This document shows positions 1 through 64,000 of a stretch of 64,000 bases of DNA, one piece after another. The notes under the pieces were generated by a model that saw only the letters and a list, made by a program, of their open reading frames with translations, had not been told where the DNA came from and ran no database searches. Position 1 is the first letter of the stretch. Each line of letters opens with the position of its first letter. The DNA comes from Clostridia bacterium. GTDB lineage: Bacteria > Bacillota > Clostridia > UMGS1883. The position numbers and the translations under genes were made by a program. The stretch is taken from the NCBI GenBank assembly GCA_051866635.1, contig JBJDXJ010000038.1, positions 32,001-96,000 of the forward strand, in the 5' to 3' direction.

Positions 1-335
1 GTGTAGTTAAAACCGCAAAAAAGAGCTTTTGCGTTAAGTTTATCCACCAAAATCTTGTCCACAAATTCCACAGGTGACAGTGAAAGGGTTTTTTCATCAC
101 AAGGGAGAGAGAAAACCTCATCTATACCTAATAACTTCATAATCTCCACCTTCATAGGAAGGGGGGTAAGATATTTTATTTCTTTTCCGAAATACTCTGA
201 CGGGGATTTTTCAAATGTTACTGCAACACTTTTTAAGCCGTGCTCTCTTCCATAGAGAACACAATCCGAAAGTATTTTGGAATGTGCTTTATGCACTCCG
301 TCAAAAAAGCCTAAGGCACATACAGAATTTATCAT
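1..335 (-). CDS. ribF: riboflavin kinase/FAD synthetase, N-terminal part (runs off the window start)
   Basis: Manual translation MINSVCALGFFDGVHKAH...FCGFNY; ATG overlaps the truB stop (TGATG); typical truB-ribF order. Confidence 0.9.
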   Translation of the reverse strand, partial: MINSVCALGFFDGVHKAHSKILSDCVLYGREHGLKSVAVTFEKSPSEYFGKEIKYLTPLPMKVEIMKLLGIDEVFSLPCDEKTLSLSPVEFVDKILVDKLNAKALFCGFNY

Positions 336-1198
336 CAATAAAACCCCTTGATCATTTTAAGGCAGAAGTTTCCGTCAATCTCCTCCACACGGGACAAAGT
401 GATAAATTCCCCCATGTAGTCATAGACACGAAGCGTCTGTCCTATATGCTTGTTGTAATAAATGGGAACACCGTTACGCACCATTTTTGACTGCCTTTCG
501 TTAAGTTTTATGGCATCATACTCCATAAAACAGGTGTCCAAAGGTAAAATACAGCCTTGGGGATTTTGGGCAATCTCCTCCGGAGTATGTGCATCCTTAA
601 GGGAAAAAATCCCCGTTTTTGTACGCCTGAGACTTTTAACTGCCCCTAAGCACCCAAGTTTTTCACCGATGTCGTCAGCAAGCGTTCTTATGTATGTACC
701 CTTGGAACAGCGTACCCGAAGTGTTATTTCAGGGATAGAAATGTCAACTATTTCAATTTCATGGATAGTTACAAGCCGGGGCTTCCTTTCAACTTCAATG
801 CCTTGTCTGGCAAGGTCATGAAGCCTTACACCGTCAACACTGATTGCGGAATACATAGGCGGAATTTGTTCAATATCGCCTGCAAAGGAGGAAACGACCT
901 CTTTTATTTCTTCATTTGTTACATTTACAACCCTTTCTTCAAGGATTTTTCCCGAAAGGTCCAGTGTATCTGTTTTTACGCCCAATCTAATAACGGTTAC
1001 ATATTCCTTTTCTGTAGACACAATCAGCTCTGCACCACGTGTGGCGTTGCCCACAAGGATGGGAAGCACCCCTGTTGCATCAGGATCAAGTGTGCCTGTA
1101 TGACCCACTCTTTTGGTGCCGTATGCTTTTTTTATAATACCTAAAGCCTTAAAGCTCGTTATGCCCATAGGCTTATCCATTATAACTATGCCGTGCAT
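335..1198 (-). CDS. truB: tRNA pseudouridine(55) synthase
   Basis: GHTGTLDPDATGVL, PPMYSA and CSKGTYIRTL motifs. Confidence 0.97.
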   Translation of the reverse strand: MHGIVIMDKPMGITSFKALGIIKKAYGTKRVGHTGTLDPDATGVLPILVGNATRGAELIVSTEKEYVTVIRLGVKTDTLDLSGKILEERVVNVTNEEIKEVVSSFAGDIEQIPPMYSAISVDGVRLHDLARQGIEVERKPRLVTIHEIEIVDISIPEITLRVRCSKGTYIRTLADDIGEKLGCLGAVKSLRRTKTGIFSLKDAHTPEEIAQNPQGCILPLDTCFMEYDAIKLNERQSKMVRNGVPIYYNKHIGQTLRVYDYMGEFITLSRVEEIDGNFCLKMIKGFY

Positions 1199-2148
1199 TA
1201 TTTCACCGCCTCGGCAAGGTGTGGTAAAATTATATCCCTTACTTCTTCAACGCTTCCCTTTATGGTTGCACCTGATGCCTTTACGTGACCGCCGCCACCG
1301 AAGATTGCCGCAATCCTTTCAACATCATATTCGCCCTTGCTTCTGAAGCTTACCTTTGAAAAGCCATCATCCTCCTGACGGATAACAGCCGATATCATAA
1401 CTGATTCAATGGACCGTGGCACATCGGACAGGGCAGAGGTATCACTTTTAGTTGCACCGCTTTTTTCAACCATTTCATCAGTAATTAAAGCAATACCTAT
1501 TTTGCCCTCTTCAAAAAGCTCAATGGTGTTTACAGCCGCCGCCCTTAATTTCATCTGGGGCAAGGTTGTACGAAAATAAAGCTGGTTTGCAAGGTAGGGG
1601 ATGTCAACTTCTGCTAAAATGATTTTCTGCAAAAGCTCTGCTGATTTTGCCGTTGTGTTTGCATAGCGGAAGCTACCTGTGTCGGAGGTTAATGCACAGT
1701 AAAGATATGTGCCAATCTCTTTATCAACGGGAATATCCAAATCGCACATTAAGGTGTATATAACCTCTGCCGTTGCCGCCGCATTGGGATTTATACAGCT
1801 TACGGGAGAATTGACCTCCTCTGTTAAATGGTGGTCAATCCATGCTGTTTCCTTTGCGTTGTCAAAAAGAACGCTTCTGTCTCCAAGGCGGTCAAATGTG
1901 GAAACGTCAACTGCACACATAACATCATAGTCATAGTCATCTTCGGCGTTATATACCAAAACATCGGAGTTCATAAAGCCTAAATGAAAGCTCAATGGCT
2001 CCGGCATAATTACGTCAGCTTTAACATTGGCACTACGCAAAATTGTACGTAGTGCCAATGATGAACCCAAAGCATCCCAGTCGGGATTTATATGTGGGAG
2101 TATACCCACTGATTTTTTTGAAAGTAAAAAACTGAGAGGATTAATCAT
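1198..2148 (-). CDS. nrnA: DHH/DHHA1 phosphoesterase (oligoribonuclease/PAP phosphatase)
   Basis: HINPDWD, IDHH, DTGSF and GGGGH motifs; between rbfA and truB. Confidence 0.88.
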   Translation of the reverse strand: MINPLSFLLSKKSVGILPHINPDWDALGSSLALRTILRSANVKADVIMPEPLSFHLGFMNSDVLVYNAEDDYDYDVMCAVDVSTFDRLGDRSVLFDNAKETAWIDHHLTEEVNSPVSCINPNAAATAEVIYTLMCDLDIPVDKEIGTYLYCALTSDTGSFRYANTTAKSAELLQKIILAEVDIPYLANQLYFRTTLPQMKLRAAAVNTIELFEEGKIGIALITDEMVEKSGATKSDTSALSDVPRSIESVMISAVIRQEDDGFSKVSFRSKGEYDVERIAAIFGGGGHVKASGATIKGSVEEVRDIILPHLAEAVK

Positions 2149-2506
2149 TGTCCTGTTCCTCTTTCTTTATTACAGATTGAAGTAATTCATTTATATGGGC
2201 ACCATGCTCAATGGAGTTATCAAGTTCAAAATGGAATTCGGGCAGTGCACGGAGAAGTACACGTGCACCGATTTCCTTTCTTATAAAGCCTGAGGCACTC
2301 CTTAACCCCTTTAAAGCCTCTTTCTTTGTTTCCTCGTCACCCATAATACTTATATATGCCTTGGCATACTTTAAATCCTTGGTAACTGTTACGGAAACAA
2401 CACTTGTCATAAGAGGAATACGGGGGTCCTTTAATTCTCTTATAATATCCGATAAATGCTTTCGTATTTCTTCGGATATTCTGTCTGTTCGCTGATAATT
2501 AGCCAT
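2141..2506 (-). CDS. rbfA: ribosome-binding factor A
   Basis: VTKDLKYAKAYIS and LPEFHFELDNSIEHG motifs; start placed at MANYQR. Confidence 0.95.
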   Translation of the reverse strand: MANYQRTDRISEEIRKHLSDIIRELKDPRIPLMTSVVSVTVTKDLKYAKAYISIMGDEETKKEALKGLRSASGFIRKEIGARVLLRALPEFHFELDNSIEHGAHINELLQSVIKKEEQDND

Positions 2507-2562
2507 AATATCAATTCCTTTATATATGGTTACATTCAATACCCCTACAATAAGCTATAGGT

Positions 2563-4836
2563 TTAATCTTGTTTAACTTCTTCCATAACGTAACATTCAA
2601 CGCTGTCGCCAACCTTGATGTCGTTGTAGTTAGTAAATGCCATACCACATTCGTAACCTGCCGCAACTTCCTTTGCGTCGTCCTTGAAACGCTTTAAGCT
2701 GGAAAGCTCGCCTTCGTGGATAACTATGCCGTCACGAACAATTCTTACAGAGCAGTGACGCACGATTTTACCATCGGTAACATAGCTGCCTGCAATTGTA
2801 CCAACACCTGAAACCTTGAAGGTGTCACGAATTTCTGCATGACCGATAACTGCTTCACGGAACTTGGGTGCAAGCATACCACGAAGAGCCGCTTCGATTT
2901 CTTCAATTGCTTCGTAAATGATGCGGTATGTTCTTACATCAACCTTGCTTGTTTCAGCGGCACTTCTTGCACCTGCATCGGGACGAACGTTAAAGCCTAC
3001 GATAATTGCATTACTTGCCGCCGCAAGTGTAACGTCGCTTTCTGTGATACCGCCAACGGCACCGTGGATAACCTTAACCTTAACTTCTTCGTTTGCAATT
3101 TTTTCAAGTGATTGCTTCACTGCTTCAACGCTACCCTGAACGTCAGCCTTAACGATAATGTTAAGTGTCTTCATAGCACCTTCGCTGAGGACATCAAAGA
3201 GGTTGTCAAGAGAAACCTTGCTCTGTGCCTTGAATGCTTCGTCTTTAATCTTCTGTTTTCTTGATTCAACAACGCTTCTTGCGGCTTTTTCATCGTCAAC
3301 AACATAGAATGTATCGCCGCCGTCAGGTGTTTCGGAAAGACCGATAATTTCAACAGGTGTGGAAGGACCTGCTTCCTTAATCTTTTTGCCGTTGTGGTCA
3401 GTCATTGCTCTTACTCTGCCCACAGCTGTGCCTGCTACGATAATGTCCCCTGCTTTAAGTGTACCGTTCTGAACAAGGACTGTTGCAACGGGGCCACGGC
3501 CCTTGTCAAGCTTGGATTCAACTACAGTACCCTTTGCCTGACGGTTGGGGTTAGCCTTTAATTCTTTAAGCTCTGCCGTAAGTGTAAGCATTTCAAGAAG
3601 GTTGTCAATACCGATATTCTGCTTTGCGGAAACTTCAACACATACTGTATCGCCGCCCCATTCTTCGGGAACGATGCCGTATTCTGTAAGCTCCTGCCTT
3701 ACTCTGTCGGGGTTTGCACCTTCACGGTCAATTTTGTTGATAGCAACAATAATGCTTACTTCTGCCGCCTTTGCGTGGTTTATTGCTTCAATTGTCTGAG
3801 GCATGATACCATCGTCTGCGGCAACTACGATTATTGCAATATCTGTAACCATGGCACCGCGAAGTCGCATTGCGGTGAATGCTTCATGACCGGGTGTGTC
3901 AAGGAAGGTTATGCTCTTGCCTGATACATTAACAGTATAAGCACCAATGTGCTGTGTAATACCACCGGCTTCCGTTGCGGTAACATTTGCCTTTCTGATA
4001 CAGTCAAGAAGGCTTGTTTTACCGTGGTCAACGTGACCCATTACAACAACAACGGGAGGACGGGGCTGAAGGTCAGCTTCTTCATCGGGTGTATCGTTAA
4101 AGAGCTTTTCTTCTAATGTTACAACAACTTCTTTTTCAACTTCCGCACCCATATCTTCCGCAATCATGCTGGCTTCGTCAAAGCCGATTGACTGGTTTAC
4201 GGTTGCCATAATACCAAGCTGCATAAGACGCTTGATTATTTCAACAGGACTGCACTTAAGGGATTTTGCAAGATCGCCCACAGTGATTTCATCGGGGATG
4301 AGAATGTGAAGCTTTTCCTGCTTCTTTTCGGGCTTCTTCTTTTCCATAATTTCTTCATTGGGCTGATTTTTCTTGCCCTGAGAAGGTTTATTTTTGTTTT
4401 TCTTTATCTTCTGCTTATTTGTTTCCGTGTCCTTCATGTCCACATTAACAAGGTCCTGTGCTTTTTCACGGTTAAGCTGTTGTTCAAGGTCAACTGCGTT
4501 CGTACGTGTGTCAATGTAGCGTACTTCCTTCTTGCGTGTGAACTTTTCGGAAACTTCTTCACTTGCAGTTTCCTTTACAGTTTCATTATTTTCCTTCTTT
4601 TCGGTTTTTACATTAGGTTCTTCCTTGGCTTCAAACTGTCTGCGTAAAAATGCCCGAAGGTCTTCGCCCTTGTCGTTTTTCTGTGTGTAATATTCCAAAA
4701 GAATATCCACTTCATTACCTTCAAGGGAACTCATGTAGCTTTTGCCTGTTACGTTGTATTTGGCGAGGACTTCCAATATTTCTTTGTTGGGAACGCCGAA
4801 CTGCTTGGAAATTTCATGTATCTTAATCTTACTCAT
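2563..4836 (-). CDS. infB: translation initiation factor IF-2
   Basis: [24 protein letters not shown]; GGAGG RBS before MSKIK. Confidence 0.98.
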
Positions 4837-5152
4837 TAGCGCCACCTCCATGTAATTTTAAAATTGCCGATTTAAAGTTTTCATCACAAATAGCTATTGC
4901 GGAAACATTTTCCTTGCCTACCGCTTTAGATAAGGATGCTTTGTCGCCCACTTCAATAATGGGTATATTTGTGTTTTTACATTTACTTTCTAAATTTCGT
5001 TTATTACTGCCGCCTAAGTCAGAAGGGATAACAACAAGTTTTGCCTTTCCTGTTTCACAGGCGTTCAATGCTAAAAACACACCGAACTTTACCTTGCCTG
5101 CCCTTACTGCAAGACCGATCATATTAAGAATTTTATTATTCAACTGAATCAT
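4829..5152 (-). CDS. L7Ae/L30e-family RNA-binding protein (YlxQ-like)
   Basis: [10 protein letters not shown] motif; position between ylxR and infB. Confidence 0.88.
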
Positions 5153-5403
5153 TCCCCAATTTTTTCGTTTACAGCCTCAAAAACTTCACAAGGCACCTGA
5201 CACTTAAAAGACCTTTCAAAGCCTTTTGTTTTCGGCAAACGGTCAAAACACTCTCTCGTAGGGCAAATATAAGCACCCCTGCCTTGCATTTTGCCTGTGG
5301 GGTCATAGCATATTTCCCCGTCTTTTGTTTTAACTATACGTAAAAGGTATCTCTTTTCCTTCATCTGCCTGCATACTACACACATTCTTTCGGGAGTACT
5401 CAT
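5149..5403 (-). CDS. ylxR: YlxR-family RNA-binding protein
   Basis: PERMCVVCR and GRGAYIC motifs; directly downstream of nusA. Confidence 0.92.
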   Translation of the reverse strand: MSTPERMCVVCRQMKEKRYLLRIVKTKDGEICYDPTGKMQGRGAYICPTRECFDRLPKTKGFERSFKCQVPCEVFEAVNEKIGE

Positions 5404-6437
5404 GCCTGACCATCGCCCTTAATGTCAATCTTCCAACCTGTAAGACGTGCGGCAAGACGGGCGTTCTGACCTTCCTTACCGATAGCTAAAGAAAGCTGAA
5501 AATCGGGAACTGTTACAAATGCACTCTTATGTTCTTCATCTATAGTTATCGATGATACTGTTGCAGGGTTAAGTGCGGCACTGATGTATTTTGAAATGTC
5601 GTCACTGTAAAGAATGATGTCAACCTTTTCGCCGCCCAAAGAGTCAACTACAGCGGCAACTCTTGCACCCTTGGGCCCTACACAGCTACCTACGGGGTCA
5701 ACGTTTTCATTGTCGGAATAAACGGAAATCTTTGTTCTGCTTCCGGCTTCACGGGCGATGGATTTAATAACAACTGTACCGTCCGCAATTTCGGGAACCT
5801 CCTGGCTGAAAAATTTCTTAACCATGCCCGGATGTGTTCTTGAAACCAAAAGCTGAAGATTTTTTGTAGATTTCTTAACCTCAAGGATGTACACCTTTAC
5901 CATATCACCTACATGAAGCTCTTCACCGGGAATCTGTTCACCGGGTGCCAAAAGTGCTTCTGCATTGCCCATGTCAAGGTATATGCCTCTCTTTTCTATT
6001 TTAACAATCTTGCCTGTTAATATGTCGTTTTCTTTGTCGGAATACTGCATAAACACGTGTCCGCGTTCAGCTTCACGGATTTTCTGAACAACCATCTGCT
6101 TTGCAGTCTGTGCCGCAATTCTGCCAAATGTGGCAGGGTCGGCAGGAAGCTCAACCTTGTCACCTAACTGGTAACGGATTGAAATTGCTCTTGCTTCCTC
6201 TAAGGAGATTTCTGTAGAAGCCTCCGAAACTTCTTCAACAACAGTTTTTTCAGCCCACACACGCATAGCACCTGTATTTCTGTCAACTGTTGCGTAACAT
6301 ATAAAATTGGAACCGTAATTCTTTTTATACGCTGTCACAAGTGCAGTTTCCAAGGCTTCGCACATTACTTCCTTAGGGATGTTCTTCTCCTTTTCCAACG
6401 CTTCCAACGCCAGGATAAGTTCTTTGTTTGCATTCAT
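5400..6437 (-). CDS. nusA: transcription elongation/termination factor NusA
   Basis: FGRIAAQTAKQ, AREAGSRTK, LAIGKEGQNARLAARLTGWKIDI. Confidence 0.97.
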   Translation of the reverse strand: MNANKELILALEALEKEKNIPKEVMCEALETALVTAYKKNYGSNFICYATVDRNTGAMRVWAEKTVVEEVSEASTEISLEEARAISIRYQLGDKVELPADPATFGRIAAQTAKQMVVQKIREAERGHVFMQYSDKENDILTGKIVKIEKRGIYLDMGNAEALLAPGEQIPGEELHVGDMVKVYILEVKKSTKNLQLLVSRTHPGMVKKFFSQEVPEIADGTVVIKSIAREAGSRTKISVYSDNENVDPVGSCVGPKGARVAAVVDSLGGEKVDIILYSDDISKYISAALNPATVSSITIDEEHKSAFVTVPDFQLSLAIGKEGQNARLAARLTGWKIDIKGDGQA

Positions 6438-6456
6438 TTTCTTATTCACCTTCCAA

Positions 6457-6912
6457 TTAAAATTCAAACGCAAGTCTTATTGATGAAGCCTTGCTTTTTT
6501 CAATTTGTATAATTTTTCCGCCGTAATCAATTGTAAGTGTATCCTCGTCACATGCGATAAGTGTACCGCTAAGGGATTTACTGCCTTCGATAGGTGCAAA
6601 AAGCTTAACGTCAATCCCCTTGCCCAAGGCCTTTTCAAAATGCCAGTTTCTCGTCAGCTTACGGTCGATACCCGGGGAGGAAACTTCAAAAATATATTCC
6701 TCTTTAATAGGGTCAAGTTCGTCAAGCTTGTCATTGACTTTTCGGCTTACGTTTTCGCAATCGTCTATAGTTACGCCGCCATCCTTGTCAATAAAGAGCC
6801 TTAAATAGTAACTGCCGCCTTCTTTTTTATATTCACATTCGTAAATATATACGCCCGTATCTTGGCATATAGGCAAGGCAATCTCTTCCAAAATAGCTTC
6901 TATTTTTGCCAT
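6457..6912 (-). CDS. rimP: ribosome maturation factor RimP
   Basis: EVSSPGIDRKL motif; GGAGG RBS before MAKIE. Confidence 0.95.
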   Translation of the reverse strand: MAKIEAILEEIALPICQDTGVYIYECEYKKEGGSYYLRLFIDKDGGVTIDDCENVSRKVNDKLDELDPIKEEYIFEVSSPGIDRKLTRNWHFEKALGKGIDVKLFAPIEGSKSLSGTLIACDEDTLTIDYGGKIIQIEKSKASSIRLAFEF

Positions 6913-6933
6913 GCTGCACCTCCAACAATACAA

Positions 6934-6958
6934 AAGAGTGGACCGTCTGCCCACTCTT
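6934..6958 (-). promoter_or_regulatory. rimP/nusA leader hairpin, putative attenuator
   Basis: Minus strand AAGAGTGG-GCAGACGGT-CCACTCTT followed by TTG, between promoter and RBS. Confidence 0.6.
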
Positions 6959-6973
6959 ACCTGATACACCATG

Positions 6974-7002
6974 ATTATATCACCATTTTTTGCACATTGC
7001 AA
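6974..7002 (-). promoter_or_regulatory. sigma-A promoter of the rimP operon
   Basis: TTGCAA-17 bp-TATAAT with TGn extension on the minus strand. Confidence 0.75.
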
Positions 7003-7031
7003 GAGTTTTTTATGCAATAATAAGAAAAAAC

Positions 7032-7060
7032 TTGAAGAAAAGAGCAAACAATAGTATAAT
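7032..7060 (+). promoter_or_regulatory. sigma-A promoter of polA
   Basis: TTGAAG-17 bp-TATAAT. Confidence 0.65.
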
Positions 7061-7091
7061 AAACTGTATTGATAAGTTTAGGAGAGAAATT

Positions 7092-9542
7092 ATGGAAACA
7101 TTATTGATTATAGACGGTAACAGCATAATTAACCGTGCTTACTACGGCATAAAGCCACTGTCCACAAAAGAGGGTATTCCCACAAACGGTATTTACGGCT
7201 TTATGAATATACTTTTAAAGCACCTTTCGGATATTAATCCCGATTATCTTTTGGTTGCTTTTGATTTAAAGGCTCCTACCTTCAGGCATAAGGAATACAG
7301 CGAATATAAGGCACAGCGTAAGGGTATGCCCGAGGATTTGGCAATGCAGATGCCACATCTTAAAGAGCTTCTTTCGGCAATGAATATTAAAATGCTGTCA
7401 CAGGAGGGGTATGAGGCTGACGATATTATCGGCACCGTTGCAAAAATGTGCGAGGATAAGGGTATTAAATGCTTTATAGTAACGGGGGACAAGGACGATT
7501 TACAGCTTGCAACAGATAAAACACATATCCTTTTAACAGTAACCAGGATGGGTCAGACTATTGTGGAGGATTTCGACAAGGACGCATTTATTGAAAAATA
7601 TCATGTTACGCCCCATGAATTTATTGACGTTAAAGCAATTATGGGGGACAGTAGCGACAATATCCCGGGAGTAACGGGAATTGGTGAAAAGGGTGCCTTC
7701 ACACTTATAGAAAACTTCCACTCATTAGAGGGAGTTTATGAAAATATTGATTCCGATATAATAAAAAAGGCTATGCGTCAAAAGCTTATTGAGGGAAAGG
7801 AAAGTGCATTTTTAAGCCGTCACCTTGCAACTATTGTGTGCGATATGCCACTTGAATGTGATTTTGAAGAGGCAAGGCGGAAGGAATATAACAAAGAGGC
7901 ACTTGTAGAAAAACTTAATCAGCTTGAAATGAAAAAAGTTGCAGAAAGGCTGGGCATTGACAAGGAAGAGGAGATTGTATGCACAGAAATTTACCAAGCT
8001 GATGACAAGGTGATAGAGGGTATAAAGGATAAATTCTTTTTTATTTTGGATGAAAAGGTCACCTTTTTTGAAAACAATGTGTACGAGGCACCTATAGAAA
8101 AGCTGAAAGATGTTTTTGAAGATGAAACAATTGAAAAATTAACATGCGACTATAAAAAAGCAAAGCATATTTTAAGTGATATGGGCATTGAATTAAAGGG
8201 AAAGTATTACGATTTTGACTTGGCTGAATATGTGATTAATCCCTCTTTAAAGAATTCTGTGACAAATGTTTCTTTTTTCCCGAAGCTTTACGAAAAACAG
8301 CTTGAAACAATAAAAGAAAGGGGACAGGAGGACTTACTTTTCAATATTGAATTGCCCCTTTGCGAAGTGCTTCACTCCATGGAAGAGGAGGGCTTTTTGG
8401 TAAATTATGAAGAGCTTAAAATTTTCGGCGAAAAGCTTGGAGAAAGGCTTAATGACCTTGAAAATTCCATATATTTTATGGCAGGGCATGAGTTTAACAT
8501 AAATTCCACAAAACAGCTTGGAATTGTTTTGTTTGAGGAAATGGGACTTCCCGTGGTGAAGAAAACAAAAACAGGATATTCCACCGACAGCGAGGTATTG
8601 GATAAGCTGACGGGAAAGCATGAAATCATTGATTTTATAAGCGAGTACAGACTCCTTATGAAGCTTAAGTCAACGTATGCGGACGGACTTTTAGGCGTGA
8701 TTAAAGAGGACGGAAGAATTCATTCCACCCTTAATCAGACTGTAACCGTAACAGGCAGAATAAGCAGTACGGAGCCTAATTTGCAAAACATCCCCACCCG
8801 TACACCTTTGGGTAGGGAGATACGAAAAATGTTCGTGGCAAAGGAGGGCTACAGCTTGGTTGGTGCCGATTATTCACAGATTGAATTAAGGGTTTTAAGC
8901 CATATTTCAAAGGACGAAAATATGGTCCGTGCCTTCCGTGAAAATATTGATATACACACTATGACGGCATCTCAGGTTTTTAACGTTCCTGAATTTCTTG
9001 TAACCGATGAAATGCGTTCCGAAGCAAAGACAGTAAATTTCGGAATAATTTACGGTCAGGGGGACTTCGGTCTTGCAAAGGAATTGAAAATATCAATAAA
9101 AGCCGCAAAGGCTTATATACAAAGCTACTTTGAAAAGTATTCGGGTGTCCGTGAGTATATGGACAAAACGGTGGAAAAAGCAAAGGAGGAAGGCTTTGTC
9201 ACAACCATTTTCGGCAGACGTCGTTATATTGAAGAATTAAATGCAAAAAACAAAAACCTTGTGGCATTCGGCGAAAGATGTGCAATGAATACCCCCATAC
9301 AGGGAAGTGCGGCAGACATTATAAAAATAGCCATGATTCGTGTTTACAATGCGTTAAAGGAAAAATGCCCCAAAAGCCACCTTGTTATGCAGGTACACGA
9401 TGAACTTATTGTGGAAGCACATAATGACGAAAAGGATTTGGTTGCACAGATTTTGAAAACGGAAATGGAAAATGCCACAGAGCTTATTGTGCCTTTGATT
9501 GCACAGGTAAAGTGTGGCAAAAGCTGGTATGATACGAAATAA
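7092..9542 (+). CDS. polA: DNA polymerase I
   Basis: 5'-3' exonuclease motifs (IDGNS, YEADDIIGT, GDSSDNIPGV); polymerase motifs ADYSQIELR and QVHDEL; AGGAG RBS before METLL. Confidence 0.97.
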   Translation: METLLIIDGNSIINRAYYGIKPLSTKEGIPTNGIYGFMNILLKHLSDINPDYLLVAFDLKAPTFRHKEYSEYKAQRKGMPEDLAMQMPHLKELLSAMNIKMLSQEGYEADDIIGTVAKMCEDKGIKCFIVTGDKDDLQLATDKTHILLTVTRMGQTIVEDFDKDAFIEKYHVTPHEFIDVKAIMGDSSDNIPGVTGIGEKGAFTLIENFHSLEGVYENIDSDIIKKAMRQKLIEGKESAFLSRHLATIVCDMPLECDFEEARRKEYNKEALVEKLNQLEMKKVAERLGIDKEEEIVCTEIYQADDKVIEGIKDKFFFILDEKVTFFENNVYEAPIEKLKDVFEDETIEKLTCDYKKAKHILSDMGIELKGKYYDFDLAEYVINPSLKNSVTNVSFFPKLYEKQLETIKERGQEDLLFNIELPLCEVLHSMEEEGFLVNYEELKIFGEKLGERLNDLENSIYFMAGHEFNINSTKQLGIVLFEEMGLPVVKKTKTGYSTDSEVLDKLTGKHEIIDFISEYRLLMKLKSTYADGLLGVIKEDGRIHSTLNQTVTVTGRISSTEPNLQNIPTRTPLGREIRKMFVAKEGYSLVGADYSQIELRVLSHISKDENMVRAFRENIDIHTMTASQVFNVPEFLVTDEMRSEAKTVNFGIIYGQGDFGLAKELKISIKAAKAYIQSYFEKYSGVREYMDKTVEKAKEEGFVTTIFGRRRYIEELNAKNKNLVAFGERCAMNTPIQGSAADIIKIAMIRVYNALKEKCPKSHLVMQVHDELIVEAHNDEKDLVAQILKTEMENATELIVPLIAQVKCGKSWYDTK

Positions 9543-9566
9543 AAGTATAACAAAGGGGATAAAATT

Positions 9567-10160
9567 ATGAAAGGTAAATTGGTGCTCGGTATTACAGGCG
9601 GCTCGGGAAGCGGGAAAAGCCAGGTTTGTAAACTTTTGGCATCTATGGGTGCTTATATAATAGACGGTGACGAGGTAGGTCATAAGGTAACCGCAAGGGA
9701 AGACGTGTTAAATGAAATACGTGTTGAGTTTGGTCCCGATGTAATTAAAAGCGACAATACACTTGACAGAAAAAAACTTGGTGAAGTTGTCTTTTCGTCA
9801 AAAAGTGCGTTGGAAACATTAAATGTTATAACACATAAAAAGATATTTGATGAAATTGAAAAAATGGTGAAGGAAAGTGACAGTGACTTAATAGTTATAG
9901 ATGCCGCCGTTCTCAAAGACACAAAGCTTAAAACACTTTGTAATTTTATAATAAGCATTGTTGCACCTATAAATATGCGTGTAGAGCGTATAGTACAACG
10001 TGACAACCTGTCCGAACAGAGGGCACTTGACAGAATAAATTCCCAGCCCACAGATGCACAGTATGCCCATGGGGTGGATTTTGTTATACTTAACAACGGC
10101 AACGTGGAAAATCTGAACAGAAGAGTAATTGAAATTTTCCAGACCATACGTGACGAATAA
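9567..10160 (+). CDS. coaE: dephospho-CoA kinase
   Basis: GITGGSGSGKS P-loop, LDRKKLG; polA-coaE order. Confidence 0.95.
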   Translation: MKGKLVLGITGGSGSGKSQVCKLLASMGAYIIDGDEVGHKVTAREDVLNEIRVEFGPDVIKSDNTLDRKKLGEVVFSSKSALETLNVITHKKIFDEIEKMVKESDSDLIVIDAAVLKDTKLKTLCNFIISIVAPINMRVERIVQRDNLSEQRALDRINSQPTDAQYAHGVDFVILNNGNVENLNRRVIEIFQTIRDE

Positions 10161-10178
10161 ACATGGGAAAGGCGTGTA

Positions 10179-10727
10179 TTGATGAAATTTATAAGAAATA
10201 TTTTGTCAACACTTTTGGCGATTATGGTGTTGATAGGTGCTGTTATAACAGCTTATAGGCTGTTTCCCATAAAATATGTTGAGGAAATAAGAAATGTTTC
10301 CGTAGAGATGGGTGTGGATAAATACCTTGTGGCGGCACTTATAAAGGCAGAGAGCAATTTTAAAAGCGATGCACTGTCAAATGCCAATGCAAAGGGTGTA
10401 ATGCAGCTAACTGACGAAACTGCCGCCTTTTGTGCTGAAAAGATGGGAATTGTGCTTGATGAGGGTGATATTTACGACCCTTATGTAAATATCCGCCTTG
10501 GTGTATATTACCTCAAACGCACATTGGAGCTTTTTGACGGTGATGAAACATTGGCAGTTGCCGCCTACAATGCAGGGGAAGGCAGGGTTAAAGAGTGGCT
10601 TAATGACCCCACATTTTCAACAGACGGGGAAAGCCTCCACATAATCCCCTATGAGGAAACAAGACGGCATGTGGAGAAAATTAATAGTTATAAGAAAATA
10701 TATAAATTACTTTATCCGAACCTATAA
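10179..10727 (+). CDS. lytic transglycosylase (SLT domain)
   Basis: IKAESNF, AKGVMQL, AAYNAGEG, ETRRHV; N-terminal membrane segment. Confidence 0.92.
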   Translation: MMKFIRNILSTLLAIMVLIGAVITAYRLFPIKYVEEIRNVSVEMGVDKYLVAALIKAESNFKSDALSNANAKGVMQLTDETAAFCAEKMGIVLDEGDIYDPYVNIRLGVYYLKRTLELFDGDETLAVAAYNAGEGRVKEWLNDPTFSTDGESLHIIPYEETRRHVEKINSYKKIYKLLYPNL

Positions 10728-10897
10728 AAAAGGTCTGTAAAAAAAGTCTCTAAAGAAATAAGTTAAGACCATTTGGGACAGTCCTCCTTATGGCAAATTG
10801 GGAGACAATTTGCCAAAGAAACCTTGCGAGGTTTTGTTGGGACAGTCCCGAAATGGTCTTTTTGTTATCTCAGTGCTGACTTTTTTACAGCCCTTTT
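10728..10897. mobile_element. MITE-like structured repeat, copy 1
   Basis: Imperfect terminal inverted repeats AAAAGGTCTGTAAAAAAAGTC / GACTTTTTTACAGCCCTTTT; near-identical to 41244-41407. Confidence 0.75.
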
Positions 10898-11534
10898 AAA
10901 ATTTAAGCATGTATTTATTGCAAATAGGTGAAAGGGAAGATGGAGAAAATGCATATGCCACCGCATAGTCGCCGCAAGGCTCCATTTCACCCTGTGGTGA
11001 AACAACAGCTTTTACCAAGGTGCCGTCACTTTCATAAAAACCTACCAAAATCAGCTTATCCTCAGGCATGTACACATAATGTACGCTTACACTGTCTTTT
11101 CCGCTTAAGGTTATGACAGGGGTGGAAATACCCAGAATGTATCTTTTTACAGTTTCATAAATGGGAAGAAACTCCTCCGAAATTATACCATCCATAGCCT
11201 TTGTAACAGCATCGGGATAGGCTGCCATAAGTGCATCACGTACACCTATATTCCAGCGGTATTTAAAAGCTTCATTAATAGCGTCGTATATATGTTTGTC
11301 TATATTTCCCTCTGTCAGCTCTTCCGGAAGTTTTAAAAGATAATCCCTTACATCATCCATAAAACGTATAATTTTTGCTTCTGTGGTGCCTTCTGCAATG
11401 ATACTGTCAATAAATTCGGGGTAAAGAGTGTAACATTCCTCAAATGCACCTGTTGTGTCATAGTTTAAGGCAAAGACGGGAACAGATAAAAACATTGTTA
11501 AACATATAGCCGCAATAATTATTTTTTTTAACAT
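10896..11534 (-). CDS. secreted hypothetical protein
   Basis: Signal peptide MLKKIIIAAICLTMFLSVPVFA; AAGGTGG RBS. Confidence 0.8.
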   Translation of the reverse strand: MLKKIIIAAICLTMFLSVPVFALNYDTTGAFEECYTLYPEFIDSIIAEGTTEAKIIRFMDDVRDYLLKLPEELTEGNIDKHIYDAINEAFKYRWNIGVRDALMAAYPDAVTKAMDGIISEEFLPIYETVKRYILGISTPVITLSGKDSVSVHYVYMPEDKLILVGFYESDGTLVKAVVSPQGEMEPCGDYAVAYAFSPSSLSPICNKYMLKF

Positions 11535-11555
11535 GGTAACCACCTTTTTATTAGC

Positions 11556-11584
11556 AAAAAAGCGAGAGGTAATCCTCTCGCTTC
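11556..11584 (-). terminator. intrinsic terminator of rpmB
   Basis: AGCGAGAGG/CCTCTCGCT stem followed by a T run on the minus strand. Confidence 0.75.
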
Positions 11585-11608
11585 CTGTTTTCTCTCTCAA
11601 ATCCGCAC

Positions 11609-11797
11609 TTAGATAGCACGAACAATCTTTCCGCTGCGAAGGCAACGGCTGCACACATGGAGAGTCTTGGGAGTACCGTTTACAAGAGCCTTAACTGTTC
11701 TTACGTTAGCCTTCCATGTTCTGTTAGAACGACGATGAGAGTGGCTCACCTGGATACCGAAAGTAACGCCCTTAGCACATACATCACACTTTGCCAT
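11609..11797 (-). CDS. rpmB: 50S ribosomal protein L28
   Basis: MAKCDVCAKG..VSHSHRRSNRTWKANV..VCSRCLRSG. Confidence 0.97.
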   Translation of the reverse strand: MAKCDVCAKGVTFGIQVSHSHRRSNRTWKANVRTVKALVNGTPKTLHVCSRCLRSGKIVRAI

Positions 11798-11880
11798 ACC
11801 AATAAACCTCCTTAGCCAAAAGTCATAAATTAAGTTTTTGCGTTAGGCACAAAAACCGATTGTCAATTAATGCATTGCCT

Positions 11881-11909
11881 ATTGTAGCAAACAATCGGGA
11901 AAAATGCAA
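11881..11909 (-). promoter_or_regulatory. sigma-A promoter of rpmB
   Basis: TTGCAT-17 bp-TACAAT with TGn on the minus strand. Confidence 0.65.
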
Positions 11910-11969
11910 GAGTTTTTTTAAAAAAAGTAAAAAAATATTTTTTGTGTGCCTTTTGAAGGCTAAAATTCC

Positions 11970-11998
11970 TTGACGGATTGGGTATTTAGGTTTATAAT
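11970..11998 (+). promoter_or_regulatory. sigma-A promoter of leuC
   Basis: TTGACG-17 bp-TATAAT. Confidence 0.75.
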
Positions 11999-12046
11999 AA
12001 CATAAATATGCATTAAATATGTAGAAGACTTTTAGGAGGACTTTAT

Positions 12047-13306
12047 ATGGCACAGACAATGACACAAAAAATTCTTGCCGCAAAAAGCGGGCTGGAAAGT
12101 GTAAAAGCAGGGGACCTTGTCCTTATTAATCTTGACCTTGCAATGGCAAACGATGTAACAGGTCCTGTTGCGGTAAACGTTTTTGAAAATGGGAGACTTA
12201 CAATAACAGACCCCGATAAGGTTTGTTTTGTACTGGACCATTTTACACCTACAAAGGATATAAAAAGTGCCCAGAACTGCAAACAGGTAAGGGAGTTTTC
12301 AAAAAAGCACGGCATTAAAAAAATGTTTGAAGGCGGCTGTGCAGGTGTTGAACACGCACTCTTGCCCGAAAAAGGCATTGTTAAGGCAGGTGATGCCGTT
12401 ATCGGTGCAGACAGCCATACTTGTACATACGGTGCTTTAAACGCATTCAGCACAGGCGTAGGCTCCACAGATATGGCAATCGGCATGAGCAAGGCAAAGG
12501 CATGGATGAAGGTGCCTTCCGCCATATGCTTTAACCTTAAGGGCAATTTCAGTAAGGGCGTAAGCGGTAAAGACCTTATTTTATATATTATTTCAAAAAT
12601 CGGCGTTGACGGTGCACTTTACAAGTCAATGGAATTTGTGGGTGACGGTGTTTCTGCCCTTACTATGGATGACAGATTTACTATTGCAAACATGGCTATT
12701 GAAGCCGGTGCGAAGAACGGCATTTTCATTGCCGATGAAAAAACTGTAGAGTATATGAAAAATGCAGGTGTAGAAGAATATACAACTTATGAACCCGACA
12801 GCGATGCGCCTTATGACTATGTGATGGATATTGAATTGAGCGAAGTACCCTTTATGGTGGCATTCCCCCATCTTCCCTCCAACGGAAAGACTGCGAAAGA
12901 TGCTGAAAAACTGCACATTGAACTTAATCAGGTTGTAATCGGAAGCTGTACAAACGGACGTATTACAGACCTTCGCATTGCGGCAGATGTGTTAAAGGGC
13001 AAAAAGGTAAAGGAAGGCGTCAGGGTTATTGTTATCCCTGCAACACCTAAGATTTACAAGGAAGCCTTACATGAAGGTCTTATTGACATATTTATGGATG
13101 CAGGCTGTATTGTATCTCCTCCCACATGTGGTCCCTGTCTTGGCGGACACATGGGTATTCTGGCAGACGGAGAAAGAGCTATTGCAACAACAAACCGCAA
13201 CTTTGTGGGCAGAATGGGTCACGTTGAAAGTGAAGTTTACCTTGCTTCCCCCCTTGTTGCCGCAACAAGTGCTCTCACAGGCTATATAACAGCACCTGAA
13301 AACTGA
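12047..13306 (+). CDS. leuC: 3-isopropylmalate dehydratase large subunit
   Basis: [37 protein letters not shown]. Confidence 0.93.
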
Positions 13307-13320
13307 TAGGAGGAATTGTA

Positions 13321-13809
13321 ATGAACGTAAAAGGAAATGTTTTTAAATATGGCGATAACGTGGACACAGACGTTATCATTCCGGCAAGATACCTTAACAC
13401 TTCTGTGGAAAAGGAGCTTGCGGCACACTGTATGGAAGATATAGACAAAACTTTTATCACACGTGTTAATCAAGGTGATATTATGATCGGCGGATGGAAT
13501 TTCGGTTGCGGTTCCTCCCGTGAACACGCACCTATTGCCATAAAGGCAAGCGGTATTGACCTTATTATTGCAAAAAGCTTTGCACGTATTTTTTACCGCA
13601 ACTCTATAAATATCGGTCTCCCCATTTTGGAAAGCGAAGAATGTGTTAACGATGCAGAGGAAGGGGATATTATTGAAGCTGACCTTTCAAAGGGCATTAT
13701 TAAAAATGTTACAAAGGGTAAGGAATACTCCACAACGCCTTTCCCCGAATTTATCCAGGAAATTATAAATTGCGGCGGTCTTGTTGGCTACGCACAGAAA
13801 AAATTGTAA
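13321..13809 (+). CDS. leuD: 3-isopropylmalate dehydratase small subunit
   Basis: [34 protein letters not shown]. Confidence 0.95.
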
Positions 13810-13836
13810 TTTACAGTCCACACAAAAAGAAAGAAG

Positions 13837-14904
13837 ATGTTAAAAATGATTAAAAATATAGCAGTTATTCCCGGTGACGGTATCGGTCCCGAGGTTGTAC
13901 GTGAAGCAATTAAGGTCCTTGATGCGGTAAATAAAAAGTTCGGTCATGAATTTAAGTATGAATATTTGCTTGCAGGCGGCTCTTCCATAGACGAATACGG
14001 AAAACCTCTTACAGAAGAAACCCTTGAAAAGGCAAAAGCCTCCGACAGCGTTCTTTTAGGTGCTGTTGGCGGTCCCAAGTGGGAAAATATCCCCGGCATA
14101 CGCCCCGAACAGGCACTTTTAGGGCTTCGTGGCGGTCTGAACCTTTATGCAAACCTCCGCCCTGCAATGATGTATAAAGAGCTTTCCGATGCTTCTCCTT
14201 TAAAGAGCGAAATTATCGGTGACGGTATTGATATTATGATTGTCCGTGAATTGACAGGCGGTATCTACTTTGGTGAAAGCGGAAGAAGTGAGGACGGAAA
14301 GAGTGCTTACGACACAGAAAAATATTCCGATTACGAAATAGAAAGGCTTCTTGTTCACGCTTTTGAAATTGCAATGAAGCGTAATAAGCATGTTACCGTT
14401 GTTGACAAGGCAAACGTTCTGGAATCTTCACGTCTCTGGCGTGAAGTTACAAAGAAGGTAGCACCCAATTACCCCGAGGTTACTGTTGACTATCTCTACG
14501 TTGACAATGCCTCCATGCAGCTTGTAAGAAACCCCAAGCAGTTTGACGTTATTGCAACAAGCAACATTTTCGGCGATATCCTTTCCGACGAAGCAAGCCA
14601 GATTACAGGTTCTATCGGTATGCTTCCCTCCGCATCTTTAGGCGAAGGTACTTTTGGTATGTATGAGCCTGTTCACGGTTCTGCTCCCGATATTGCAGGT
14701 GAAAACAAGGCAAATCCCTTGGCAACAATCCTTTCTGCGGCTATGATGCTCCGTTATTCCTTCGGCATGACAAAGGAAGCTGACTGTATTGAAAATGCAG
14801 TTGCAAAGGTTCTTTCTGACGGCATCAGAACAGGCGATATCGCAGGTGGCGGTGAATTTATCGGCTGTAAGGAAATGGGCGATGCTGTGGTAGAAAGATT
14901 ATGA
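13837..14904 (+). CDS. leuB: 3-isopropylmalate dehydrogenase
   Basis: [31 protein letters not shown]; alternative ATG at 13846. Confidence 0.96.
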
Positions 14905-15395
14905 TAAAAAGTCTTTATCCAAAATTACACGTTGAAAATATAAAGAGCATCACTGCCTCCATACTTAAAGAAAAAGGTATGGAGGCTGTGGTGCTTGATA
15001 TAGATAATACTCTTGTACCTCACAATGACCCAAATCCCACAAAAGAGGTAATGGATTTTCTTTCGGACATGAAGGAAAATAACATAAAAATATGCGTTGT
15101 TTCAAACAATAACAAAAAAAGGGTTGAAAGCTTTGCAAAAAAAATCGGCATTGAATATTTTGTTGCCGATGCATTAAAACCCCGTGCCTACGGATATCTG
15201 GAAGCATCACGGATTATGGAGGTTTTGCCTTCTAAAACTGCGGCAATCGGGGACCAGCTTTTTACGGACATTTTAGGCGGTAACCGTGCAGGCTGCTATA
15301 GCGTGCTTGTTGACCCCATTGACCCAAAAAGCGAACCCTTTTATATAAAACTGAAACGTGTGTTGGAAAAGCTCTTTTTAAGAAAAGGTGTATAA
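14901..15395 (+). CDS. yqeG: YqeG-family HAD IIIA phosphatase
   Basis: LDIDNTL and [14 protein letters not shown] motifs; precedes aroE. Confidence 0.88.
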
Positions 15396-15397
15396 AG

Positions 15398-16738
15398 ATG
15401 AACATTACAGGTAAAACCATTCAGCTTGGTGTTATAGGCGACCCTGTTGAACACTCCATTTCACCACAGCTACACAATACAATGATTGAAAAAACACTTT
15501 TGGATTTTACATATAGTGCATATCACGTTAAAAAAGATGACTTGAAAAAGGCATTGGAGGGTATGCGTGCACTTAACATCCGCGGTTTTAATGTTACAAT
15601 CCCCCACAAACAGGAGGCCTTCCGTCTTTGTGACTGCGTTGACCCCTTTGCAGAAAAGATGGGTGCCTGTAACACCCTTTGCAATAAAAACGGTGTTATA
15701 AAAGGCTACAATACCGACGGCCCCGGCTTTATCCGTGCTTTGGAATACAAAGGTGTAGACGTAAAAGGCAAAAGCGTTGTCATTTTAGGTGCAGGCGGTG
15801 CCGCTTCAGGTGTTTTAATGGCAGTGGCAGATAGCGGTGCAAAAAAAATTACTGTTGTAAACAGAACATATGAAAAGGCAGAGGCACTGGCAGATAAGAT
15901 AAACAGCTATTACCCCTCCATAGCATGTGCATCTGACAGCTTTAATGATTGCGATATTTTAATAAACACCACAAGTGTAGGCATGAATTCATCCGAGTCC
16001 CCTATTGAAAATTTAACGGGACTTAATAAAGGCGGGGTTGTATGTGACATAGTTTACTGCCCCCGTGAAACAGCACTTTTAAAAATGGCAAGGGAAAAGG
16101 GCTTTAAAACAGTAGGCGGTATAGGTATGCTTATAAATCAGGCGGTAATTGCCTTTGAAATTTTTACGGGAGTAAAAGTTGACAAAGAAACCGTTGACTA
16201 TCTTTACCGCATGACAGAGCTTGAAAAAAGCATTGTTTTAACAGGGTTTATGGGAACAGGAAAGTCAACTGTGGGAAAAAGGCTTTGTGCTTTGACAGGT
16301 GCACAGTTTATTGATACCGATGCCTTGATTGAAGAAAAAGAAAATATGCCCATATCCGAAATTTTTGAAAAACACGGCGAGGAATATTTCCGTGATGTTG
16401 AATCTATGGTTATAAAAAGCCTTGCAGGAACAAAGGGCGCAGTCATATCCTTGGGCGGCGGTGCTGTAATAAGAGAGGAAAATATCAATATTTTAAGAGA
16501 AAAGGCAGTTGTCTTTTGCTTGCATGCAGACATTGAAAAGGTGTACAAAAACATCGGTGGTAACACTGATACACGCCCTCTTCTTTCAGGTAAAACAATG
16601 GAGGAAGCACAAAAACTTTTAGACTCAAGACGTGAAAAATACAAAAATTGTGATGTGACAGTCGATGTAACTGAAATGGAAAAGGAAGAAGCGGCAGACA
16701 GAATACTTGAAATTTACATGAAAATGATAGAAGGCTGA
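15398..16738 (+). CDS. aroE: bifunctional shikimate dehydrogenase / shikimate kinase fusion
   Basis: N-terminal HSISP, NVTIPHK, GYNTDG, GAGGAA; C-terminal GFMGTGKST, GEEYFR, SLGGG, RPLL. Confidence 0.92.
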   Translation: MNITGKTIQLGVIGDPVEHSISPQLHNTMIEKTLLDFTYSAYHVKKDDLKKALEGMRALNIRGFNVTIPHKQEAFRLCDCVDPFAEKMGACNTLCNKNGVIKGYNTDGPGFIRALEYKGVDVKGKSVVILGAGGAASGVLMAVADSGAKKITVVNRTYEKAEALADKINSYYPSIACASDSFNDCDILINTTSVGMNSSESPIENLTGLNKGGVVCDIVYCPRETALLKMAREKGFKTVGGIGMLINQAVIAFEIFTGVKVDKETVDYLYRMTELEKSIVLTGFMGTGKSTVGKRLCALTGAQFIDTDALIEEKENMPISEIFEKHGEEYFRDVESMVIKSLAGTKGAVISLGGGAVIREENINILREKAVVFCLHADIEKVYKNIGGNTDTRPLLSGKTMEEAQKLLDSRREKYKNCDVTVDVTEMEKEEAADRILEIYMKMIEG

Positions 16739-16741
16739 AAA

Positions 16742-17416
16742 ATGAGAACTATCGCAGAAAATATTGAATTTGTAAAAAACGAAATAGAAGAAGCAAAGAA
16801 AAGAGCTGAAAGAAAAGATGATGTTACCCTTATTGCCGTAACAAAAACCTTCCCCGTGGAGGATATACGGGAGGCAGAAATGGCAGGGATTACTCTTTTC
16901 GGTGAAAACCGTGTCCAGGAAATGATGGAAAAGTTTGACTATTTTCCAAATGCATCATGGCATCTTATAGGTCATTTGCAGAAAAACAAGGTAAAATACG
17001 TTGTGGGAAAGGCTTGTCTTATCCATTCCGTTGATTCTTACGAGCTTCTTAGTGAAATTAACCGTGTTGCCGAAAAAAAGGGTATAATTCAAAATGTGCT
17101 TTTAGAAGTAAATATATCGGGAGAAAAGAGCAAATATGGTTTGACAACAGAGGAAATAACAGATATAATAAGTAGGATGGGGGAACTTGTAAACACCCGC
17201 ATTAAAGGTTTTATGACAATGGCCCCGAAATGCGATAATGCAGAAGAAGTAAGATGGGTGTTCAAAAAGGCAAAAGAGCTTTTTGAATATTACAAAAAAG
17301 ACAATTCTTCGATTGACACTCTTTCAATGGGTATGAGTAACGACTATACCGTTGCCGTTGAAGAAGGGGCAACAATGGTCAGAGTAGGTTCTTCCATTTT
17401 CGGAAAAAGAAATTAA
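16742..17416 (+). CDS. yggS: PLP homeostasis protein YggS/YlmE
   Basis: IAVTKT, FGENRVQE, WHLIGHLQKNK, LSMGMSND, VRVGSSIFG. Confidence 0.95.
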   Translation: MRTIAENIEFVKNEIEEAKKRAERKDDVTLIAVTKTFPVEDIREAEMAGITLFGENRVQEMMEKFDYFPNASWHLIGHLQKNKVKYVVGKACLIHSVDSYELLSEINRVAEKKGIIQNVLLEVNISGEKSKYGLTTEEITDIISRMGELVNTRIKGFMTMAPKCDNAEEVRWVFKKAKELFEYYKKDNSSIDTLSMGMSNDYTVAVEEGATMVRVGSSIFGKRN

Positions 17417-17433
17417 CAGAAGGAGAAATAGTT

Positions 17434-17892
17434 ATGTCAGTGATGGATTCCATAAAGAAATTTGTATTTCCTGCCGTTGATGATATTGACGATGAATACG
17501 AAGACGAGGCATCAGTAAAGCCTCAGGGTGCACCAAAAGCCCCCATTAAAGAGGAATTTTCCGCAACAGGCGTAAAAAAAGGCAAGGTTGTACGTTTTAA
17601 CACAGGTGCAATTTCTCAGATTGTAGTTGTAAAGCTTGACTCAAATTCAGGCGTAAAGGTTATTATCGATAATTTGAAAAACAATATCCCCGTAATTTTT
17701 AATATTGCACGTCTTGACAGAAGTGATGCAGTAAGGGTAGTGGATGTTGTTTACGGTGCATCCTACGGTCTTGAAGGCAGTATGCAGAAGGTGAGCAATG
17801 ATATTTTCGTTGTAGCACCCCACAATATGGAAATTACAGGCGATATCGCCGAAAAAATCCTGGGTGTTGACGATTTTTCATGGGATGTGTAA
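17434..17892 (+). CDS. sepF: cell division protein SepF
   Basis: Position yggS-X-ylmH-divIVA; SepF-like C-terminus RVVDVVYGASYGLEGSMQKVSNDIFVVAP. Confidence 0.85.
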   Translation: MSVMDSIKKFVFPAVDDIDDEYEDEASVKPQGAPKAPIKEEFSATGVKKGKVVRFNTGAISQIVVVKLDSNSGVKVIIDNLKNNIPVIFNIARLDRSDAVRVVDVVYGASYGLEGSMQKVSNDIFVVAPHNMEITGDIAEKILGVDDFSWDV

Positions 17893-18657
17893 ATGAATAA
17901 CCGTGAAAAATTCCTGTCATCCCTGGAAAAGGATGATAAGGAAACATTGGCAAAGGTTTTTGACAAATCTCAGCTTTGTTTGAAAATAGGCAGGGAAACG
18001 TTCACCTCCTTTTTGTCAGAGAGGGAATATTCTCTCGTGCTTGAAAGACAAAAGAATATTGACTCTGTTCCCTTCTACGCCTTTGGTGGCTTTACGGGGG
18101 CAGGACGGGTTATGCTGTGCTTTGGTGAAGAAGAGGCACCCTTCCCCATAAGTGCAATAACCATTACAGGTAAAGGTATTGAAAAATTAAAGCACCCCGA
18201 CTTTTTAGGCAGTCTTATGAGCATGGGGATTGAACGCCACAGCTTAGGCGACATTGTCATGGGTACAGACAGGTGCGTTGTATTTGCCGAAGATGCAATT
18301 GCCGGGTATATTGCAACGAATTTAACTATGGTTGGCGGTGTATATGTGGAATGTAGTGTTTCGCCATCATATGATGTGGAAATTACACATACCTTTGAAG
18401 AAATCTCAGGTACGGTGGCATCCCTTCGTGCTGACAGCGTTGTAAGCGTAATGCTTAAATCCTCAAGAAGCAAGGCTGTGGAATATATCGAAGGACAGAA
18501 ATTTTTCTTAAACCAAATCTTATGCACAAAATGCGATAAAGAAATTAAAGAAAATGATATTTTAACAGTCCGTCATCACGGCAAGGCAAAGGTTTGTGAT
18601 ATATCGGGCAGAAGCAAAAAAGGGCGTATTTTTGTAAAACTTGAAAAATATATGTGA
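17893..18657 (+). CDS. ylmH: YlmH-family S4-domain RNA-binding protein
   Basis: HPDFLGSLMSMGIER, VASLRAD, SRSKA motifs. Confidence 0.88.
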   Translation: MNNREKFLSSLEKDDKETLAKVFDKSQLCLKIGRETFTSFLSEREYSLVLERQKNIDSVPFYAFGGFTGAGRVMLCFGEEEAPFPISAITITGKGIEKLKHPDFLGSLMSMGIERHSLGDIVMGTDRCVVFAEDAIAGYIATNLTMVGGVYVECSVSPSYDVEITHTFEEISGTVASLRADSVVSVMLKSSRSKAVEYIEGQKFFLNQILCTKCDKEIKENDILTVRHHGKAKVCDISGRSKKGRIFVKLEKYM

Positions 18658-18668
18658 GGAGGGCTATT

Positions 18669-19163
18669 ATGCTTACACCACTTGAAATTCAGAAAATTGA
18701 ATTTAAAAAGAAAATGGGCAAGTACGTAGCAAACGATGTTGATGAAATCTTAGGCGTAATTTCTGCCGACTATGAAACTTTGTACAAGGAAAATATAAAG
18801 CTTCGTGATAAGCTGGAAGTTTTAGAGGATTTGGTCAACAAGTACAAGACCATGGAGGACACAATGCGTGATACCCTTGTTGTGGCACAGAAGGCTGCCG
18901 ATGATTTGGCAAAGGGTGCCACACAAAAGGCTGAAAACATAATCGCCCGTGCAGAAAAAGAAGCTGAAATGATTTGCGAAGGTGCACGTATCAAAGCAAA
19001 TCAGACCTTCAGCGAAAGTGAAAAGCTGAAAAATGATATTTATACATACAGTGTACAGGTTGAAAACATATTGAATGCACAAAAACAGCTTGTGGCACAG
19101 ATTCTTAATTTAAGGAGTGATAGTAATGGATTACAGTCAGACGCTGAATCTTCCGAAAACTGA
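18669..19163 (+). CDS. divIVA: DivIVA-domain protein
   Basis: MLTPLEIQKIEFKK N-terminus and coiled coil; GAGGAGG RBS. Confidence 0.9.
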   Translation: MLTPLEIQKIEFKKKMGKYVANDVDEILGVISADYETLYKENIKLRDKLEVLEDLVNKYKTMEDTMRDTLVVAQKAADDLAKGATQKAENIIARAEKEAEMICEGARIKANQTFSESEKLKNDIYTYSVQVENILNAQKQLVAQILNLRSDSNGLQSDAESSEN

Positions 19164-21873
19164 TTTCCCCATGAGGGCATCTCTTCCTCAGAGAGAGCCT
19201 GAAATACTTGACAGATGGCTTAGTGAAGACCTTTACGGTAAATTGATGGCACATAACGAGGGTAAGCCCCTCTTTATCCTTCATGACGGCCCTCCCTATG
19301 CTAACGGTGATATGCATATGGGTCATGCATTGAACAAAACATTAAAGGATATTATCACACGTTATAAGAATATGAGTGGCTTTAAGGCACCTTATATCCA
19401 CGGTTGGGACACTCACGGTCTTCCCATTGAAAGACAGGCTATTAAAAAGCTTGGTATAAACCGTGAAAGTGCAGGCCCTGTTAAGTTCCGTGAAACATGC
19501 CGTGACTTTGCACTGGGCTATGTTGAAAATCAGAAAAAGCAAATTCAACGTCTTGGCTCAATCGGTGACTGGGACGATATTTATGTAACACTTGACCCCA
19601 AGTTTGAAGCCGAGCAAATCCGTATTTTCGGTGCAATGGCAAAAAAGGGCTATATTTACCGCGGTCTTAAGCCTATTTACTGGTGCCCTGATTGTGAAAC
19701 AGCCTTGGCAGAAGCTGAAATTGAATATGCAGAAGACAAAACAAACTCCATCTACGTTAAGTTTAACGTGAAGGAGGACAACGGCTTATTTGAAAAATTC
19801 GGCATTGACAAGAAGGACGTATACTTCGTTATATGGACAACAACAACATGGACACTTCCTGCCAACGTTGCAATTTCCCTTAACCCCGACTTTGAATACA
19901 GCTTAGTTAAAGCAAATGGCGAAGTTTACGTTATTGCAACAGAGCTTGTTGAAAATGCAATGGCTGAAGGCGGCATTACACAGTACGAAACTGTAGGCAC
20001 ACTTAAGGGCAGTGAAATGGAATATGTTGTGTGTCAGCATCCCTTTATCGAAGACAGGGAAAGCCTTATTATCGTAGGTGACCACGTAACACTTGATGCC
20101 GGTACAGGTTGTGTACACACTGCTCCCGGTCACGGTGTTGAAGACTATATTGTATGCCAGAAGTATAAACAGCTCCCCATCGTTGTTCCCGTTGACTCTA
20201 AGGGTTATTTAAACGAGCTTGCAGGGGAATTTAACGGTCTTTTCTATGAAAAGAGTAACGAAAAGATTATTGAAAGATTAAAGAAGGACAATGCACTTTT
20301 TGCAATAACTCCCATTATCCACCAGTACCCTCACTGCTGGAGATGCCATGAACCTATTGTGTTCCGTGCAACAGAACAGTGGTTTGCTTCCGTTGATGAT
20401 ATTAAGGAAGCGGCAGTTAAGGAAATCGAAAAGGTAAAGTGGATTCCCGCTTGGGGCGAAGACAGGATTAAGTCTATGGTTGTTGACCGAAATGACTGGT
20501 GTATTTCCCGTCAGAGAACATGGGGCGTTCCCATTCCGATTTTCTATTGTGCAGATTGTAAGAAGCCTTTGGTTACTGATGAATCCATTGAAGCTGTAGC
20601 ACGCCTCTTTGGCGAAGAAGGCTCTATTGCATGGTGTACACATGAAGCTGAAGAAATTTTGCCTGAAGGTACAAAGTGTGAATGTGGATGCAGTAAGTTC
20701 ACAAAGGAAAAGGACATTATGGATGTATGGTTTGACTCAGGAAGCAGCCATGCAGGTGTACTTGATGTTAAAAAGTCCCTTACATTCCCCGCGGATGTTT
20801 ACCTTGAAGGTAACGACCAGTACCGTGGTTGGTTCCAGTCCTCACTTTTAACTTCCGTTGCGGCACGTGGCTGTGCACCTTATAAAACAGTTATCACGCA
20901 TGGTATGATTGTTGACCAGACAGGTGCAAAGATGAGTAAGAGCAAGGGCAATGGTATTGCTCCCTCTGACATTATAGATAAATATGGTGCCGACATACTC
21001 CGTTTGTGGGTTGTATCTGCCGACTATAAGACAGATATGAGAATTTCCGATGAAATCTTGAAACAGCTCAGCGAAGCCTACAGAAAAATCAGAAATACTG
21101 CACGTTTCATCTTAGGTAACATTTCCGATTTTAACCCCGATTGCGACATGGTTTCCTATGAAGATATGCAGGAAATTGACAAGTGGGCGTTGATAAGATT
21201 AAACAAACTTGTAGAAAAGGTTATTTCTGCATATGATTCCTATGAATTCCATATGATTTATCACAATATCCACAACTTCTGTGTTGTAGATATGAGTAAC
21301 GTATATCTTGATATTATCAAGGACCGCCTTTATACCCAAAAGGCTGACAGCAAGGAAAGAAGAAGTGCACAGAGTGCTATGTACATTGTACTTGACTCTA
21401 TCGTTAAGCTTATTGCACCCTTCCTTTGCTATACCTCCGAAGAAATCTGGAGCTACATGCCCCATAAGGCAACAGACGAGGATTTCTCCGTTACAATGAA
21501 CGACATGCCCAAGGTAAACCCCGCATATGTTGACGATGAAATCGAACAAAAGTGGGATAGACTCCTTTCCATTCGTGAAAAAGTGCTTAAGGCACTTGAA
21601 GAAGAAAGAGCTGCTAAGAGAATCGGTAAGAGTCTTGAAGCGGCAGTTACAATAACTGCGGATGGTGATTACGAGTTCCTTAAGAATATTGAAGCAACTC
21701 TTGCTGAAGTATTTATTGTTTCCTCTGTCAAGGTGGAAAAGGGCGAAGATAATATTGCTATAACTGCTGCAGAAGGCACAAAGTGTGAAAGATGCTGGAC
21801 TGTTTCCAAGTCTGTGGGTACAATTTCAGCACACCCCACTATTTGTGCAAGATGTGCGGCTAACTTAGAATGA
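19126..21873 (+). CDS. ileS: isoleucyl-tRNA synthetase
   Basis: DGPPYANG, HMGH, WCISRQR, KMSKS, C-terminal CERC...CARC. Confidence 0.98.
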   Translation: MDYSQTLNLPKTDFPMRASLPQREPEILDRWLSEDLYGKLMAHNEGKPLFILHDGPPYANGDMHMGHALNKTLKDIITRYKNMSGFKAPYIHGWDTHGLPIERQAIKKLGINRESAGPVKFRETCRDFALGYVENQKKQIQRLGSIGDWDDIYVTLDPKFEAEQIRIFGAMAKKGYIYRGLKPIYWCPDCETALAEAEIEYAEDKTNSIYVKFNVKEDNGLFEKFGIDKKDVYFVIWTTTTWTLPANVAISLNPDFEYSLVKANGEVYVIATELVENAMAEGGITQYETVGTLKGSEMEYVVCQHPFIEDRESLIIVGDHVTLDAGTGCVHTAPGHGVEDYIVCQKYKQLPIVVPVDSKGYLNELAGEFNGLFYEKSNEKIIERLKKDNALFAITPIIHQYPHCWRCHEPIVFRATEQWFASVDDIKEAAVKEIEKVKWIPAWGEDRIKSMVVDRNDWCISRQRTWGVPIPIFYCADCKKPLVTDESIEAVARLFGEEGSIAWCTHEAEEILPEGTKCECGCSKFTKEKDIMDVWFDSGSSHAGVLDVKKSLTFPADVYLEGNDQYRGWFQSSLLTSVAARGCAPYKTVITHGMIVDQTGAKMSKSKGNGIAPSDIIDKYGADILRLWVVSADYKTDMRISDEILKQLSEAYRKIRNTARFILGNISDFNPDCDMVSYEDMQEIDKWALIRLNKLVEKVISAYDSYEFHMIYHNIHNFCVVDMSNVYLDIIKDRLYTQKADSKERRSAQSAMYIVLDSIVKLIAPFLCYTSEEIWSYMPHKATDEDFSVTMNDMPKVNPAYVDDEIEQKWDRLLSIREKVLKALEEERAAKRIGKSLEAAVTITADGDYEFLKNIEATLAEVFIVSSVKVEKGEDNIAITAAEGTKCERCWTVSKSVGTISAHPTICARCAANLE

Positions 21874-21877
21874 TTTT

Positions 21878-21913
21878 TTTCGTCACAGAGGAAGTGTTTC
21901 CTCTGTGACGAAA
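21878..21913. other. perfect 16-bp stem-loop between ileS and lspA, no U-tract
   Basis: TTTCGTCACAGAGGAA-GTGT-TTCCTCTGTGACGAAA. Confidence 0.8.
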
Positions 21914-21925
21914 TGCTATGGAGAG

Positions 21926-22402
21926 ATGATTTTGAAAAAGAGTCTTGTAGTTAAATATTCCGTTTTTTCATTAATTGCTGTTATTATATGTGTTTTAGAC
22001 CAAGCGACAAAGTCTTATATTGCATCTACCTTTATAACAGGCGAAACAAGAAATGTTATATCGGGAATTTTAAATTTCACCTATGTTAAGAACAAGGGTG
22101 CCGCATTCGGTATGCTCCAAGGGCAGAAGGTAGCATTTCTCGTTCTTACGGTGGTTGTTTTTGTTGCGGCAATATGGTACATCGGCAAGCACCGCCCTGA
22201 AAGCTCGCTGTTTCTTTGTGCTATAAGCTTTATTCTTTCAGGTGCTGTAGGTAACGCTATTGATCGTGTTATGTTAGGCTTTGTCCGTGACTTTATCGAA
22301 GTGGCATTTATAAACTTCCCTGTATTCAATATAGCTGACTGTGCCATCTGTATAGGGGCAGGTTTACTTATTATACATGCATTCAGAAACACCGAGGAGT
22401 AA
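21926..22402 (+). CDS. lspA: lipoprotein signal peptidase II
   Basis: LDQATK, NKGAAFG, GAVGNAIDR, VRDFI, FNIAD. Confidence 0.95.
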   Translation: MILKKSLVVKYSVFSLIAVIICVLDQATKSYIASTFITGETRNVISGILNFTYVKNKGAAFGMLQGQKVAFLVLTVVVFVAAIWYIGKHRPESSLFLCAISFILSGAVGNAIDRVMLGFVRDFIEVAFINFPVFNIADCAICIGAGLLIIHAFRNTEE

Positions 22403-22403
22403 T

Positions 22404-23330
22404 ATGACAGATAAGATAGTATTAGAAGCAACAGAAAACGCACGGTGCGATAAATTTATTGCCGAAAATGTACAGGGCGTTTCACGCTCACACATCAAAC
22501 GCCTTTTTGATGAAGGAAAGGTGTTTGTAAACGGCGTAGAGAGAAGTGCTTCCTATAAATTAAAAATAGGGGACGAAATCACATTTGAAATCCCCGAAAC
22601 TCAGGAAATTGATGCTGAACCTGAAAATATCCCCATTGATATTGTGTACGAGGACGATTACCTTCTTGTAATAAATAAAAAGCGTGGTATGGTAGTTCAT
22701 CCCGCACCGGGAAACAATTCGGGAACACTTGTTAATGCAATCCTTTATCACTGTCAAGGTAACCTTTCGGGCATTAACGGAAAAATAAGGCCCGGTATTG
22801 TCCACAGAATAGATAAGGACACAACGGGGCTACTTGTTGTGGCAAAAACTAACGAAGCACACCTTTGTCTGTCGGACCAGCTTGGGGACAGAAGTCTGTC
22901 AAGGGAGTATTACGCACTTGTTCACGGGAACATAAAAGAGGACAGCGGCACAGTTGACGCTCCCATTGCCAGAAGCCTTACCGACCGTAAGAAAATGGCG
23001 GTGTCATATAAAAACAGCCGTGAAGCGGTAACTGACTTTTTTGTTGAAGAACGCTTCGGCATGTACACTCTTGTGCGTTGCAAATTAAGAACGGGCAGAA
23101 CACATCAGATACGTGTTCATATGAAACACATCGGTCACCCCATTGTAGGGGATAAGGCATACGGTGTAAAAAAGGAAGAATTTAATCTTGAAGGACAGCT
23201 CCTTCATGCAGGCAAAATCGGTTTTATACACCCTGAAAGCGGGGAAAGGGTCAGCTTTTCTGCACCTATTCCCGAAGACTTTCAGAAGGTTTTAGATATA
23301 CTTTTTAACAGAAGAGAAAGAGAGGATTGA
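22404..23330 (+). CDS. rluD: RluA/RluD-family pseudouridine synthase
   Basis: S4 domain, [24 protein letters not shown]. Confidence 0.9.
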
Positions 23331-23332
23331 CC

Positions 23333-24250
23333 ATGATTTCAGGAAGAAAGGACCTTTTAGGTATCCGGGAGCTTTCCAAAGAAGACATTATAGCTATTTT
23401 GGACAAGGCAGACGAAATGAAGAAAATTGTAAAATCGGACAATAAGAAAATTTCGGCCTTACAAGGCAAAAGCGTAATCACCTTGTTTTATGAAAATTCC
23501 ACAAGAACACGCACAAGCTTTGAACTTGCAAGTAAGTATATGGGTGCATCCAGTGCCAATATCGCCGCATCAGGCTCATCTATTCAGAAGGGTGAATCAC
23601 TTATTGACACAGGTAAAACTCTTGACTCTATGGGTACAGACGCTATAATAATCCGTCACAGTGCATCAGGTGCCCCTCATCTTCTGGCAAAGAACGTTAA
23701 GGCAAGCGTTATAAACGCAGGGGACGGCATGAACGAGCATCCCACACAGGCCCTTTTGGATATGCTTACAATTCGTGAAAAGAAGGGCAAAATCGAAGGC
23801 TTAAAGGTTGCAATAATCGGTGATGTTACACATTCACGAGTTGCAAGAAGCGACACCTTTGCTTTAACAAAATTAGGTGCAGAAGTCTTTATTGCAGGTC
23901 CTCCCACACTTATACCTTTGGATTTTGAAAAATTGGGCAATGTTGTAATGTGTGAAAGCGTAGAGGAAGCAATCTTTGAAGCTGATGTTATAATTAACCT
24001 CCGTATTCAGCTTGAAAGACAAAAGTCTGCTCTTTTCCCGACGGTACGTGAATACAGCGAATTTTTCGGCATGAGCTTAGACAGGCTGAAATTTGCAAAG
24101 CCCGATGCACTTATTATGCACCCCGGTCCCGTAAACCGCGGTATTGAAATTTCCACATACGTTGCAGACTGTGACCAAAGCGTAATTAACGAACAGGTTA
24201 CAAGCGGTGTTGCGGTACGAATGGCAGTATTGGACATGTTGTGTAACTGA
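23333..24250 (+). CDS. pyrB: aspartate carbamoyltransferase
   Basis: [25 protein letters not shown]. Confidence 0.97.
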
Positions 24251-24287
24251 TTTACGGTATTACTTTATAGCATAGGGAGGAATAAGT

Positions 24288-25562
24288 ATGAAATTACTGG
24301 TAAAAAACGGTCATATTATAGATTTGAAGAATAACCTTGATATGTACGGTGATATTTTAGTTTTAGACGGTGTTATCGTACAGATTGGTGAAAATATTGA
24401 AGATAGCGAAGCGGAAATTATAGATGCTAAGGGCATGGTTGTTTCCGCAGGTCTTATAGACATGCACGTTCACCTTCGTGAACCCGGGTTTGAATATAAG
24501 GAGGATATAATGACAGGAACAAAGGCGGCAGCTGCGGGGGGATTTACCTCTGTTTGCTGTATGCCCAACACAAAGCCTGTATGCGACAACGGTGCAGTTG
24601 CAAGCTTTATCCGTTCCCGTGCAGAAAAGGTTGCCTCCTGTAGGGTTTTCCCTGTAGGTGCAATCACAAAGGGACTTGAAGGTGTGGAGCTTGCTGAAAT
24701 GGGCGAAATGAAGAAGGAGGGCATTGTTGCGGTATCTGACGACGGCAGACCTGTTTCAAACGGTTCCGTTATGCGTAGGGCACTTATGTATGCATCACAT
24801 TTTGACCTTCCCGTAATAAGCCACTGTGAAGAATTAAGCCTTCTTGACTCAGGCAGTATGAACGACTCGGAAACTTGTACATTATTGGGACTTCGCCCCA
24901 TTGTTCCCGCTGTTGAGGAAGCAATGGTTGCCCGTGACATTTTAATTGCGGAACACGAAAAGAAGAGAGTACACATTGCCCACGTAAGCACACGGGGAAG
25001 TGTTGATTTAATCCGTCAGGCTAAACGCCGCGGTGTACTTGTTACATGCGAAACGGCACCTCACTATTTCTCTCTTACAGATAAAGCGGTAGCCGGCTAT
25101 AACACAAACGCAAAGATGAATCCTCCCCTTCGCAGTCAGGATGATGTTGATGCTATTGTTGAAGGACTTTGTGACGGTACTATCGATGCAATCATCACAG
25201 ACCATGCACCACACCATATTGACGAAAAGAACCTTGAATTTGACTATGCGGCAAACGGCATTGTGGGACTTGAAACCTCCCTTGCACTTAGCATAACATA
25301 TCTTGTTAAAACAGGCAAAATGACACTTGGGGAAATGCTCTTGAAGATGACAAGTAACCCTTCGGGCATTTTGAACTTAGGCTTAGGCGAAATTGCATTA
25401 GGTGCAATAGCTGACCTTACTATTTTTGACCCTGACGAAATATGGACTGTTGATGTGAATAAGTTTAATTCAAAGAGCAAAAACTCACCCTATGACGGAT
25501 ATACTCTGTCGGGTAAAGCTCATGTTACTATTGTAGAGGGACGGGTGATGTATAATGGATAA
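24288..25562 (+). CDS. pyrC: dihydroorotase
   Basis: [23 protein letters not shown]. Confidence 0.96.
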
Positions 25563-26475
25563 ACTCATTAAAAAAATTATTGAAAAGGATATGAACCCCA
25601 CTGTTGCAGGTTTGGATCCCAAACTTGACTATGTACCTGATTTTATTAAGATACCCTGCATGGAAAAGGCTGGGGATAATCTTGCAAAGGGTGCGGCAGA
25701 TGCACTTTATGAATTTAACAAGGTTTTAATTGATAACCTTTATGACATTGTTCCCGCTGTTAAGCCACAAAGTGCCTACTACGAAATGTACGGCATTGAA
25801 GGCATTAAGTGCCTTCAGAAAACTATGGAATATGCCAAAGAAAAAGGTATGTATGTGCTTTTGGATGTAAAGCGTGGCGACATCGGTGCAACGGCAGAGG
25901 CCTATTCCGCAGGATATATCGGACAGACCGACTACATGGGCAAAAAGGCAAGGAGCTTTACCCCCGATTGTATAACTGTTAACCCCTATCTTGGAACAGA
26001 CGGATTAAAACCCTTTGTTAAGGATTGCAGTGAAAATGACAAGGATATTTTCATCCTTGTTAAAACAAGTAATCCTTCTTCCGGAGAATTGCAGGATTTA
26101 AAGGTTGACGGAACACCTATCTATGAAAAAACTGCACAGATTGTATGTGATTTAGGTAAAGATTCCGTTGGCGAATACGGCTATAACCGTATCGGTGCTG
26201 TTGTTGGTGCAACATACCCCATGCAGCTTACACGCCTTCGTGAAATTATGCCAAATACATTTTTCCTTATCCCCGGCTACGGTGCACAGGGCGGAAAGGC
26301 AGAGGACTGTGCTTTGGCGTTTGACAAGAACGGTCTAGGCGGTTTGGTTAATTCCTCCCGTGGCATTATGTGTGCATATAAGAAAGGCGACTGGAAGGAT
26401 GAAGAATTCGGATTGGCGGCACGTAGAGAAGCAGAGAATATGAAGGAGGCTCTTAAAAAATGTATACTCAAGTAA
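25555..26475 (+). CDS. pyrF: orotidine-5'-phosphate decarboxylase
   Basis: [28 protein letters not shown]. Confidence 0.95.
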
Positions 26476-27206
26476 AATACTGTAAGATAGTTTCAAAAAG
26501 AGAAATTGCGAAAAATCAGATTGAGCTTCTTCTTGAAAATGAAGCTTTGGCACGTGAGGCACAGCCGGGACAGTTTGTCCACATAAATATCGGCAGTGAC
26601 AAGCACATTTTAAGGCGTCCTATCTCAATTTGTGACGCATATGATAATATTACACGTATCGTTTTTGAATTAAAAGGTGACGGTACAAGAATTTTAAGCG
26701 AAAAAAATGTTGGTGACACAATCGATCTTCTTGGCCCCTTAGGCACAGGCTTTACTGTTGACAAAGAGGCAAAGGCTGTTGTTTTAGGCGGCGGACTTGG
26801 CTCCTTCCCACTTTTGTTCCTTGCAAAGAATTTGACAAGCCCAAAGGTATTCTTGGGCTTCCGTGATAAGGAAATGGTTTGCATGGAGGAGGACTTTTCC
26901 GCCTGTGGCGAAACTGTTATTGCGACAGATAACGGCACCTACGGATATAACGGCTTTGCAATAAATGCCGCAAAGGATGCAATTGATGATTGCGACATTA
27001 TCTATGCCTGCGGACCGGGTCCCATGTTAAAAGCAGTAAAACAGCTTGCCGAAGAAAAGGGCATTAAAGCTGAAATCAGCATGGAACAGCGAATGGGATG
27101 CGGATTAGGTGCTTGCCTTGTGTGCGTTTGCAAAACACATTCAGGTTATGACAAGGTTTGCCAGAAGGGTCCCGTATTTGATGCGAAAGAGGTGGTTTTT
27201 GAATGA
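26460..27206 (+). CDS. pyrK: dihydroorotate dehydrogenase electron transfer subunit
   Basis: LRRPISI, GPLG, MGCGLGACLVC...VCQKGPVF. Confidence 0.94.
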   Translation: MYTQVKYCKIVSKREIAKNQIELLLENEALAREAQPGQFVHINIGSDKHILRRPISICDAYDNITRIVFELKGDGTRILSEKNVGDTIDLLGPLGTGFTVDKEAKAVVLGGGLGSFPLLFLAKNLTSPKVFLGFRDKEMVCMEEDFSACGETVIATDNGTYGYNGFAINAAKDAIDDCDIIYACGPGPMLKAVKQLAEEKGIKAEISMEQRMGCGLGACLVCVCKTHSGYDKVCQKGPVFDAKEVVFE

Positions 27207-28120
27207 TAAATACTAAAGTTAATTTTTGCGGTGTTGAATTTGAAAATCCCGTTGTAACAGCCAGCGGTACATTTGGCTTCGGCTATGAATATTCACAGTA
27301 TTATGATTTGGATTATATAGGCGGCATAAGCGTTAAGGGACTTACCTTAAAGCCCAGAGAGGGTAACAAACCTCCCCGTATTGCCGAAGTTTACGGTGGT
27401 ATTTTAAACAGCGTGGGACTTCAGAACCCCGGACTTGAACACTTTTTGGAATACGACTTGCCCTTTTTGAAAAACAAGTTTAAAAAGTGCAAAATTATTG
27501 CTAATATTGCCGGAAACACTGTAGAAGATTATATTGAAATGGGCAAACTTATAAGCCAAAGTAATGTTGATTTGGTTGAAATGAATATTTCCTGCCCCAA
27601 CGTAAAAGAGGGCGGTGTTGCTTTCGGTACTGACCCTTGCATGGTGGCAGAAATTACATCAAAGGTTAAAGAAAAGTGCGGAAAACCCCTTGTTGTAAAA
27701 CTTTCCCCCAATGTTACCGATATAACCGCAATTGCAAAAAGTGCCGAAAAAGCAGGTGCTGACGGACTTAGCCTTATTAACACCCTTTTGGGTATGAAAA
27801 TTGATATCAGAACACGCCGTCCCATTTTAAACAACAATGTTGGCGGTATGAGCGGCCCCGCTGTAAAGCCTGTTGCCGTAAGAATGGTATGGCAGGTTAA
27901 AAATGCTGTAAATATCCCCATTATAGGTATGGGCGGCATATGTGACGGCAATGATGCAGTTGAATTTATGCTTGCAGGTGCAAGCCTTGTATCTGTAGGT
28001 ACACAGAACTTTGTTGACCCCTATGCGGCAATAAAGACTGCATCAGGCATTGAAGAATATCTTAAAAATAATAACATCGGTGATGTAAACGAAATCATCG
28101 GGGCAGTAAAGCCTTGGTAA
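27203..28120 (+). CDS. pyrD: dihydroorotate dehydrogenase, family 1B
   Basis: TASGTFG, NSVGLQNPG, NISCPNV, KLSPNVTD. Confidence 0.96.
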   Translation: MINTKVNFCGVEFENPVVTASGTFGFGYEYSQYYDLDYIGGISVKGLTLKPREGNKPPRIAEVYGGILNSVGLQNPGLEHFLEYDLPFLKNKFKKCKIIANIAGNTVEDYIEMGKLISQSNVDLVEMNISCPNVKEGGVAFGTDPCMVAEITSKVKEKCGKPLVVKLSPNVTDITAIAKSAEKAGADGLSLINTLLGMKIDIRTRRPILNNNVGGMSGPAVKPVAVRMVWQVKNAVNIPIIGMGGICDGNDAVEFMLAGASLVSVGTQNFVDPYAAIKTASGIEEYLKNNNIGDVNEIIGAVKPW

Positions 28121-28142
28121 AAAAACGAAAAGAGTGATACAG

Positions 28143-30074
28143 ATGAGTAAAGGTAAATTTTATATTACTACACCTATATATTATCCAAGTGACAAACTTC
28201 ATATCGGTCATGCATACTGTACTGTAGCGGCAGACAGCATTGCAAGATATAAGAGAGCACAGGGCTATGACGTAATGTTTTTAACAGGTACTGACGAACA
28301 CGGTCAGAAAATTCAGCGTAAGGCAGAAGCTAAGGGCGTTACACCGCAGGAATATGTTGACAACATCGTTTTAGGCATTAAGGACTTGTGGAAATTAATG
28401 AACGTTTCCAACGACCGCTTTATCCGTACAACAGACGAAATGCACGTAAAAGCCGTTCAGAAAATTTTCAACAAGCTTTACGAAAAGGGCGATATTTATA
28501 AAAGCGAATACGAAGGTTTATACTGCACACCTTGCGAAGCCTTCTGGACCCCCACCCAGCTTAAGGACGGCAAGTGTCCCGACTGTGGCGGCAATGTTGA
28601 AAAAACAAAGGAGGAAAGCTATTTCTTCCGTCTTTCAAAATATCAGGATAAGTTAATCGATTTAATTGAAAATAACCCCGACTTTTTACAGCCTGCTTCA
28701 AGGCAAAACGAAATGTTAAATAACTTCCTCCGCCCGGGGCTTGAGGATTTGTGCGTTTCAAGAACAAGCTTTAACTGGGGTATTCCCGTAACATTTGACC
28801 CTAAGCATGTTGTGTACGTATGGCTTGATGCACTTACAAACTACATTACTGCTATGGGTGCATTTACTGACAATGATGAGGACTTTAAAAAGTACTGGCC
28901 CTGTGACGTACATCTTGTGGGCAAGGAAATCGTAAGGTTCCATTCAATAATCTGGCCTGCTATGCTTATGGCACTTGATTTGCCCCTTCCTAAGCAGATT
29001 TTCGGTCACGGTTGGCTTAAAATCGACGGGGATAAGATGAGCAAGAGTAAGGGAAACGTGGTTGACCCTGTTGTACTTGTAAATAATTACGGCGTTGACG
29101 CTATCAGGTATTTCTTGATGCGTGAAGTTCCCTTCGGAAGCGACGGCGACTTTACAAACGAAACACTTATTGCACGTATTAACGCAGACCTTGCAAACGA
29201 TTTGGGTAACCTTGTTTCAAGAACTGTTGCGATGGTTGAAAAGTACTTTGGCGGCACCATCCCCGAAGAAAGAGAAACAGCGGATATTGATAACGAGCTT
29301 ATTTCACTTGCATCAAAAACAGCTGAAAATGTTGAAAAACTGATGGATTCCTTTGATTTTTCCAACGCACTCAGCGAAATATGGAAACTTATTTCAAGAG
29401 CAAACAAGTACATTGATGAAACAACACCCTGGGTACTTAGTAAGGATGAAACAAAGAAGGCACGCCTTGCCACGGTAATGTATAACCTTGTTGAATGTTT
29501 GCGTATCGTTTCCGAGCTTATACGCCCTGTAATGCCAAACACAACGCCCAAAATCCTTGAACAGATTGGATGCGACTCATACGGTTGGGACAGTGCAAAG
29601 GAATACGGCAAGGCAAAGAATGTAACAGTTAAGAAGGGCGAAGTTTTATTCCCCCGTATAGACCTGGAAAAAGAGCTTGAACGCCTTGAACAGGAAAAGA
29701 AGGCAAAGGAAGAACCACCTAAAAAGACAATTGAAAAGCCCGAAGAAAAGGAAGAAATCACAATTGACGAATTTTGCAAGATTGACCTTCGTGTAGGTAC
29801 GGTACTTTCTTGCGAAAAGGTTAAAAAGTCAAACAAGCTTTTAAAGTTCCGGCTTGACTTTGGCTATGAACAGCGTCAGATTGTATCGGGTATTGCAAAA
29901 TATTATAACCCTGACGATTTAATAGGCAAGCAGGTTGTGGCAGTTGTTAATCTTAAGCCCGTAAAACTTTGCGGTGAGGACAGTTTCGGTATGATTTTGT
30001 CTGCCGCAAATGGTGAAGAGCTTTCACTTGTATCGCCTATTGCACCTATTACAGAGGGCAGTGAGGTACGATAA
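28143..30074 (+). CDS. metG: methionyl-tRNA synthetase
   Basis: HIGH, GTDEHGQK, KMSKS, C-terminal tRNA-binding domain. Confidence 0.98.
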   Translation: MSKGKFYITTPIYYPSDKLHIGHAYCTVAADSIARYKRAQGYDVMFLTGTDEHGQKIQRKAEAKGVTPQEYVDNIVLGIKDLWKLMNVSNDRFIRTTDEMHVKAVQKIFNKLYEKGDIYKSEYEGLYCTPCEAFWTPTQLKDGKCPDCGGNVEKTKEESYFFRLSKYQDKLIDLIENNPDFLQPASRQNEMLNNFLRPGLEDLCVSRTSFNWGIPVTFDPKHVVYVWLDALTNYITAMGAFTDNDEDFKKYWPCDVHLVGKEIVRFHSIIWPAMLMALDLPLPKQIFGHGWLKIDGDKMSKSKGNVVDPVVLVNNYGVDAIRYFLMREVPFGSDGDFTNETLIARINADLANDLGNLVSRTVAMVEKYFGGTIPEERETADIDNELISLASKTAENVEKLMDSFDFSNALSEIWKLISRANKYIDETTPWVLSKDETKKARLATVMYNLVECLRIVSELIRPVMPNTTPKILEQIGCDSYGWDSAKEYGKAKNVTVKKGEVLFPRIDLEKELERLEQEKKAKEEPPKKTIEKPEEKEEITIDEFCKIDLRVGTVLSCEKVKKSNKLLKFRLDFGYEQRQIVSGIAKYYNPDDLIGKQVVAVVNLKPVKLCGEDSFGMILSAANGEELSLVSPIAPITEGSEVR

Positions 30075-30844
30075 TGTTATTTGACGTTCATGCACATTAC
30101 GATGACGAGCGTTTTGACGAGGACAGGGATATTATCCTGTCCTCAATGCATGATAACAACGTTGGTCATATTATAAATATAGGTTGCGATATTGAGTCAA
30201 GCGAAAAAAGTATTGAACTTAGCGAAAAATATCATTTCGTATATGCGGCAGTGGGCTTTCACCCCCACGAAGCGGAAAATGTAAGAATAGGCGACTACGA
30301 CAGAATAATTGAAATGGCAAAACACGAAAAGGTGGTTGCCATAGGTGAAATCGGACTTGATTACTATTACGGCAAAGACACTATGGAAATTCAGCGTAAG
30401 GTTTTTTTTGAGCAGATTGAGCTTGCAAAAAGTGTTGATTTGCCCTTTCAGGTTCACTCTCGCGATTCCACCCGTGACTGTCTTGCAATTTTAAAAGAGG
30501 CAAAGATGGGCGACAGACGTGGTATGATGCACTGCTTTTCAGAAAGCAGAGAAACTGCCCGTGAAATGCTTAACTTAGGCATGAAAATTTCAATAGGCGG
30601 TATTGTAACCTTTAAAAATAACGTGAAAACCGTTGAGGTTGTAAAATACGTACCCATTGAAGAAATGATGATTGAGACAGACTCTCCCTATCTTGCACCG
30701 GTGCCTTATCGCGGCAAGCGTAACAGTTCGGTGTATATGCACGCTGTGGCTGAAAAAATTGCCCTGTTAAAGGGCATGGATGTAGAAGAGGTTGTGGCAA
30801 TTACGGAAAAGAACGCAAAAGACTTTTTTAATATTAAGGACTGA
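30074..30844 (+). CDS. tatD: TatD-family nuclease
   Basis: DVHAH, GFHPH, IGEIGLDYY, HCFS, ETDSPYL. Confidence 0.93.
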   Translation: MLFDVHAHYDDERFDEDRDIILSSMHDNNVGHIINIGCDIESSEKSIELSEKYHFVYAAVGFHPHEAENVRIGDYDRIIEMAKHEKVVAIGEIGLDYYYGKDTMEIQRKVFFEQIELAKSVDLPFQVHSRDSTRDCLAILKEAKMGDRRGMMHCFSESRETAREMLNLGMKISIGGIVTFKNNVKTVEVVKYVPIEEMMIETDSPYLAPVPYRGKRNSSVYMHAVAEKIALLKGMDVEEVVAITEKNAKDFFNIKD

Positions 30845-30846
30845 AT

Positions 30847-31449
30847 ATGATGAACATTATTGCATACCCCATAGGGGACAGCTTATACTTAAACTTAACA
30901 AACCGTTGTACAAATGCGTGTACTTTTTGTGTGCGTACAACAACAGATGAAGGCATGGGCTACGACTTGTGGATTGACAAAGAGCCTACAGTTGATGAAA
31001 TGGTAGAGGACATAAAGGCAAAGGGTGTTGAAAAATATAAGGAACTTGTCCTTTGCGGTTACGGCGAACCTACGGAAAGGTTTTTTGACATGATTGAGGT
31101 TGTACGGCAAATTAAAGAATACTGCCATATAAAAGTCCGCCTTAACACAAACGGTCACGCCAACATGATTGCAGGGGAAGATGTAACAGGACATATGGAA
31201 GGACTTATTGATGTTGTGTCAATCTCCCTTAATGCTCCCAATGCAAAAAAATATAACGAAATTTGTAACTGCCAATACGGTGAAGAAGGCTTTTACGGTA
31301 TGTTGGAATTTGCAAAATGTGCAAAGAAATATGTGCCGGAAGTGGTATTTTCTGTTGTTGATGTTATGGACAAGGAAGATATTGATGCCTGCAGACAGAT
31401 TGCCGAGGAAATCGGCGTTAAATTCCGTGTAAGAGAGCTCATAAAATAA
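30847..31449 (+). CDS. TatD-associated radical SAM protein
   Basis: YLNLTNRCTNACTFC (CxxxCxxC), CGYGEP, RLNTNG; directly after tatD. Confidence 0.88.
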   Translation: MMNIIAYPIGDSLYLNLTNRCTNACTFCVRTTTDEGMGYDLWIDKEPTVDEMVEDIKAKGVEKYKELVLCGYGEPTERFFDMIEVVRQIKEYCHIKVRLNTNGHANMIAGEDVTGHMEGLIDVVSISLNAPNAKKYNEICNCQYGEEGFYGMLEFAKCAKKYVPEVVFSVVDVMDKEDIDACRQIAEEIGVKFRVRELIK

Positions 31450-31463
31450 ACAGGGGTGAGGTT

Positions 31464-32249
31464 ATGAAGATAGGTATTATCGGTGCCGGCAGGGTGGGGG
31501 TCAGCTTTGGACGTCTCCTTTACGAAAAAAACCTTTTGTCGGGCTTTTATTCCGATGTATATCCCACATTTGACTATCCTGTTTTTGAAACTGCAGAAAT
31601 GCTTTGTAATGCTTCTGATATAATATTTATAACAGTGCCTGACAAAGCCATAAATACTGTATGGAATGAAATTAAAGGCTACTGTGAAAATAAAACAGTG
31701 TGCCATATGTCAGGAGCCATGAGTGCTTATGACGCTTTCGGCGACAAAAAGGAAGCGGCAAGTCTGCATCCTATGATGGCAGTATCCTCCATAAACAGTA
31801 CGGAAGAATTAAAAACTGCCATCTTCACTGTTGAGGGTGGCAAGGCAGATGCTATTATAGATATGTTTCCTTTCCTTGACATAAGAAAGATTAACTCTGA
31901 CAAAAAGAAGCTTTATCATGCTTCATGTGTTTTTGCAAGCAATCTCTTGCAGGCAGTTTTGCAGATTAGTATTGACAATTTGACAAAATGCGGTTTTAAT
32001 AAAGACGAGGGCTTAAAGGCTATTGAAAAGCTGACAACAACAAATGTTTTAAACATATTTGATAAAGGTATAAAAGAAAGCCTAACAGGCCCCGTTGACA
32101 GATTTGATACAGAAACAGTAAAAAAGCACCTTTCTGTTCTTACAGGTGAGGACAGGGAAATTTACAAATTATTGACAAAAAAACTTACTTATATAGCAGA
32201 AGAAAAATATAATAAAGATTACTCTTTTTTCAGGAAGGAGTTAGAATGA
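31464..32249 (+). CDS. Rossmann-like/DUF2520 oxidoreductase, probable ketopantoate reductase
   Basis: [28 protein letters not shown]; leads panBCD. Confidence 0.8.
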
Positions 32250-33097
32250 TGAAAAATACAACACTTACATTTGCCGCCATGAAGGAAAAAGGCGAGAAAA
32301 TTTCAATGCTCACAGCATACGACTATTCAACTGCAAAATTAGTTGATAAGGCAGGAATAAACTCAATTCTTGTGGGCGATTCCTTAGGGATGGTAATGCT
32401 TGGCTATAAAGATGCAACCTCTGTTACAATGGAGGACATGATTCACCATTGTAAGGCTGTAAGCCGAGGAAATGAAAATGCCCTTTTAATATGTGATATG
32501 CCCTTTATGAGTTACCAGACAAGCGTTTATGATGCAGTAGTGAACGCAGGCAGACTTATAAAGGAAGGTGGTGCCGAGTGCGTAAAGCTGGAAGGCGGTG
32601 TGACTGTTCAAGAACATATTAAAGCAATTGTAGATTGCGGTATACCCGTGTGCGGTCATATCGGGCTTACACCTCAGTCAATAAATGCTTTCGGCGGCTT
32701 TAAGGTCCAGGGCAAAACATCAGAGCAAGCAATGAAAATTATCCATGATGCAAAGGCAGTTGAAAAGGCAGGTGCCTTTGCGGTAGTATTAGAAGGCATA
32801 CCCGAAAAACTTGCGGCTATCATCACAAAGGAATTGACTATCCCCACAATCGGCATAGGTGCAAGTAACGTTTGTGACGGACAGGTTCTTGTTTATCAGG
32901 ACATGGTAGGCATGTTTACGGATTTTACCCCCAAGTTTGTAAAACGCTACGAAAACATAGGCGAAAAAATGACTGCCGCATTTAAAAAGTACGATGAAGA
33001 AGTTAAAAACGGCACATTCCCAACAGTGGAATATACTTATAAAATAGATGAAAATGTTTTGAAAGAAATCGAGGCGTGTTTAAATGAAAGTATTTAA
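32246..33097 (+). CDS. panB: ketopantoate hydroxymethyltransferase
   Basis: [29 protein letters not shown]. Confidence 0.97.
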
Positions 33098-33920
33098 AAC
33101 AGTAAAAGAGGTCCGTGAATATGTAAATGCGGCAAAAAAGGCAGGTAAAACTGTGGGCTTGGTGCCTACAATGGGCTATCTCCACGAGGGTCACGCATCC
33201 CTTGTTAAAAAAAGCGTGGAAGAATGTGATGTTACCGTTGTAAGCATATTTGTAAACCCCACACAGTTTGCCCCCAATGAGGATTTTGAAGCATACCCCC
33301 GAGATTTGGAAAGGGACGTTATGCTTCTTACCGAATGTGGTGCAGATGCGGTTTTCAATCCCGAAGCAGAAGAGATGTACTATCCCGATGCCACAACTAA
33401 GGTTGTGCCTGATGTTTTAAGTAAAAACCTTTGCGGTAAAACACGTCCCATCCACTTTGGCGGTGTATGTACTGTTGTGAGCAAACTTTTCAATATTGTA
33501 ACACCCGACAGGGCATATTTTGGTCAGAAGGATGCACAACAGCTTGCAATTATAAAGCGTATGGTAAGGGATTTGAACTTCGGTATAGAAATTGTAGGCT
33601 GTCCCATTGTAAGAGAGGCAGACGGCTTGGCAAAGAGCAGTCGCAACACATATCTTAATGCTGACGAAAGAAAAGCGGCATTGTGCCTTTCACAGGCTGT
33701 TAAAATAGGACAGGATATGGTAAATAAGGGCGAGAAGAACACAAAAGCTATTTTAGACAAAATGATAGCTCATATTGAAAAAGAACCTTTGGCTAAAATT
33801 GACTATGTCCAGGCGGTTGACATGAGTATGCAGGATGTGGAAGAAATTACAGGCGAAACACTTTTTGCAATGGCAGTATATATCGGCAAAACAAGACTTA
33901 TAGATAACTTTATGGTTTGA
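33084..33920 (+). CDS. panC: pantoate-beta-alanine ligase
   Basis: [29 protein letters not shown]. Confidence 0.97.
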
Positions 33921-33936
33921 TTGACAGGTGATAAAT

Positions 33937-34326
33937 ATGACAATTACAATGTTAAAAGGTAAAATTCACCGTGCCAAGGTGACACAGGCTGAGATTAATT
34001 ATGTAGGCAGTATTACTGTTGACAGCGAACTGTTGGAAGCGGCAGGCATTTTGGAATATGAGAAAGTACAGGTTGTTGACATTACAAACGGCAACCGCCT
34101 TGAAACATATACTATTGCAGGGGAAGCAGGAAGCGGTGTAATTTGCCTTAACGGTGCGGCGGCAAAACTTGTTGATGTTGGTGACAGAATAATCATTATG
34201 GCATATGCACAGATGGATATGGAGGAAGCTGACGGGTTCAAGCCAAGAGTTGTATTTGTTAACAGAGAAAATAAAATAGTTAAAAAAGCCCGGTACGAAA
34301 AAGCGGGGGAATTATTCGACGAATAA
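33937..34326 (+). CDS. panD: aspartate 1-decarboxylase
   Basis: [30 protein letters not shown]. Confidence 0.97.
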
Positions 34327-34336
34327 AAATTAAGGC

Positions 34337-34363
34337 AAGGCGGAAGTTTCTCACTTCCGCTTT
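34337..34363 (+). terminator. putative weak terminator after panD
   Basis: AAGGCGGAAGT-TTCTC-ACTTCCGCTTT. Confidence 0.5.
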
Positions 34364-34382
34364 AATAAAAGGAGAGAAAATT

Positions 34383-35357
34383 ATGAATTACAGAAATTTA
34401 GGTAAATGGGGACTTAAAATAAGCGAAGTGTCACTTGGAAGCTGGCTTACTGATTTAGGTAGCGAAGAACAAAGAGACAATGCGGAAAAAATTGTCCGCA
34501 AAGCATTTGAAGAAGGAGTTAATTTCTTTGACTGTGCAGATGCCTACAGCGGAGGCAATGCGGAAATATTTTTGGGTAATGTTTTAAAGGATTACCAGCG
34601 TTGTGACTATGTGGTGTCAAGCAAGGTGTTCTTCCCCATGGGAAAGGGGGTAAATAACCGCGGTCTTTCCCGCAAACACATTGTGGAAGCACTTGACAGA
34701 TCACTTAAAAATATGAACCTTGAATACCTTGATTTGTATTTTTGCCACCGTTACGACAGAGAAACACCTGTAGAAGAAACAATCCAAACCTTAAGCGATA
34801 TGGTTGATAAAGGAAAAATTCTCTATTACGGTGTAAGTGAATGGAGTCCTGTGCAGATTATGGAAGCACTTAACGTAATAGAAAAGAAGAGCTTAAGACC
34901 GATGAGCGTTATTCAGCCCCAATATAATATGATGGACAGGTATATTGAGGACGACATAATGGGTATATGCGAGAAAAACGGAATAGGTATAGTACCTTTT
35001 TCACCTCTTGCACAGGGGCTTCTTACGGGAAAATATCGTAAGGGTGCCCAAATCCCCCAAGGTTCAAGAGCAACATGGCAGTGGGATAAGCAGATAAACA
35101 ACCTTTTGACAGAAGAAAACCTTGACAAGGTGGAAAAACTTATTAAAATTGCAGAAGAGTTAGGTATTACAATGAGCCAGTTGGCACTCTCTTGGATACT
35201 GAGAAAACAGATAATTGCAGGTGTTATCACAGGTGCATCAAGCGTAAGTCAGCTTGAAAGTAATATCGGTGCATCGGGAATTGTTTTATCTTCCGATGTA
35301 CTCAGCGAGATTGATAAAATTTTGGACTATAAACCATTTTACAGAAAGATAGGTTAA
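34383..35357 (+). CDS. aldo/keto reductase (Kv-beta-like)
   Basis: FDCADAY, GLSRKHI, DLYFCHR, SPLAQGLLTGKY. Confidence 0.92.
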   Translation: MNYRNLGKWGLKISEVSLGSWLTDLGSEEQRDNAEKIVRKAFEEGVNFFDCADAYSGGNAEIFLGNVLKDYQRCDYVVSSKVFFPMGKGVNNRGLSRKHIVEALDRSLKNMNLEYLDLYFCHRYDRETPVEETIQTLSDMVDKGKILYYGVSEWSPVQIMEALNVIEKKSLRPMSVIQPQYNMMDRYIEDDIMGICEKNGIGIVPFSPLAQGLLTGKYRKGAQIPQGSRATWQWDKQINNLLTEENLDKVEKLIKIAEELGITMSQLALSWILRKQIIAGVITGASSVSQLESNIGASGIVLSSDVLSEIDKILDYKPFYRKIG

Positions 35358-35361
35358 GTAT

Positions 35362-36351
35362 ATGTATTATGCAGATAACAACAGATATAAAGAAGCCGAA
35401 TATAAAAGATGCGGAAAAAGCGGACTCATGCTTCCAAAAGTAAGCTTAGGACTGTGGCATAATTTCGGAACAAATGCCAAAATGGACAACATGAAAAAGC
35501 TGTGCTTTACAGCCTTTGATAAAGGTATAACACATTTTGATTTGGCAAATAACTACGGACCCATTTACGGTGCGGCAGAGGAAAACTTCGGCAGAATATT
35601 GAACACAGAAATGAAACCCTACCGTGATGAAATGATAATTTCCACAAAGGCAGGCTACGATATGTGGGAGGGTCCTTACGGCAATTTCGGAAGTAAGAAA
35701 TATCTTGTTGCAAGCCTTGACCAAAGTTTAAAACGTATGGGGCTTGATTATGTTGATATCTTTTACCACCACCGCCCCGATTACGATACTCCCCTTTGGG
35801 AAACAATGCACGCTTTGGACAGTATTGTTAAAAGCGGCAAGGCACTTTATGTGGGACTTTCAAACTACAACGGTGAAAGAATGAAGGAAGCGGCAAAAAT
35901 CCTTGAAGATATGAACTGCCCATTTATTATTAACCAGAACAGATATTCAATAATGGACAGAACAATAGAAAATAACGGACTTTTAGATGCGGCAAAGGAA
36001 AAGGGCAAGGGTGTAATATGCTTCTGCCCATTAGAACAAGGGCTTTTAACCGACCGCTACATAGACGGCATCCCGATCGATTCAAGAGTTAAAACAGACG
36101 GCAGATTTTTAAACGAGTCGAGAATAACCCCCGAGGTTATAGAAAAGGTGAAACAGCTTAACTGCCTTGCAAAGGAACGTGGGCAGAGCCTTGCACAAAT
36201 GGCACTTGGATGGATATTAAAGGATGAGACTGTTACAAGCGTTTTAATCGGGGCTTCCAAGAGCGAGCAGATTATTGAAAATATTGAAGCGGTGAGAAAC
36301 ACATCATTTACCGATGAAGAATTAAAAATGATTGATGAAATTGTTAAGTGA
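35362..36351 (+). CDS. aldo/keto reductase, L-glyceraldehyde-3-phosphate reductase (YghZ/Gpr)-like
   Basis: SLGLWHNFG, GITHFDLANNYGP, STKAGYDMW, YVDIFYHHRPD. Confidence 0.9.
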   Translation: MYYADNNRYKEAEYKRCGKSGLMLPKVSLGLWHNFGTNAKMDNMKKLCFTAFDKGITHFDLANNYGPIYGAAEENFGRILNTEMKPYRDEMIISTKAGYDMWEGPYGNFGSKKYLVASLDQSLKRMGLDYVDIFYHHRPDYDTPLWETMHALDSIVKSGKALYVGLSNYNGERMKEAAKILEDMNCPFIINQNRYSIMDRTIENNGLLDAAKEKGKGVICFCPLEQGLLTDRYIDGIPIDSRVKTDGRFLNESRITPEVIEKVKQLNCLAKERGQSLAQMALGWILKDETVTSVLIGASKSEQIIENIEAVRNTSFTDEELKMIDEIVK

Positions 36352-36443
36352 GAACACAAAAAATTAACAGTTAAATTGTTGAAAAGCAATGTTGTTTATG
36401 ATAATATAGAACTGTATTAAAGGGACAAAAAGGGGAGATTATT

Positions 36444-39400
36444 GTGAAAATGAAAAAAGTAATTAGCATCCTTCTTGCGATGATCATGGTAATAGGCATT
36501 GTGCCGATTATAAACGCCGAAGAAGAAACTATTGACCTTACAGAGGGCCTTATAGCTTACTATGACTTTGCGGAAGAGGGTACAAATTTGTCAACCATTA
36601 CCGATGCATCAGGTAACGGCAACGATGCAACGGTTCTTAACACCGTTGTAGCGGGTGACGGAGGATGGAATCCGGGGGCAAACAATGTGCTTACGGTCGA
36701 AAAAGGCGTAGCCACTTTCCCGGGTATGACAAACCCCACGCCCTGGAGTACATATAACGGTGCGGCATTAAAGCTGCCTAATGATTTTAACCAAAACGTA
36801 TCTTCCTTTACGTTTTCTGCATGGATTAATGCAGACGGAAGTTATACTTACGCAAATAAGCTGACAAGGTTTTTTGATTTTGGCAACTTAGGTGCGGAGT
36901 CAAATTATGCCTATAACAGCATTTTTGCCAGATACACATCTTCTTCCGGCCTTTTGCGTATTCAGGACAGAGAGATAAATAAGTATAAGGAAACAACACT
37001 TTCAACCATGCCCTTTACAGACGCATGGGGACTTTTCACTTTCATTTATGAAAAAAACGAGGACACAGGCTATTACGAAACAAAGGTTTACGTAAATGGT
37101 GAAGAAGTAAAGGAACTTTCAACAACAAATACTTTTACAAGAGGTCTTTCAGACCTTGGCGAGCTTGACGACAATTCTAACGGACTTTTTATCGGCAGAA
37201 CCGTGTGGGCTGCAACAAACCAGAACACCACGGAAAACCCTGACTTTAAAGGCAAGATGGACGAAATCCGTATTTATAACCGTGCTCTTACAGAAAATGA
37301 AGTTAAAGAGCTTTATAATACAACAAGCCCCGTTGGCATTATTGTAATGGAAAGCTTTGAGGCGGAAGATGTTACAACTCTTGCAGGGGATTACCCCCTT
37401 TTGCCCGAAACAGTAATTGTTATTTATAACACAGGTGCCGTTAAAACAGAACAGGTTACATGGGAACTTATTTCTTCCGATAAATACGCTCATACAGGTG
37501 TTATCCAAGTGAACGGAATAACAGAAATGGGCAATCCGGTTAGCGTAAATGTTACGGTAATAAAAAAGGATATATCAACCTTAAATCAAGGCTTGGTTGC
37601 GTATTACAGCTTTGATAATGACAGTGAACTGCCCAATACAATATCGGATATGTCAGGCAACAATAACAATGCAACTGTTCATAACCTTTACAAGGAGGTT
37701 TCCTCACGTTGGGGAACGTATGTTGTACAGGCAAATATGACTGTTTCAGACGGCGTCCTTTACTTCCCCGGTGCTATGATAGGAAGCGATGCAGGTATTC
37801 CGGGAAACAGCCAGAGAAACACCTTCTACCCCGGTCCGGCAATTAAAATGCCTGACGGAATAAATGAAAATATTGAGGAATTTACATACACAGCGTGGAT
37901 TTATGCAGATACGGATTACCGTTATTCCTCAAGTATTCAAAGATTTTTTGACTTTGGTACAGAAGAGAAAAATTCTTTCTTTTACCGTTACGTTCCCACA
38001 ACAGGTGAGTCACGTTTCCAGGACAGAGGCGTAGGAGCATCAAGTGACGATGCAAATTCATTAGTATCTGCCACACTTACGGATAATCCATTTGCCGATA
38101 AATGGGCACACCTTGCCATAACATATCAGAAAAGTGATTTTGGCGAATATTATACACCACATATTTACATAAACGGCGTTGAACGCTATGAGTACGATAA
38201 TACTCTCACAACGCTTACACGCTCTTTAGCTGATTTAGGTACATCTGAAAGTTCAAATTACGGCTTCTGGATTGGTAAAACACAGTGGGCAGCCAACTCC
38301 TCAGAAAATGCAAACAATCCTGAATTTAAGGGCAAAATGGACGAAATCCGCCTTTATGACAGAGTTCTTTCGGCAGATGAAATTGCAGAGCTTTACAACA
38401 GTAAAAAGCCATCGGATGTACCTGTTGACTATGACTCAATGTCTAAAACTGTAATTAATATTGATGAAGATGTTGAATTAAGCGGAAAATATCCATCTAC
38501 AAATATGAACGGTGAAACGGTCATGATGGTTTCCTCCAACAACGGTGCGGCATATACACGCTACGGTTTAATGCGTAAAAGCGAACTTTCAGCAGGGGAA
38601 ATTACAGCTATGGCAAACTGTGAAAAAGCAGTTTTAAGCGTTTATGTAACTAAGGTTGACAACTCAGGGGAAGACGAATATTACTGCTACGGCTTAACAG
38701 GGAATAGTAACTCATGGAACGTTGACGAAATAACTTACGACAACTATTCCGAATACTTAGGCGGAAATATCTCCAACGTGGGCGTTTTTGACAATGGAGA
38801 ACTTCTTGACACCCAAAAGGCGACAGGTGGCGAAAATAACTTCTATATGCAGTGGGATGTTACTGACTTTGTAAAGGAAAATGCATCTACAGGCTTTTCT
38901 TTCCTTCTCACTTGCGGAAGTGACGTTATGTATCTTTATACATCGGAATCTAATCAGACAGATATGATGCCCCGGTTAATTATCTATCAACAGGGTACAC
39001 CTATTACAATCAGCCGTGTTGATACGGAGGGCAATCGGATTTCTTCATCCGTTGTATACGGCGTTTTGGGCGAGAGCTATACATACTCTGCCCAGGATGC
39101 TCTTGTAAGCTACAACAATTCAATTTACGTTGTAAATAAAGAATTGTCCAATCTTACAATCGATTCTGTCACAGGTGAGGATGTTATAGAGGTTGTATAC
39201 GAAAAAGCTGAAAATGTCAGCATAGAAGAAGTAAACTTAAGAACTTATGTGGGCAAAGCGCCCACACTTCCAAGGGTACTCACTGTTACAAGCGGAGAAT
39301 ACAGTGCAATTTTCCCTGTGCAGTGGAACAGCATTGATCAATCGAGCTACAGTGAAAAAGGCCAATTTTTCCCCGAAGGTAAAATCCAGGGCACTGACAT

Positions 39401-41234
39401 TGACGTAAAAGCTACTGTTACCGTATTCCCCGAATATAACGGTCAGGTAGGCGGTGACTTGACCATAACAATTTTCGCAGATGATACATACAAGGAAACA
39501 ATAACAATAGAGGGTAGCTACGGCTCAACATTTACACTTTCCGAAAAATACGAAACATACCTTGGCAACATGTATGTTCTTACAGGAATTTTAGGCAGTG
39601 CAAATGCAATTGGCGACAGCGTTGTGATGAATGAATTAAATCAGAACATTGAGCTTTCATATACAATGAAAGAAGCTGTTGAAGCAGACCTTAATGTTAA
39701 AATTAAAGCTGATGACCTTGAAGGAACAAGCTACACAATGACTGTAAGTGCCGATGTTCTCAACACAAAACTTAATGACGAAACAGTTAAGGTGGTAATT
39801 GCAGACTATAACGACAACGGTGAACTTTTAAATGCAGTAACAGAAAGTGCAGTGGTTCCAAGCCGTACAGGCGAAACTGTCACCATTGAAAAGAGCCTTG
39901 TATACAACGAAGAAAAGCATAAAAACAGTGTTGTTTTCCTTTGGAATGGAAATGCAGAGCCTTTGACGGACACTGTTAAAATATGCGATGTTAAGATTTC
40001 AAGCTATCTTCCCGATGAAGTAATTAAAATGACCCCCACATATGATGGTGCAGTGGCAACACTCAGAAAGGCAAATGACTACTGGCAGAGTAATTACGCT
40101 TACAACACATGGACAAACGGTATACATCCCGCTTTCTGGGCAAGAGCCGCATATCATACAGGCAACATGGAAGTGTACAAACTTACAGGTGATGAAAATT
40201 ACCTTCAGCACTCCATCGACTGGGCTAATTACAACAAGTGGATGGGTAACGATAACACTTCTGCCGATCCATCCGAATGGACATGGGGCTATGACCAGAA
40301 CCAGGGCAGTAACGCAGTCCTCTTCGGTGACTGGCAGATATGCTTCCAGAGCTACCTTGATATGGCTGAATTTGGCGTAGAAGATGCAAATTTAGACAGA
40401 GTGTTCCAGGTTATGGACTATCAGGTTTCAAAAGAGGAAGATGCTTTCTGGTGGTGGGCAGACTCCCTTTACATGGTAATGCCCGTCATGACAAAACTTT
40501 ATAAACATACAGGTGACGAAAAGTATCTTGATGCACTTTACAAGTGGTTCAGATATGCAAAGGAACTTATGTATGACGGCCCCGGAGGTATTCCTGCAAC
40601 TAAAGACGGTTATACAACAAGTGCATCCTTAAGAAGCGGTGCCTACTATTCGGATCCCGATAACTATGCATACCTCTTCTACCGTGATGCGAATTATGTA
40701 TATCCCTTGAACCCCAACTCAGGTCATGAAAATGAAAAGAACTTCTGGGCACGTGGCGATGGATGGGTATTTGCAGGCTTAAGTAAGGTACTCTCCGATA
40801 TGCCCGAAACTTATGAGCATTACGATGAATTCTATAACACATATATGGAAATGGCACCTGCAATTATCGCTTGTCAACAAACGGATGAATCAGGTTACGG
40901 TTTCTGGACACAGAGCATGCTTCAGAACTATCCGGTAGGCAATAACGGCAACGACGAGGGTTATGAAACAAGCGGTACAGCCTTCTTCACATATGGCTTG
41001 TTCTGGGGTATTAACAACGGCCTTCTTGACGAAGAAACATACCTTGAACCCACGCTCCGTGCATGGGGATACCTTGAAAACGTTGCACTTCACGATAGCG
41101 GTAAAGTTGGCTACGTTCAGCCCATCGGTTCCAATGCAACTCAGGCAACAGCCTATGACACAACACAAGACTTTGGTGTAGGTGCATACTTGTTGGCGTG
41201 CTGTGAAGCTGCACGTTACGCACAAAATCAGTAA
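36444..41234 (+). CDS. large secreted multidomain glycoside hydrolase: 2x LamG-like, Ig-like (Big_4-type), DNRLRE-like domain, C-terminal GH88/GH105-like domain
   Basis: Signal peptide; two GLxAYYxF...FKGKMDEIRxYxRxL repeats; PxLPxxxxV..VxW Ig motifs; WWWADSLYM, FWARGDGW, ETSGTAFFTYG, FGVGAYLLA. Confidence 0.82.
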   Translation: MKMKKVISILLAMIMVIGIVPIINAEEETIDLTEGLIAYYDFAEEGTNLSTITDASGNGNDATVLNTVVAGDGGWNPGANNVLTVEKGVATFPGMTNPTPWSTYNGAALKLPNDFNQNVSSFTFSAWINADGSYTYANKLTRFFDFGNLGAESNYAYNSIFARYTSSSGLLRIQDREINKYKETTLSTMPFTDAWGLFTFIYEKNEDTGYYETKVYVNGEEVKELSTTNTFTRGLSDLGELDDNSNGLFIGRTVWAATNQNTTENPDFKGKMDEIRIYNRALTENEVKELYNTTSPVGIIVMESFEAEDVTTLAGDYPLLPETVIVIYNTGAVKTEQVTWELISSDKYAHTGVIQVNGITEMGNPVSVNVTVIKKDISTLNQGLVAYYSFDNDSELPNTISDMSGNNNNATVHNLYKEVSSRWGTYVVQANMTVSDGVLYFPGAMIGSDAGIPGNSQRNTFYPGPAIKMPDGINENIEEFTYTAWIYADTDYRYSSSIQRFFDFGTEEKNSFFYRYVPTTGESRFQDRGVGASSDDANSLVSATLTDNPFADKWAHLAITYQKSDFGEYYTPHIYINGVERYEYDNTLTTLTRSLADLGTSESSNYGFWIGKTQWAANSSENANNPEFKGKMDEIRLYDRVLSADEIAELYNSKKPSDVPVDYDSMSKTVINIDEDVELSGKYPSTNMNGETVMMVSSNNGAAYTRYGLMRKSELSAGEITAMANCEKAVLSVYVTKVDNSGEDEYYCYGLTGNSNSWNVDEITYDNYSEYLGGNISNVGVFDNGELLDTQKATGGENNFYMQWDVTDFVKENASTGFSFLLTCGSDVMYLYTSESNQTDMMPRLIIYQQGTPITISRVDTEGNRISSSVVYGVLGESYTYSAQDALVSYNNSIYVVNKELSNLTIDSVTGEDVIEVVYEKAENVSIEEVNLRTYVGKAPTLPRVLTVTSGEYSAIFPVQWNSIDQSSYSEKGQFFPEGKIQGTDIDVKATVTVFPEYNGQVGGDLTITIFADDTYKETITIEGSYGSTFTLSEKYETYLGNMYVLTGILGSANAIGDSVVMNELNQNIELSYTMKEAVEADLNVKIKADDLEGTSYTMTVSADVLNTKLNDETVKVVIADYNDNGELLNAVTESAVVPSRTGETVTIEKSLVYNEEKHKNSVVFLWNGNAEPLTDTVKICDVKISSYLPDEVIKMTPTYDGAVATLRKANDYWQSNYAYNTWTNGIHPAFWARAAYHTGNMEVYKLTGDENYLQHSIDWANYNKWMGNDNTSADPSEWTWGYDQNQGSNAVLFGDWQICFQSYLDMAEFGVEDANLDRVFQVMDYQVSKEEDAFWWWADSLYMVMPVMTKLYKHTGDEKYLDALYKWFRYAKELMYDGPGGIPATKDGYTTSASLRSGAYYSDPDNYAYLFYRDANYVYPLNPNSGHENEKNFWARGDGWVFAGLSKVLSDMPETYEHYDEFYNTYMEMAPAIIACQQTDESGYGFWTQSMLQNYPVGNNGNDEGYETSGTAFFTYGLFWGINNGLLDEETYLEPTLRAWGYLENVALHDSGKVGYVQPIGSNATQATAYDTTQDFGVGAYLLACCEAARYAQNQ

Positions 41235-41243
41235 AATATAATC

Positions 41244-41407
41244 AAAGGGGCTGTAAAAAAAGTCTAATATAAGTTAAGACCATTTGGGACAGTCCCCCTT
41301 ATGGCAAATTGGGAGACAATTTGCCAAAGAAACCTTGCGAGGTTTTGTTGGGACAGTCCCGAAATGGTCTTTTGTTATCTCAGTGCTGACTTTTTTACAG
41401 CCCCTTT
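41244..41407. mobile_element. MITE-like structured repeat, copy 2
   Basis: Terminal inverted repeats AAAGGGGCTGTAAAAAAAGTC / GACTTTTTTACAGCCCCTTT; near-identical to 10728-10897. Confidence 0.75.
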
Positions 41408-41445
41408 ATATGATAAAATTATATAAGTATGGGATGGTGATTAAT

Positions 41446-42147
41446 GTGAAAGCAATACTGTTTGATATGGACGGCACCCTTCTTCCCATGGATGAAGATG
41501 AGTTTACGAAAGGGTATTTTAAGCTTTTGGCACAAAAGCTGTGTCCCTTGGGAATTGACCCTGACACGCTTATTGATGCTGTGTGGTATGGCACAAAGTG
41601 TATGTACCAAAATGACGGCAGCAAGACAAACGAGCAGGTTTTCTGGGAAAGGTTTGCCGAAAAAACGCATCTTGACTATAAACCTTTTTACGATGCATCA
41701 AACGATTTTTACTCTAATGAATTTCACAAGGCTAAAATCTTTTCTGAGGAAAACCCTCTTGCCAAAGTTGCGGTGGAAATTGCACATCAAAAAGCAGATA
41801 AGGTTGTACTTGCCACAAACCCCTTGTTTCCAATGACAGGGCAGATTTCCAGAATGAGCTGGATGAATCTTACCCCATCTGATTTTGTTTTGGTTACAAG
41901 CTATGAAAACTGTTCTTTCACAAAGCCAAATCCAAAATACTTTGAAAAGGTTTGTGAATACATATGTGTTGAACCGAAAGATTGTTTGATGATAGGCAAC
42001 AGCGAAGATGAGGATATGCACGCTGCCGCAAAATTAGGTATGGACACATATCTTGTGGAAGGGTTTGTAAAACCCTCAAAGGTTACACCTTACGAAGGAA
42101 AACGAGGCAATTTTAAAGATATGATTGAATATTTAAAATCATTATAA
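41446..42147 (+). CDS. HAD-family hydrolase
   Basis: ILFDMDGTLL, LATNPLFP, KPNP, MIGN; GTG start chosen after a GGTGA RBS. Confidence 0.88.
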   Translation: MKAILFDMDGTLLPMDEDEFTKGYFKLLAQKLCPLGIDPDTLIDAVWYGTKCMYQNDGSKTNEQVFWERFAEKTHLDYKPFYDASNDFYSNEFHKAKIFSEENPLAKVAVEIAHQKADKVVLATNPLFPMTGQISRMSWMNLTPSDFVLVTSYENCSFTKPNPKYFEKVCEYICVEPKDCLMIGNSEDEDMHAAAKLGMDTYLVEGFVKPSKVTPYEGKRGNFKDMIEYLKSL

Positions 42148-42161
42148 AGGAGAGGTAGAAA

Positions 42162-43364
42162 ATGGCACTTACATATGAATCCGTTGTTGAAAAAATAAGA
42201 AGAGCGGACACTTACTGGCAGAAAAATTTTGACTTTGTTGACTGGAACGGGGGAGCACATCCTGCTTTTTGGGACAAGGCGGCGTACCACACAGGCAATA
42301 TGGAAGTTTACAAGCTGTTAGGCGATAAAGACCTTTTGCAGTATACAATTGACTGGGCAAATTTCTGCAACTGGAAGGGTAACGATTCAGACGCTGACCC
42401 TTCTGAATGGTTCTGGGAATATAACCAGACACAGGGGTCTGCCGCTGTTATTTTCGGCGACTGGGAAATCTGTTTCCAGGTATATATTGATCTTTACAAT
42501 GCAGGCGTTGATGGTGCAACAATTGACCGAGTAATGTATGTAATAAATCATCAGATTGAAAAGGATGTTGACAACTACTGGTGGTGGGCAGATGCTCTTT
42601 ATATGGTGATGCCTGTTTTCACAAAACTCTATAAATTGACAGAAGATGAAAAGTATCTTGATGCACTTTATAAATATTTCCGCTACGCAAAGGAACTGAT
42701 GTACGACGGCAGGGGCGGCATCCCCACAAATAAGGACGGATATACAACTTCCGCAAGCATTTTGGAAGGTGCAAGTTATTCAGACCCCTCTGATTATAAA
42801 AACCTTTTCTTCCGTGATGCAAACTTTGTTTATCCATTAAAGCCTAATCCCGGTCACGAAAAGGAAAAGAACTTCTGGGCACGTGGCAACGGCTGGGTAT
42901 TTGCCGGACTATGCAAGGTGCTTGCCGATATGCCAAAAACTTATAAGCACTATGATGAGTTCTTGACTACATACAAGGAAATGGCTCCTGCCATAATTGC
43001 TTGTCAGCTTAAGGACGGCGACGGCAACGGCTTCTGGACACAAAGTATGCTCCAAAATTACCCCACAGGCAATAACAATAACGACTATGGCTATGAAACA
43101 AGCGGCACTGCTTTCTTCACATACGGTCTTTTCTGGGGCATTAATAACGGAATATTGGATGAAGAAACTTACACAGACTATGCACTTGCAGGCTGGAAAT
43201 ACCTTTCTGAGGTTGCCCTTCACCCTGATGGCAAGGTAGGCTATGTGCAGTACATCGGTTCTAATGCAACTGAGGCTATGAGCTATGACACAACACAGAA
43301 TTTCGGTGTGGGTGCATTTTTATTGGCAGGATGCGAAGCGGCAAGGTATGCACAGAATAATTAA
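42162..43364 (+). CDS. GH88/GH105-family glycoside hydrolase without signal peptide
   Basis: WWWADALYM, FWARGNGW, ETSGTAFFTYG; closely similar to the C-terminal domain of 36444-41234. Confidence 0.85.
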   Translation: MALTYESVVEKIRRADTYWQKNFDFVDWNGGAHPAFWDKAAYHTGNMEVYKLLGDKDLLQYTIDWANFCNWKGNDSDADPSEWFWEYNQTQGSAAVIFGDWEICFQVYIDLYNAGVDGATIDRVMYVINHQIEKDVDNYWWWADALYMVMPVFTKLYKLTEDEKYLDALYKYFRYAKELMYDGRGGIPTNKDGYTTSASILEGASYSDPSDYKNLFFRDANFVYPLKPNPGHEKEKNFWARGNGWVFAGLCKVLADMPKTYKHYDEFLTTYKEMAPAIIACQLKDGDGNGFWTQSMLQNYPTGNNNNDYGYETSGTAFFTYGLFWGINNGILDEETYTDYALAGWKYLSEVALHPDGKVGYVQYIGSNATEAMSYDTTQNFGVGAFLLAGCEAARYAQNN

Positions 43365-43453
43365 CAGGGCGTAGTTTAATAATTCAGACAAAAGCTATAA
43401 TAGAATAAAAAATACCGGTTGGGCTTAGCCATGGCCACATAAGGAAGTTTTTT

Positions 43454-43490
43454 ATGGAGTAGTTCCAAAATCAAGGAACTACTCCATTTT
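43454..43490 (+). terminator. intrinsic terminator
   Basis: ATGGAGTAGTTCC-8 nt-GGAACTACTCCAT followed by TTT. Confidence 0.7.
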
Positions 43491-43585
43491 AATTGTTTAT
43501 CCACTGTTTAAAGCAATCATTGACAGCTTTAGGATATATTTTATGACGATGGTAAAATATATAAATAAGAAAGGAAGTTGTTTAA

Positions 43586-44437
43586 ATGAAGTTATTAACT
43601 AATGAGCTAATCCAAAAATTCAAAATTTACTTAACAAATGAAGAAAAAGCCCAGGCAACTATTGATAAATACTTGCGTGATATATACGCATTTATGGCTT
43701 GGCTTTGCGGCAAGGAAGTATGTAAGGAATATGTTTTGCAATATAAAAAAGAAATCTTAGAAAATTATGCTCCTGCAAGTGTGAATTCAATGCTTTCATC
43801 GCTCAATGCGTTTTTTGCTTATAATGAGTGGTATGAACTTAGAGTAAAATCCGTTAAAATTCAAAAGCAAATATTTGCAAGCAAGGACAGAGAACTTACC
43901 AAGACTGAGTATGAAAGACTATTGAATGCGGCGAAGAATAAGAAAAATGAAAGGCTGTATTACCTGATGCAGACTATTTGCAGTACGGGCTTGAGAGTTT
44001 CGGAATTAAAATTCATTACTACAGATGCGGTTCGATGTGGACAAGCAACCATTAACTGCAAAGGAAAAATGAGAATAGTTATCTTACCTAAGCAGCTTTG
44101 CAAAATGCTTACCATTTATGCAAAAGCAAACAATATAAAAAGCGGCTCCGTATTTGTAAGCAAAAACGGGAAGCCGCTTAACAGATCAAATATATGGTCC
44201 GATATGAAAAAACTCTGTGAATCTGCCGGAGTATCTGCTGAGAAAGTATTTCCTCATAATTTGAGACATCTTTTCGCAAGAACTTATTACTCTCTCCAAA
44301 AGGATGTAGTACGACTTGCTGATATTTTAGGTCATTCAAGTGTAAATACTACAAGGATTTATACTATGGAAAGCGGAGAGGTTCACAGAAAGCAAATTCA
44401 AAAATTAGGATTACTCCTGTGTAGCAATAAATTATAA
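43586..44437 (+). CDS. tyrosine recombinase (Xer-like), probable DNA invertase
   Basis: TGLRVSEL, KGK, HNLRHLFAR, LGHSSVNTTRIY (R-K-H-R-H-Y catalytic set). Confidence 0.93.
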   Translation: MKLLTNELIQKFKIYLTNEEKAQATIDKYLRDIYAFMAWLCGKEVCKEYVLQYKKEILENYAPASVNSMLSSLNAFFAYNEWYELRVKSVKIQKQIFASKDRELTKTEYERLLNAAKNKKNERLYYLMQTICSTGLRVSELKFITTDAVRCGQATINCKGKMRIVILPKQLCKMLTIYAKANNIKSGSVFVSKNGKPLNRSNIWSDMKKLCESAGVSAEKVFPHNLRHLFARTYYSLQKDVVRLADILGHSSVNTTRIYTMESGEVHRKQIQKLGLLLCSNKL

Positions 44438-44460
44438 CATAATTTGTATTATGTAGTGAC
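44431..44460. repeat. left recombination site (dif-like)
   Basis: ATTATAACATAAT-TTGT-ATTATGTAGTGAC; 18-bp core 44437-44454 is the exact reverse complement of 44690-44707. Confidence 0.85.
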
Positions 44461-44511
44461 ATTGTTGATGTATTCTCATTGTAGGAAGATACACAATATC
44501 AAATTTCACAC

Positions 44512-44558
44512 AAAAACAAGACCAATGATATTAGAAATTATTACATTGGTCTGTTTTT
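44512..44558. terminator. bidirectional terminator-like hairpin inside the invertible segment
   Basis: AAAAACAAGACCAATG...CATTGGTCTGTTTTT; T run follows the stem on both strands. Confidence 0.6.
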
Positions 44559-44622
44559 CGTTGCCTCTTTTTGTTTGAATATCTGAAAAAGATATAAAAT
44601 TATGTAAATTAACTGCAAATTA

Positions 44623-44651
44623 TTGACTTTTATATATTCACATGCTATAAT
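44623..44651 (+). promoter_or_regulatory. sigma-A promoter inside the invertible segment
   Basis: TTGACT-17 bp-TATAAT with TGn extension, facing the surface-protein genes. Confidence 0.85.
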
Positions 44652-44683
44652 GGTAGCGTATAATTAGGTTTATTGTCTGTGCT

Positions 44684-44713
44684 ATTATAACATAATACAA
44701 ATTATGTAGTGAC
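44684..44713. repeat. right recombination site (dif-like)
   Basis: ATTATAACATAAT-ACAA-ATTATGTAGTGAC. Confidence 0.85.
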
Positions 44714-44847
44714 TGTCAGCAGATAAAACTATGTATATAATATTAAGAATTCAAAGGGGGTTATGCTATGGAAAGGCTTGATAGCAGTTAGTACCGTATG
44801 ACCATGAAAACTCAACAACTAAAACACTCAGAAAGGAAAATGTAAAC

Positions 44848-47800
44848 ATGAAATCTAAAAAATTTACAGCTTGGATATTGGTCATGGCAATGCTTGTTAC
44901 AATGTTACCAAGCTCGCTTGCCTTAGCGACAGGTGATCATACAACACCGGCACCATATCCGGTAATTGTGACTGATGTATTTAGTGAAATGACTAATGAT
45001 ATCAGTGGTGTGGATAAAGGTACAGATTTAGACTTGACAGGAACAACAAATGATGCACTTCCGACTGTTAATTCAGCAGTTGGAGCGGAGACTGTACTTG
45101 ATGGTGTAGATGGTACAGTATACCATAATGCAGACAGCGAAATTAACAACATGAGAAGAAAACAAATTCTCACATTCGTTGCAAAATCTCAGGATGACAG
45201 CAACTTTATTAACAGCTCTACAAGCACGGGTGTGGCTGAACATGCTGTTGAAATCGCTTATTTGGATACAGACAGAGAACCTTTGGAAATAGATTTAGAC
45301 AGTGAGGAATTTGAGGTTATTGGCAGTGGAGATTGGAGCAACGCATGGATAGATCTTTCTCAAGACGTTCAGCAGACAGACCGTACACTGGAAACATTCC
45401 TTACAAAAGAGCTTGAGGGAATCAATCCCGAACTTTTGACCGCTGCACAGCTTTTTGCAACAGGTGATATGGTATCCTTCATGATTTACAATGTTATCAG
45501 AAGCGATTTTGCCGGTTATTTAAGAATTAAGATTACAGATAACAACGGCAACACCACAGTGCAGGACTATCCTATTGTAGCAGATGGTCAGTATCCCGCT
45601 GTTTCTATCAGCACTTCAACTTACAAAAATCCCGTAGGTGAAAATGTTGAAAATAGTGCAGTAACAACTGTTGCAGAAAATACATTTATTAATGAAATGG
45701 ATTTTGTAACTGTTATGGAAGATACAGAGGAAAACAAAGAAGAAAACGAAACCGATAATATTCATAAAAGCTACAGATGGCATAATCTTGATAAAGATGC
45801 ATTACAGAATGCTTTGAATTGGGAAGACGAAAACTATAAGCCGGAAGATATTTGGGCTATGGGTGATATTTCCATAGACGAAATAAAAATTTCAGACTTA
45901 TTAGTAACTTCCGGAATTGAAAGTGTTAAGTATTCGGTTGCAAATTACGGATTAAAAGAAAATGTAACTCCATCTACATTAGAAGGAACAATTGAACTTA
46001 CATATGATCCGGCAACAAAAACTTGTTCGGCAGGAACACCTATTGTAATCAGTAATGAAGGCTTTAATGTTTTGGCAATTACAGCAGTTGACAATTCAGG
46101 ACTTAAAACAACAAACAGATACTATTTCTACATGGATACTACAGCACCCAAAGCAAAGTTTGACCTTGTAGAATTGGATAAGAACGTTGTTTCCTTATTT
46201 ACTGATGCTGATACAGTAACAAACAGACAGCAAGCTATTGATATGAGTGAATCAGATGATGTAACGGCAAGCGTTGATGTGATTTCCGGGCTTGAAGATG
46301 CAACAGCAGGCGAAACAGAAAATAATAAGATGTATCAGTATCGCTTACTTGCAACAAAAGCAGGTGCAACAGAAGGCGGAAATGTACCTGATGGTTATAC
46401 AGCAACTGTTCTCGACAAAGAAGGAAATGATTTAAGCGGTTGGAAAATTTGGACCGGCGAAACAGAAACCCCTGTTATAGATAAAGAATTTGACGGTATT
46501 GTTCAGGTACGTGTTCAGGACAGAGCAGGTAACTGGTCACCTATCGTTTCAGTAACAAGTGATGGAAAAGAAACAATTATTACAGATAACACTAACCCTG
46601 TAATTGATGTTAAGGAATATGCCCTTGACACCAATGGCGATACAATCGGCAATACAGATGCAGAAATAATTGGCGGCACTGCTACAGATATTTTAATTAC
46701 TTCAGCAAGAGTAACTGAAACAACTGACGGTGAAATTGAAAATGAGGTTATTCATACAATCACAGGTGATGTGGCACCTTGGATTAATGATTCTGCAGTA
46801 TTAGAAGTAAAGATTACTGATGAGGATCTTGCTAATGAAATTCGTTCATCAGGTCTTAAAAAAGGTCAGATTAATGTAACAGCAGAATTTAATGCCGAAA
46901 ATGAAAATAAAAAGGTTAAAATCTGGAACAAAAATGGTGTTGACAAGAAAAATGTTGATGATTCTTTCAACCTTACAGAAGACTACATTTTCGGAACAGA
47001 AACCGACAAGGATTTAACATTCTATATTGAATATGAAGGAACAGGTGTTGTTGATATCACGGTTTCTGTTAAAGACCAGGCAGATGTAAATGATGGCGAT
47101 GTTTTCTCAACAATTTATACAACTCAGCTTAGAGTTGATAAAATCAATCCTTACATTATATATAAGGGATACGATATCACAGATAAAGCCAATGAAGATT
47201 TGTTGAAAGCAAACCATGAAAAAGTTGATTACGAAGTTCGTAATATGCCTTGGGGACCGAACAGCCAGGTTCTTGAAGTTGTTGTGAAAGATGATGATAT
47301 TACTCCGATACAGTCTAAGACTAAAAATATAAGATTTAACGCTGACAAAGAATTAGACTTGTATGAATACGTTGGTGGTGTATTCACAAAGATTAAGACT
47401 TATGCCGCAGGTAATGATAATGTAGTATCACTTAGTGATTGTGAAGAACTTGCTAATGAAAAGTATGAATCCAATGTTGGTTATAAGTTCTATCTTGTAT
47501 ATGAGGGTACAGGCATTGCAAAAGTTGAATTCTTTGCAGATGATTCAGCTACAGCACCCAACGTAAGAGATTATCCTTCTATAGCAACTGCTGCTGAGGC
47601 AGAACCTGTATTATACGATGCAATGCTCCGCGTTGATAAAATTAACCCTGAAATTAAAAACGTAAAACTTGTTGAAACAGATATAGACGTTGAAGATAAA
47701 GGTTGGAGTCTCTTCTCTTTCAACGAAACAAATGTTGAAGTTAATACAAGAAAGCAGATGAAGATAACATTTGAGATTGTTGATGAAAACACAACAACAG

Positions 47801-50800
47801 AACAGTCCGGTGTTAATATTCAGAACGAAAAGATATCAGGCGTAGATTTAATTGATGTATATAAAAATTATGTAGAAAAAGATAAAACACATCTTTATGA
47901 TAATAAGCCTACAACATATACAACAGATGATGTAAATGACAAGGCAGTAGATCCTAACATTGATTATATCCTTCTTCCTGTAGAAGCGGGTTCAATTAAT
48001 GGCACAGGCGGCAATTTTGAAGAAGCTGCATCTGCATCTAATGAAGCTATTGAAGCACTCGTAGCTGAATATCTTGATAAGGTATACAATGCAGATGGTG
48101 ATAAGTGTGAATGGAAGAAAGCATCATGGAAAGATGGCGGAATTGTTGTTCCTGATGAATTCCAGGGTGCAATCGTTATCAGAACAATTGACCGTGTAGG
48201 TAATATTGATTACGCAGAAGCTATCACATTTGTTGCTGAATCAAGAGAAGCATTAATTGACTTTAATCCTCAGAACGGATATATTTGGTCTCAAAACAAT
48301 TATGGTTGGTCAAAACGTGATTACGATTATGTTGAAATTCGAGTAAAAGATGATAACGAAGACAAAGTAGATGCTTGGCTCGAAAATGTGTTTATCAGTG
48401 TGACTGACCTTGAAGGTAACGACATCTCAACAAAGGAAACAGTTAAGTTTGCTCCAAATGATCCTTCATTAAAGATTGATCCTTCTGCATATACTTATGT
48501 TTCTTTAAGTGATTTCACAAATGAAGCTGCATACGGTTATGATGTAATTGATGCATACGGTCTTGTTGAAAAACTTTATCGCGATAGCGAAGGATATATC
48601 CACCTTGGTTATGTAAGAGTAGCTGAAAGTGCTCAGATTAAGGTAACCATTTTCGATAAGGCTAAACATAACGATGTTGAATATACAGGTAATAAGACAA
48701 CAGGTATCTGGACATCAAGAATAGACAGAACAGCACCTACTGTAAATGTTAAGGTTGTTGCAATTCCGGCAAGCGAACACGGTGCTGCTGACAACAATAA
48801 GGTTGTTCTTGGTTTGAAAGCCGATATTATTGATAATGAATCCGGTGTTGCACCTTATATTACTGATGGTACTTACAATGTTTATACTCCTGAAAATGTT
48901 CCCGCATCCGGAGTATTTGCCTCTGATAAATCTTTCTTATATAAAGTAACAAATGATGCAGATGCTGAAGTTGAAAGATTTGATAGTGGAACATTCAACA
49001 CAAGACAGTATGAACTTCCCGGTTTACAGTATGCTTTGATTCCTGAAAATGGCAAATTGGAAAATGTTAAACCGTGGAATTTTGAAACTGATCCTAAAAC
49101 CGTTTATGATGAAAACGGATACAACGGAAACATGGGTGCAACATATGTATGGCATAACTATGTTGATGACAAAACACCTATCCTTCCGGAAGAAGGCTTT
49201 GATGGCTACATTGTTGTAAGAGCTATTGACAAAGCAGGCAATATCACTGTTATTGGTTGTGCTCCCACAATTGATATTGAAGCAGCAGAAGGTTGGCAGA
49301 AAGAAACACAGCTTATCCATGTTAAGGCTTCTCCCAAAACAGGAAATATTACAACTGTAGAATATATGGGTAATAACAATCTTCTTACTCATGATGAAGC
49401 GGGCAATTTGGTAACAAGAAATATTTATGCCGAGGCAATCAGTGGTGCAGGTACATTCATTGAAGTTACAGAAGAAGGTATTACAGATGTTATAATTACA
49501 GCTTCTGAAGAGTATACAGCACAGCAAACAGTTAAGGCAGCTTCCGATGAAAGAAATGCAACTTGGGAAGGCTCCATGATTGTTGGTAATGCTACACCTT
49601 CCGGATATGAAGATTTCAAATTCCAAACTGTTCAGGTGAAGATTGATAAGACAGCTCCTACGTTTGAATTTACATTAGTTGATGCAGCAAATGAAGAAAT
49701 AGTTACTTCTTCTAGAGGATTTGGAATTAAAGTAGCAGACGGTGAGGAAATTGTAGATCCTATTCCTAACTTACCTGATGTTGTCGGTTATCGTTCACAT
49801 ATTTCTTCCGGAATTGCAAAGGTTGAATATTGCGTAGCGAGTGAAGGAATGGAAGAATGGCATGAAGTTGATAAAGCAACATGGGAAACAGGTGTTATTA
49901 AAGCATATGAAGACAATGCAGCTATAACAGGTACTGTTAAAGTTCGTGTTACAGATAATGCCGGTAACGTAACTGAAAAATCCAAGTCTATCAATATTGA
50001 TAGTGCAATACCGATTATCAGCATCTCCAAGTCTTATGATTCAAAATGGAGCAATAAGCCTGTAGAAGTGAAAGTAACAGTTTCTTCAGGTGCAGAATTC
50101 TCTGACATTAGTAGCGTTTATTATACAGTAACCGGTGGAACAGAAGGTGAACTTCCTGTTACAGGCGGTACAATCACAATAGGCCAAGAAGGTGTGTATG
50201 AAGTTAGTGTAAAAGCATTAACAAAGAGCGGAAAATCTCTTGAAGCATGGACAGATGTTCATATTGACTGGACAGCACCTGATTTTGAACTTGAATTAAC
50301 GGATGGCGAGGATGTTCTTGCAGACGGTGCTAAGACAGGAAATGCAGTTACAGTAAATGTTAAGGATATTATTGACAACGTATCCGGAGTTAAGTCTATT
50401 GAATGGTGCAAGGTAGCAGAAGGCTCTGTAAATGAGCAGTGGAATAACATAACATCTGCTAAAACTGCAACAATAGAAAAAGCAGAAGCATTTACAGGAA
50501 CAGTAAAGGTTCGCGTAACAGATGAAGCAGGTAATGTTACTGTTAAGACTCAAAGAGTTATCCATAACGATGACGTGGCTATGCCTGAGTTAGTAGGTGT
50601 TGCCTCCGGTTCTTGGAAGATTGACAACGATACAGTAACAGTTGCATCTTATGCCGACGATAAAGTTAAGGTTCGTTATTCAAATAACGGAGAACCTTGG
50701 ACAGATGTAATTGAAAACTCTATCACGCTTGTTCCCGGAGCTAACCGCATCAGACTTCAGGCCTACAGAGAAGATTGCGGCTGTGAAAGTGATGTAAGAA

Positions 50801-52545
50801 CTTATGTAATTAATTACGAACCTATTGAAAATACACCTATTATTGATATTAGACATGATTACGGTAATAAGTACATGACTGTTGGCGGTTCAGATTTTGA
50901 AATTGTAAATTCTACAAATGAATCGGTAACTGTTAGCCTTGTGCCTAATAAAGGAACATGTGAAGCTGATATCCAAAGTGTAGTATACGACTTATATCTT
51001 AATGGTGTGGCTACAGAAAAAAATAAAAATATTTATCTTCCCATAACAGGTGGTACTTTAACGCTTTCTGAAGAAGGCGAATGGGCAATCGGAAATGTAA
51101 GAATAACAACAGAAAGCGGTAAAGAGTATAATCTTCTTCCTGATTATCAAGTAGTTGCTTTAATAGACAAGACTGCTCCTGTATTTGATAATGCAGAAAC
51201 AAAACTTGTTGGTATAGGCGGTGAATTGACATTATTTGGATTGGCTGAACCTACAAATGAGCAACAGAAATTAACAGCAAAAGCTAAAGATAATTGCATA
51301 ACATATAAAGGCGGAGCATCTACTGTTTTATTCTATGAATATGCATTGCTTGAAAAAGGCATGATTGAGCCTAATTGGGAACCATTGAAGTATGAATGGA
51401 ATGACACAAAAGTTGAAACCGATGCAATTATAACAACATCTTTTGAAGGAACAGTTCTTGTTAGAGTTACAGACGTAGCAGGTAACAGCTCCGTAAAATC
51501 CATTCAGGTATTTGCAGAAGGAACCAAACCTGAAATCTCAATTACAGCTCCTTCATCTTGGCAGACAGAAGATGTTATGATCAAGGTTGATGTAGTTGAT
51601 AAAGGATTATCTTCTACAATAAAGAGTGTTACATATGAATTATTAAATGGTGCTCATAAGGAAAAAGGTGAGCTTTCGTCAATAGGTGGTTCTATCGAAA
51701 TCACACGAGAAGGAATAACTAAAGTTAAAATAACTGCAGAAGATTATGCCGGAAACATTGAAACAATAGATACTTGTGAAGTAAAGATTGATAAAACTGC
51801 TCCTGAATACTCAGGCATAGTTGAGTTGCTTGGTGTTTATAATGAACACGAAATTCCCGAAAGTAAATGGAACGTTATCCATGACGGTTGGACATATAAC
51901 CATAATGTAAGCCTTGAAGGAATTGAAGATACTCATTCGGGAATTAAGAAAGTGAATATTACTTTTACAGGTGATGACGGTGCCGTAACTGAAACTACAC
52001 TTAATTCAAGTCAGACAAGTAGCAGCTTCTCTGAAAACGGCAAGTATGATCTTACTTTGATTGACAATGCAGGTAATGTTAGAAATATCAGCTTTACAAT
52101 CAATAAAGATTTACAGAATGTAATCAATGTCATTGGTATAGATGAATTCGGTAAGCTGAATATCGCAGTTACAGATGGTGATGATATGCTTACGTTCTAT
52201 AAGAAAGAAAACAGCGAAAGCAAATACACCAAGATGTATAATGGTATAACAAACCAGTTAATTGATGGTAAGACCGGCGTACGTTATATCTACGGACAGA
52301 ATGATGCAGGTAAGAAATCAAATACATTGTATGTAATTGTTGCTCCAAGTACTGAATATGGAATTTCATTAATGAGTCTTAGCTCGATACCTAACAGATA
52401 TTTGAATATTGATGCTGAAGGCGAAAAGGTTACTGTTACGAAGATTGATGAAATTTTCAATCCCGGAATCAATGAAAACATCTCCGTTGGTTCTGTTGTT
52501 GAAATCAACGAAGATGGTATATATTCAATTACAACTAATGATTAA
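44848..52545 (+). CDS. giant secreted Ig-like repeat protein (2565 aa), putative adhesin or surface scaffold
   Basis: Signal peptide; about ten IDxTAP/VDKINP-type and eight DxAGN-type motifs; acidic; no LPxTG, SLH or TM anchor seen. Confidence 0.8.
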   Translation: MKSKKFTAWILVMAMLVTMLPSSLALATGDHTTPAPYPVIVTDVFSEMTNDISGVDKGTDLDLTGTTNDALPTVNSAVGAETVLDGVDGTVYHNADSEINNMRRKQILTFVAKSQDDSNFINSSTSTGVAEHAVEIAYLDTDREPLEIDLDSEEFEVIGSGDWSNAWIDLSQDVQQTDRTLETFLTKELEGINPELLTAAQLFATGDMVSFMIYNVIRSDFAGYLRIKITDNNGNTTVQDYPIVADGQYPAVSISTSTYKNPVGENVENSAVTTVAENTFINEMDFVTVMEDTEENKEENETDNIHKSYRWHNLDKDALQNALNWEDENYKPEDIWAMGDISIDEIKISDLLVTSGIESVKYSVANYGLKENVTPSTLEGTIELTYDPATKTCSAGTPIVISNEGFNVLAITAVDNSGLKTTNRYYFYMDTTAPKAKFDLVELDKNVVSLFTDADTVTNRQQAIDMSESDDVTASVDVISGLEDATAGETENNKMYQYRLLATKAGATEGGNVPDGYTATVLDKEGNDLSGWKIWTGETETPVIDKEFDGIVQVRVQDRAGNWSPIVSVTSDGKETIITDNTNPVIDVKEYALDTNGDTIGNTDAEIIGGTATDILITSARVTETTDGEIENEVIHTITGDVAPWINDSAVLEVKITDEDLANEIRSSGLKKGQINVTAEFNAENENKKVKIWNKNGVDKKNVDDSFNLTEDYIFGTETDKDLTFYIEYEGTGVVDITVSVKDQADVNDGDVFSTIYTTQLRVDKINPYIIYKGYDITDKANEDLLKANHEKVDYEVRNMPWGPNSQVLEVVVKDDDITPIQSKTKNIRFNADKELDLYEYVGGVFTKIKTYAAGNDNVVSLSDCEELANEKYESNVGYKFYLVYEGTGIAKVEFFADDSATAPNVRDYPSIATAAEAEPVLYDAMLRVDKINPEIKNVKLVETDIDVEDKGWSLFSFNETNVEVNTRKQMKITFEIVDENTTTEQSGVNIQNEKISGVDLIDVYKNYVEKDKTHLYDNKPTTYTTDDVNDKAVDPNIDYILLPVEAGSINGTGGNFEEAASASNEAIEALVAEYLDKVYNADGDKCEWKKASWKDGGIVVPDEFQGAIVIRTIDRVGNIDYAEAITFVAESREALIDFNPQNGYIWSQNNYGWSKRDYDYVEIRVKDDNEDKVDAWLENVFISVTDLEGNDISTKETVKFAPNDPSLKIDPSAYTYVSLSDFTNEAAYGYDVIDAYGLVEKLYRDSEGYIHLGYVRVAESAQIKVTIFDKAKHNDVEYTGNKTTGIWTSRIDRTAPTVNVKVVAIPASEHGAADNNKVVLGLKADIIDNESGVAPYITDGTYNVYTPENVPASGVFASDKSFLYKVTNDADAEVERFDSGTFNTRQYELPGLQYALIPENGKLENVKPWNFETDPKTVYDENGYNGNMGATYVWHNYVDDKTPILPEEGFDGYIVVRAIDKAGNITVIGCAPTIDIEAAEGWQKETQLIHVKASPKTGNITTVEYMGNNNLLTHDEAGNLVTRNIYAEAISGAGTFIEVTEEGITDVIITASEEYTAQQTVKAASDERNATWEGSMIVGNATPSGYEDFKFQTVQVKIDKTAPTFEFTLVDAANEEIVTSSRGFGIKVADGEEIVDPIPNLPDVVGYRSHISSGIAKVEYCVASEGMEEWHEVDKATWETGVIKAYEDNAAITGTVKVRVTDNAGNVTEKSKSINIDSAIPIISISKSYDSKWSNKPVEVKVTVSSGAEFSDISSVYYTVTGGTEGELPVTGGTITIGQEGVYEVSVKALTKSGKSLEAWTDVHIDWTAPDFELELTDGEDVLADGAKTGNAVTVNVKDIIDNVSGVKSIEWCKVAEGSVNEQWNNITSAKTATIEKAEAFTGTVKVRVTDEAGNVTVKTQRVIHNDDVAMPELVGVASGSWKIDNDTVTVASYADDKVKVRYSNNGEPWTDVIENSITLVPGANRIRLQAYREDCGCESDVRTYVINYEPIENTPIIDIRHDYGNKYMTVGGSDFEIVNSTNESVTVSLVPNKGTCEADIQSVVYDLYLNGVATEKNKNIYLPITGGTLTLSEEGEWAIGNVRITTESGKEYNLLPDYQVVALIDKTAPVFDNAETKLVGIGGELTLFGLAEPTNEQQKLTAKAKDNCITYKGGASTVLFYEYALLEKGMIEPNWEPLKYEWNDTKVETDAIITTSFEGTVLVRVTDVAGNSSVKSIQVFAEGTKPEISITAPSSWQTEDVMIKVDVVDKGLSSTIKSVTYELLNGAHKEKGELSSIGGSIEITREGITKVKITAEDYAGNIETIDTCEVKIDKTAPEYSGIVELLGVYNEHEIPESKWNVIHDGWTYNHNVSLEGIEDTHSGIKKVNITFTGDDGAVTETTLNSSQTSSSFSENGKYDLTLIDNAGNVRNISFTINKDLQNVINVIGIDEFGKLNIAVTDGDDMLTFYKKENSESKYTKMYNGITNQLIDGKTGVRYIYGQNDAGKKSNTLYVIVAPSTEYGISLMSLSSIPNRYLNIDAEGEKVTVTKIDEIFNPGINENISVGSVVEINEDGIYSITTND

Positions 52546-52558
52546 TTAAACTAATTGT

Positions 52559-52586
52559 GCAGAGAGTAGTTTATGCTACTCTCTGC
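52559..52586. other. intergenic stem-loop without U-tract
   Basis: GCAGAGAGTAG-TTTATG-CTACTCTCTGC. Confidence 0.7.
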
Positions 52587-52612
52587 CAAAACTTAGAGAA
52601 AGGACAGATACT

Positions 52613-53965
52613 ATGAAAAAAATTATTTCTTGCATTCTTGCAGTTACAATACTGTGTTGCAGTGCTGTCGCTTTTGCTGATGAAAAAGAGGTTGTAATTG
52701 ATACTGAAGTGCCTGTATTTAAAGATTTAGTGGATGGTTCAAGCTATTCCGGAAGCAAAACAGTTGAAATTGCAGATTTAAGCCAAGTTAACTGTGTTTT
52801 AATGAAATCCGGAAAAGGAACAGTTAGTTTTGCCGGCAAAACATTTGAAGGTTATACGAAAGTTGCGGAAGAATATAATCTTGATTGTATAAACTACACT
52901 GAGGTAGCTACTGTTTCTGATGTAGGTTCGTATATGATATATGCAACAGACATCTACAATCACGATATTGCTGTAAGATTTACAATAACCAAATCAGGCG
53001 AAGGCACCGGCGGTGGCGGAGGCGGTGGTAGTGACACTACAACAGTTAAACAACCATACGCTAACGGCGATCCTGATAATGTAAAAGGAACTGTGACAGC
53101 AGGTAAAAAAATCACATTAGATACTGATACAGGAAATGCGAAGATATATTATACAACCGATGGAACGACCCCCACAAGTAAAAGCAGGCGTTATGATGCA
53201 AACATCGGCATCATTTTGAAGGAAGGTCAGATCCTGAAAGCAGTTGCGATTAAGGGCGGCATATCAAGTGAAGTCTCCGAGTGGATATGTACTTCATTCA
53301 AAAAGGGTGAATCTGTTGTTAAAGATGTGTTAGAAACAGAAGAACATATTGTTTATATGTTCGGTTATCCGGATAAAACCTTCGGACCAAACGACAATAT
53401 GACACGTGCAGAAGTAGCAACAATGTTCACAAGACTTATGAAGGATAAAATGGATAGTGATGTCGTATATGAATCTTCATTTTCAGATGTTACGCCGGAT
53501 GCATGGTATTATAACTATGTGGGATATATAGAAAAGTTCGGAATCATCACCGGTTATGAAGATGGTACGTTCAGACCTCAAAACACTATAACAAGAGCAG
53601 AATTTGTTACTATGGCAAGTCGTTTCGCAACTGTCAGCAAAGAGTTTGAGTGTGACTTTACAGATGTTACAACAGAACATTGGGCATATGATTACATTGC
53701 ATTTGCCGCCGGCAACAGTTGGATTGGTGGCTATGAGGATAACACATTCAGAGCCGATAATACAATAAGCAGAGCAGAAGTTGTAACTATTGTAAATAAT
53801 ATGCTTATCAGAAATGCTGATAAAGAATATGTGAATGCTAATAAAGCATTGCTTACATTGTTTGCTGATGTGAACGAAGAACATTGGGCTTATTATAATA
53901 TCATTGAGGCAACAAATGAACATACTTATAAAGTAAATGACAATGTGGAAAAATGGAATCAATAA
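52613..53965 (+). CDS. SLH protein with Ig-like and Fn3-associated (CHB_HEX_C-like) domains
   Basis: Signal peptide, poly-Gly linker, IYYTTDGTTPT, three SLH repeats (GYPDKTFGP..TRAE, GYEDGTFRP..TRAE, GYEDNTFR..SRAE). Confidence 0.88.
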   Translation: MKKIISCILAVTILCCSAVAFADEKEVVIDTEVPVFKDLVDGSSYSGSKTVEIADLSQVNCVLMKSGKGTVSFAGKTFEGYTKVAEEYNLDCINYTEVATVSDVGSYMIYATDIYNHDIAVRFTITKSGEGTGGGGGGGSDTTTVKQPYANGDPDNVKGTVTAGKKITLDTDTGNAKIYYTTDGTTPTSKSRRYDANIGIILKEGQILKAVAIKGGISSEVSEWICTSFKKGESVVKDVLETEEHIVYMFGYPDKTFGPNDNMTRAEVATMFTRLMKDKMDSDVVYESSFSDVTPDAWYYNYVGYIEKFGIITGYEDGTFRPQNTITRAEFVTMASRFATVSKEFECDFTDVTTEHWAYDYIAFAAGNSWIGGYEDNTFRADNTISRAEVVTIVNNMLIRNADKEYVNANKALLTLFADVNEEHWAYYNIIEATNEHTYKVNDNVEKWNQ

Positions 53966-53978
53966 GGAGGTATGGAAG

Positions 53979-55082
53979 ATGAGAAAAGTACTTTCTATAT
54001 TGATGGCTGTTATTATTATATTGACTCTTAGCAGTGTGATTGTGGTGTTCGGTTACGATGGTAATGTTTTGTATTCAGATGTAAACTCAAATCATTGGGC
54101 ATTTGAAGCTATATCTTTTGCTACGGAGAAAAAGTGGTTTAATGGATATTCCGACGGCACTTTTTGTCCCAACAATACAATTTCACGGGCAGAGGCTACA
54201 AAAGTATTGGTTTCTTTGCTTGAAAGAGACGTTAAAAAAATATCAGATACCAGTTATAGTGATGTATTCGTTACAGATTGGTATGCCCCTTATATAGAGG
54301 CGGGGAAGGATTTGTTTCTCAACGTCAAGGATGGCGGAAAATTCAAGCCAAATACTCCTATCTCTCGTGAAGAAACTGTTTATGCTTTGGTTCGTGGAAT
54401 GAAATTTAACATTTCTGTTGAATATGTGGATCAGTCAATGCTTGAAAAATTCACTGATGCCAAGGAAATAGATGATTCGATAAAGCCATATTTTACAATA
54501 GCGATGCAGAAAAAGTTAATTTCAGGATATAGCGATGGAACTGTTAAAGCAAAAGATTCGTTAACCAGAGCAGAGTTTGCAACATTGCTGTACCGAGCGT
54601 ACCGGATTAGCCAAGGAAAAGGCATTGACCAAATCGAAATGACAAATGATGAGGCAAAAAGTTACGAAGAGTCTTATGAAGACTATGAATTAACCGATTC
54701 AAGTGAAATAGCTTTTAGAAAGGCTGTTGTAACACTGGTTAATGAGATACGTAATGACTATGGTTTGAATCAGCTTTCAGAAAATCCCGATCTTGCAAAA
54801 GTAGCACAGATGAAAGCTGAAGATATGCAAAATAATGACTATTTTGACCATCAGTCTCCGACTTATGGTTCACCTTTCGATATGATGGATGAATTCGGCA
54901 TATCATATATAAGTGCCGGAGAAAACATAGCAAAAGGACAATCAACTCCCCAAGAGGTTGTAGATAGTTGGATGAACTCAATGGGACATAGAGAGAATAT
55001 TTTAGATCCTTCATATGATCAGATAGGAATTGGCTATTCGGCAGATGAAGATATTTGGGTTCAAATGTTTATAGGTCAGTAA
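53979..55082 (+). CDS. SLH protein with C-terminal CAP/SCP domain
   Basis: N-terminal SLH repeats; YFDHQSPTYGSPFDMM, AGENIAKGQ, WMNSMGHRENIL. Confidence 0.9.
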   Translation: MRKVLSILMAVIIILTLSSVIVVFGYDGNVLYSDVNSNHWAFEAISFATEKKWFNGYSDGTFCPNNTISRAEATKVLVSLLERDVKKISDTSYSDVFVTDWYAPYIEAGKDLFLNVKDGGKFKPNTPISREETVYALVRGMKFNISVEYVDQSMLEKFTDAKEIDDSIKPYFTIAMQKKLISGYSDGTVKAKDSLTRAEFATLLYRAYRISQGKGIDQIEMTNDEAKSYEESYEDYELTDSSEIAFRKAVVTLVNEIRNDYGLNQLSENPDLAKVAQMKAEDMQNNDYFDHQSPTYGSPFDMMDEFGISYISAGENIAKGQSTPQEVVDSWMNSMGHRENILDPSYDQIGIGYSADEDIWVQMFIGQ

Positions 55083-55105
55083 TTATAAAAGAAAGGGAGA
55101 TTTAT

Positions 55106-57076
55106 ATGAAGAAAATAGTAAGTTTAATAATTTGTGCGGCATTCTTATTTTCCATGACGGTAACATCCTTTGCGGCACTGTCATATGGCTCCGAATGGGA
55201 TGGATATTATCATGACGCAACAACAACGTATGCAGATGTACCTTCTTCTCATTGGGCATACAATGCAATTATGAGATCTACTGAGAAGAATTGGTTTGGT
55301 GGTTATCCCGATGGAACTTTCAGACCTGATGGTCCTATTAAAAGAGCAGAAGCTCTTAAGGTTTTTGTTGTATTTTTAGGATTAGAGCTTGAAGATGTAA
55401 CAGAAAGTACTTTTTATGATGTAGATCCTAATAAGTGGTATGCACCTTACATAGAAGCCGGAAAAGACTTGTTCCCTACACATACAACAAATCAGGGAAA
55501 GACACCATTTAATCCTGAAATGCCTGTGACAAGAGAAGATACAATCTATGCTCTTGTTAAAGCACTGGGTTACAATGTTGGTGTAAAATATGTTGATGAG
55601 TCTATATTAAATATGTTTTCAGATAAAAATAGCATTTCGGGAGATATAAGACCTTATTTTGCTATTGCACTTCAAAACGAATTAGTATCAGGATTTCCTG
55701 ATGGAACAATTCGTGCACAGGATTCTCTTACAAGGGCAGAATTTGCAACGTTGTTATATCGTGGTAGCTTTGTAGGATTTAATGATGCGTATGAAGCTAT
55801 TATAGACTCTGTAACCGTAACACCTACAACCAGCATCGAAATGACTGTCGGCGAAACAATCACATTATCGGCAAGAGCTACATACACAGATAAAACGAAC
55901 AAGCCTTATACCGAATTATCGCCCTATGATGCAAACGGCAATGGAGTTATAACATTAAAAGGAACAACTATCACAGCCGTTAAGGAAGGTACAGCAGTAA
56001 TCAAATACAATGATTCTTATTTGAAAAAAGAATCTTTGACAATAACTGTTAAGAATCCTACTGAAGGTCCAAGCTTGAAAGTTACAGATTATGACGACAT
56101 AACAAAAGAATCAACTATGGAAATCAAGGGCCGTGTTACTGACAAAAACGGTGATGTTGATTTAACCTGTAATGGCAAGGATGTTGCTGTAAAAAGCGAT
56201 GGTAGCTTTGCTGTAACAGTTTCACTTGTAATTGGTACAAATAACATTCAGTTTGTGGCTGAAAATATTTATGGTGTGGAAACAACAAAGAGCGTTACTA
56301 TTATAAGAGAAAAAGAAGAAACAACATCAACAACAGTACCCGACACAGATTCCGATGGTGACGAAAAGGAAGAAAAGGAAGAAAAAGAAGATAAAGAAGA
56401 AACTGTCTCTGCTCCAACAACGCCTTCAAGCGGAGAAGAAGGAACACCTTATTTAACCTTTGATAAGAGCACGGGAACAATTACAAAATGCGGCACAAGC
56501 GTTGCCGATATTGAAATTCCTGACAAAATCGAAGGTGTAAACGTGCACATCATAGGCGAAGGTGCTTTTGAAGGTTGTACTTATCTTGAAAGTATTACAT
56601 TCCCTTCAACTTTAAAGACCATAAAGGCATCTGCATTCAGCAGATGTACACACCTTTTAGAAGTGAAAATTCCCGAAGGAACAACAAGCATTGGTGCAAA
56701 TGCATTTGATGGATGTGTTTATCTTACAGATGCTGTCATACCCGAAGGTATTAAGAAGATTGCAGATGAATTGTTCATCGGATGTAAGAGGTTGAAAAAC
56801 ATCTCTTTACCCGAAACAGTTAAAGAAATCGGTGCAAATGCCTTTGAAGGTTGTAAGAGCTTGGAAGAGGTTGTATTGCCCGAATCTACAACTACTATAA
56901 AAGACGGCGCATTTAAAAATTGTGGCGGTCTTCAGAAAATCGTTATTCCCGACAATGTAACAACTATTGCAGATGATGCATTCGACGGATGTAACGCACT
57001 CACAATCTATGCTTCCGTTAGTTCGTATGCAATAGAATATGCAAAAGAAAACGGTATTGCTTGGGCAATTCTCTGA
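55106..57076 (+). CDS. SLH protein with Ig-like domains and BspA-type leucine-rich repeats
   Basis: Signal peptide, SLH repeats, EKEEKE linker, repeated IGxxAFxGCxxL motifs. Confidence 0.9.
   Translation: MKKIVSLIICAAFLFSMTVTSFAALSYGSEWDGYYHDATTTYADVPSSHWAYNAIMRSTEKNWFGGYPDGTFRPDGPIKRAEALKVFVVFLGLELEDVTESTFYDVDPNKWYAPYIEAGKDLFPTHTTNQGKTPFNPEMPVTREDTIYALVKALGYNVGVKYVDESILNMFSDKNSISGDIRPYFAIALQNELVSGFPDGTIRAQDSLTRAEFATLLYRGSFVGFNDAYEAIIDSVTVTPTTSIEMTVGETITLSARATYTDKTNKPYTELSPYDANGNGVITLKGTTITAVKEGTAVIKYNDSYLKKESLTITVKNPTEGPSLKVTDYDDITKESTMEIKGRVTDKNGDVDLTCNGKDVAVKSDGSFAVTVSLVIGTNNIQFVAENIYGVETTKSVTIIREKEETTSTTVPDTDSDGDEKEEKEEKEDKEETVSAPTTPSSGEEGTPYLTFDKSTGTITKCGTSVADIEIPDKIEGVNVHIIGEGAFEGCTYLESITFPSTLKTIKASAFSRCTHLLEVKIPEGTTSIGANAFDGCVYLTDAVIPEGIKKIADELFIGCKRLKNISLPETVKEIGANAFEGCKSLEEVVLPESTTTIKDGAFKNCGGLQKIVIPDNVTTIADDAFDGCNALTIYASVSSYAIEYAKENGIAWAIL
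55228..55770 (+). repeat. near-identical SLH-coding block, copy 1
   Basis: Long identical DNA stretches shared with about 57280-57822 (offset 2052 bp); boundaries approximate. Confidence 0.8.
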
Positions 57077-57093
57077 TAATATATTAACGATAC

Positions 57094-57122
57094 GGAAAGG
57101 CGGCATACTATGCCGTCTTTCC
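57094..57122. other. intergenic stem-loop without plus-strand U-tract
   Basis: GGAAAGGCGGCAT-ACT-ATGCCGTCTTTCC. Confidence 0.7.
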
Positions 57123-57145
57123 AAAAATAGAAAGGAGTTCTTAAC

Positions 57146-59260
57146 ATGAAATGTAAAGCAAAAAAGATAGTCACATTATTGTTAAGTGTTTTTATAATCT
57201 TATCTGCAATCAATTTTAATGTATTTGCTTTGGGGTACGGTTCTGAATGGGCAGAATACGACAATTCCAAGGAACAAAAGTATGCAGATGTACCTTCTTC
57301 TCATTGGGCATATGAAGCAATTAGCAGAGCAAGCAGCAAAAATTGGTTTGGTGGTTATCCCGATGGAAATTTCAGACCTGATGGTCCTATTAAAAGGGCA
57401 GAAGCTCTTAAGGTTTTTGTTGTATTTTTAGGATTAGAGCTTGAAGATGTAACAGAAAGTACTTTTTATGATGTAGATCCTAATAAGTGGTATGCACCTT
57501 ACATAGAAGCCGGAAAAGACTTATTCCCTACACATACAACAAATCAGGGAAAAACACCATTTAATCCTGAAATGCCTGTGACAAGAGAAGATACAATTTA
57601 TGCTCTTGTTAATGCACTTGGTTATCAGGTTGGTGCAAAATATGTTGATGAGTCTGTATTAGATATGTTTACAGATAAAAATAGCATTTCAAAAGATATA
57701 AGACCTTATTTTGCTATTGCACTCGAAAATGAACTTGTGTCAGGTTTTCCGGATGGAACAATTCGTGCACAGGATTCTCTTACAAGAGCTGAATTTGCAA
57801 CACTTTTATACAGAGGATCTTTCGTAGGACATAGTGACAACTACGAGGCAAAAATATCAAATGTAACAGTTTCTCCGGAGTCACCGATAGAAATTGAAAT
57901 TGGTGAAAGTGTTACGTTGACAGCAAGAGCAACATATACAGATGGAACAAATCAGGCATATTCAAGTTTGCAGCCTTATGATGCCGAAAACAATGGTGTT
58001 ATATCCTTAAGCGGAACAACAATCACAGGAATTAAAGAAGGAACAACAACAATTAAGTATAATGATTCATATCTTAAGAAAGATAGTTTAACGGTTATTG
58101 TTAAAAAGCCGACGGATGCTCCTAAAATAAAAGTTACTGATTATCCTGATACAACTGATGAAAGCAGAGTAACCATTTCCGGTACAGTTATTGACAAAAA
58201 TGTTGCAACTGTTGATTTTACATGCAACAGTAAAGATGTATTGTTAAATGAAGATGGTAGCTTCAGCACGATTGTATCGTTAAGACCGGGTGAAAATACT
58301 ATCAAGTTCACGGCGGTAAATGAATATAGTATGTCAGCAGAGAAAACAATAGAAGTCACAAGAACAAGTGCTCCGATTATCTTTATAACAAAATACAAAA
58401 ATAGCACAGTTGCTTCTAAAACAACTGTTGAAGGTATAATTACAGACAGCGATCTTTCTACCGTAAAACTTTCCTGTAACGGTGCAGATATAAGAATAAA
58501 TGCAGATGGTAGTTTTGCAACGGAAGTTGCATTGAAAATGGGCAAAAATCCTTTTACATTTACTGCAACAAATCAATACGAAAAAACAGCACAGCAGGCA
58601 ATAGAAATAACACGGTATGAGATTATCGATGAACCTAACGATGTTCCGGATGTTCCGGATTATGAAAAAATAAAAGGTAAGGTAGAACTTGTTTTTGTAA
58701 TTGATGCAACAGGCTCTATGTGTGATGAGATAGGAAATGTTAAAACAAATATCAGTGAATTTGCGGCACATTTAGAAGAAATGGGCGTAGATCTTAAAAT
58801 GAGTGTAGTTGAATACAGGGATATTACTTGCGATGAGCCTACTAAAGTTCATAAATATGCAGGCAATACATGGCACACAAGTTCAGAAAGCTTAATAACC
58901 ACATTGGCGTCTATCGATGCTTCCGGTGGCGGAGATGCTCCTGAAAGTGTTCTTGACGGATTCGGTCATGTTTTAGACAACAGACATATGGATTGGTCAG
59001 AGGATGCATTTAAGTTTGCTGTTCTTCTTACAGATGCAAGCTATAAGACAGAAAATACATACGGTTATAGCAGTCTAGAAGAAATTGCTGATAAGCTTGC
59101 ATCAAAGAACTTGAATACATCTGTTATAACTTCAACCTCTCTTTTTAAGACCTATAATGTTTTAACCAGTAAAACAGGCGGTTTACAGGTTGATATAACA
59201 TCAGACTTTGATAAGGCTTTGTCAGATTTGGCAGATAAAATTATTGACAGATCTTTGTGA
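57146..59260 (+). CDS. SLH protein with Ig-like domains and C-terminal vWA domain
   Basis: SLH repeats; MIDAS-type FVIDATGSM, GGGDAPES, LLTDA. Confidence 0.9.
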   Translation: MKCKAKKIVTLLLSVFIILSAINFNVFALGYGSEWAEYDNSKEQKYADVPSSHWAYEAISRASSKNWFGGYPDGNFRPDGPIKRAEALKVFVVFLGLELEDVTESTFYDVDPNKWYAPYIEAGKDLFPTHTTNQGKTPFNPEMPVTREDTIYALVNALGYQVGAKYVDESVLDMFTDKNSISKDIRPYFAIALENELVSGFPDGTIRAQDSLTRAEFATLLYRGSFVGHSDNYEAKISNVTVSPESPIEIEIGESVTLTARATYTDGTNQAYSSLQPYDAENNGVISLSGTTITGIKEGTTTIKYNDSYLKKDSLTVIVKKPTDAPKIKVTDYPDTTDESRVTISGTVIDKNVATVDFTCNSKDVLLNEDGSFSTIVSLRPGENTIKFTAVNEYSMSAEKTIEVTRTSAPIIFITKYKNSTVASKTTVEGIITDSDLSTVKLSCNGADIRINADGSFATEVALKMGKNPFTFTATNQYEKTAQQAIEITRYEIIDEPNDVPDVPDYEKIKGKVELVFVIDATGSMCDEIGNVKTNISEFAAHLEEMGVDLKMSVVEYRDITCDEPTKVHKYAGNTWHTSSESLITTLASIDASGGGDAPESVLDGFGHVLDNRHMDWSEDAFKFAVLLTDASYKTENTYGYSSLEEIADKLASKNLNTSVITSTSLFKTYNVLTSKTGGLQVDITSDFDKALSDLADKIIDRSL
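57280..57822 (+). repeat. near-identical SLH-coding block, copy 2
   Basis: Matches 55228-55770; boundaries approximate. Confidence 0.8.
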
Positions 59261-59269
59261 TTTAAAATC

Positions 59270-59307
59270 AGTGTGGTTGCTTCATTAATTTGAGGCAACC
59301 ACACTTT
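59270..59307 (+). terminator. putative terminator of the surface operon
   Basis: AGTGTGGTTGCTTCA-TTAATT-TGAGGCAACCACACT followed by TT. Confidence 0.65.
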
Positions 59308-59332
59308 ATAATGAGGTAATAATGAAAAATCA

Positions 59333-59395
59333 AGACGGGGTGCGGACATATTCTTGGACTTTAAAAGGAGTAAATAAATATGTCGCACCCCGTCT
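59333..59395. repeat. GC-rich imperfect inverted repeat
   Basis: AGACGGGGTGCGGACATATT...AATATGTCGCACCCCGTCT (one bulged G). Confidence 0.7.
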
Positions 59396-59558
59396 CGGCT
59401 GTTCGTTCTTTGGCTCTTTAATCGTATCTACAGAGGCTCATTGTCAAGTAAACCATGGAATAAATGAGAAAACTCAAGGATTGTTACTATTTATTCCGTA
59501 TTTTGCAGCTTTTCCTGACTGTTTTTTTGAGAGGACGCTATTTTATCACTACATTTTA

Positions 59559-59587
59559 TTGACAAATCCTGTTTTCTTCTATAGAAT
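59559..59587 (+). promoter_or_regulatory. sigma-A promoter of the last gene
   Basis: TTGACA-17 bp-TAGAAT. Confidence 0.75.
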
Positions 59588-59630
59588 AAAATACAGATAA
59601 GTATTGGAAAATTTGAAAGGATGGTGCAAT

Positions 59631-62600
59631 ATGAAAAAACTGGTTTCAATTATTCTGGTTGCCCTTATGGTTCTGTCATTTGTCCCTTCGGTTGGGGCAG
59701 CGTATGTAGCTTACAGCGGAACTTGCGGCGACAATGTCACATGGGAATTGGATGATGAAGGTGTTTTGACCATTTCAGGTATCGGTGCCATGGATGATTA
59801 TAGTTGGTCATCTTCTGACTTACGAGCTCCATGGTCAAAGTACCGTTCCGTGATTGAAAAGGTTATTATAAGAAACGGTGTAACAAGGATAGGCGAGTCA
59901 GCTTTTGACGGCGAATCCTATAGCTATTTGACGGAAGTAACAATCCCTGACAGTGTAAAAAGTATAGGTAATTATGGATTCTATGCTTGCTCTTTTATTA
60001 GTGATGTTTACTATGAAGGTACAGAAGATGAATGGAAAGATATTTCTGTTTATTCGGGAAATACAACACTGAAAAAAGCAAATATTCATTATAACTCATC
60101 AATGGAGGTAGGCGGTAAATGCGGTGAAGAAGCTTATTGGAAGTTTTTTGACGGTGTGCTGACAATCTACGGCAAAGGTGTAATGGATGACTACACCTCA
60201 ATACAGGAAACATCCTGGTACAGTTATGTAAGTGAAATTAAAAAGGTTGTTATCGAAAACGGTATTACAACAGTAGGTGCATATGCATTTTCAGCGTTAA
60301 CACAGCTTAAGGAAATTGATTTTGGTAATACAGTTGAATACATAAAAGATTGTGCCTTTTACAAATGTACAAAGCTTGAAGAGTTGAATTTACCCCAAAG
60401 TTTAAAAGATATTAAAAAAGGTGGCTTTGGCTATTGCATTTTGTTAAAGGAAGTTACACTTCCTGAAAATGTTGTTGCATTGGGCGCGGCTTCCTTCGGC
60501 AACTGTATAGCTTTGGAAAAGGTAATACTTTCAGAACGTATTTTTGCTATGGGAACAGGTGCCTTTGCATATTGTAAATCACTTAAAGAAGTTGTAATCC
60601 CTGCAGAGATGACAGTACTGTCTAAAAATTTATTCGCAGGATGCACAAGTTTGGAATATGTATATATACATAGTGGTATTGAAACTATTTCCGAAGGTGT
60701 TTTTTACGGATGTAAAAATCTTAAAGAGGTGACAATACCTAAAAGTGTAACATCTATTGAGGTAGACTCCTTTTATAACTGTAAAGCCGTTTTAAGTGTT
60801 GTGAAGGGTTCCTATGCCGAAACTTATGCAAAAGAACAGGGCATGAACTATGTATATTTTGTTGGTACACTTCTTTCCATCCAAGTTATAGGTGATGATG
60901 GAGAAGAGTTGAAGGATGGATATACTGTTAATTGGTATGTTCAGGGTACTGACAATGCGGTAGGTCAAGGACCGGAAATCTCGGTGGAAGATACAACAAA
61001 AACCTACGAATGTAAGATTGACTTTGACGAGGATTTAGCTTTAACATATTACCGCTTAAATGAAAGAATAACCGTAGAGTCAACTGATAGAAAGGTCTGG
61101 TTAAAAGCCATTCCTACGGTAGCTTTGGAAGGTGTTGTAACCGATATTGACGGCGAACCTTTGGACGGTGTTTCAGTCCGGGTTGAACAAGACTTCAGCA
61201 TGGGCGTTGAAAAGACAGAAAGTGCGGCTACAGGAAATGATGGATTGTACAGCAAGGACGTAAAGCTTGTACCTACACGTGTCACGTTTTCAAAGGACGG
61301 ATATTATTCAAAAACTATCAACGTAATAGATTATGACAACATATTTGACAGAGAAGCAGGTTCAGAAGTTGTTCTTGACAAATTGCCTGACAGTAAAATA
61401 AAAATGTCCTATGTGGTTAATTCCCTTAAAGAAGACGGAGAGGATATAGAGCAGTTTATATATAATGATATAGCATATTTTGATTATCTATTATATAACA
61501 ACACTGAGGATTGTGAAATTACTGAGTATTCATACGAGCATCCCTATTTTGTAATAGATTCGGGCGTTGCAAAAGAAGGTGATGAAATCACCCTTTCAAT
61601 TACAGATGCACAAAATATTGTAACAGCAGATGATATCACATTTGTGTTGGGTGAAGCAGGCAGTGCGGAAGTTACGGCAGAACTTTTGTATAACGGATGT
61701 TTCAAGGCAGATGTTTTCTCGGAGAATGAAACAATTGTTATTGTTTTTGATAAGACAGGTGAATTTATAAAGACTTATTTTGTACAAGGCACCAAATTTA
61801 AGTCCTCCAATTTGCCCGAAGGTGATTATACAGCAGTATTTTTGAAAAAGACACAGTATTTTTCAAAGGTAGAGTCTTTGGGAAAACTTAGTGAAATCGG
61901 TCTTAAAGAAACTGACTATGTTTTGAAAAATGTAACAGTTGAAAAGGGGAAAATAAATGCGTTAGGTGATGTTAATGTTCCCGATTTTGACGAAGAGCTG
62001 CTATATTGCACCGAATATGCAAGTGTGGTAAATAACAGCTATCAGGCCGTAACAGGTCAGCTTATACAGATTGATGCAAAATACAAGGTTAAAGACGGCT
62101 ATGAAACAGGTGGTGAAAAACTTGTATTTGAACTGCCTGAAAATATAAGCCTTGTTTCAAAGAGCGTGGTTGTAAATTCCCAAGTGGCAAATTATGAAAC
62201 ACAGGGAAATAAAGTTACGGTTTATACTAACACAAATGAAGCAAAGGTACGTTTTTATGTGACAAGTAATGTTTCGGGAGAATATGCAATAACTGGCTAT
62301 ATTGACTGCAAGACAGACCAAAACAACATTATTAAGCCCATAGGCACATGTACCCTTAATGTTACAAATGCCGATATCAGTGTGCCAGAACGCACAAACA
62401 AAAGCAGCGTTACTGTCAGTGGTGTAGCCATGGCAGACAGCACTGTAACAGTGTATGACAACTATAAAAAGGTTGGAACAACAACGACAAACGGTAATGG
62501 TAACTGGAGTTTGACATTCAATCTTCCTAACGGTGACTATTCATACTACTACCACACTATTTACGCAACTATTACAAATCCAAAGTATGCAGGCTGTGTT

Positions 62601-64000
62601 GTGACAAAGACAAAGGTATTGGAATATATAAAGACAAATTCTGTTGGAAGCGGCATATATATTACAAGGATTGATATGAACAGCGGAATTTCAGGTTATG
62701 AAGAATGTAATAACGTAATTTTTGACTTTAAGAAAAATACATCTTTGAATTTGGACGGAAGAAAATATTACAGTGTTCTTACAAATGACACATTTACATT
62801 TAACATTAAGTTTAATGAAAATTCAAAGGACCTTAAAAATGTTATTCTTCATGTTCTTAAAGACAACGGAAGTGTAAGTAATCACGAAGCAACATATAAC
62901 AGTATTACCGACACATGGATGGTCAAAGCCAAATTTTACGGCGATGCTCCCGTTAATGTAAACGTATCCTTTGACGTACCCTCTTATAATACAATTGAAG
63001 ACAGCGTTATTCAGAACGAAGCTATGAATATAACAGGGCAGTGCAGAGATGTAATTGATGCTTCTCTTGATGTGCTTGCAGAAAATGGTTCAAGTTACCT
63101 TACATACACAAAGAGTGTTGATTCTAACGGAAAAATCGTATATACAGCACAAAATCCTGTTACGGGAAAAAAGCTGTGGGACGTAAAATTCAGTAACCGT
63201 AATTACGGCAAGGCATGGAGCGATGTGGGAACGGATAATTTCATAAATAAATTATCTGTTCCGGGCATCTATAGTTGTTATTACGGCATTAAAGCAACAG
63301 ATACAGGCTTTGAACATATACTTCTTAGCGGTAAAGCGGCAATAAGTATTGAGGTTGACTATTCAAATATTCTTAACGAACAGGGCGAAGATACAACAAT
63401 TTATGATTTGTTTACAACAAATGCGGAAGTATTGCCCTTTGTTAAACAGATACTGGGCCAATCCAATGCCAAGTATATGGAAACGGTAATTTCACAGCTC
63501 AATGGACAGTACAGTGACTTATACAGCGAACTGTTGGCACTTATAAATTCCAAAAATGCGTACGGTTCTTATGTAATTGAAGAAGCTGAACGTGAAAAGC
63601 TTACAAAGGAACTTGAAGAATTAAGAACAGGTTCTAAAACCTATGTGGACGAAACTAAGAAAATCGTCGGTGAATACTTAAATGCAATGTTATCGGCAAC
63701 TCTTGTTTCATCTACAGTTGAAGCTGTATTAAATTCTGAGCAATTTGACTCTTCCGATTTTGTATCAACTTGGAACGAAATGGAGGAAGGTATGGTTGAC
63801 GGCGTCCTTCAGAAAGAGTTAATCGTACCTGATTCAACAGAAGCTTTATTGGGAAATGCAAAAACAGTGCTTAAGGAAAGCGACAGTGTTATCCGTTCCT
63901 TAATCTTTAAGACAGGCAGCGAAGAAGCGGAAAGGAATTTTGACAGCTATTTCAGATTTGGCGATAAAGAAACACTGCTTAAGAATAAGCTTAGTTTAGA
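59631..64000 (+). CDS. large secreted BspA-type LRR surface protein (runs off the window end)
   Basis: Manual translation MKKLVSIILVALMVLSFVPSVGA..SGTCGDNVTWELDDEGVLTISG..APW..GVTRIGESAF; absent from the ORF track, consistent with no in-frame stop; frame still open at 64000. Confidence 0.85.
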   Translation, partial: MKKLVSIILVALMVLSFVPSVGAAYVAYSGTCGDNVTWELDDEGVLTISGIGAMDDYSWSSSDLRAPWSKYRSVIEKVIIRNGVTRIGESAFDGESYSYLTEVTIPDSVKSIGNYGFYACSFISDVYYEGTEDEWKDISVYSGNTTLKKANIHYNSSMEVGGKCGEEAYWKFFDGVLTIYGKGVMDDYTSIQETSWYSYVSEIKKVVIENGITTVGAYAFSALTQLKEIDFGNTVEYIKDCAFYKCTKLEELNLPQSLKDIKKGGFGYCILLKEVTLPENVVALGAASFGNCIALEKVILSERIFAMGTGAFAYCKSLKEVVIPAEMTVLSKNLFAGCTSLEYVYIHSGIETISEGVFYGCKNLKEVTIPKSVTSIEVDSFYNCKAVLSVVKGSYAETYAKEQGMNYVYFVGTLLSIQVIGDDGEELKDGYTVNWYVQGTDNAVGQGPEISVEDTTKTYECKIDFDEDLALTYYRLNERITVESTDRKVWLKAIPTVALEGVVTDIDGEPLDGVSVRVEQDFSMGVEKTESAATGNDGLYSKDVKLVPTRVTFSKDGYYSKTINVIDYDNIFDREAGSEVVLDKLPDSKIKMSYVVNSLKEDGEDIEQFIYNDIAYFDYLLYNNTEDCEITEYSYEHPYFVIDSGVAKEGDEITLSITDAQNIVTADDITFVLGEAGSAEVTAELLYNGCFKADVFSENETIVIVFDKTGEFIKTYFVQGTKFKSSNLPEGDYTAVFLKKTQYFSKVESLGKLSEIGLKETDYVLKNVTVEKGKINALGDVNVPDFDEELLYCTEYASVVNNSYQAVTGQLIQIDAKYKVKDGYETGGEKLVFELPENISLVSKSVVVNSQVANYETQGNKVTVYTNTNEAKVRFYVTSNVSGEYAITGYIDCKTDQNNIIKPIGTCTLNVTNADISVPERTNKSSVTVSGVAMADSTVTVYDNYKKVGTTTTNGNGNWSLTFNLPNGDYSYYYHTIYATITNPKYAGCVVTKTKVLEYIKTNSVGSGIYITRIDMNSGISGYEECNNVIFDFKKNTSLNLDGRKYYSVLTNDTFTFNIKFNENSKDLKNVILHVLKDNGSVSNHEATYNSITDTWMVKAKFYGDAPVNVNVSFDVPSYNTIEDSVIQNEAMNITGQCRDVIDASLDVLAENGSSYLTYTKSVDSNGKIVYTAQNPVTGKKLWDVKFSNRNYGKAWSDVGTDNFINKLSVPGIYSCYYGIKATDTGFEHILLSGKAAISIEVDYSNILNEQGEDTTIYDLFTTNAEVLPFVKQILGQSNAKYMETVISQLNGQYSDLYSELLALINSKNAYGSYVIEEAEREKLTKELEELRTGSKTYVDETKKIVGEYLNAMLSATLVSSTVEAVLNSEQFDSSDFVSTWNEMEEGMVDGVLQKELIVPDSTEALLGNAKTVLKESDSVIRSLIFKTGSEEAERNFDSYFRFGDKETLLKNKLSL

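What the first reader, a model, noticed from the sequence alone, without database searches (positions are those of the whole stretch)
43586..44713. Tyrosine-recombinase invertible promoter switch upstream of a cell-surface operon
Seen: the recombinase stop codon lies inside site 1. ACATAATTTGTATTATGT (44437-44454) and ACATAATACAAATTATGT (44690-44707) are exact reverse complements. Between them is TTGACT-17-TGnTATAAT pointing at a ~14.4-kb run of five surface-protein genes. Established: tyrosine recombinases invert DNA between sites with inverted spacers (FimB/FimE at fimS, RecV at cwpV). Inference: a compact phase-variation cassette, captured in the ON state, toggling an Ig-repeat/SLH surface structure.
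Basis: partly seen in the sequence, partly recalled or inferred. Interest (0 to 1): 0.88.

Follow-up and report, generated by a model that had tools for sequence, protein, structure and literature searches.

The report
Invertible promoter cassette, ON state
A small recombinase gene is followed by a 235-base flippable DNA piece that carries a promoter and a terminator and here points at a large cell-surface operon; it is one member of a widespread family of such switches in gut Clostridia.

Summary
A 283-aa Xer-like tyrosine recombinase (43586-44437) ends in site 1. Sites 44437-44454 and 44690-44707 are exact reverse complements. Between them lie a hairpin terminator and a near-consensus promoter facing a 14.4-kb surface operon.

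No reads could be laid, so inversion in this strain is not shown. The comparative evidence is strong.
- The same genome holds four such cassettes, with the same arms and different 4-nt cores.
- Of 80 related loci, 78 have site 1 after the recombinase. Sixty-nine have a second site, and in 69 of 69 the cores are reverse complements.
- Orthologues L012, L013 and G416 carry the same segment exactly inverted between colinear flanks.
- Of 73 cassettes, 16 are ON and 57 OFF, with no phylogenetic signal.
- Contigs break preferentially at the switch.

The exact site motif occurs in 119 of 401 sampled genomes of the class. A 2025 paper describes a Clostridia inverton group with an adjacent tyrosine recombinase that may be this family; I could not verify that.

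Verdict: a real invertible promoter, a new member of a known kind. Its conserved arms with a hypervariable, covarying core did not turn up in my literature searches.

The parts
43515..43585 (+). Conserved leader of the recombinase gene: AATCATTGACA (43515-43525), TGGTAAAAT extended -10-like element (43550-43558), and an AAAGGAAGTTG ribosome-binding region (43570-43580)
   Evidence: consensus of 64 aligned upstream regions (window plus 63 loci) keeps TCATTGAC, TGgTAAAAT and AAaGgAGTTG. The TTGACA-like element sits 27 nt from the -10-like element in the window, too far for a standard sigma-70 -35. Promoter function is inferred.
43586..44437 (+). Xer-like tyrosine recombinase, 283 aa, the presumed invertase
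   Evidence: Phage_integrase 8.1e-30 plus an N-terminal SAM-like domain. R137, H224, R227, H250 and Y259 are invariant in the four paralogues; these align with the GLRVSEL, HxLRH, LGHS and IYT motifs of solved XerA-like 4a8e; below the curated cut-offs of all NCBIfam Xer, integron-integrase and FimB/E-type models.
44434..44457 (.). Site 1 (outer half fixed, inner half inverts). The 18-mer is 44437-44454 and the asymmetric core TTGT is 44444-44447.
   Evidence: The 24-bp extent follows the half-site consensus ACC-ACATAAT of 73 cassettes. The window's own outer three bases deviate (ATA / AGT).
44455..44689 (.). Invertible segment, 235 bp
   Evidence: 194 of 235 identical to the L012 segment in reverse orientation (144 of 262 aligned columns forward) and 189 of 238 to L013 in reverse; in G416, BLAST matches query 852-1122 on the minus strand between plus-strand flanks.
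44519..44552 (.). Hairpin (stem AGACCAATG / CATTGGTCT, 16-nt loop) with an A-run before and a T-run after: a terminator-like element readable on both strands
   Evidence: -15.7 kcal/mol (+ strand, z -4.3) and -16.7 kcal/mol (- strand, z -3.95); in 62 homologous hairpins, 8 consensus pairs, 7 with compensatory changes. One search's terminator scan did not list it because its loop exceeds 8 nt.
44623..44651 (+). Sigma-70-type promoter TTGACT-17-TGcTATAAT facing the cargo (ON). An overlapping second match, TTCACA-16-TATAAT, lies at 44637-44664.
   Evidence: 11 of 12 each; every one of the 73 cassettes has a comparable promoter at the mirror-equivalent place.
44687..44710 (.). Site 2. The 18-mer is 44690-44707 and the core ACAA is 44697-44700 (reverse complement of site 1's core).
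44848..52545 (+). Cargo gene 1: 2565-aa secreted-looking giant protein with weak Ig-like hits
   Evidence: an orthologue follows the L013 switch (55% identity over 896 aligned positions).
52613..59260 (+). Cargo genes 2-5 (52613-53965, 53937-55082, 55055-57076, 57146-59260): SLH-anchored proteins carrying, respectively, CHB_HEX_C_1/Fn3_assoc; CAP; LRR_5 plus Glucodextran_B; and Glucodextran_B plus VWA domains
   Evidence: The genes are tightly spaced or overlapping. The five terminator-like hits in 52400-59800 do not exceed the shuffle expectation of 3.9. Co-transcription is inferred.

Best explanation
This is a self-contained phase-variation cassette. The adjacent Xer-like tyrosine recombinase binds the palindromic arms of two roughly 24-bp sites and exchanges strands across their asymmetric central core (TTGT at site 1, its reverse complement at site 2). 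That inverts the 235-bp segment between them. The segment carries a strong sigma-70 promoter and, upstream of it, a hairpin terminator. In the orientation seen here (ON), recombinase transcripts stop at the hairpin and the promoter reads through site 2 into a five-gene, 14.4-kb operon. That operon encodes a giant secreted-looking protein and four SLH-anchored wall proteins. After inversion (OFF), the promoter points back into the 3' end of the recombinase gene and the hairpin lies between the recombinase gene and the operon. Shown here: the anatomy, the recombinase family and catalytic residues, and the fact that homologous segments lie in both orientations at exactly these sites in other genomes. 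Inferred: that the adjacent recombinase is the invertase, that inversion occurs in this strain, that the promoter and terminator work as such, and that the five genes are co-transcribed.
For: Anatomy. Hairpin: stable on both strands; 7 of 8 pairs with compensatory changes in 62 homologues. Paralogues: the same 2.33-Mb genome holds four cassettes of recombinase, site, segment, site and cargo. They share the same arms and have cores TTGT, TGTG, CTAC and GTGT. In three of them the promoter faces the recombinase. Family: of the best 80 related loci (479 confirmed relatives), 78 have site 1 within 200 nt of the recombinase end. Sixty-nine have a second site 150-450 nt further on, and 69 of 69 have reverse-complementary cores, with 43 different cores among 73 cassettes and none palindromic. 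Seven of the 9 loci without a partner end 22-245 nt after the start of site 1. Direct evidence of inversion between genomes: the L012 and L013 segments are the mirror image (194 of 235 and 189 of 238 identical in reverse) with colinear flanks. Their site flanks are swapped exactly as inversion within the 18-mer predicts. In the same-family genome G416, BLAST gives plus, minus, plus matches. Lability: 16 ON and 57 OFF of 73 cassettes. On a tree of 72 recombinases, orientation needs 14 changes (maximum 16), no fewer than shuffled labels (mean 14.6, sd 1.15). Assembly breaks: 13 of 80 contigs end within 440 nt after the recombinase, against 11 in the next 2.5 kb and 9 in the 3 kb upstream. Breaks are expected where both orientations coexist in a sample. 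Three-site variants carry the extra tandem copy next to either site 1 or site 2, as inversion through the outermost sites would produce.
Against: There is no within-population evidence for this strain. No sequencing run was listed. The own assembly holds no alternative-orientation junction. A metagenome scan found no close relative. A promoter-like site outside the switch (CTGTCA-17-TATAAT, 44713-44741, 10 of 12) could give expression independent of orientation. One search's terminator scan did not call the hairpin, and across the family the T-run is modest (6 or more T in 10 nt in 33 of 70 hairpins). Orientation differences between species show that inversion happened, not how often it happens. 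The adjacent recombinase is assigned by position only.
Confidence: 0.85

Rival explanations
1. The switch is real, but in cells the inversion is catalysed by one of the paralogous recombinases, or by any of them interchangeably, because all four cassettes share the same arms. The adjacent gene would then not be specific for its own switch.
For: The arms ACATAAT/ATTATGT are identical in three of the four own cassettes and differ by one base per site in the fourth. Across 73 cassettes the 10-nt half-site is conserved while the recombinases diverge to 49% identity.
Against: Recombinase and switch are adjacent in 78 of 80 loci and occur 1:1 in the own genome. That pattern suggests selection for keeping each pair together. 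The outer three arm bases differ between the own cassettes and could give specificity.
Confidence: 0.2
2. This is a fossil or locked switch. The cassette descends from an active family but no longer inverts in this strain, so the operon is constitutively on.
For: No read evidence was available. Some family members look decayed: L051 and L086 lack a recognisable partner site, and G396:C22 has cores that differ from complementarity at one base.
Against: Both 18-mers are perfect, the cores are exactly complementary, and the recombinase ORF is intact with all catalytic residues.
Confidence: 0.08
3. The two palindromes are operator sites for a dimeric DNA-binding regulator, or attachment sites of a mobile element, and the segment is not inverted by site-specific recombination.
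For: Each site is itself a palindrome with a 4-nt centre. The module sits before very different cargo genes in different genomes, which shows the module has moved.
Against: An operator model does not explain strict core complementarity in 69 of 69 pairs. It does not explain mirror-image segments with breakpoints inside the sites. Attachment sites of an integrated element would be direct, not inverted, in their cores.
Confidence: 0.02

Closest known systems
Clostridia 'inverton group 139' with adjacent tyrosine 'invertase group 35' (hCom2 community study, PMC11892184; passages read)
   Same: These are invertons almost all from class Clostridia (32 of 33), and nearly all have a tyrosine recombinase gene next to them. 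In the examples printed there, 206 and 228 nt lie between the inverted repeats, and the Clostridium sp. D5 repeats are about 25 nt. That matches a 24-bp site and the commonest segment length here (212 nt between 18-mers equals 206 between 24-mers). Read-supported orientation shifts are reported there for Clostridium sp. D5 and Intestinimonas butyriciproducens.
   Different: Identity is not verified. The repeat motif of group 139 is given only in supplements, which are closed, and I could not reach those genomes by name. In the passages my term searches returned, that paper does not mention a variable covarying core or a built-in terminator (a search for 'terminator' returned only 'antiterminator'); promoter motifs there are derived by MEME enrichment rather than named.
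fimS with FimB/FimE of Escherichia coli (properties recalled from established knowledge)
   Same: A short promoter-bearing segment is inverted by tyrosine recombinases encoded next to it, giving ON/OFF control of a surface structure.
   Different: The recombinase here is not of that family: the NCBIfam tyrosine-type DNA invertase model NF007370 scores 37.5 bits against a cut-off of 221. Here there is one recombinase per switch, roughly 24-bp sites with palindromic arms, and a terminator inside the segment.
cwpV switch and RecV of Clostridioides difficile (PMC2784873, abstract read)
   Same: It is in the class Clostridia, inverts a roughly 200-bp segment by site-specific recombination, and controls a large cell-wall protein.
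   Different: According to the abstract, the 195-bp cwpV segment holds no promoter. Its promoter lies upstream, and OFF is proposed to arise from terminator formation in the transcript. Here the promoter is inside the segment. Homology to RecV was not tested.
Cre/loxP and FLP/FRT with heterospecific spacer variants (recalled, established)
   Same: It works like them. Palindromic recombinase-binding arms flank an asymmetric spacer that sets the site's direction. Inverted sites give inversion. Partners must share the spacer, which is what the 69 of 69 complementary cores imply.
   Different: These are not relatives in any tested sense. Here the variable centre is 4 nt, and the many spacer variants are natural rather than engineered.
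Xer recombinases (archaeal XerA, bacterial XerC/XerD)
   Same: They are the closest in sequence: XerA model 141.3 bits, XerD model 131.1 bits, and solved XerA-like 4a8e at E 9e-21. They share the two-domain layout.
   Different: All scores are below the curated cut-offs of 220 and 329.6. The gene sits next to an inverted site pair instead of acting at a single chromosomal dif site.

Membership tests
Tyrosine recombinase superfamily (Pfam Phage_integrase PF00589) | Catalytic domain match above the curated cut-off | tested here: met
   104.3 bits against a cut-off of 27.1, residues 103-261, plus an N-terminal SAM-like domain (24.9 bits against 22.3).
Tyrosine recombinase superfamily (Pfam Phage_integrase PF00589) | Catalytic Arg, His-x-x-Arg, His/Trp and Tyr nucleophile present | tested here: met
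   R137, H224, R227, H250 and Y259 are invariant in four paralogues; they align to the same motifs of solved XerA-like 4a8e. The assignment of roles is from recalled knowledge of the family.
Invertible promoter (inverton) | Inverted repeats flanking a short segment | tested here: met
   18 nt, exact, 235 nt apart, against 0.03 expected by chance.
Invertible promoter (inverton) | A promoter inside the segment that faces a gene in one orientation only | tested here: met
   (consensus match only). One search shows it conserved in 73 of 73 cassettes. Promoter activity was not tested.
Invertible promoter (inverton) | Both orientations exist | tested here: met
   Met between genomes.
Invertible promoter (inverton) | Both orientations coexist within one population of this strain | not testable with these tools
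   One search listed no run. One search found no alternative junction in the assembly.
Invertible promoter (inverton) | Inversion depends on a site-specific recombinase | not testable with these tools
   Only adjacency is shown: 78 of 80 loci.
FimB/FimE-type DNA invertases | Match to NCBIfam NF007370 or NF007371 above the cut-off | tested here: not met
   37.5 and 27.5 bits against cut-offs of 221 and 222.
XerC/XerD/XerA chromosome-dimer resolvases | Match to the equivalog models above the cut-off | tested here: not met
   XerA 141.3 against 220, XerD 131.1 against 329.6, XerC 109.6 against 335.
hCom2 inverton group 139 / invertase group 35 | Tyrosine recombinase gene next to the inverton; class Clostridia | tested here: met
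   against passages of PMC11892184.
hCom2 inverton group 139 / invertase group 35 | Shared inverted-repeat motif | not testable with these tools
   The motif is given only in supplements, which are closed. Only sizes could be compared.
cwpV-type switch | Promoter outside the segment, OFF by terminator formation in the transcript | tested here: not met
   The promoter is inside the segment. The definition is from the abstract of PMC2784873.

The most novel reading that the evidence does not exclude
The cassette belongs to a family of portable, addressable switches. Near-identical arms are recognised by closely related Xer-like recombinases, while a fast-evolving 4-nt core, always matched within a pair, would keep up to about ten co-resident switches from recombining with each other. 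That would be a natural counterpart of engineered heterospecific lox/FRT sites. In the OFF state the flipped promoter would also transcribe antisense into its own recombinase gene. This would give each switch a built-in orientation-dependent feedback and could explain the excess of OFF states (57 of 73).
Probability: 0.3. Interest if true: 0.7.

Novelty: new member of a known kind. Interest (0 to 1): 0.55.

Why it matters
Phase variation of surface structures is well studied in Bacteroides, E. coli and C. difficile. It is much less studied in the uncultured Clostridia that make up a large part of gut and rumen communities. This window gives a clean, complete example with a precise site definition: arms ACC-ACATAAT, a 4-nt core, a terminator and a promoter. 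The exact motif is found in 119 of 401 sampled genomes of the class, with up to 16 exact sites in one genome and about ten cassettes counting one-mismatch sites. The motif therefore gives a read-free way to find such switches and their cargo, which includes surface proteins, TetR-led operons and a bacteriocin-type exporter. If the cores do insulate cassettes from each other, the family would also be a ready-made set of compact orthogonal recombinase switches.

Tried and rejected
Read-level test: the look-up of sequencing runs on window:43600-45400 listed none, so read laying was never called.

Metagenome scan with the 18-mer of site 1: 100 stretches. BLAST of the recombinase, segment and downstream flank against them gave nothing closer than 74% over the recombinase (apart from one 47-nt hit at 87%). 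No within-species orientation variants were obtained.

Own assembly: predicted alternative-orientation junctions of all four cassettes were absent.

Rfam: nothing near a gathering score in 43300-45000, or in the long leader of the C49 cassette.

Strict core uniqueness within a genome is rejected as a rule. G270 has CAGC twice and TCTC twice, and G396 has CTAC at two places. These are metagenome bins, so strain duplicates cannot be excluded. L020 and L033 of one bin look like the same locus assembled twice.

A bidirectional terminator as a family-wide feature is only partly supported. Of 70 hairpins, 33 have 6 or more T in the 10 nt after the stem, 23 have 6 or more A before it, and 13 have both. 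The window's own hairpin has both.

Literature: searches found no description of this motif or of covarying cores. One search was badly framed and uninformative. Jiang et al. 2019 (Science) is not held, so I could not check its motif lists. Supplements of PMC11892184, which hold the group 139 motif, are closed and may bear on the novelty claim.

Full report
**What is in the window**

The ORF 43586-44437 encodes a 283-aa protein with a Phage_integrase catalytic domain (8.1e-30) and an N-terminal SAM-like domain. Its stop codon, TAA at 44435-44437, runs into an 18-mer at 44437-44454, ACATAAT-TTGT-ATTATGT. The exact reverse complement, ACATAAT-ACAA-ATTATGT, lies at 44690-44707, 235 nt further on.

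The degenerate pattern occurs only at these two places in 64 kb. The expectation is 0.03, and 0 of 100 shuffles gave two matches.

The stretches 44431-44460 and 44684-44713 differ only in the central 4 nt, which are reverse complements (D1). Each site is therefore a palindromic pair of arms around a short asymmetric core. Only the core makes the two sites 'inverted'.

Between the sites lie two elements:
- A hairpin at 44519-44552. Its stem is AGACCAATG/CATTGGTCT, with an A-run before and a T-run after. It folds at -15.7 kcal/mol on the + strand and -16.7 kcal/mol on the - strand, and no shuffle folds as well.
- The best promoter match of the region, TTGACT-17-TGcTATAAT at 44623-44651 on the + strand.

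Downstream, five + strand genes run from 44848 to 59260. The first is a 2565-aa protein with a signal-peptide-like start (by eye, not tested) and only weak Ig-like Pfam hits. It is followed by four SLH-domain proteins, which carry in turn CHB_HEX_C_1/Fn3_assoc, CAP, LRR_5 plus Glucodextran_B, and Glucodextran_B plus VWA domains. The genes are tightly spaced or overlapping. The five terminator-like hits in 52400-59800 do not exceed the shuffle expectation of 3.9.

**The recombinase**

All NCBIfam matches are below their curated cut-offs: XerA 141.3 against 220, XerD 131.1 against 329.6, and the FimB/E-type invertase model 37.5 against 221. The nearest solved structure is an archaeal XerA-like protein, 4a8e, at E 9e-21. 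The GLRVSEL, HxLRH, LGHS and IYT motifs line up. R137, H224, R227, H250 and Y259 are invariant among the four paralogues of this genome. It is an intact Xer-like tyrosine recombinase of a subfamily that no curated model names.

**Four cassettes in one genome**

The window's 2.33-Mb assembly holds three more copies of the same arrangement.

| Contig | Recombinase identity to the window's | Core (site 1 / site 2) | Cargo |
|---|---|---|---|
| C31 | 74% | TGTG / CACA | 69-aa peptide and a C39-peptidase ABC exporter |
| C49 | 61% | CTAC / GTAG | 1739-aa protein with an Ig-like hit |
| C35 | 49% | GTGT / ACAC (one arm mismatch per site) | DUF6625 protein |

Each segment has the hairpin and a near-consensus promoter. 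In these three the promoter faces the recombinase, with the hairpin on the far side. That is the mirror image of the window's arrangement.

**The family**

A scan of one genome per species found 479 confirmed relatives. The best 80 were kept, all from gut or rumen Clostridia bins. The counts are:
- 78 of 80 have site 1 within 200 nt of the recombinase end.
- 69 of 80 have a second site 150-450 nt further on.
- In 69 of 69 of these pairs the cores are reverse complements.
- Of the 9 with site 1 but no partner, 7 are contigs that stop 22-245 nt after the start of site 1.
- L051 and L086 go on without a recognisable partner.
- L059 and L064 have no site at all. L064 ends 5 nt after the recombinase.

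Over 73 cassettes (4 own plus 69), the half-site consensus is ACC-ACATAAT, which gives a site of about 24 bp. There are 43 different cores and none is palindromic. The pattern is arms fixed, core free, pair always matched. That is what a recombinase that needs identical crossover regions in its two partner sites would impose. The requirement is established for Cre, FLP and lambda Int (recalled knowledge).

**Evidence that the segment really inverts**

1. Orthologues. L012 and L013 have recombinases 90% and 87% identical to the window's and the same TTGT core. They carry the segment as an exact mirror image: 194 of 235 and 189 of 238 positions are identical in reverse, against 144 of 262 aligned columns forward. 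The flanks stay colinear (268 of 301 upstream; 234 of 312 downstream in L013). The inner flanks of the two sites are swapped and complemented just as predicted, so in those genomes each site is one long palindrome. In the same-family genome G416, BLAST itself returns plus, minus, plus for the recombinase, the segment and the downstream flank. The cargo is orthologous too, at 55% identity over 896 aligned positions.

2. Other same-core pairs lie in opposite orientations: L030/L031, L063/L067, L044/L056 and L040/L047.

3. Of 73 cassettes, 16 are ON and 57 OFF. On a maximum-likelihood tree of 72 recombinases, orientation needs 14 changes where 16 is the maximum. This is no fewer than 500 label shuffles (mean 14.6, sd 1.15; 39% at or below 14). 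Orientation therefore carries no phylogenetic signal and has flipped many times.

4. Contig ends cluster at the switch. Of 80 loci, 13 end within 440 nt after the recombinase, 11 in the following 2.5 kb, and 9 in the 3 kb upstream. Some contigs of other genomes start exactly at a site. Assemblers break where both orientations coexist in the sample.

5. Ten loci have a third, tandem copy of one site 11-23 nt from its twin. It lies beside site 1 in some and beside site 2 in others, with either promoter orientation. G048 and G111 show the same core with the twin on opposite sides. Inversion through the outermost pair would move the twin in just this way.

**Conserved architecture**

With all segments turned so that the promoter reads forward, the order is as follows:
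- site
- about 70 nt of spacer
- hairpin and T-rich tail
- about 50 nt of spacer
- ATTGACA-17-TGnTATAAT
- about 50 nt of spacer
- site

The hairpin is under selection as a structure. RNAalifold on 62 of the 73 cassettes (those whose hairpin met the position and stem criteria) gives 8 pairs, 7 of them with compensatory changes. Its T-run is only moderate across the family.

Upstream of the recombinase, 64 aligned sequences keep TCATTGAC, an extended -10-like TGgTAAAAT, and a ribosome-binding region. The recombinase therefore probably has its own weak promoter.

**Mechanism proposed**

The recombinase binds the four half-sites, pairs the two sites, and exchanges strands within the core. Because the cores are inverted, the outcome is inversion.

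- ON (this window): recombinase transcripts end at the hairpin. The promoter reads through site 2 and a leader of roughly 190 nt into the operon.
- OFF: the promoter reads antisense into the recombinase gene, and the hairpin shields the operon from read-through.

The steps from binding to regulation are inferred. A promoter-like site outside the switch (44713-44741, 10 of 12) might make OFF leaky.

**Distribution and cargo**

The exact 18-nt pattern is present in 119 of 401 sampled genomes of the class and in 69 of 216 genera. By my hand count of the table, about 85 genomes have two or more sites. The reversed control pattern hits 18 genomes. One genome holds up to 16 exact sites; counting one-mismatch sites, that genome has about ten cassettes.

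The first gene after the switch in 61 loci is varied: TetR-type regulators (11), zinc-ribbon (7) and SPFH (6) proteins, SLH, dockerin and cohesin proteins (3 each), and subtilases, signal peptidases and LRR_5 proteins (2 each). The module is thus a portable switch placed before many kinds of operon.

**Comparison with what is known**

The principle of promoter inversion by a neighbouring tyrosine recombinase is that of fimS. The recombinase is not of the FimB/E family.

The C. difficile cwpV switch differs in having no promoter inside the segment (abstract of PMC2784873).

The nearest published item I found is 'inverton group 139' with 'invertase group 35' in a defined gut community (PMC11892184, passages). 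It comprises 33 invertons, 32 from Clostridia, nearly all beside a tyrosine recombinase, with read-supported orientation shifts. The spacings printed there (206 and 228 nt between repeats; repeats of about 25 nt in one example) fit this family. Its motif is only in closed supplements, so I cannot say that it is the same family.

My six literature searches found no description of the conserved-arm, covarying-core design, the built-in hairpin, or the three-site variants. Jiang et al. 2019 could not be read.

**Verdict**

As a kind it is known, so I rate it a new member of a known kind.

The family-level regularities are the more interesting part, and they are testable. Whether different cores keep co-resident cassettes apart is open. 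The own genome has four different cores, but other bins repeat a core.

Noticed in passing
G000:C31:33598-37265 (L202), G000:C49:35536-42641 (L203), G000:C35:5486-7719 (L204): Three sister cassettes lie in the same genome, all with the promoter facing the recombinase (OFF). Their cargo is a 69-aa peptide plus a C39-peptidase ABC exporter (bacteriocin-type export), a 1739-aa Ig-like protein, and a DUF6625 protein.
   Followed up: partly
L052, L054, L055, L057, L066, L078, L079, L080, L088, L089; also G048:C6, G111:C16, G298:C15, G139:C43, G084:C7: Three-site variants: one site is duplicated in tandem with an 11-23 nt spacer, beside site 1 in some loci and beside site 2 in others. This allows two alternative inversions. 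The purpose is unknown.
   Followed up: partly
window 44848-47460 against L013:4191-6848: The giant cargo protein is mosaic relative to its orthologue. The first roughly 500 residues are poorly conserved, while residues about 515-870 look about nine-tenths identical by eye. This suggests a variable exposed tip on a conserved stalk, or recombination between alleles.
   Followed up: no
window 43515-43585 and the same place in 63 loci: Upstream of the recombinase there is a conserved TCATTGAC element 27-28 nt from a conserved TGgTAAAAT, too far apart for a standard -35/-10 pair. The TCATTGAC element resembles the -35 region of the invertible promoter itself, so it could be a regulator-binding site.
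   Followed up: no
window 44713-44741: A promoter-like site, CTGTCA-17-TATAAT (10 of 12), lies just outside site 2 on the cargo side. It could give orientation-independent basal expression.
   Followed up: no
G396:C22:197322-197540; L051; L086: Possible decayed switches. One pair has cores (TTGT and ATAA) that miss complementarity by one base. Two loci have site 1 but no recognisable partner although the contig continues.
   Followed up: no
73 cassettes (one search counts): Read on the recombinase strand at site 1, the first core base is a pyrimidine in 59 of 73 cassettes. Inversion does not change this reading, so the core has a preferred polarity relative to the recombinase gene. The cassettes are related, so the count overstates independence.
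   Followed up: no
G000:C49:36400-37421 (L203:1400-2422): The C49 segment is longer (296 nt) and has a GC-rich insert with its own inverted repeat. A GC-rich leader of about 700 nt precedes the cargo gene. Rfam found nothing above threshold.
   Followed up: partly
window 59604-63998: A further + strand ORF, open at the window's end (1465 aa so far), carries BspA-type LRR_5 repeats and a CarboxypepD_reg domain. The surface-protein cluster may therefore extend beyond the five genes named in the finding.
   Followed up: partly
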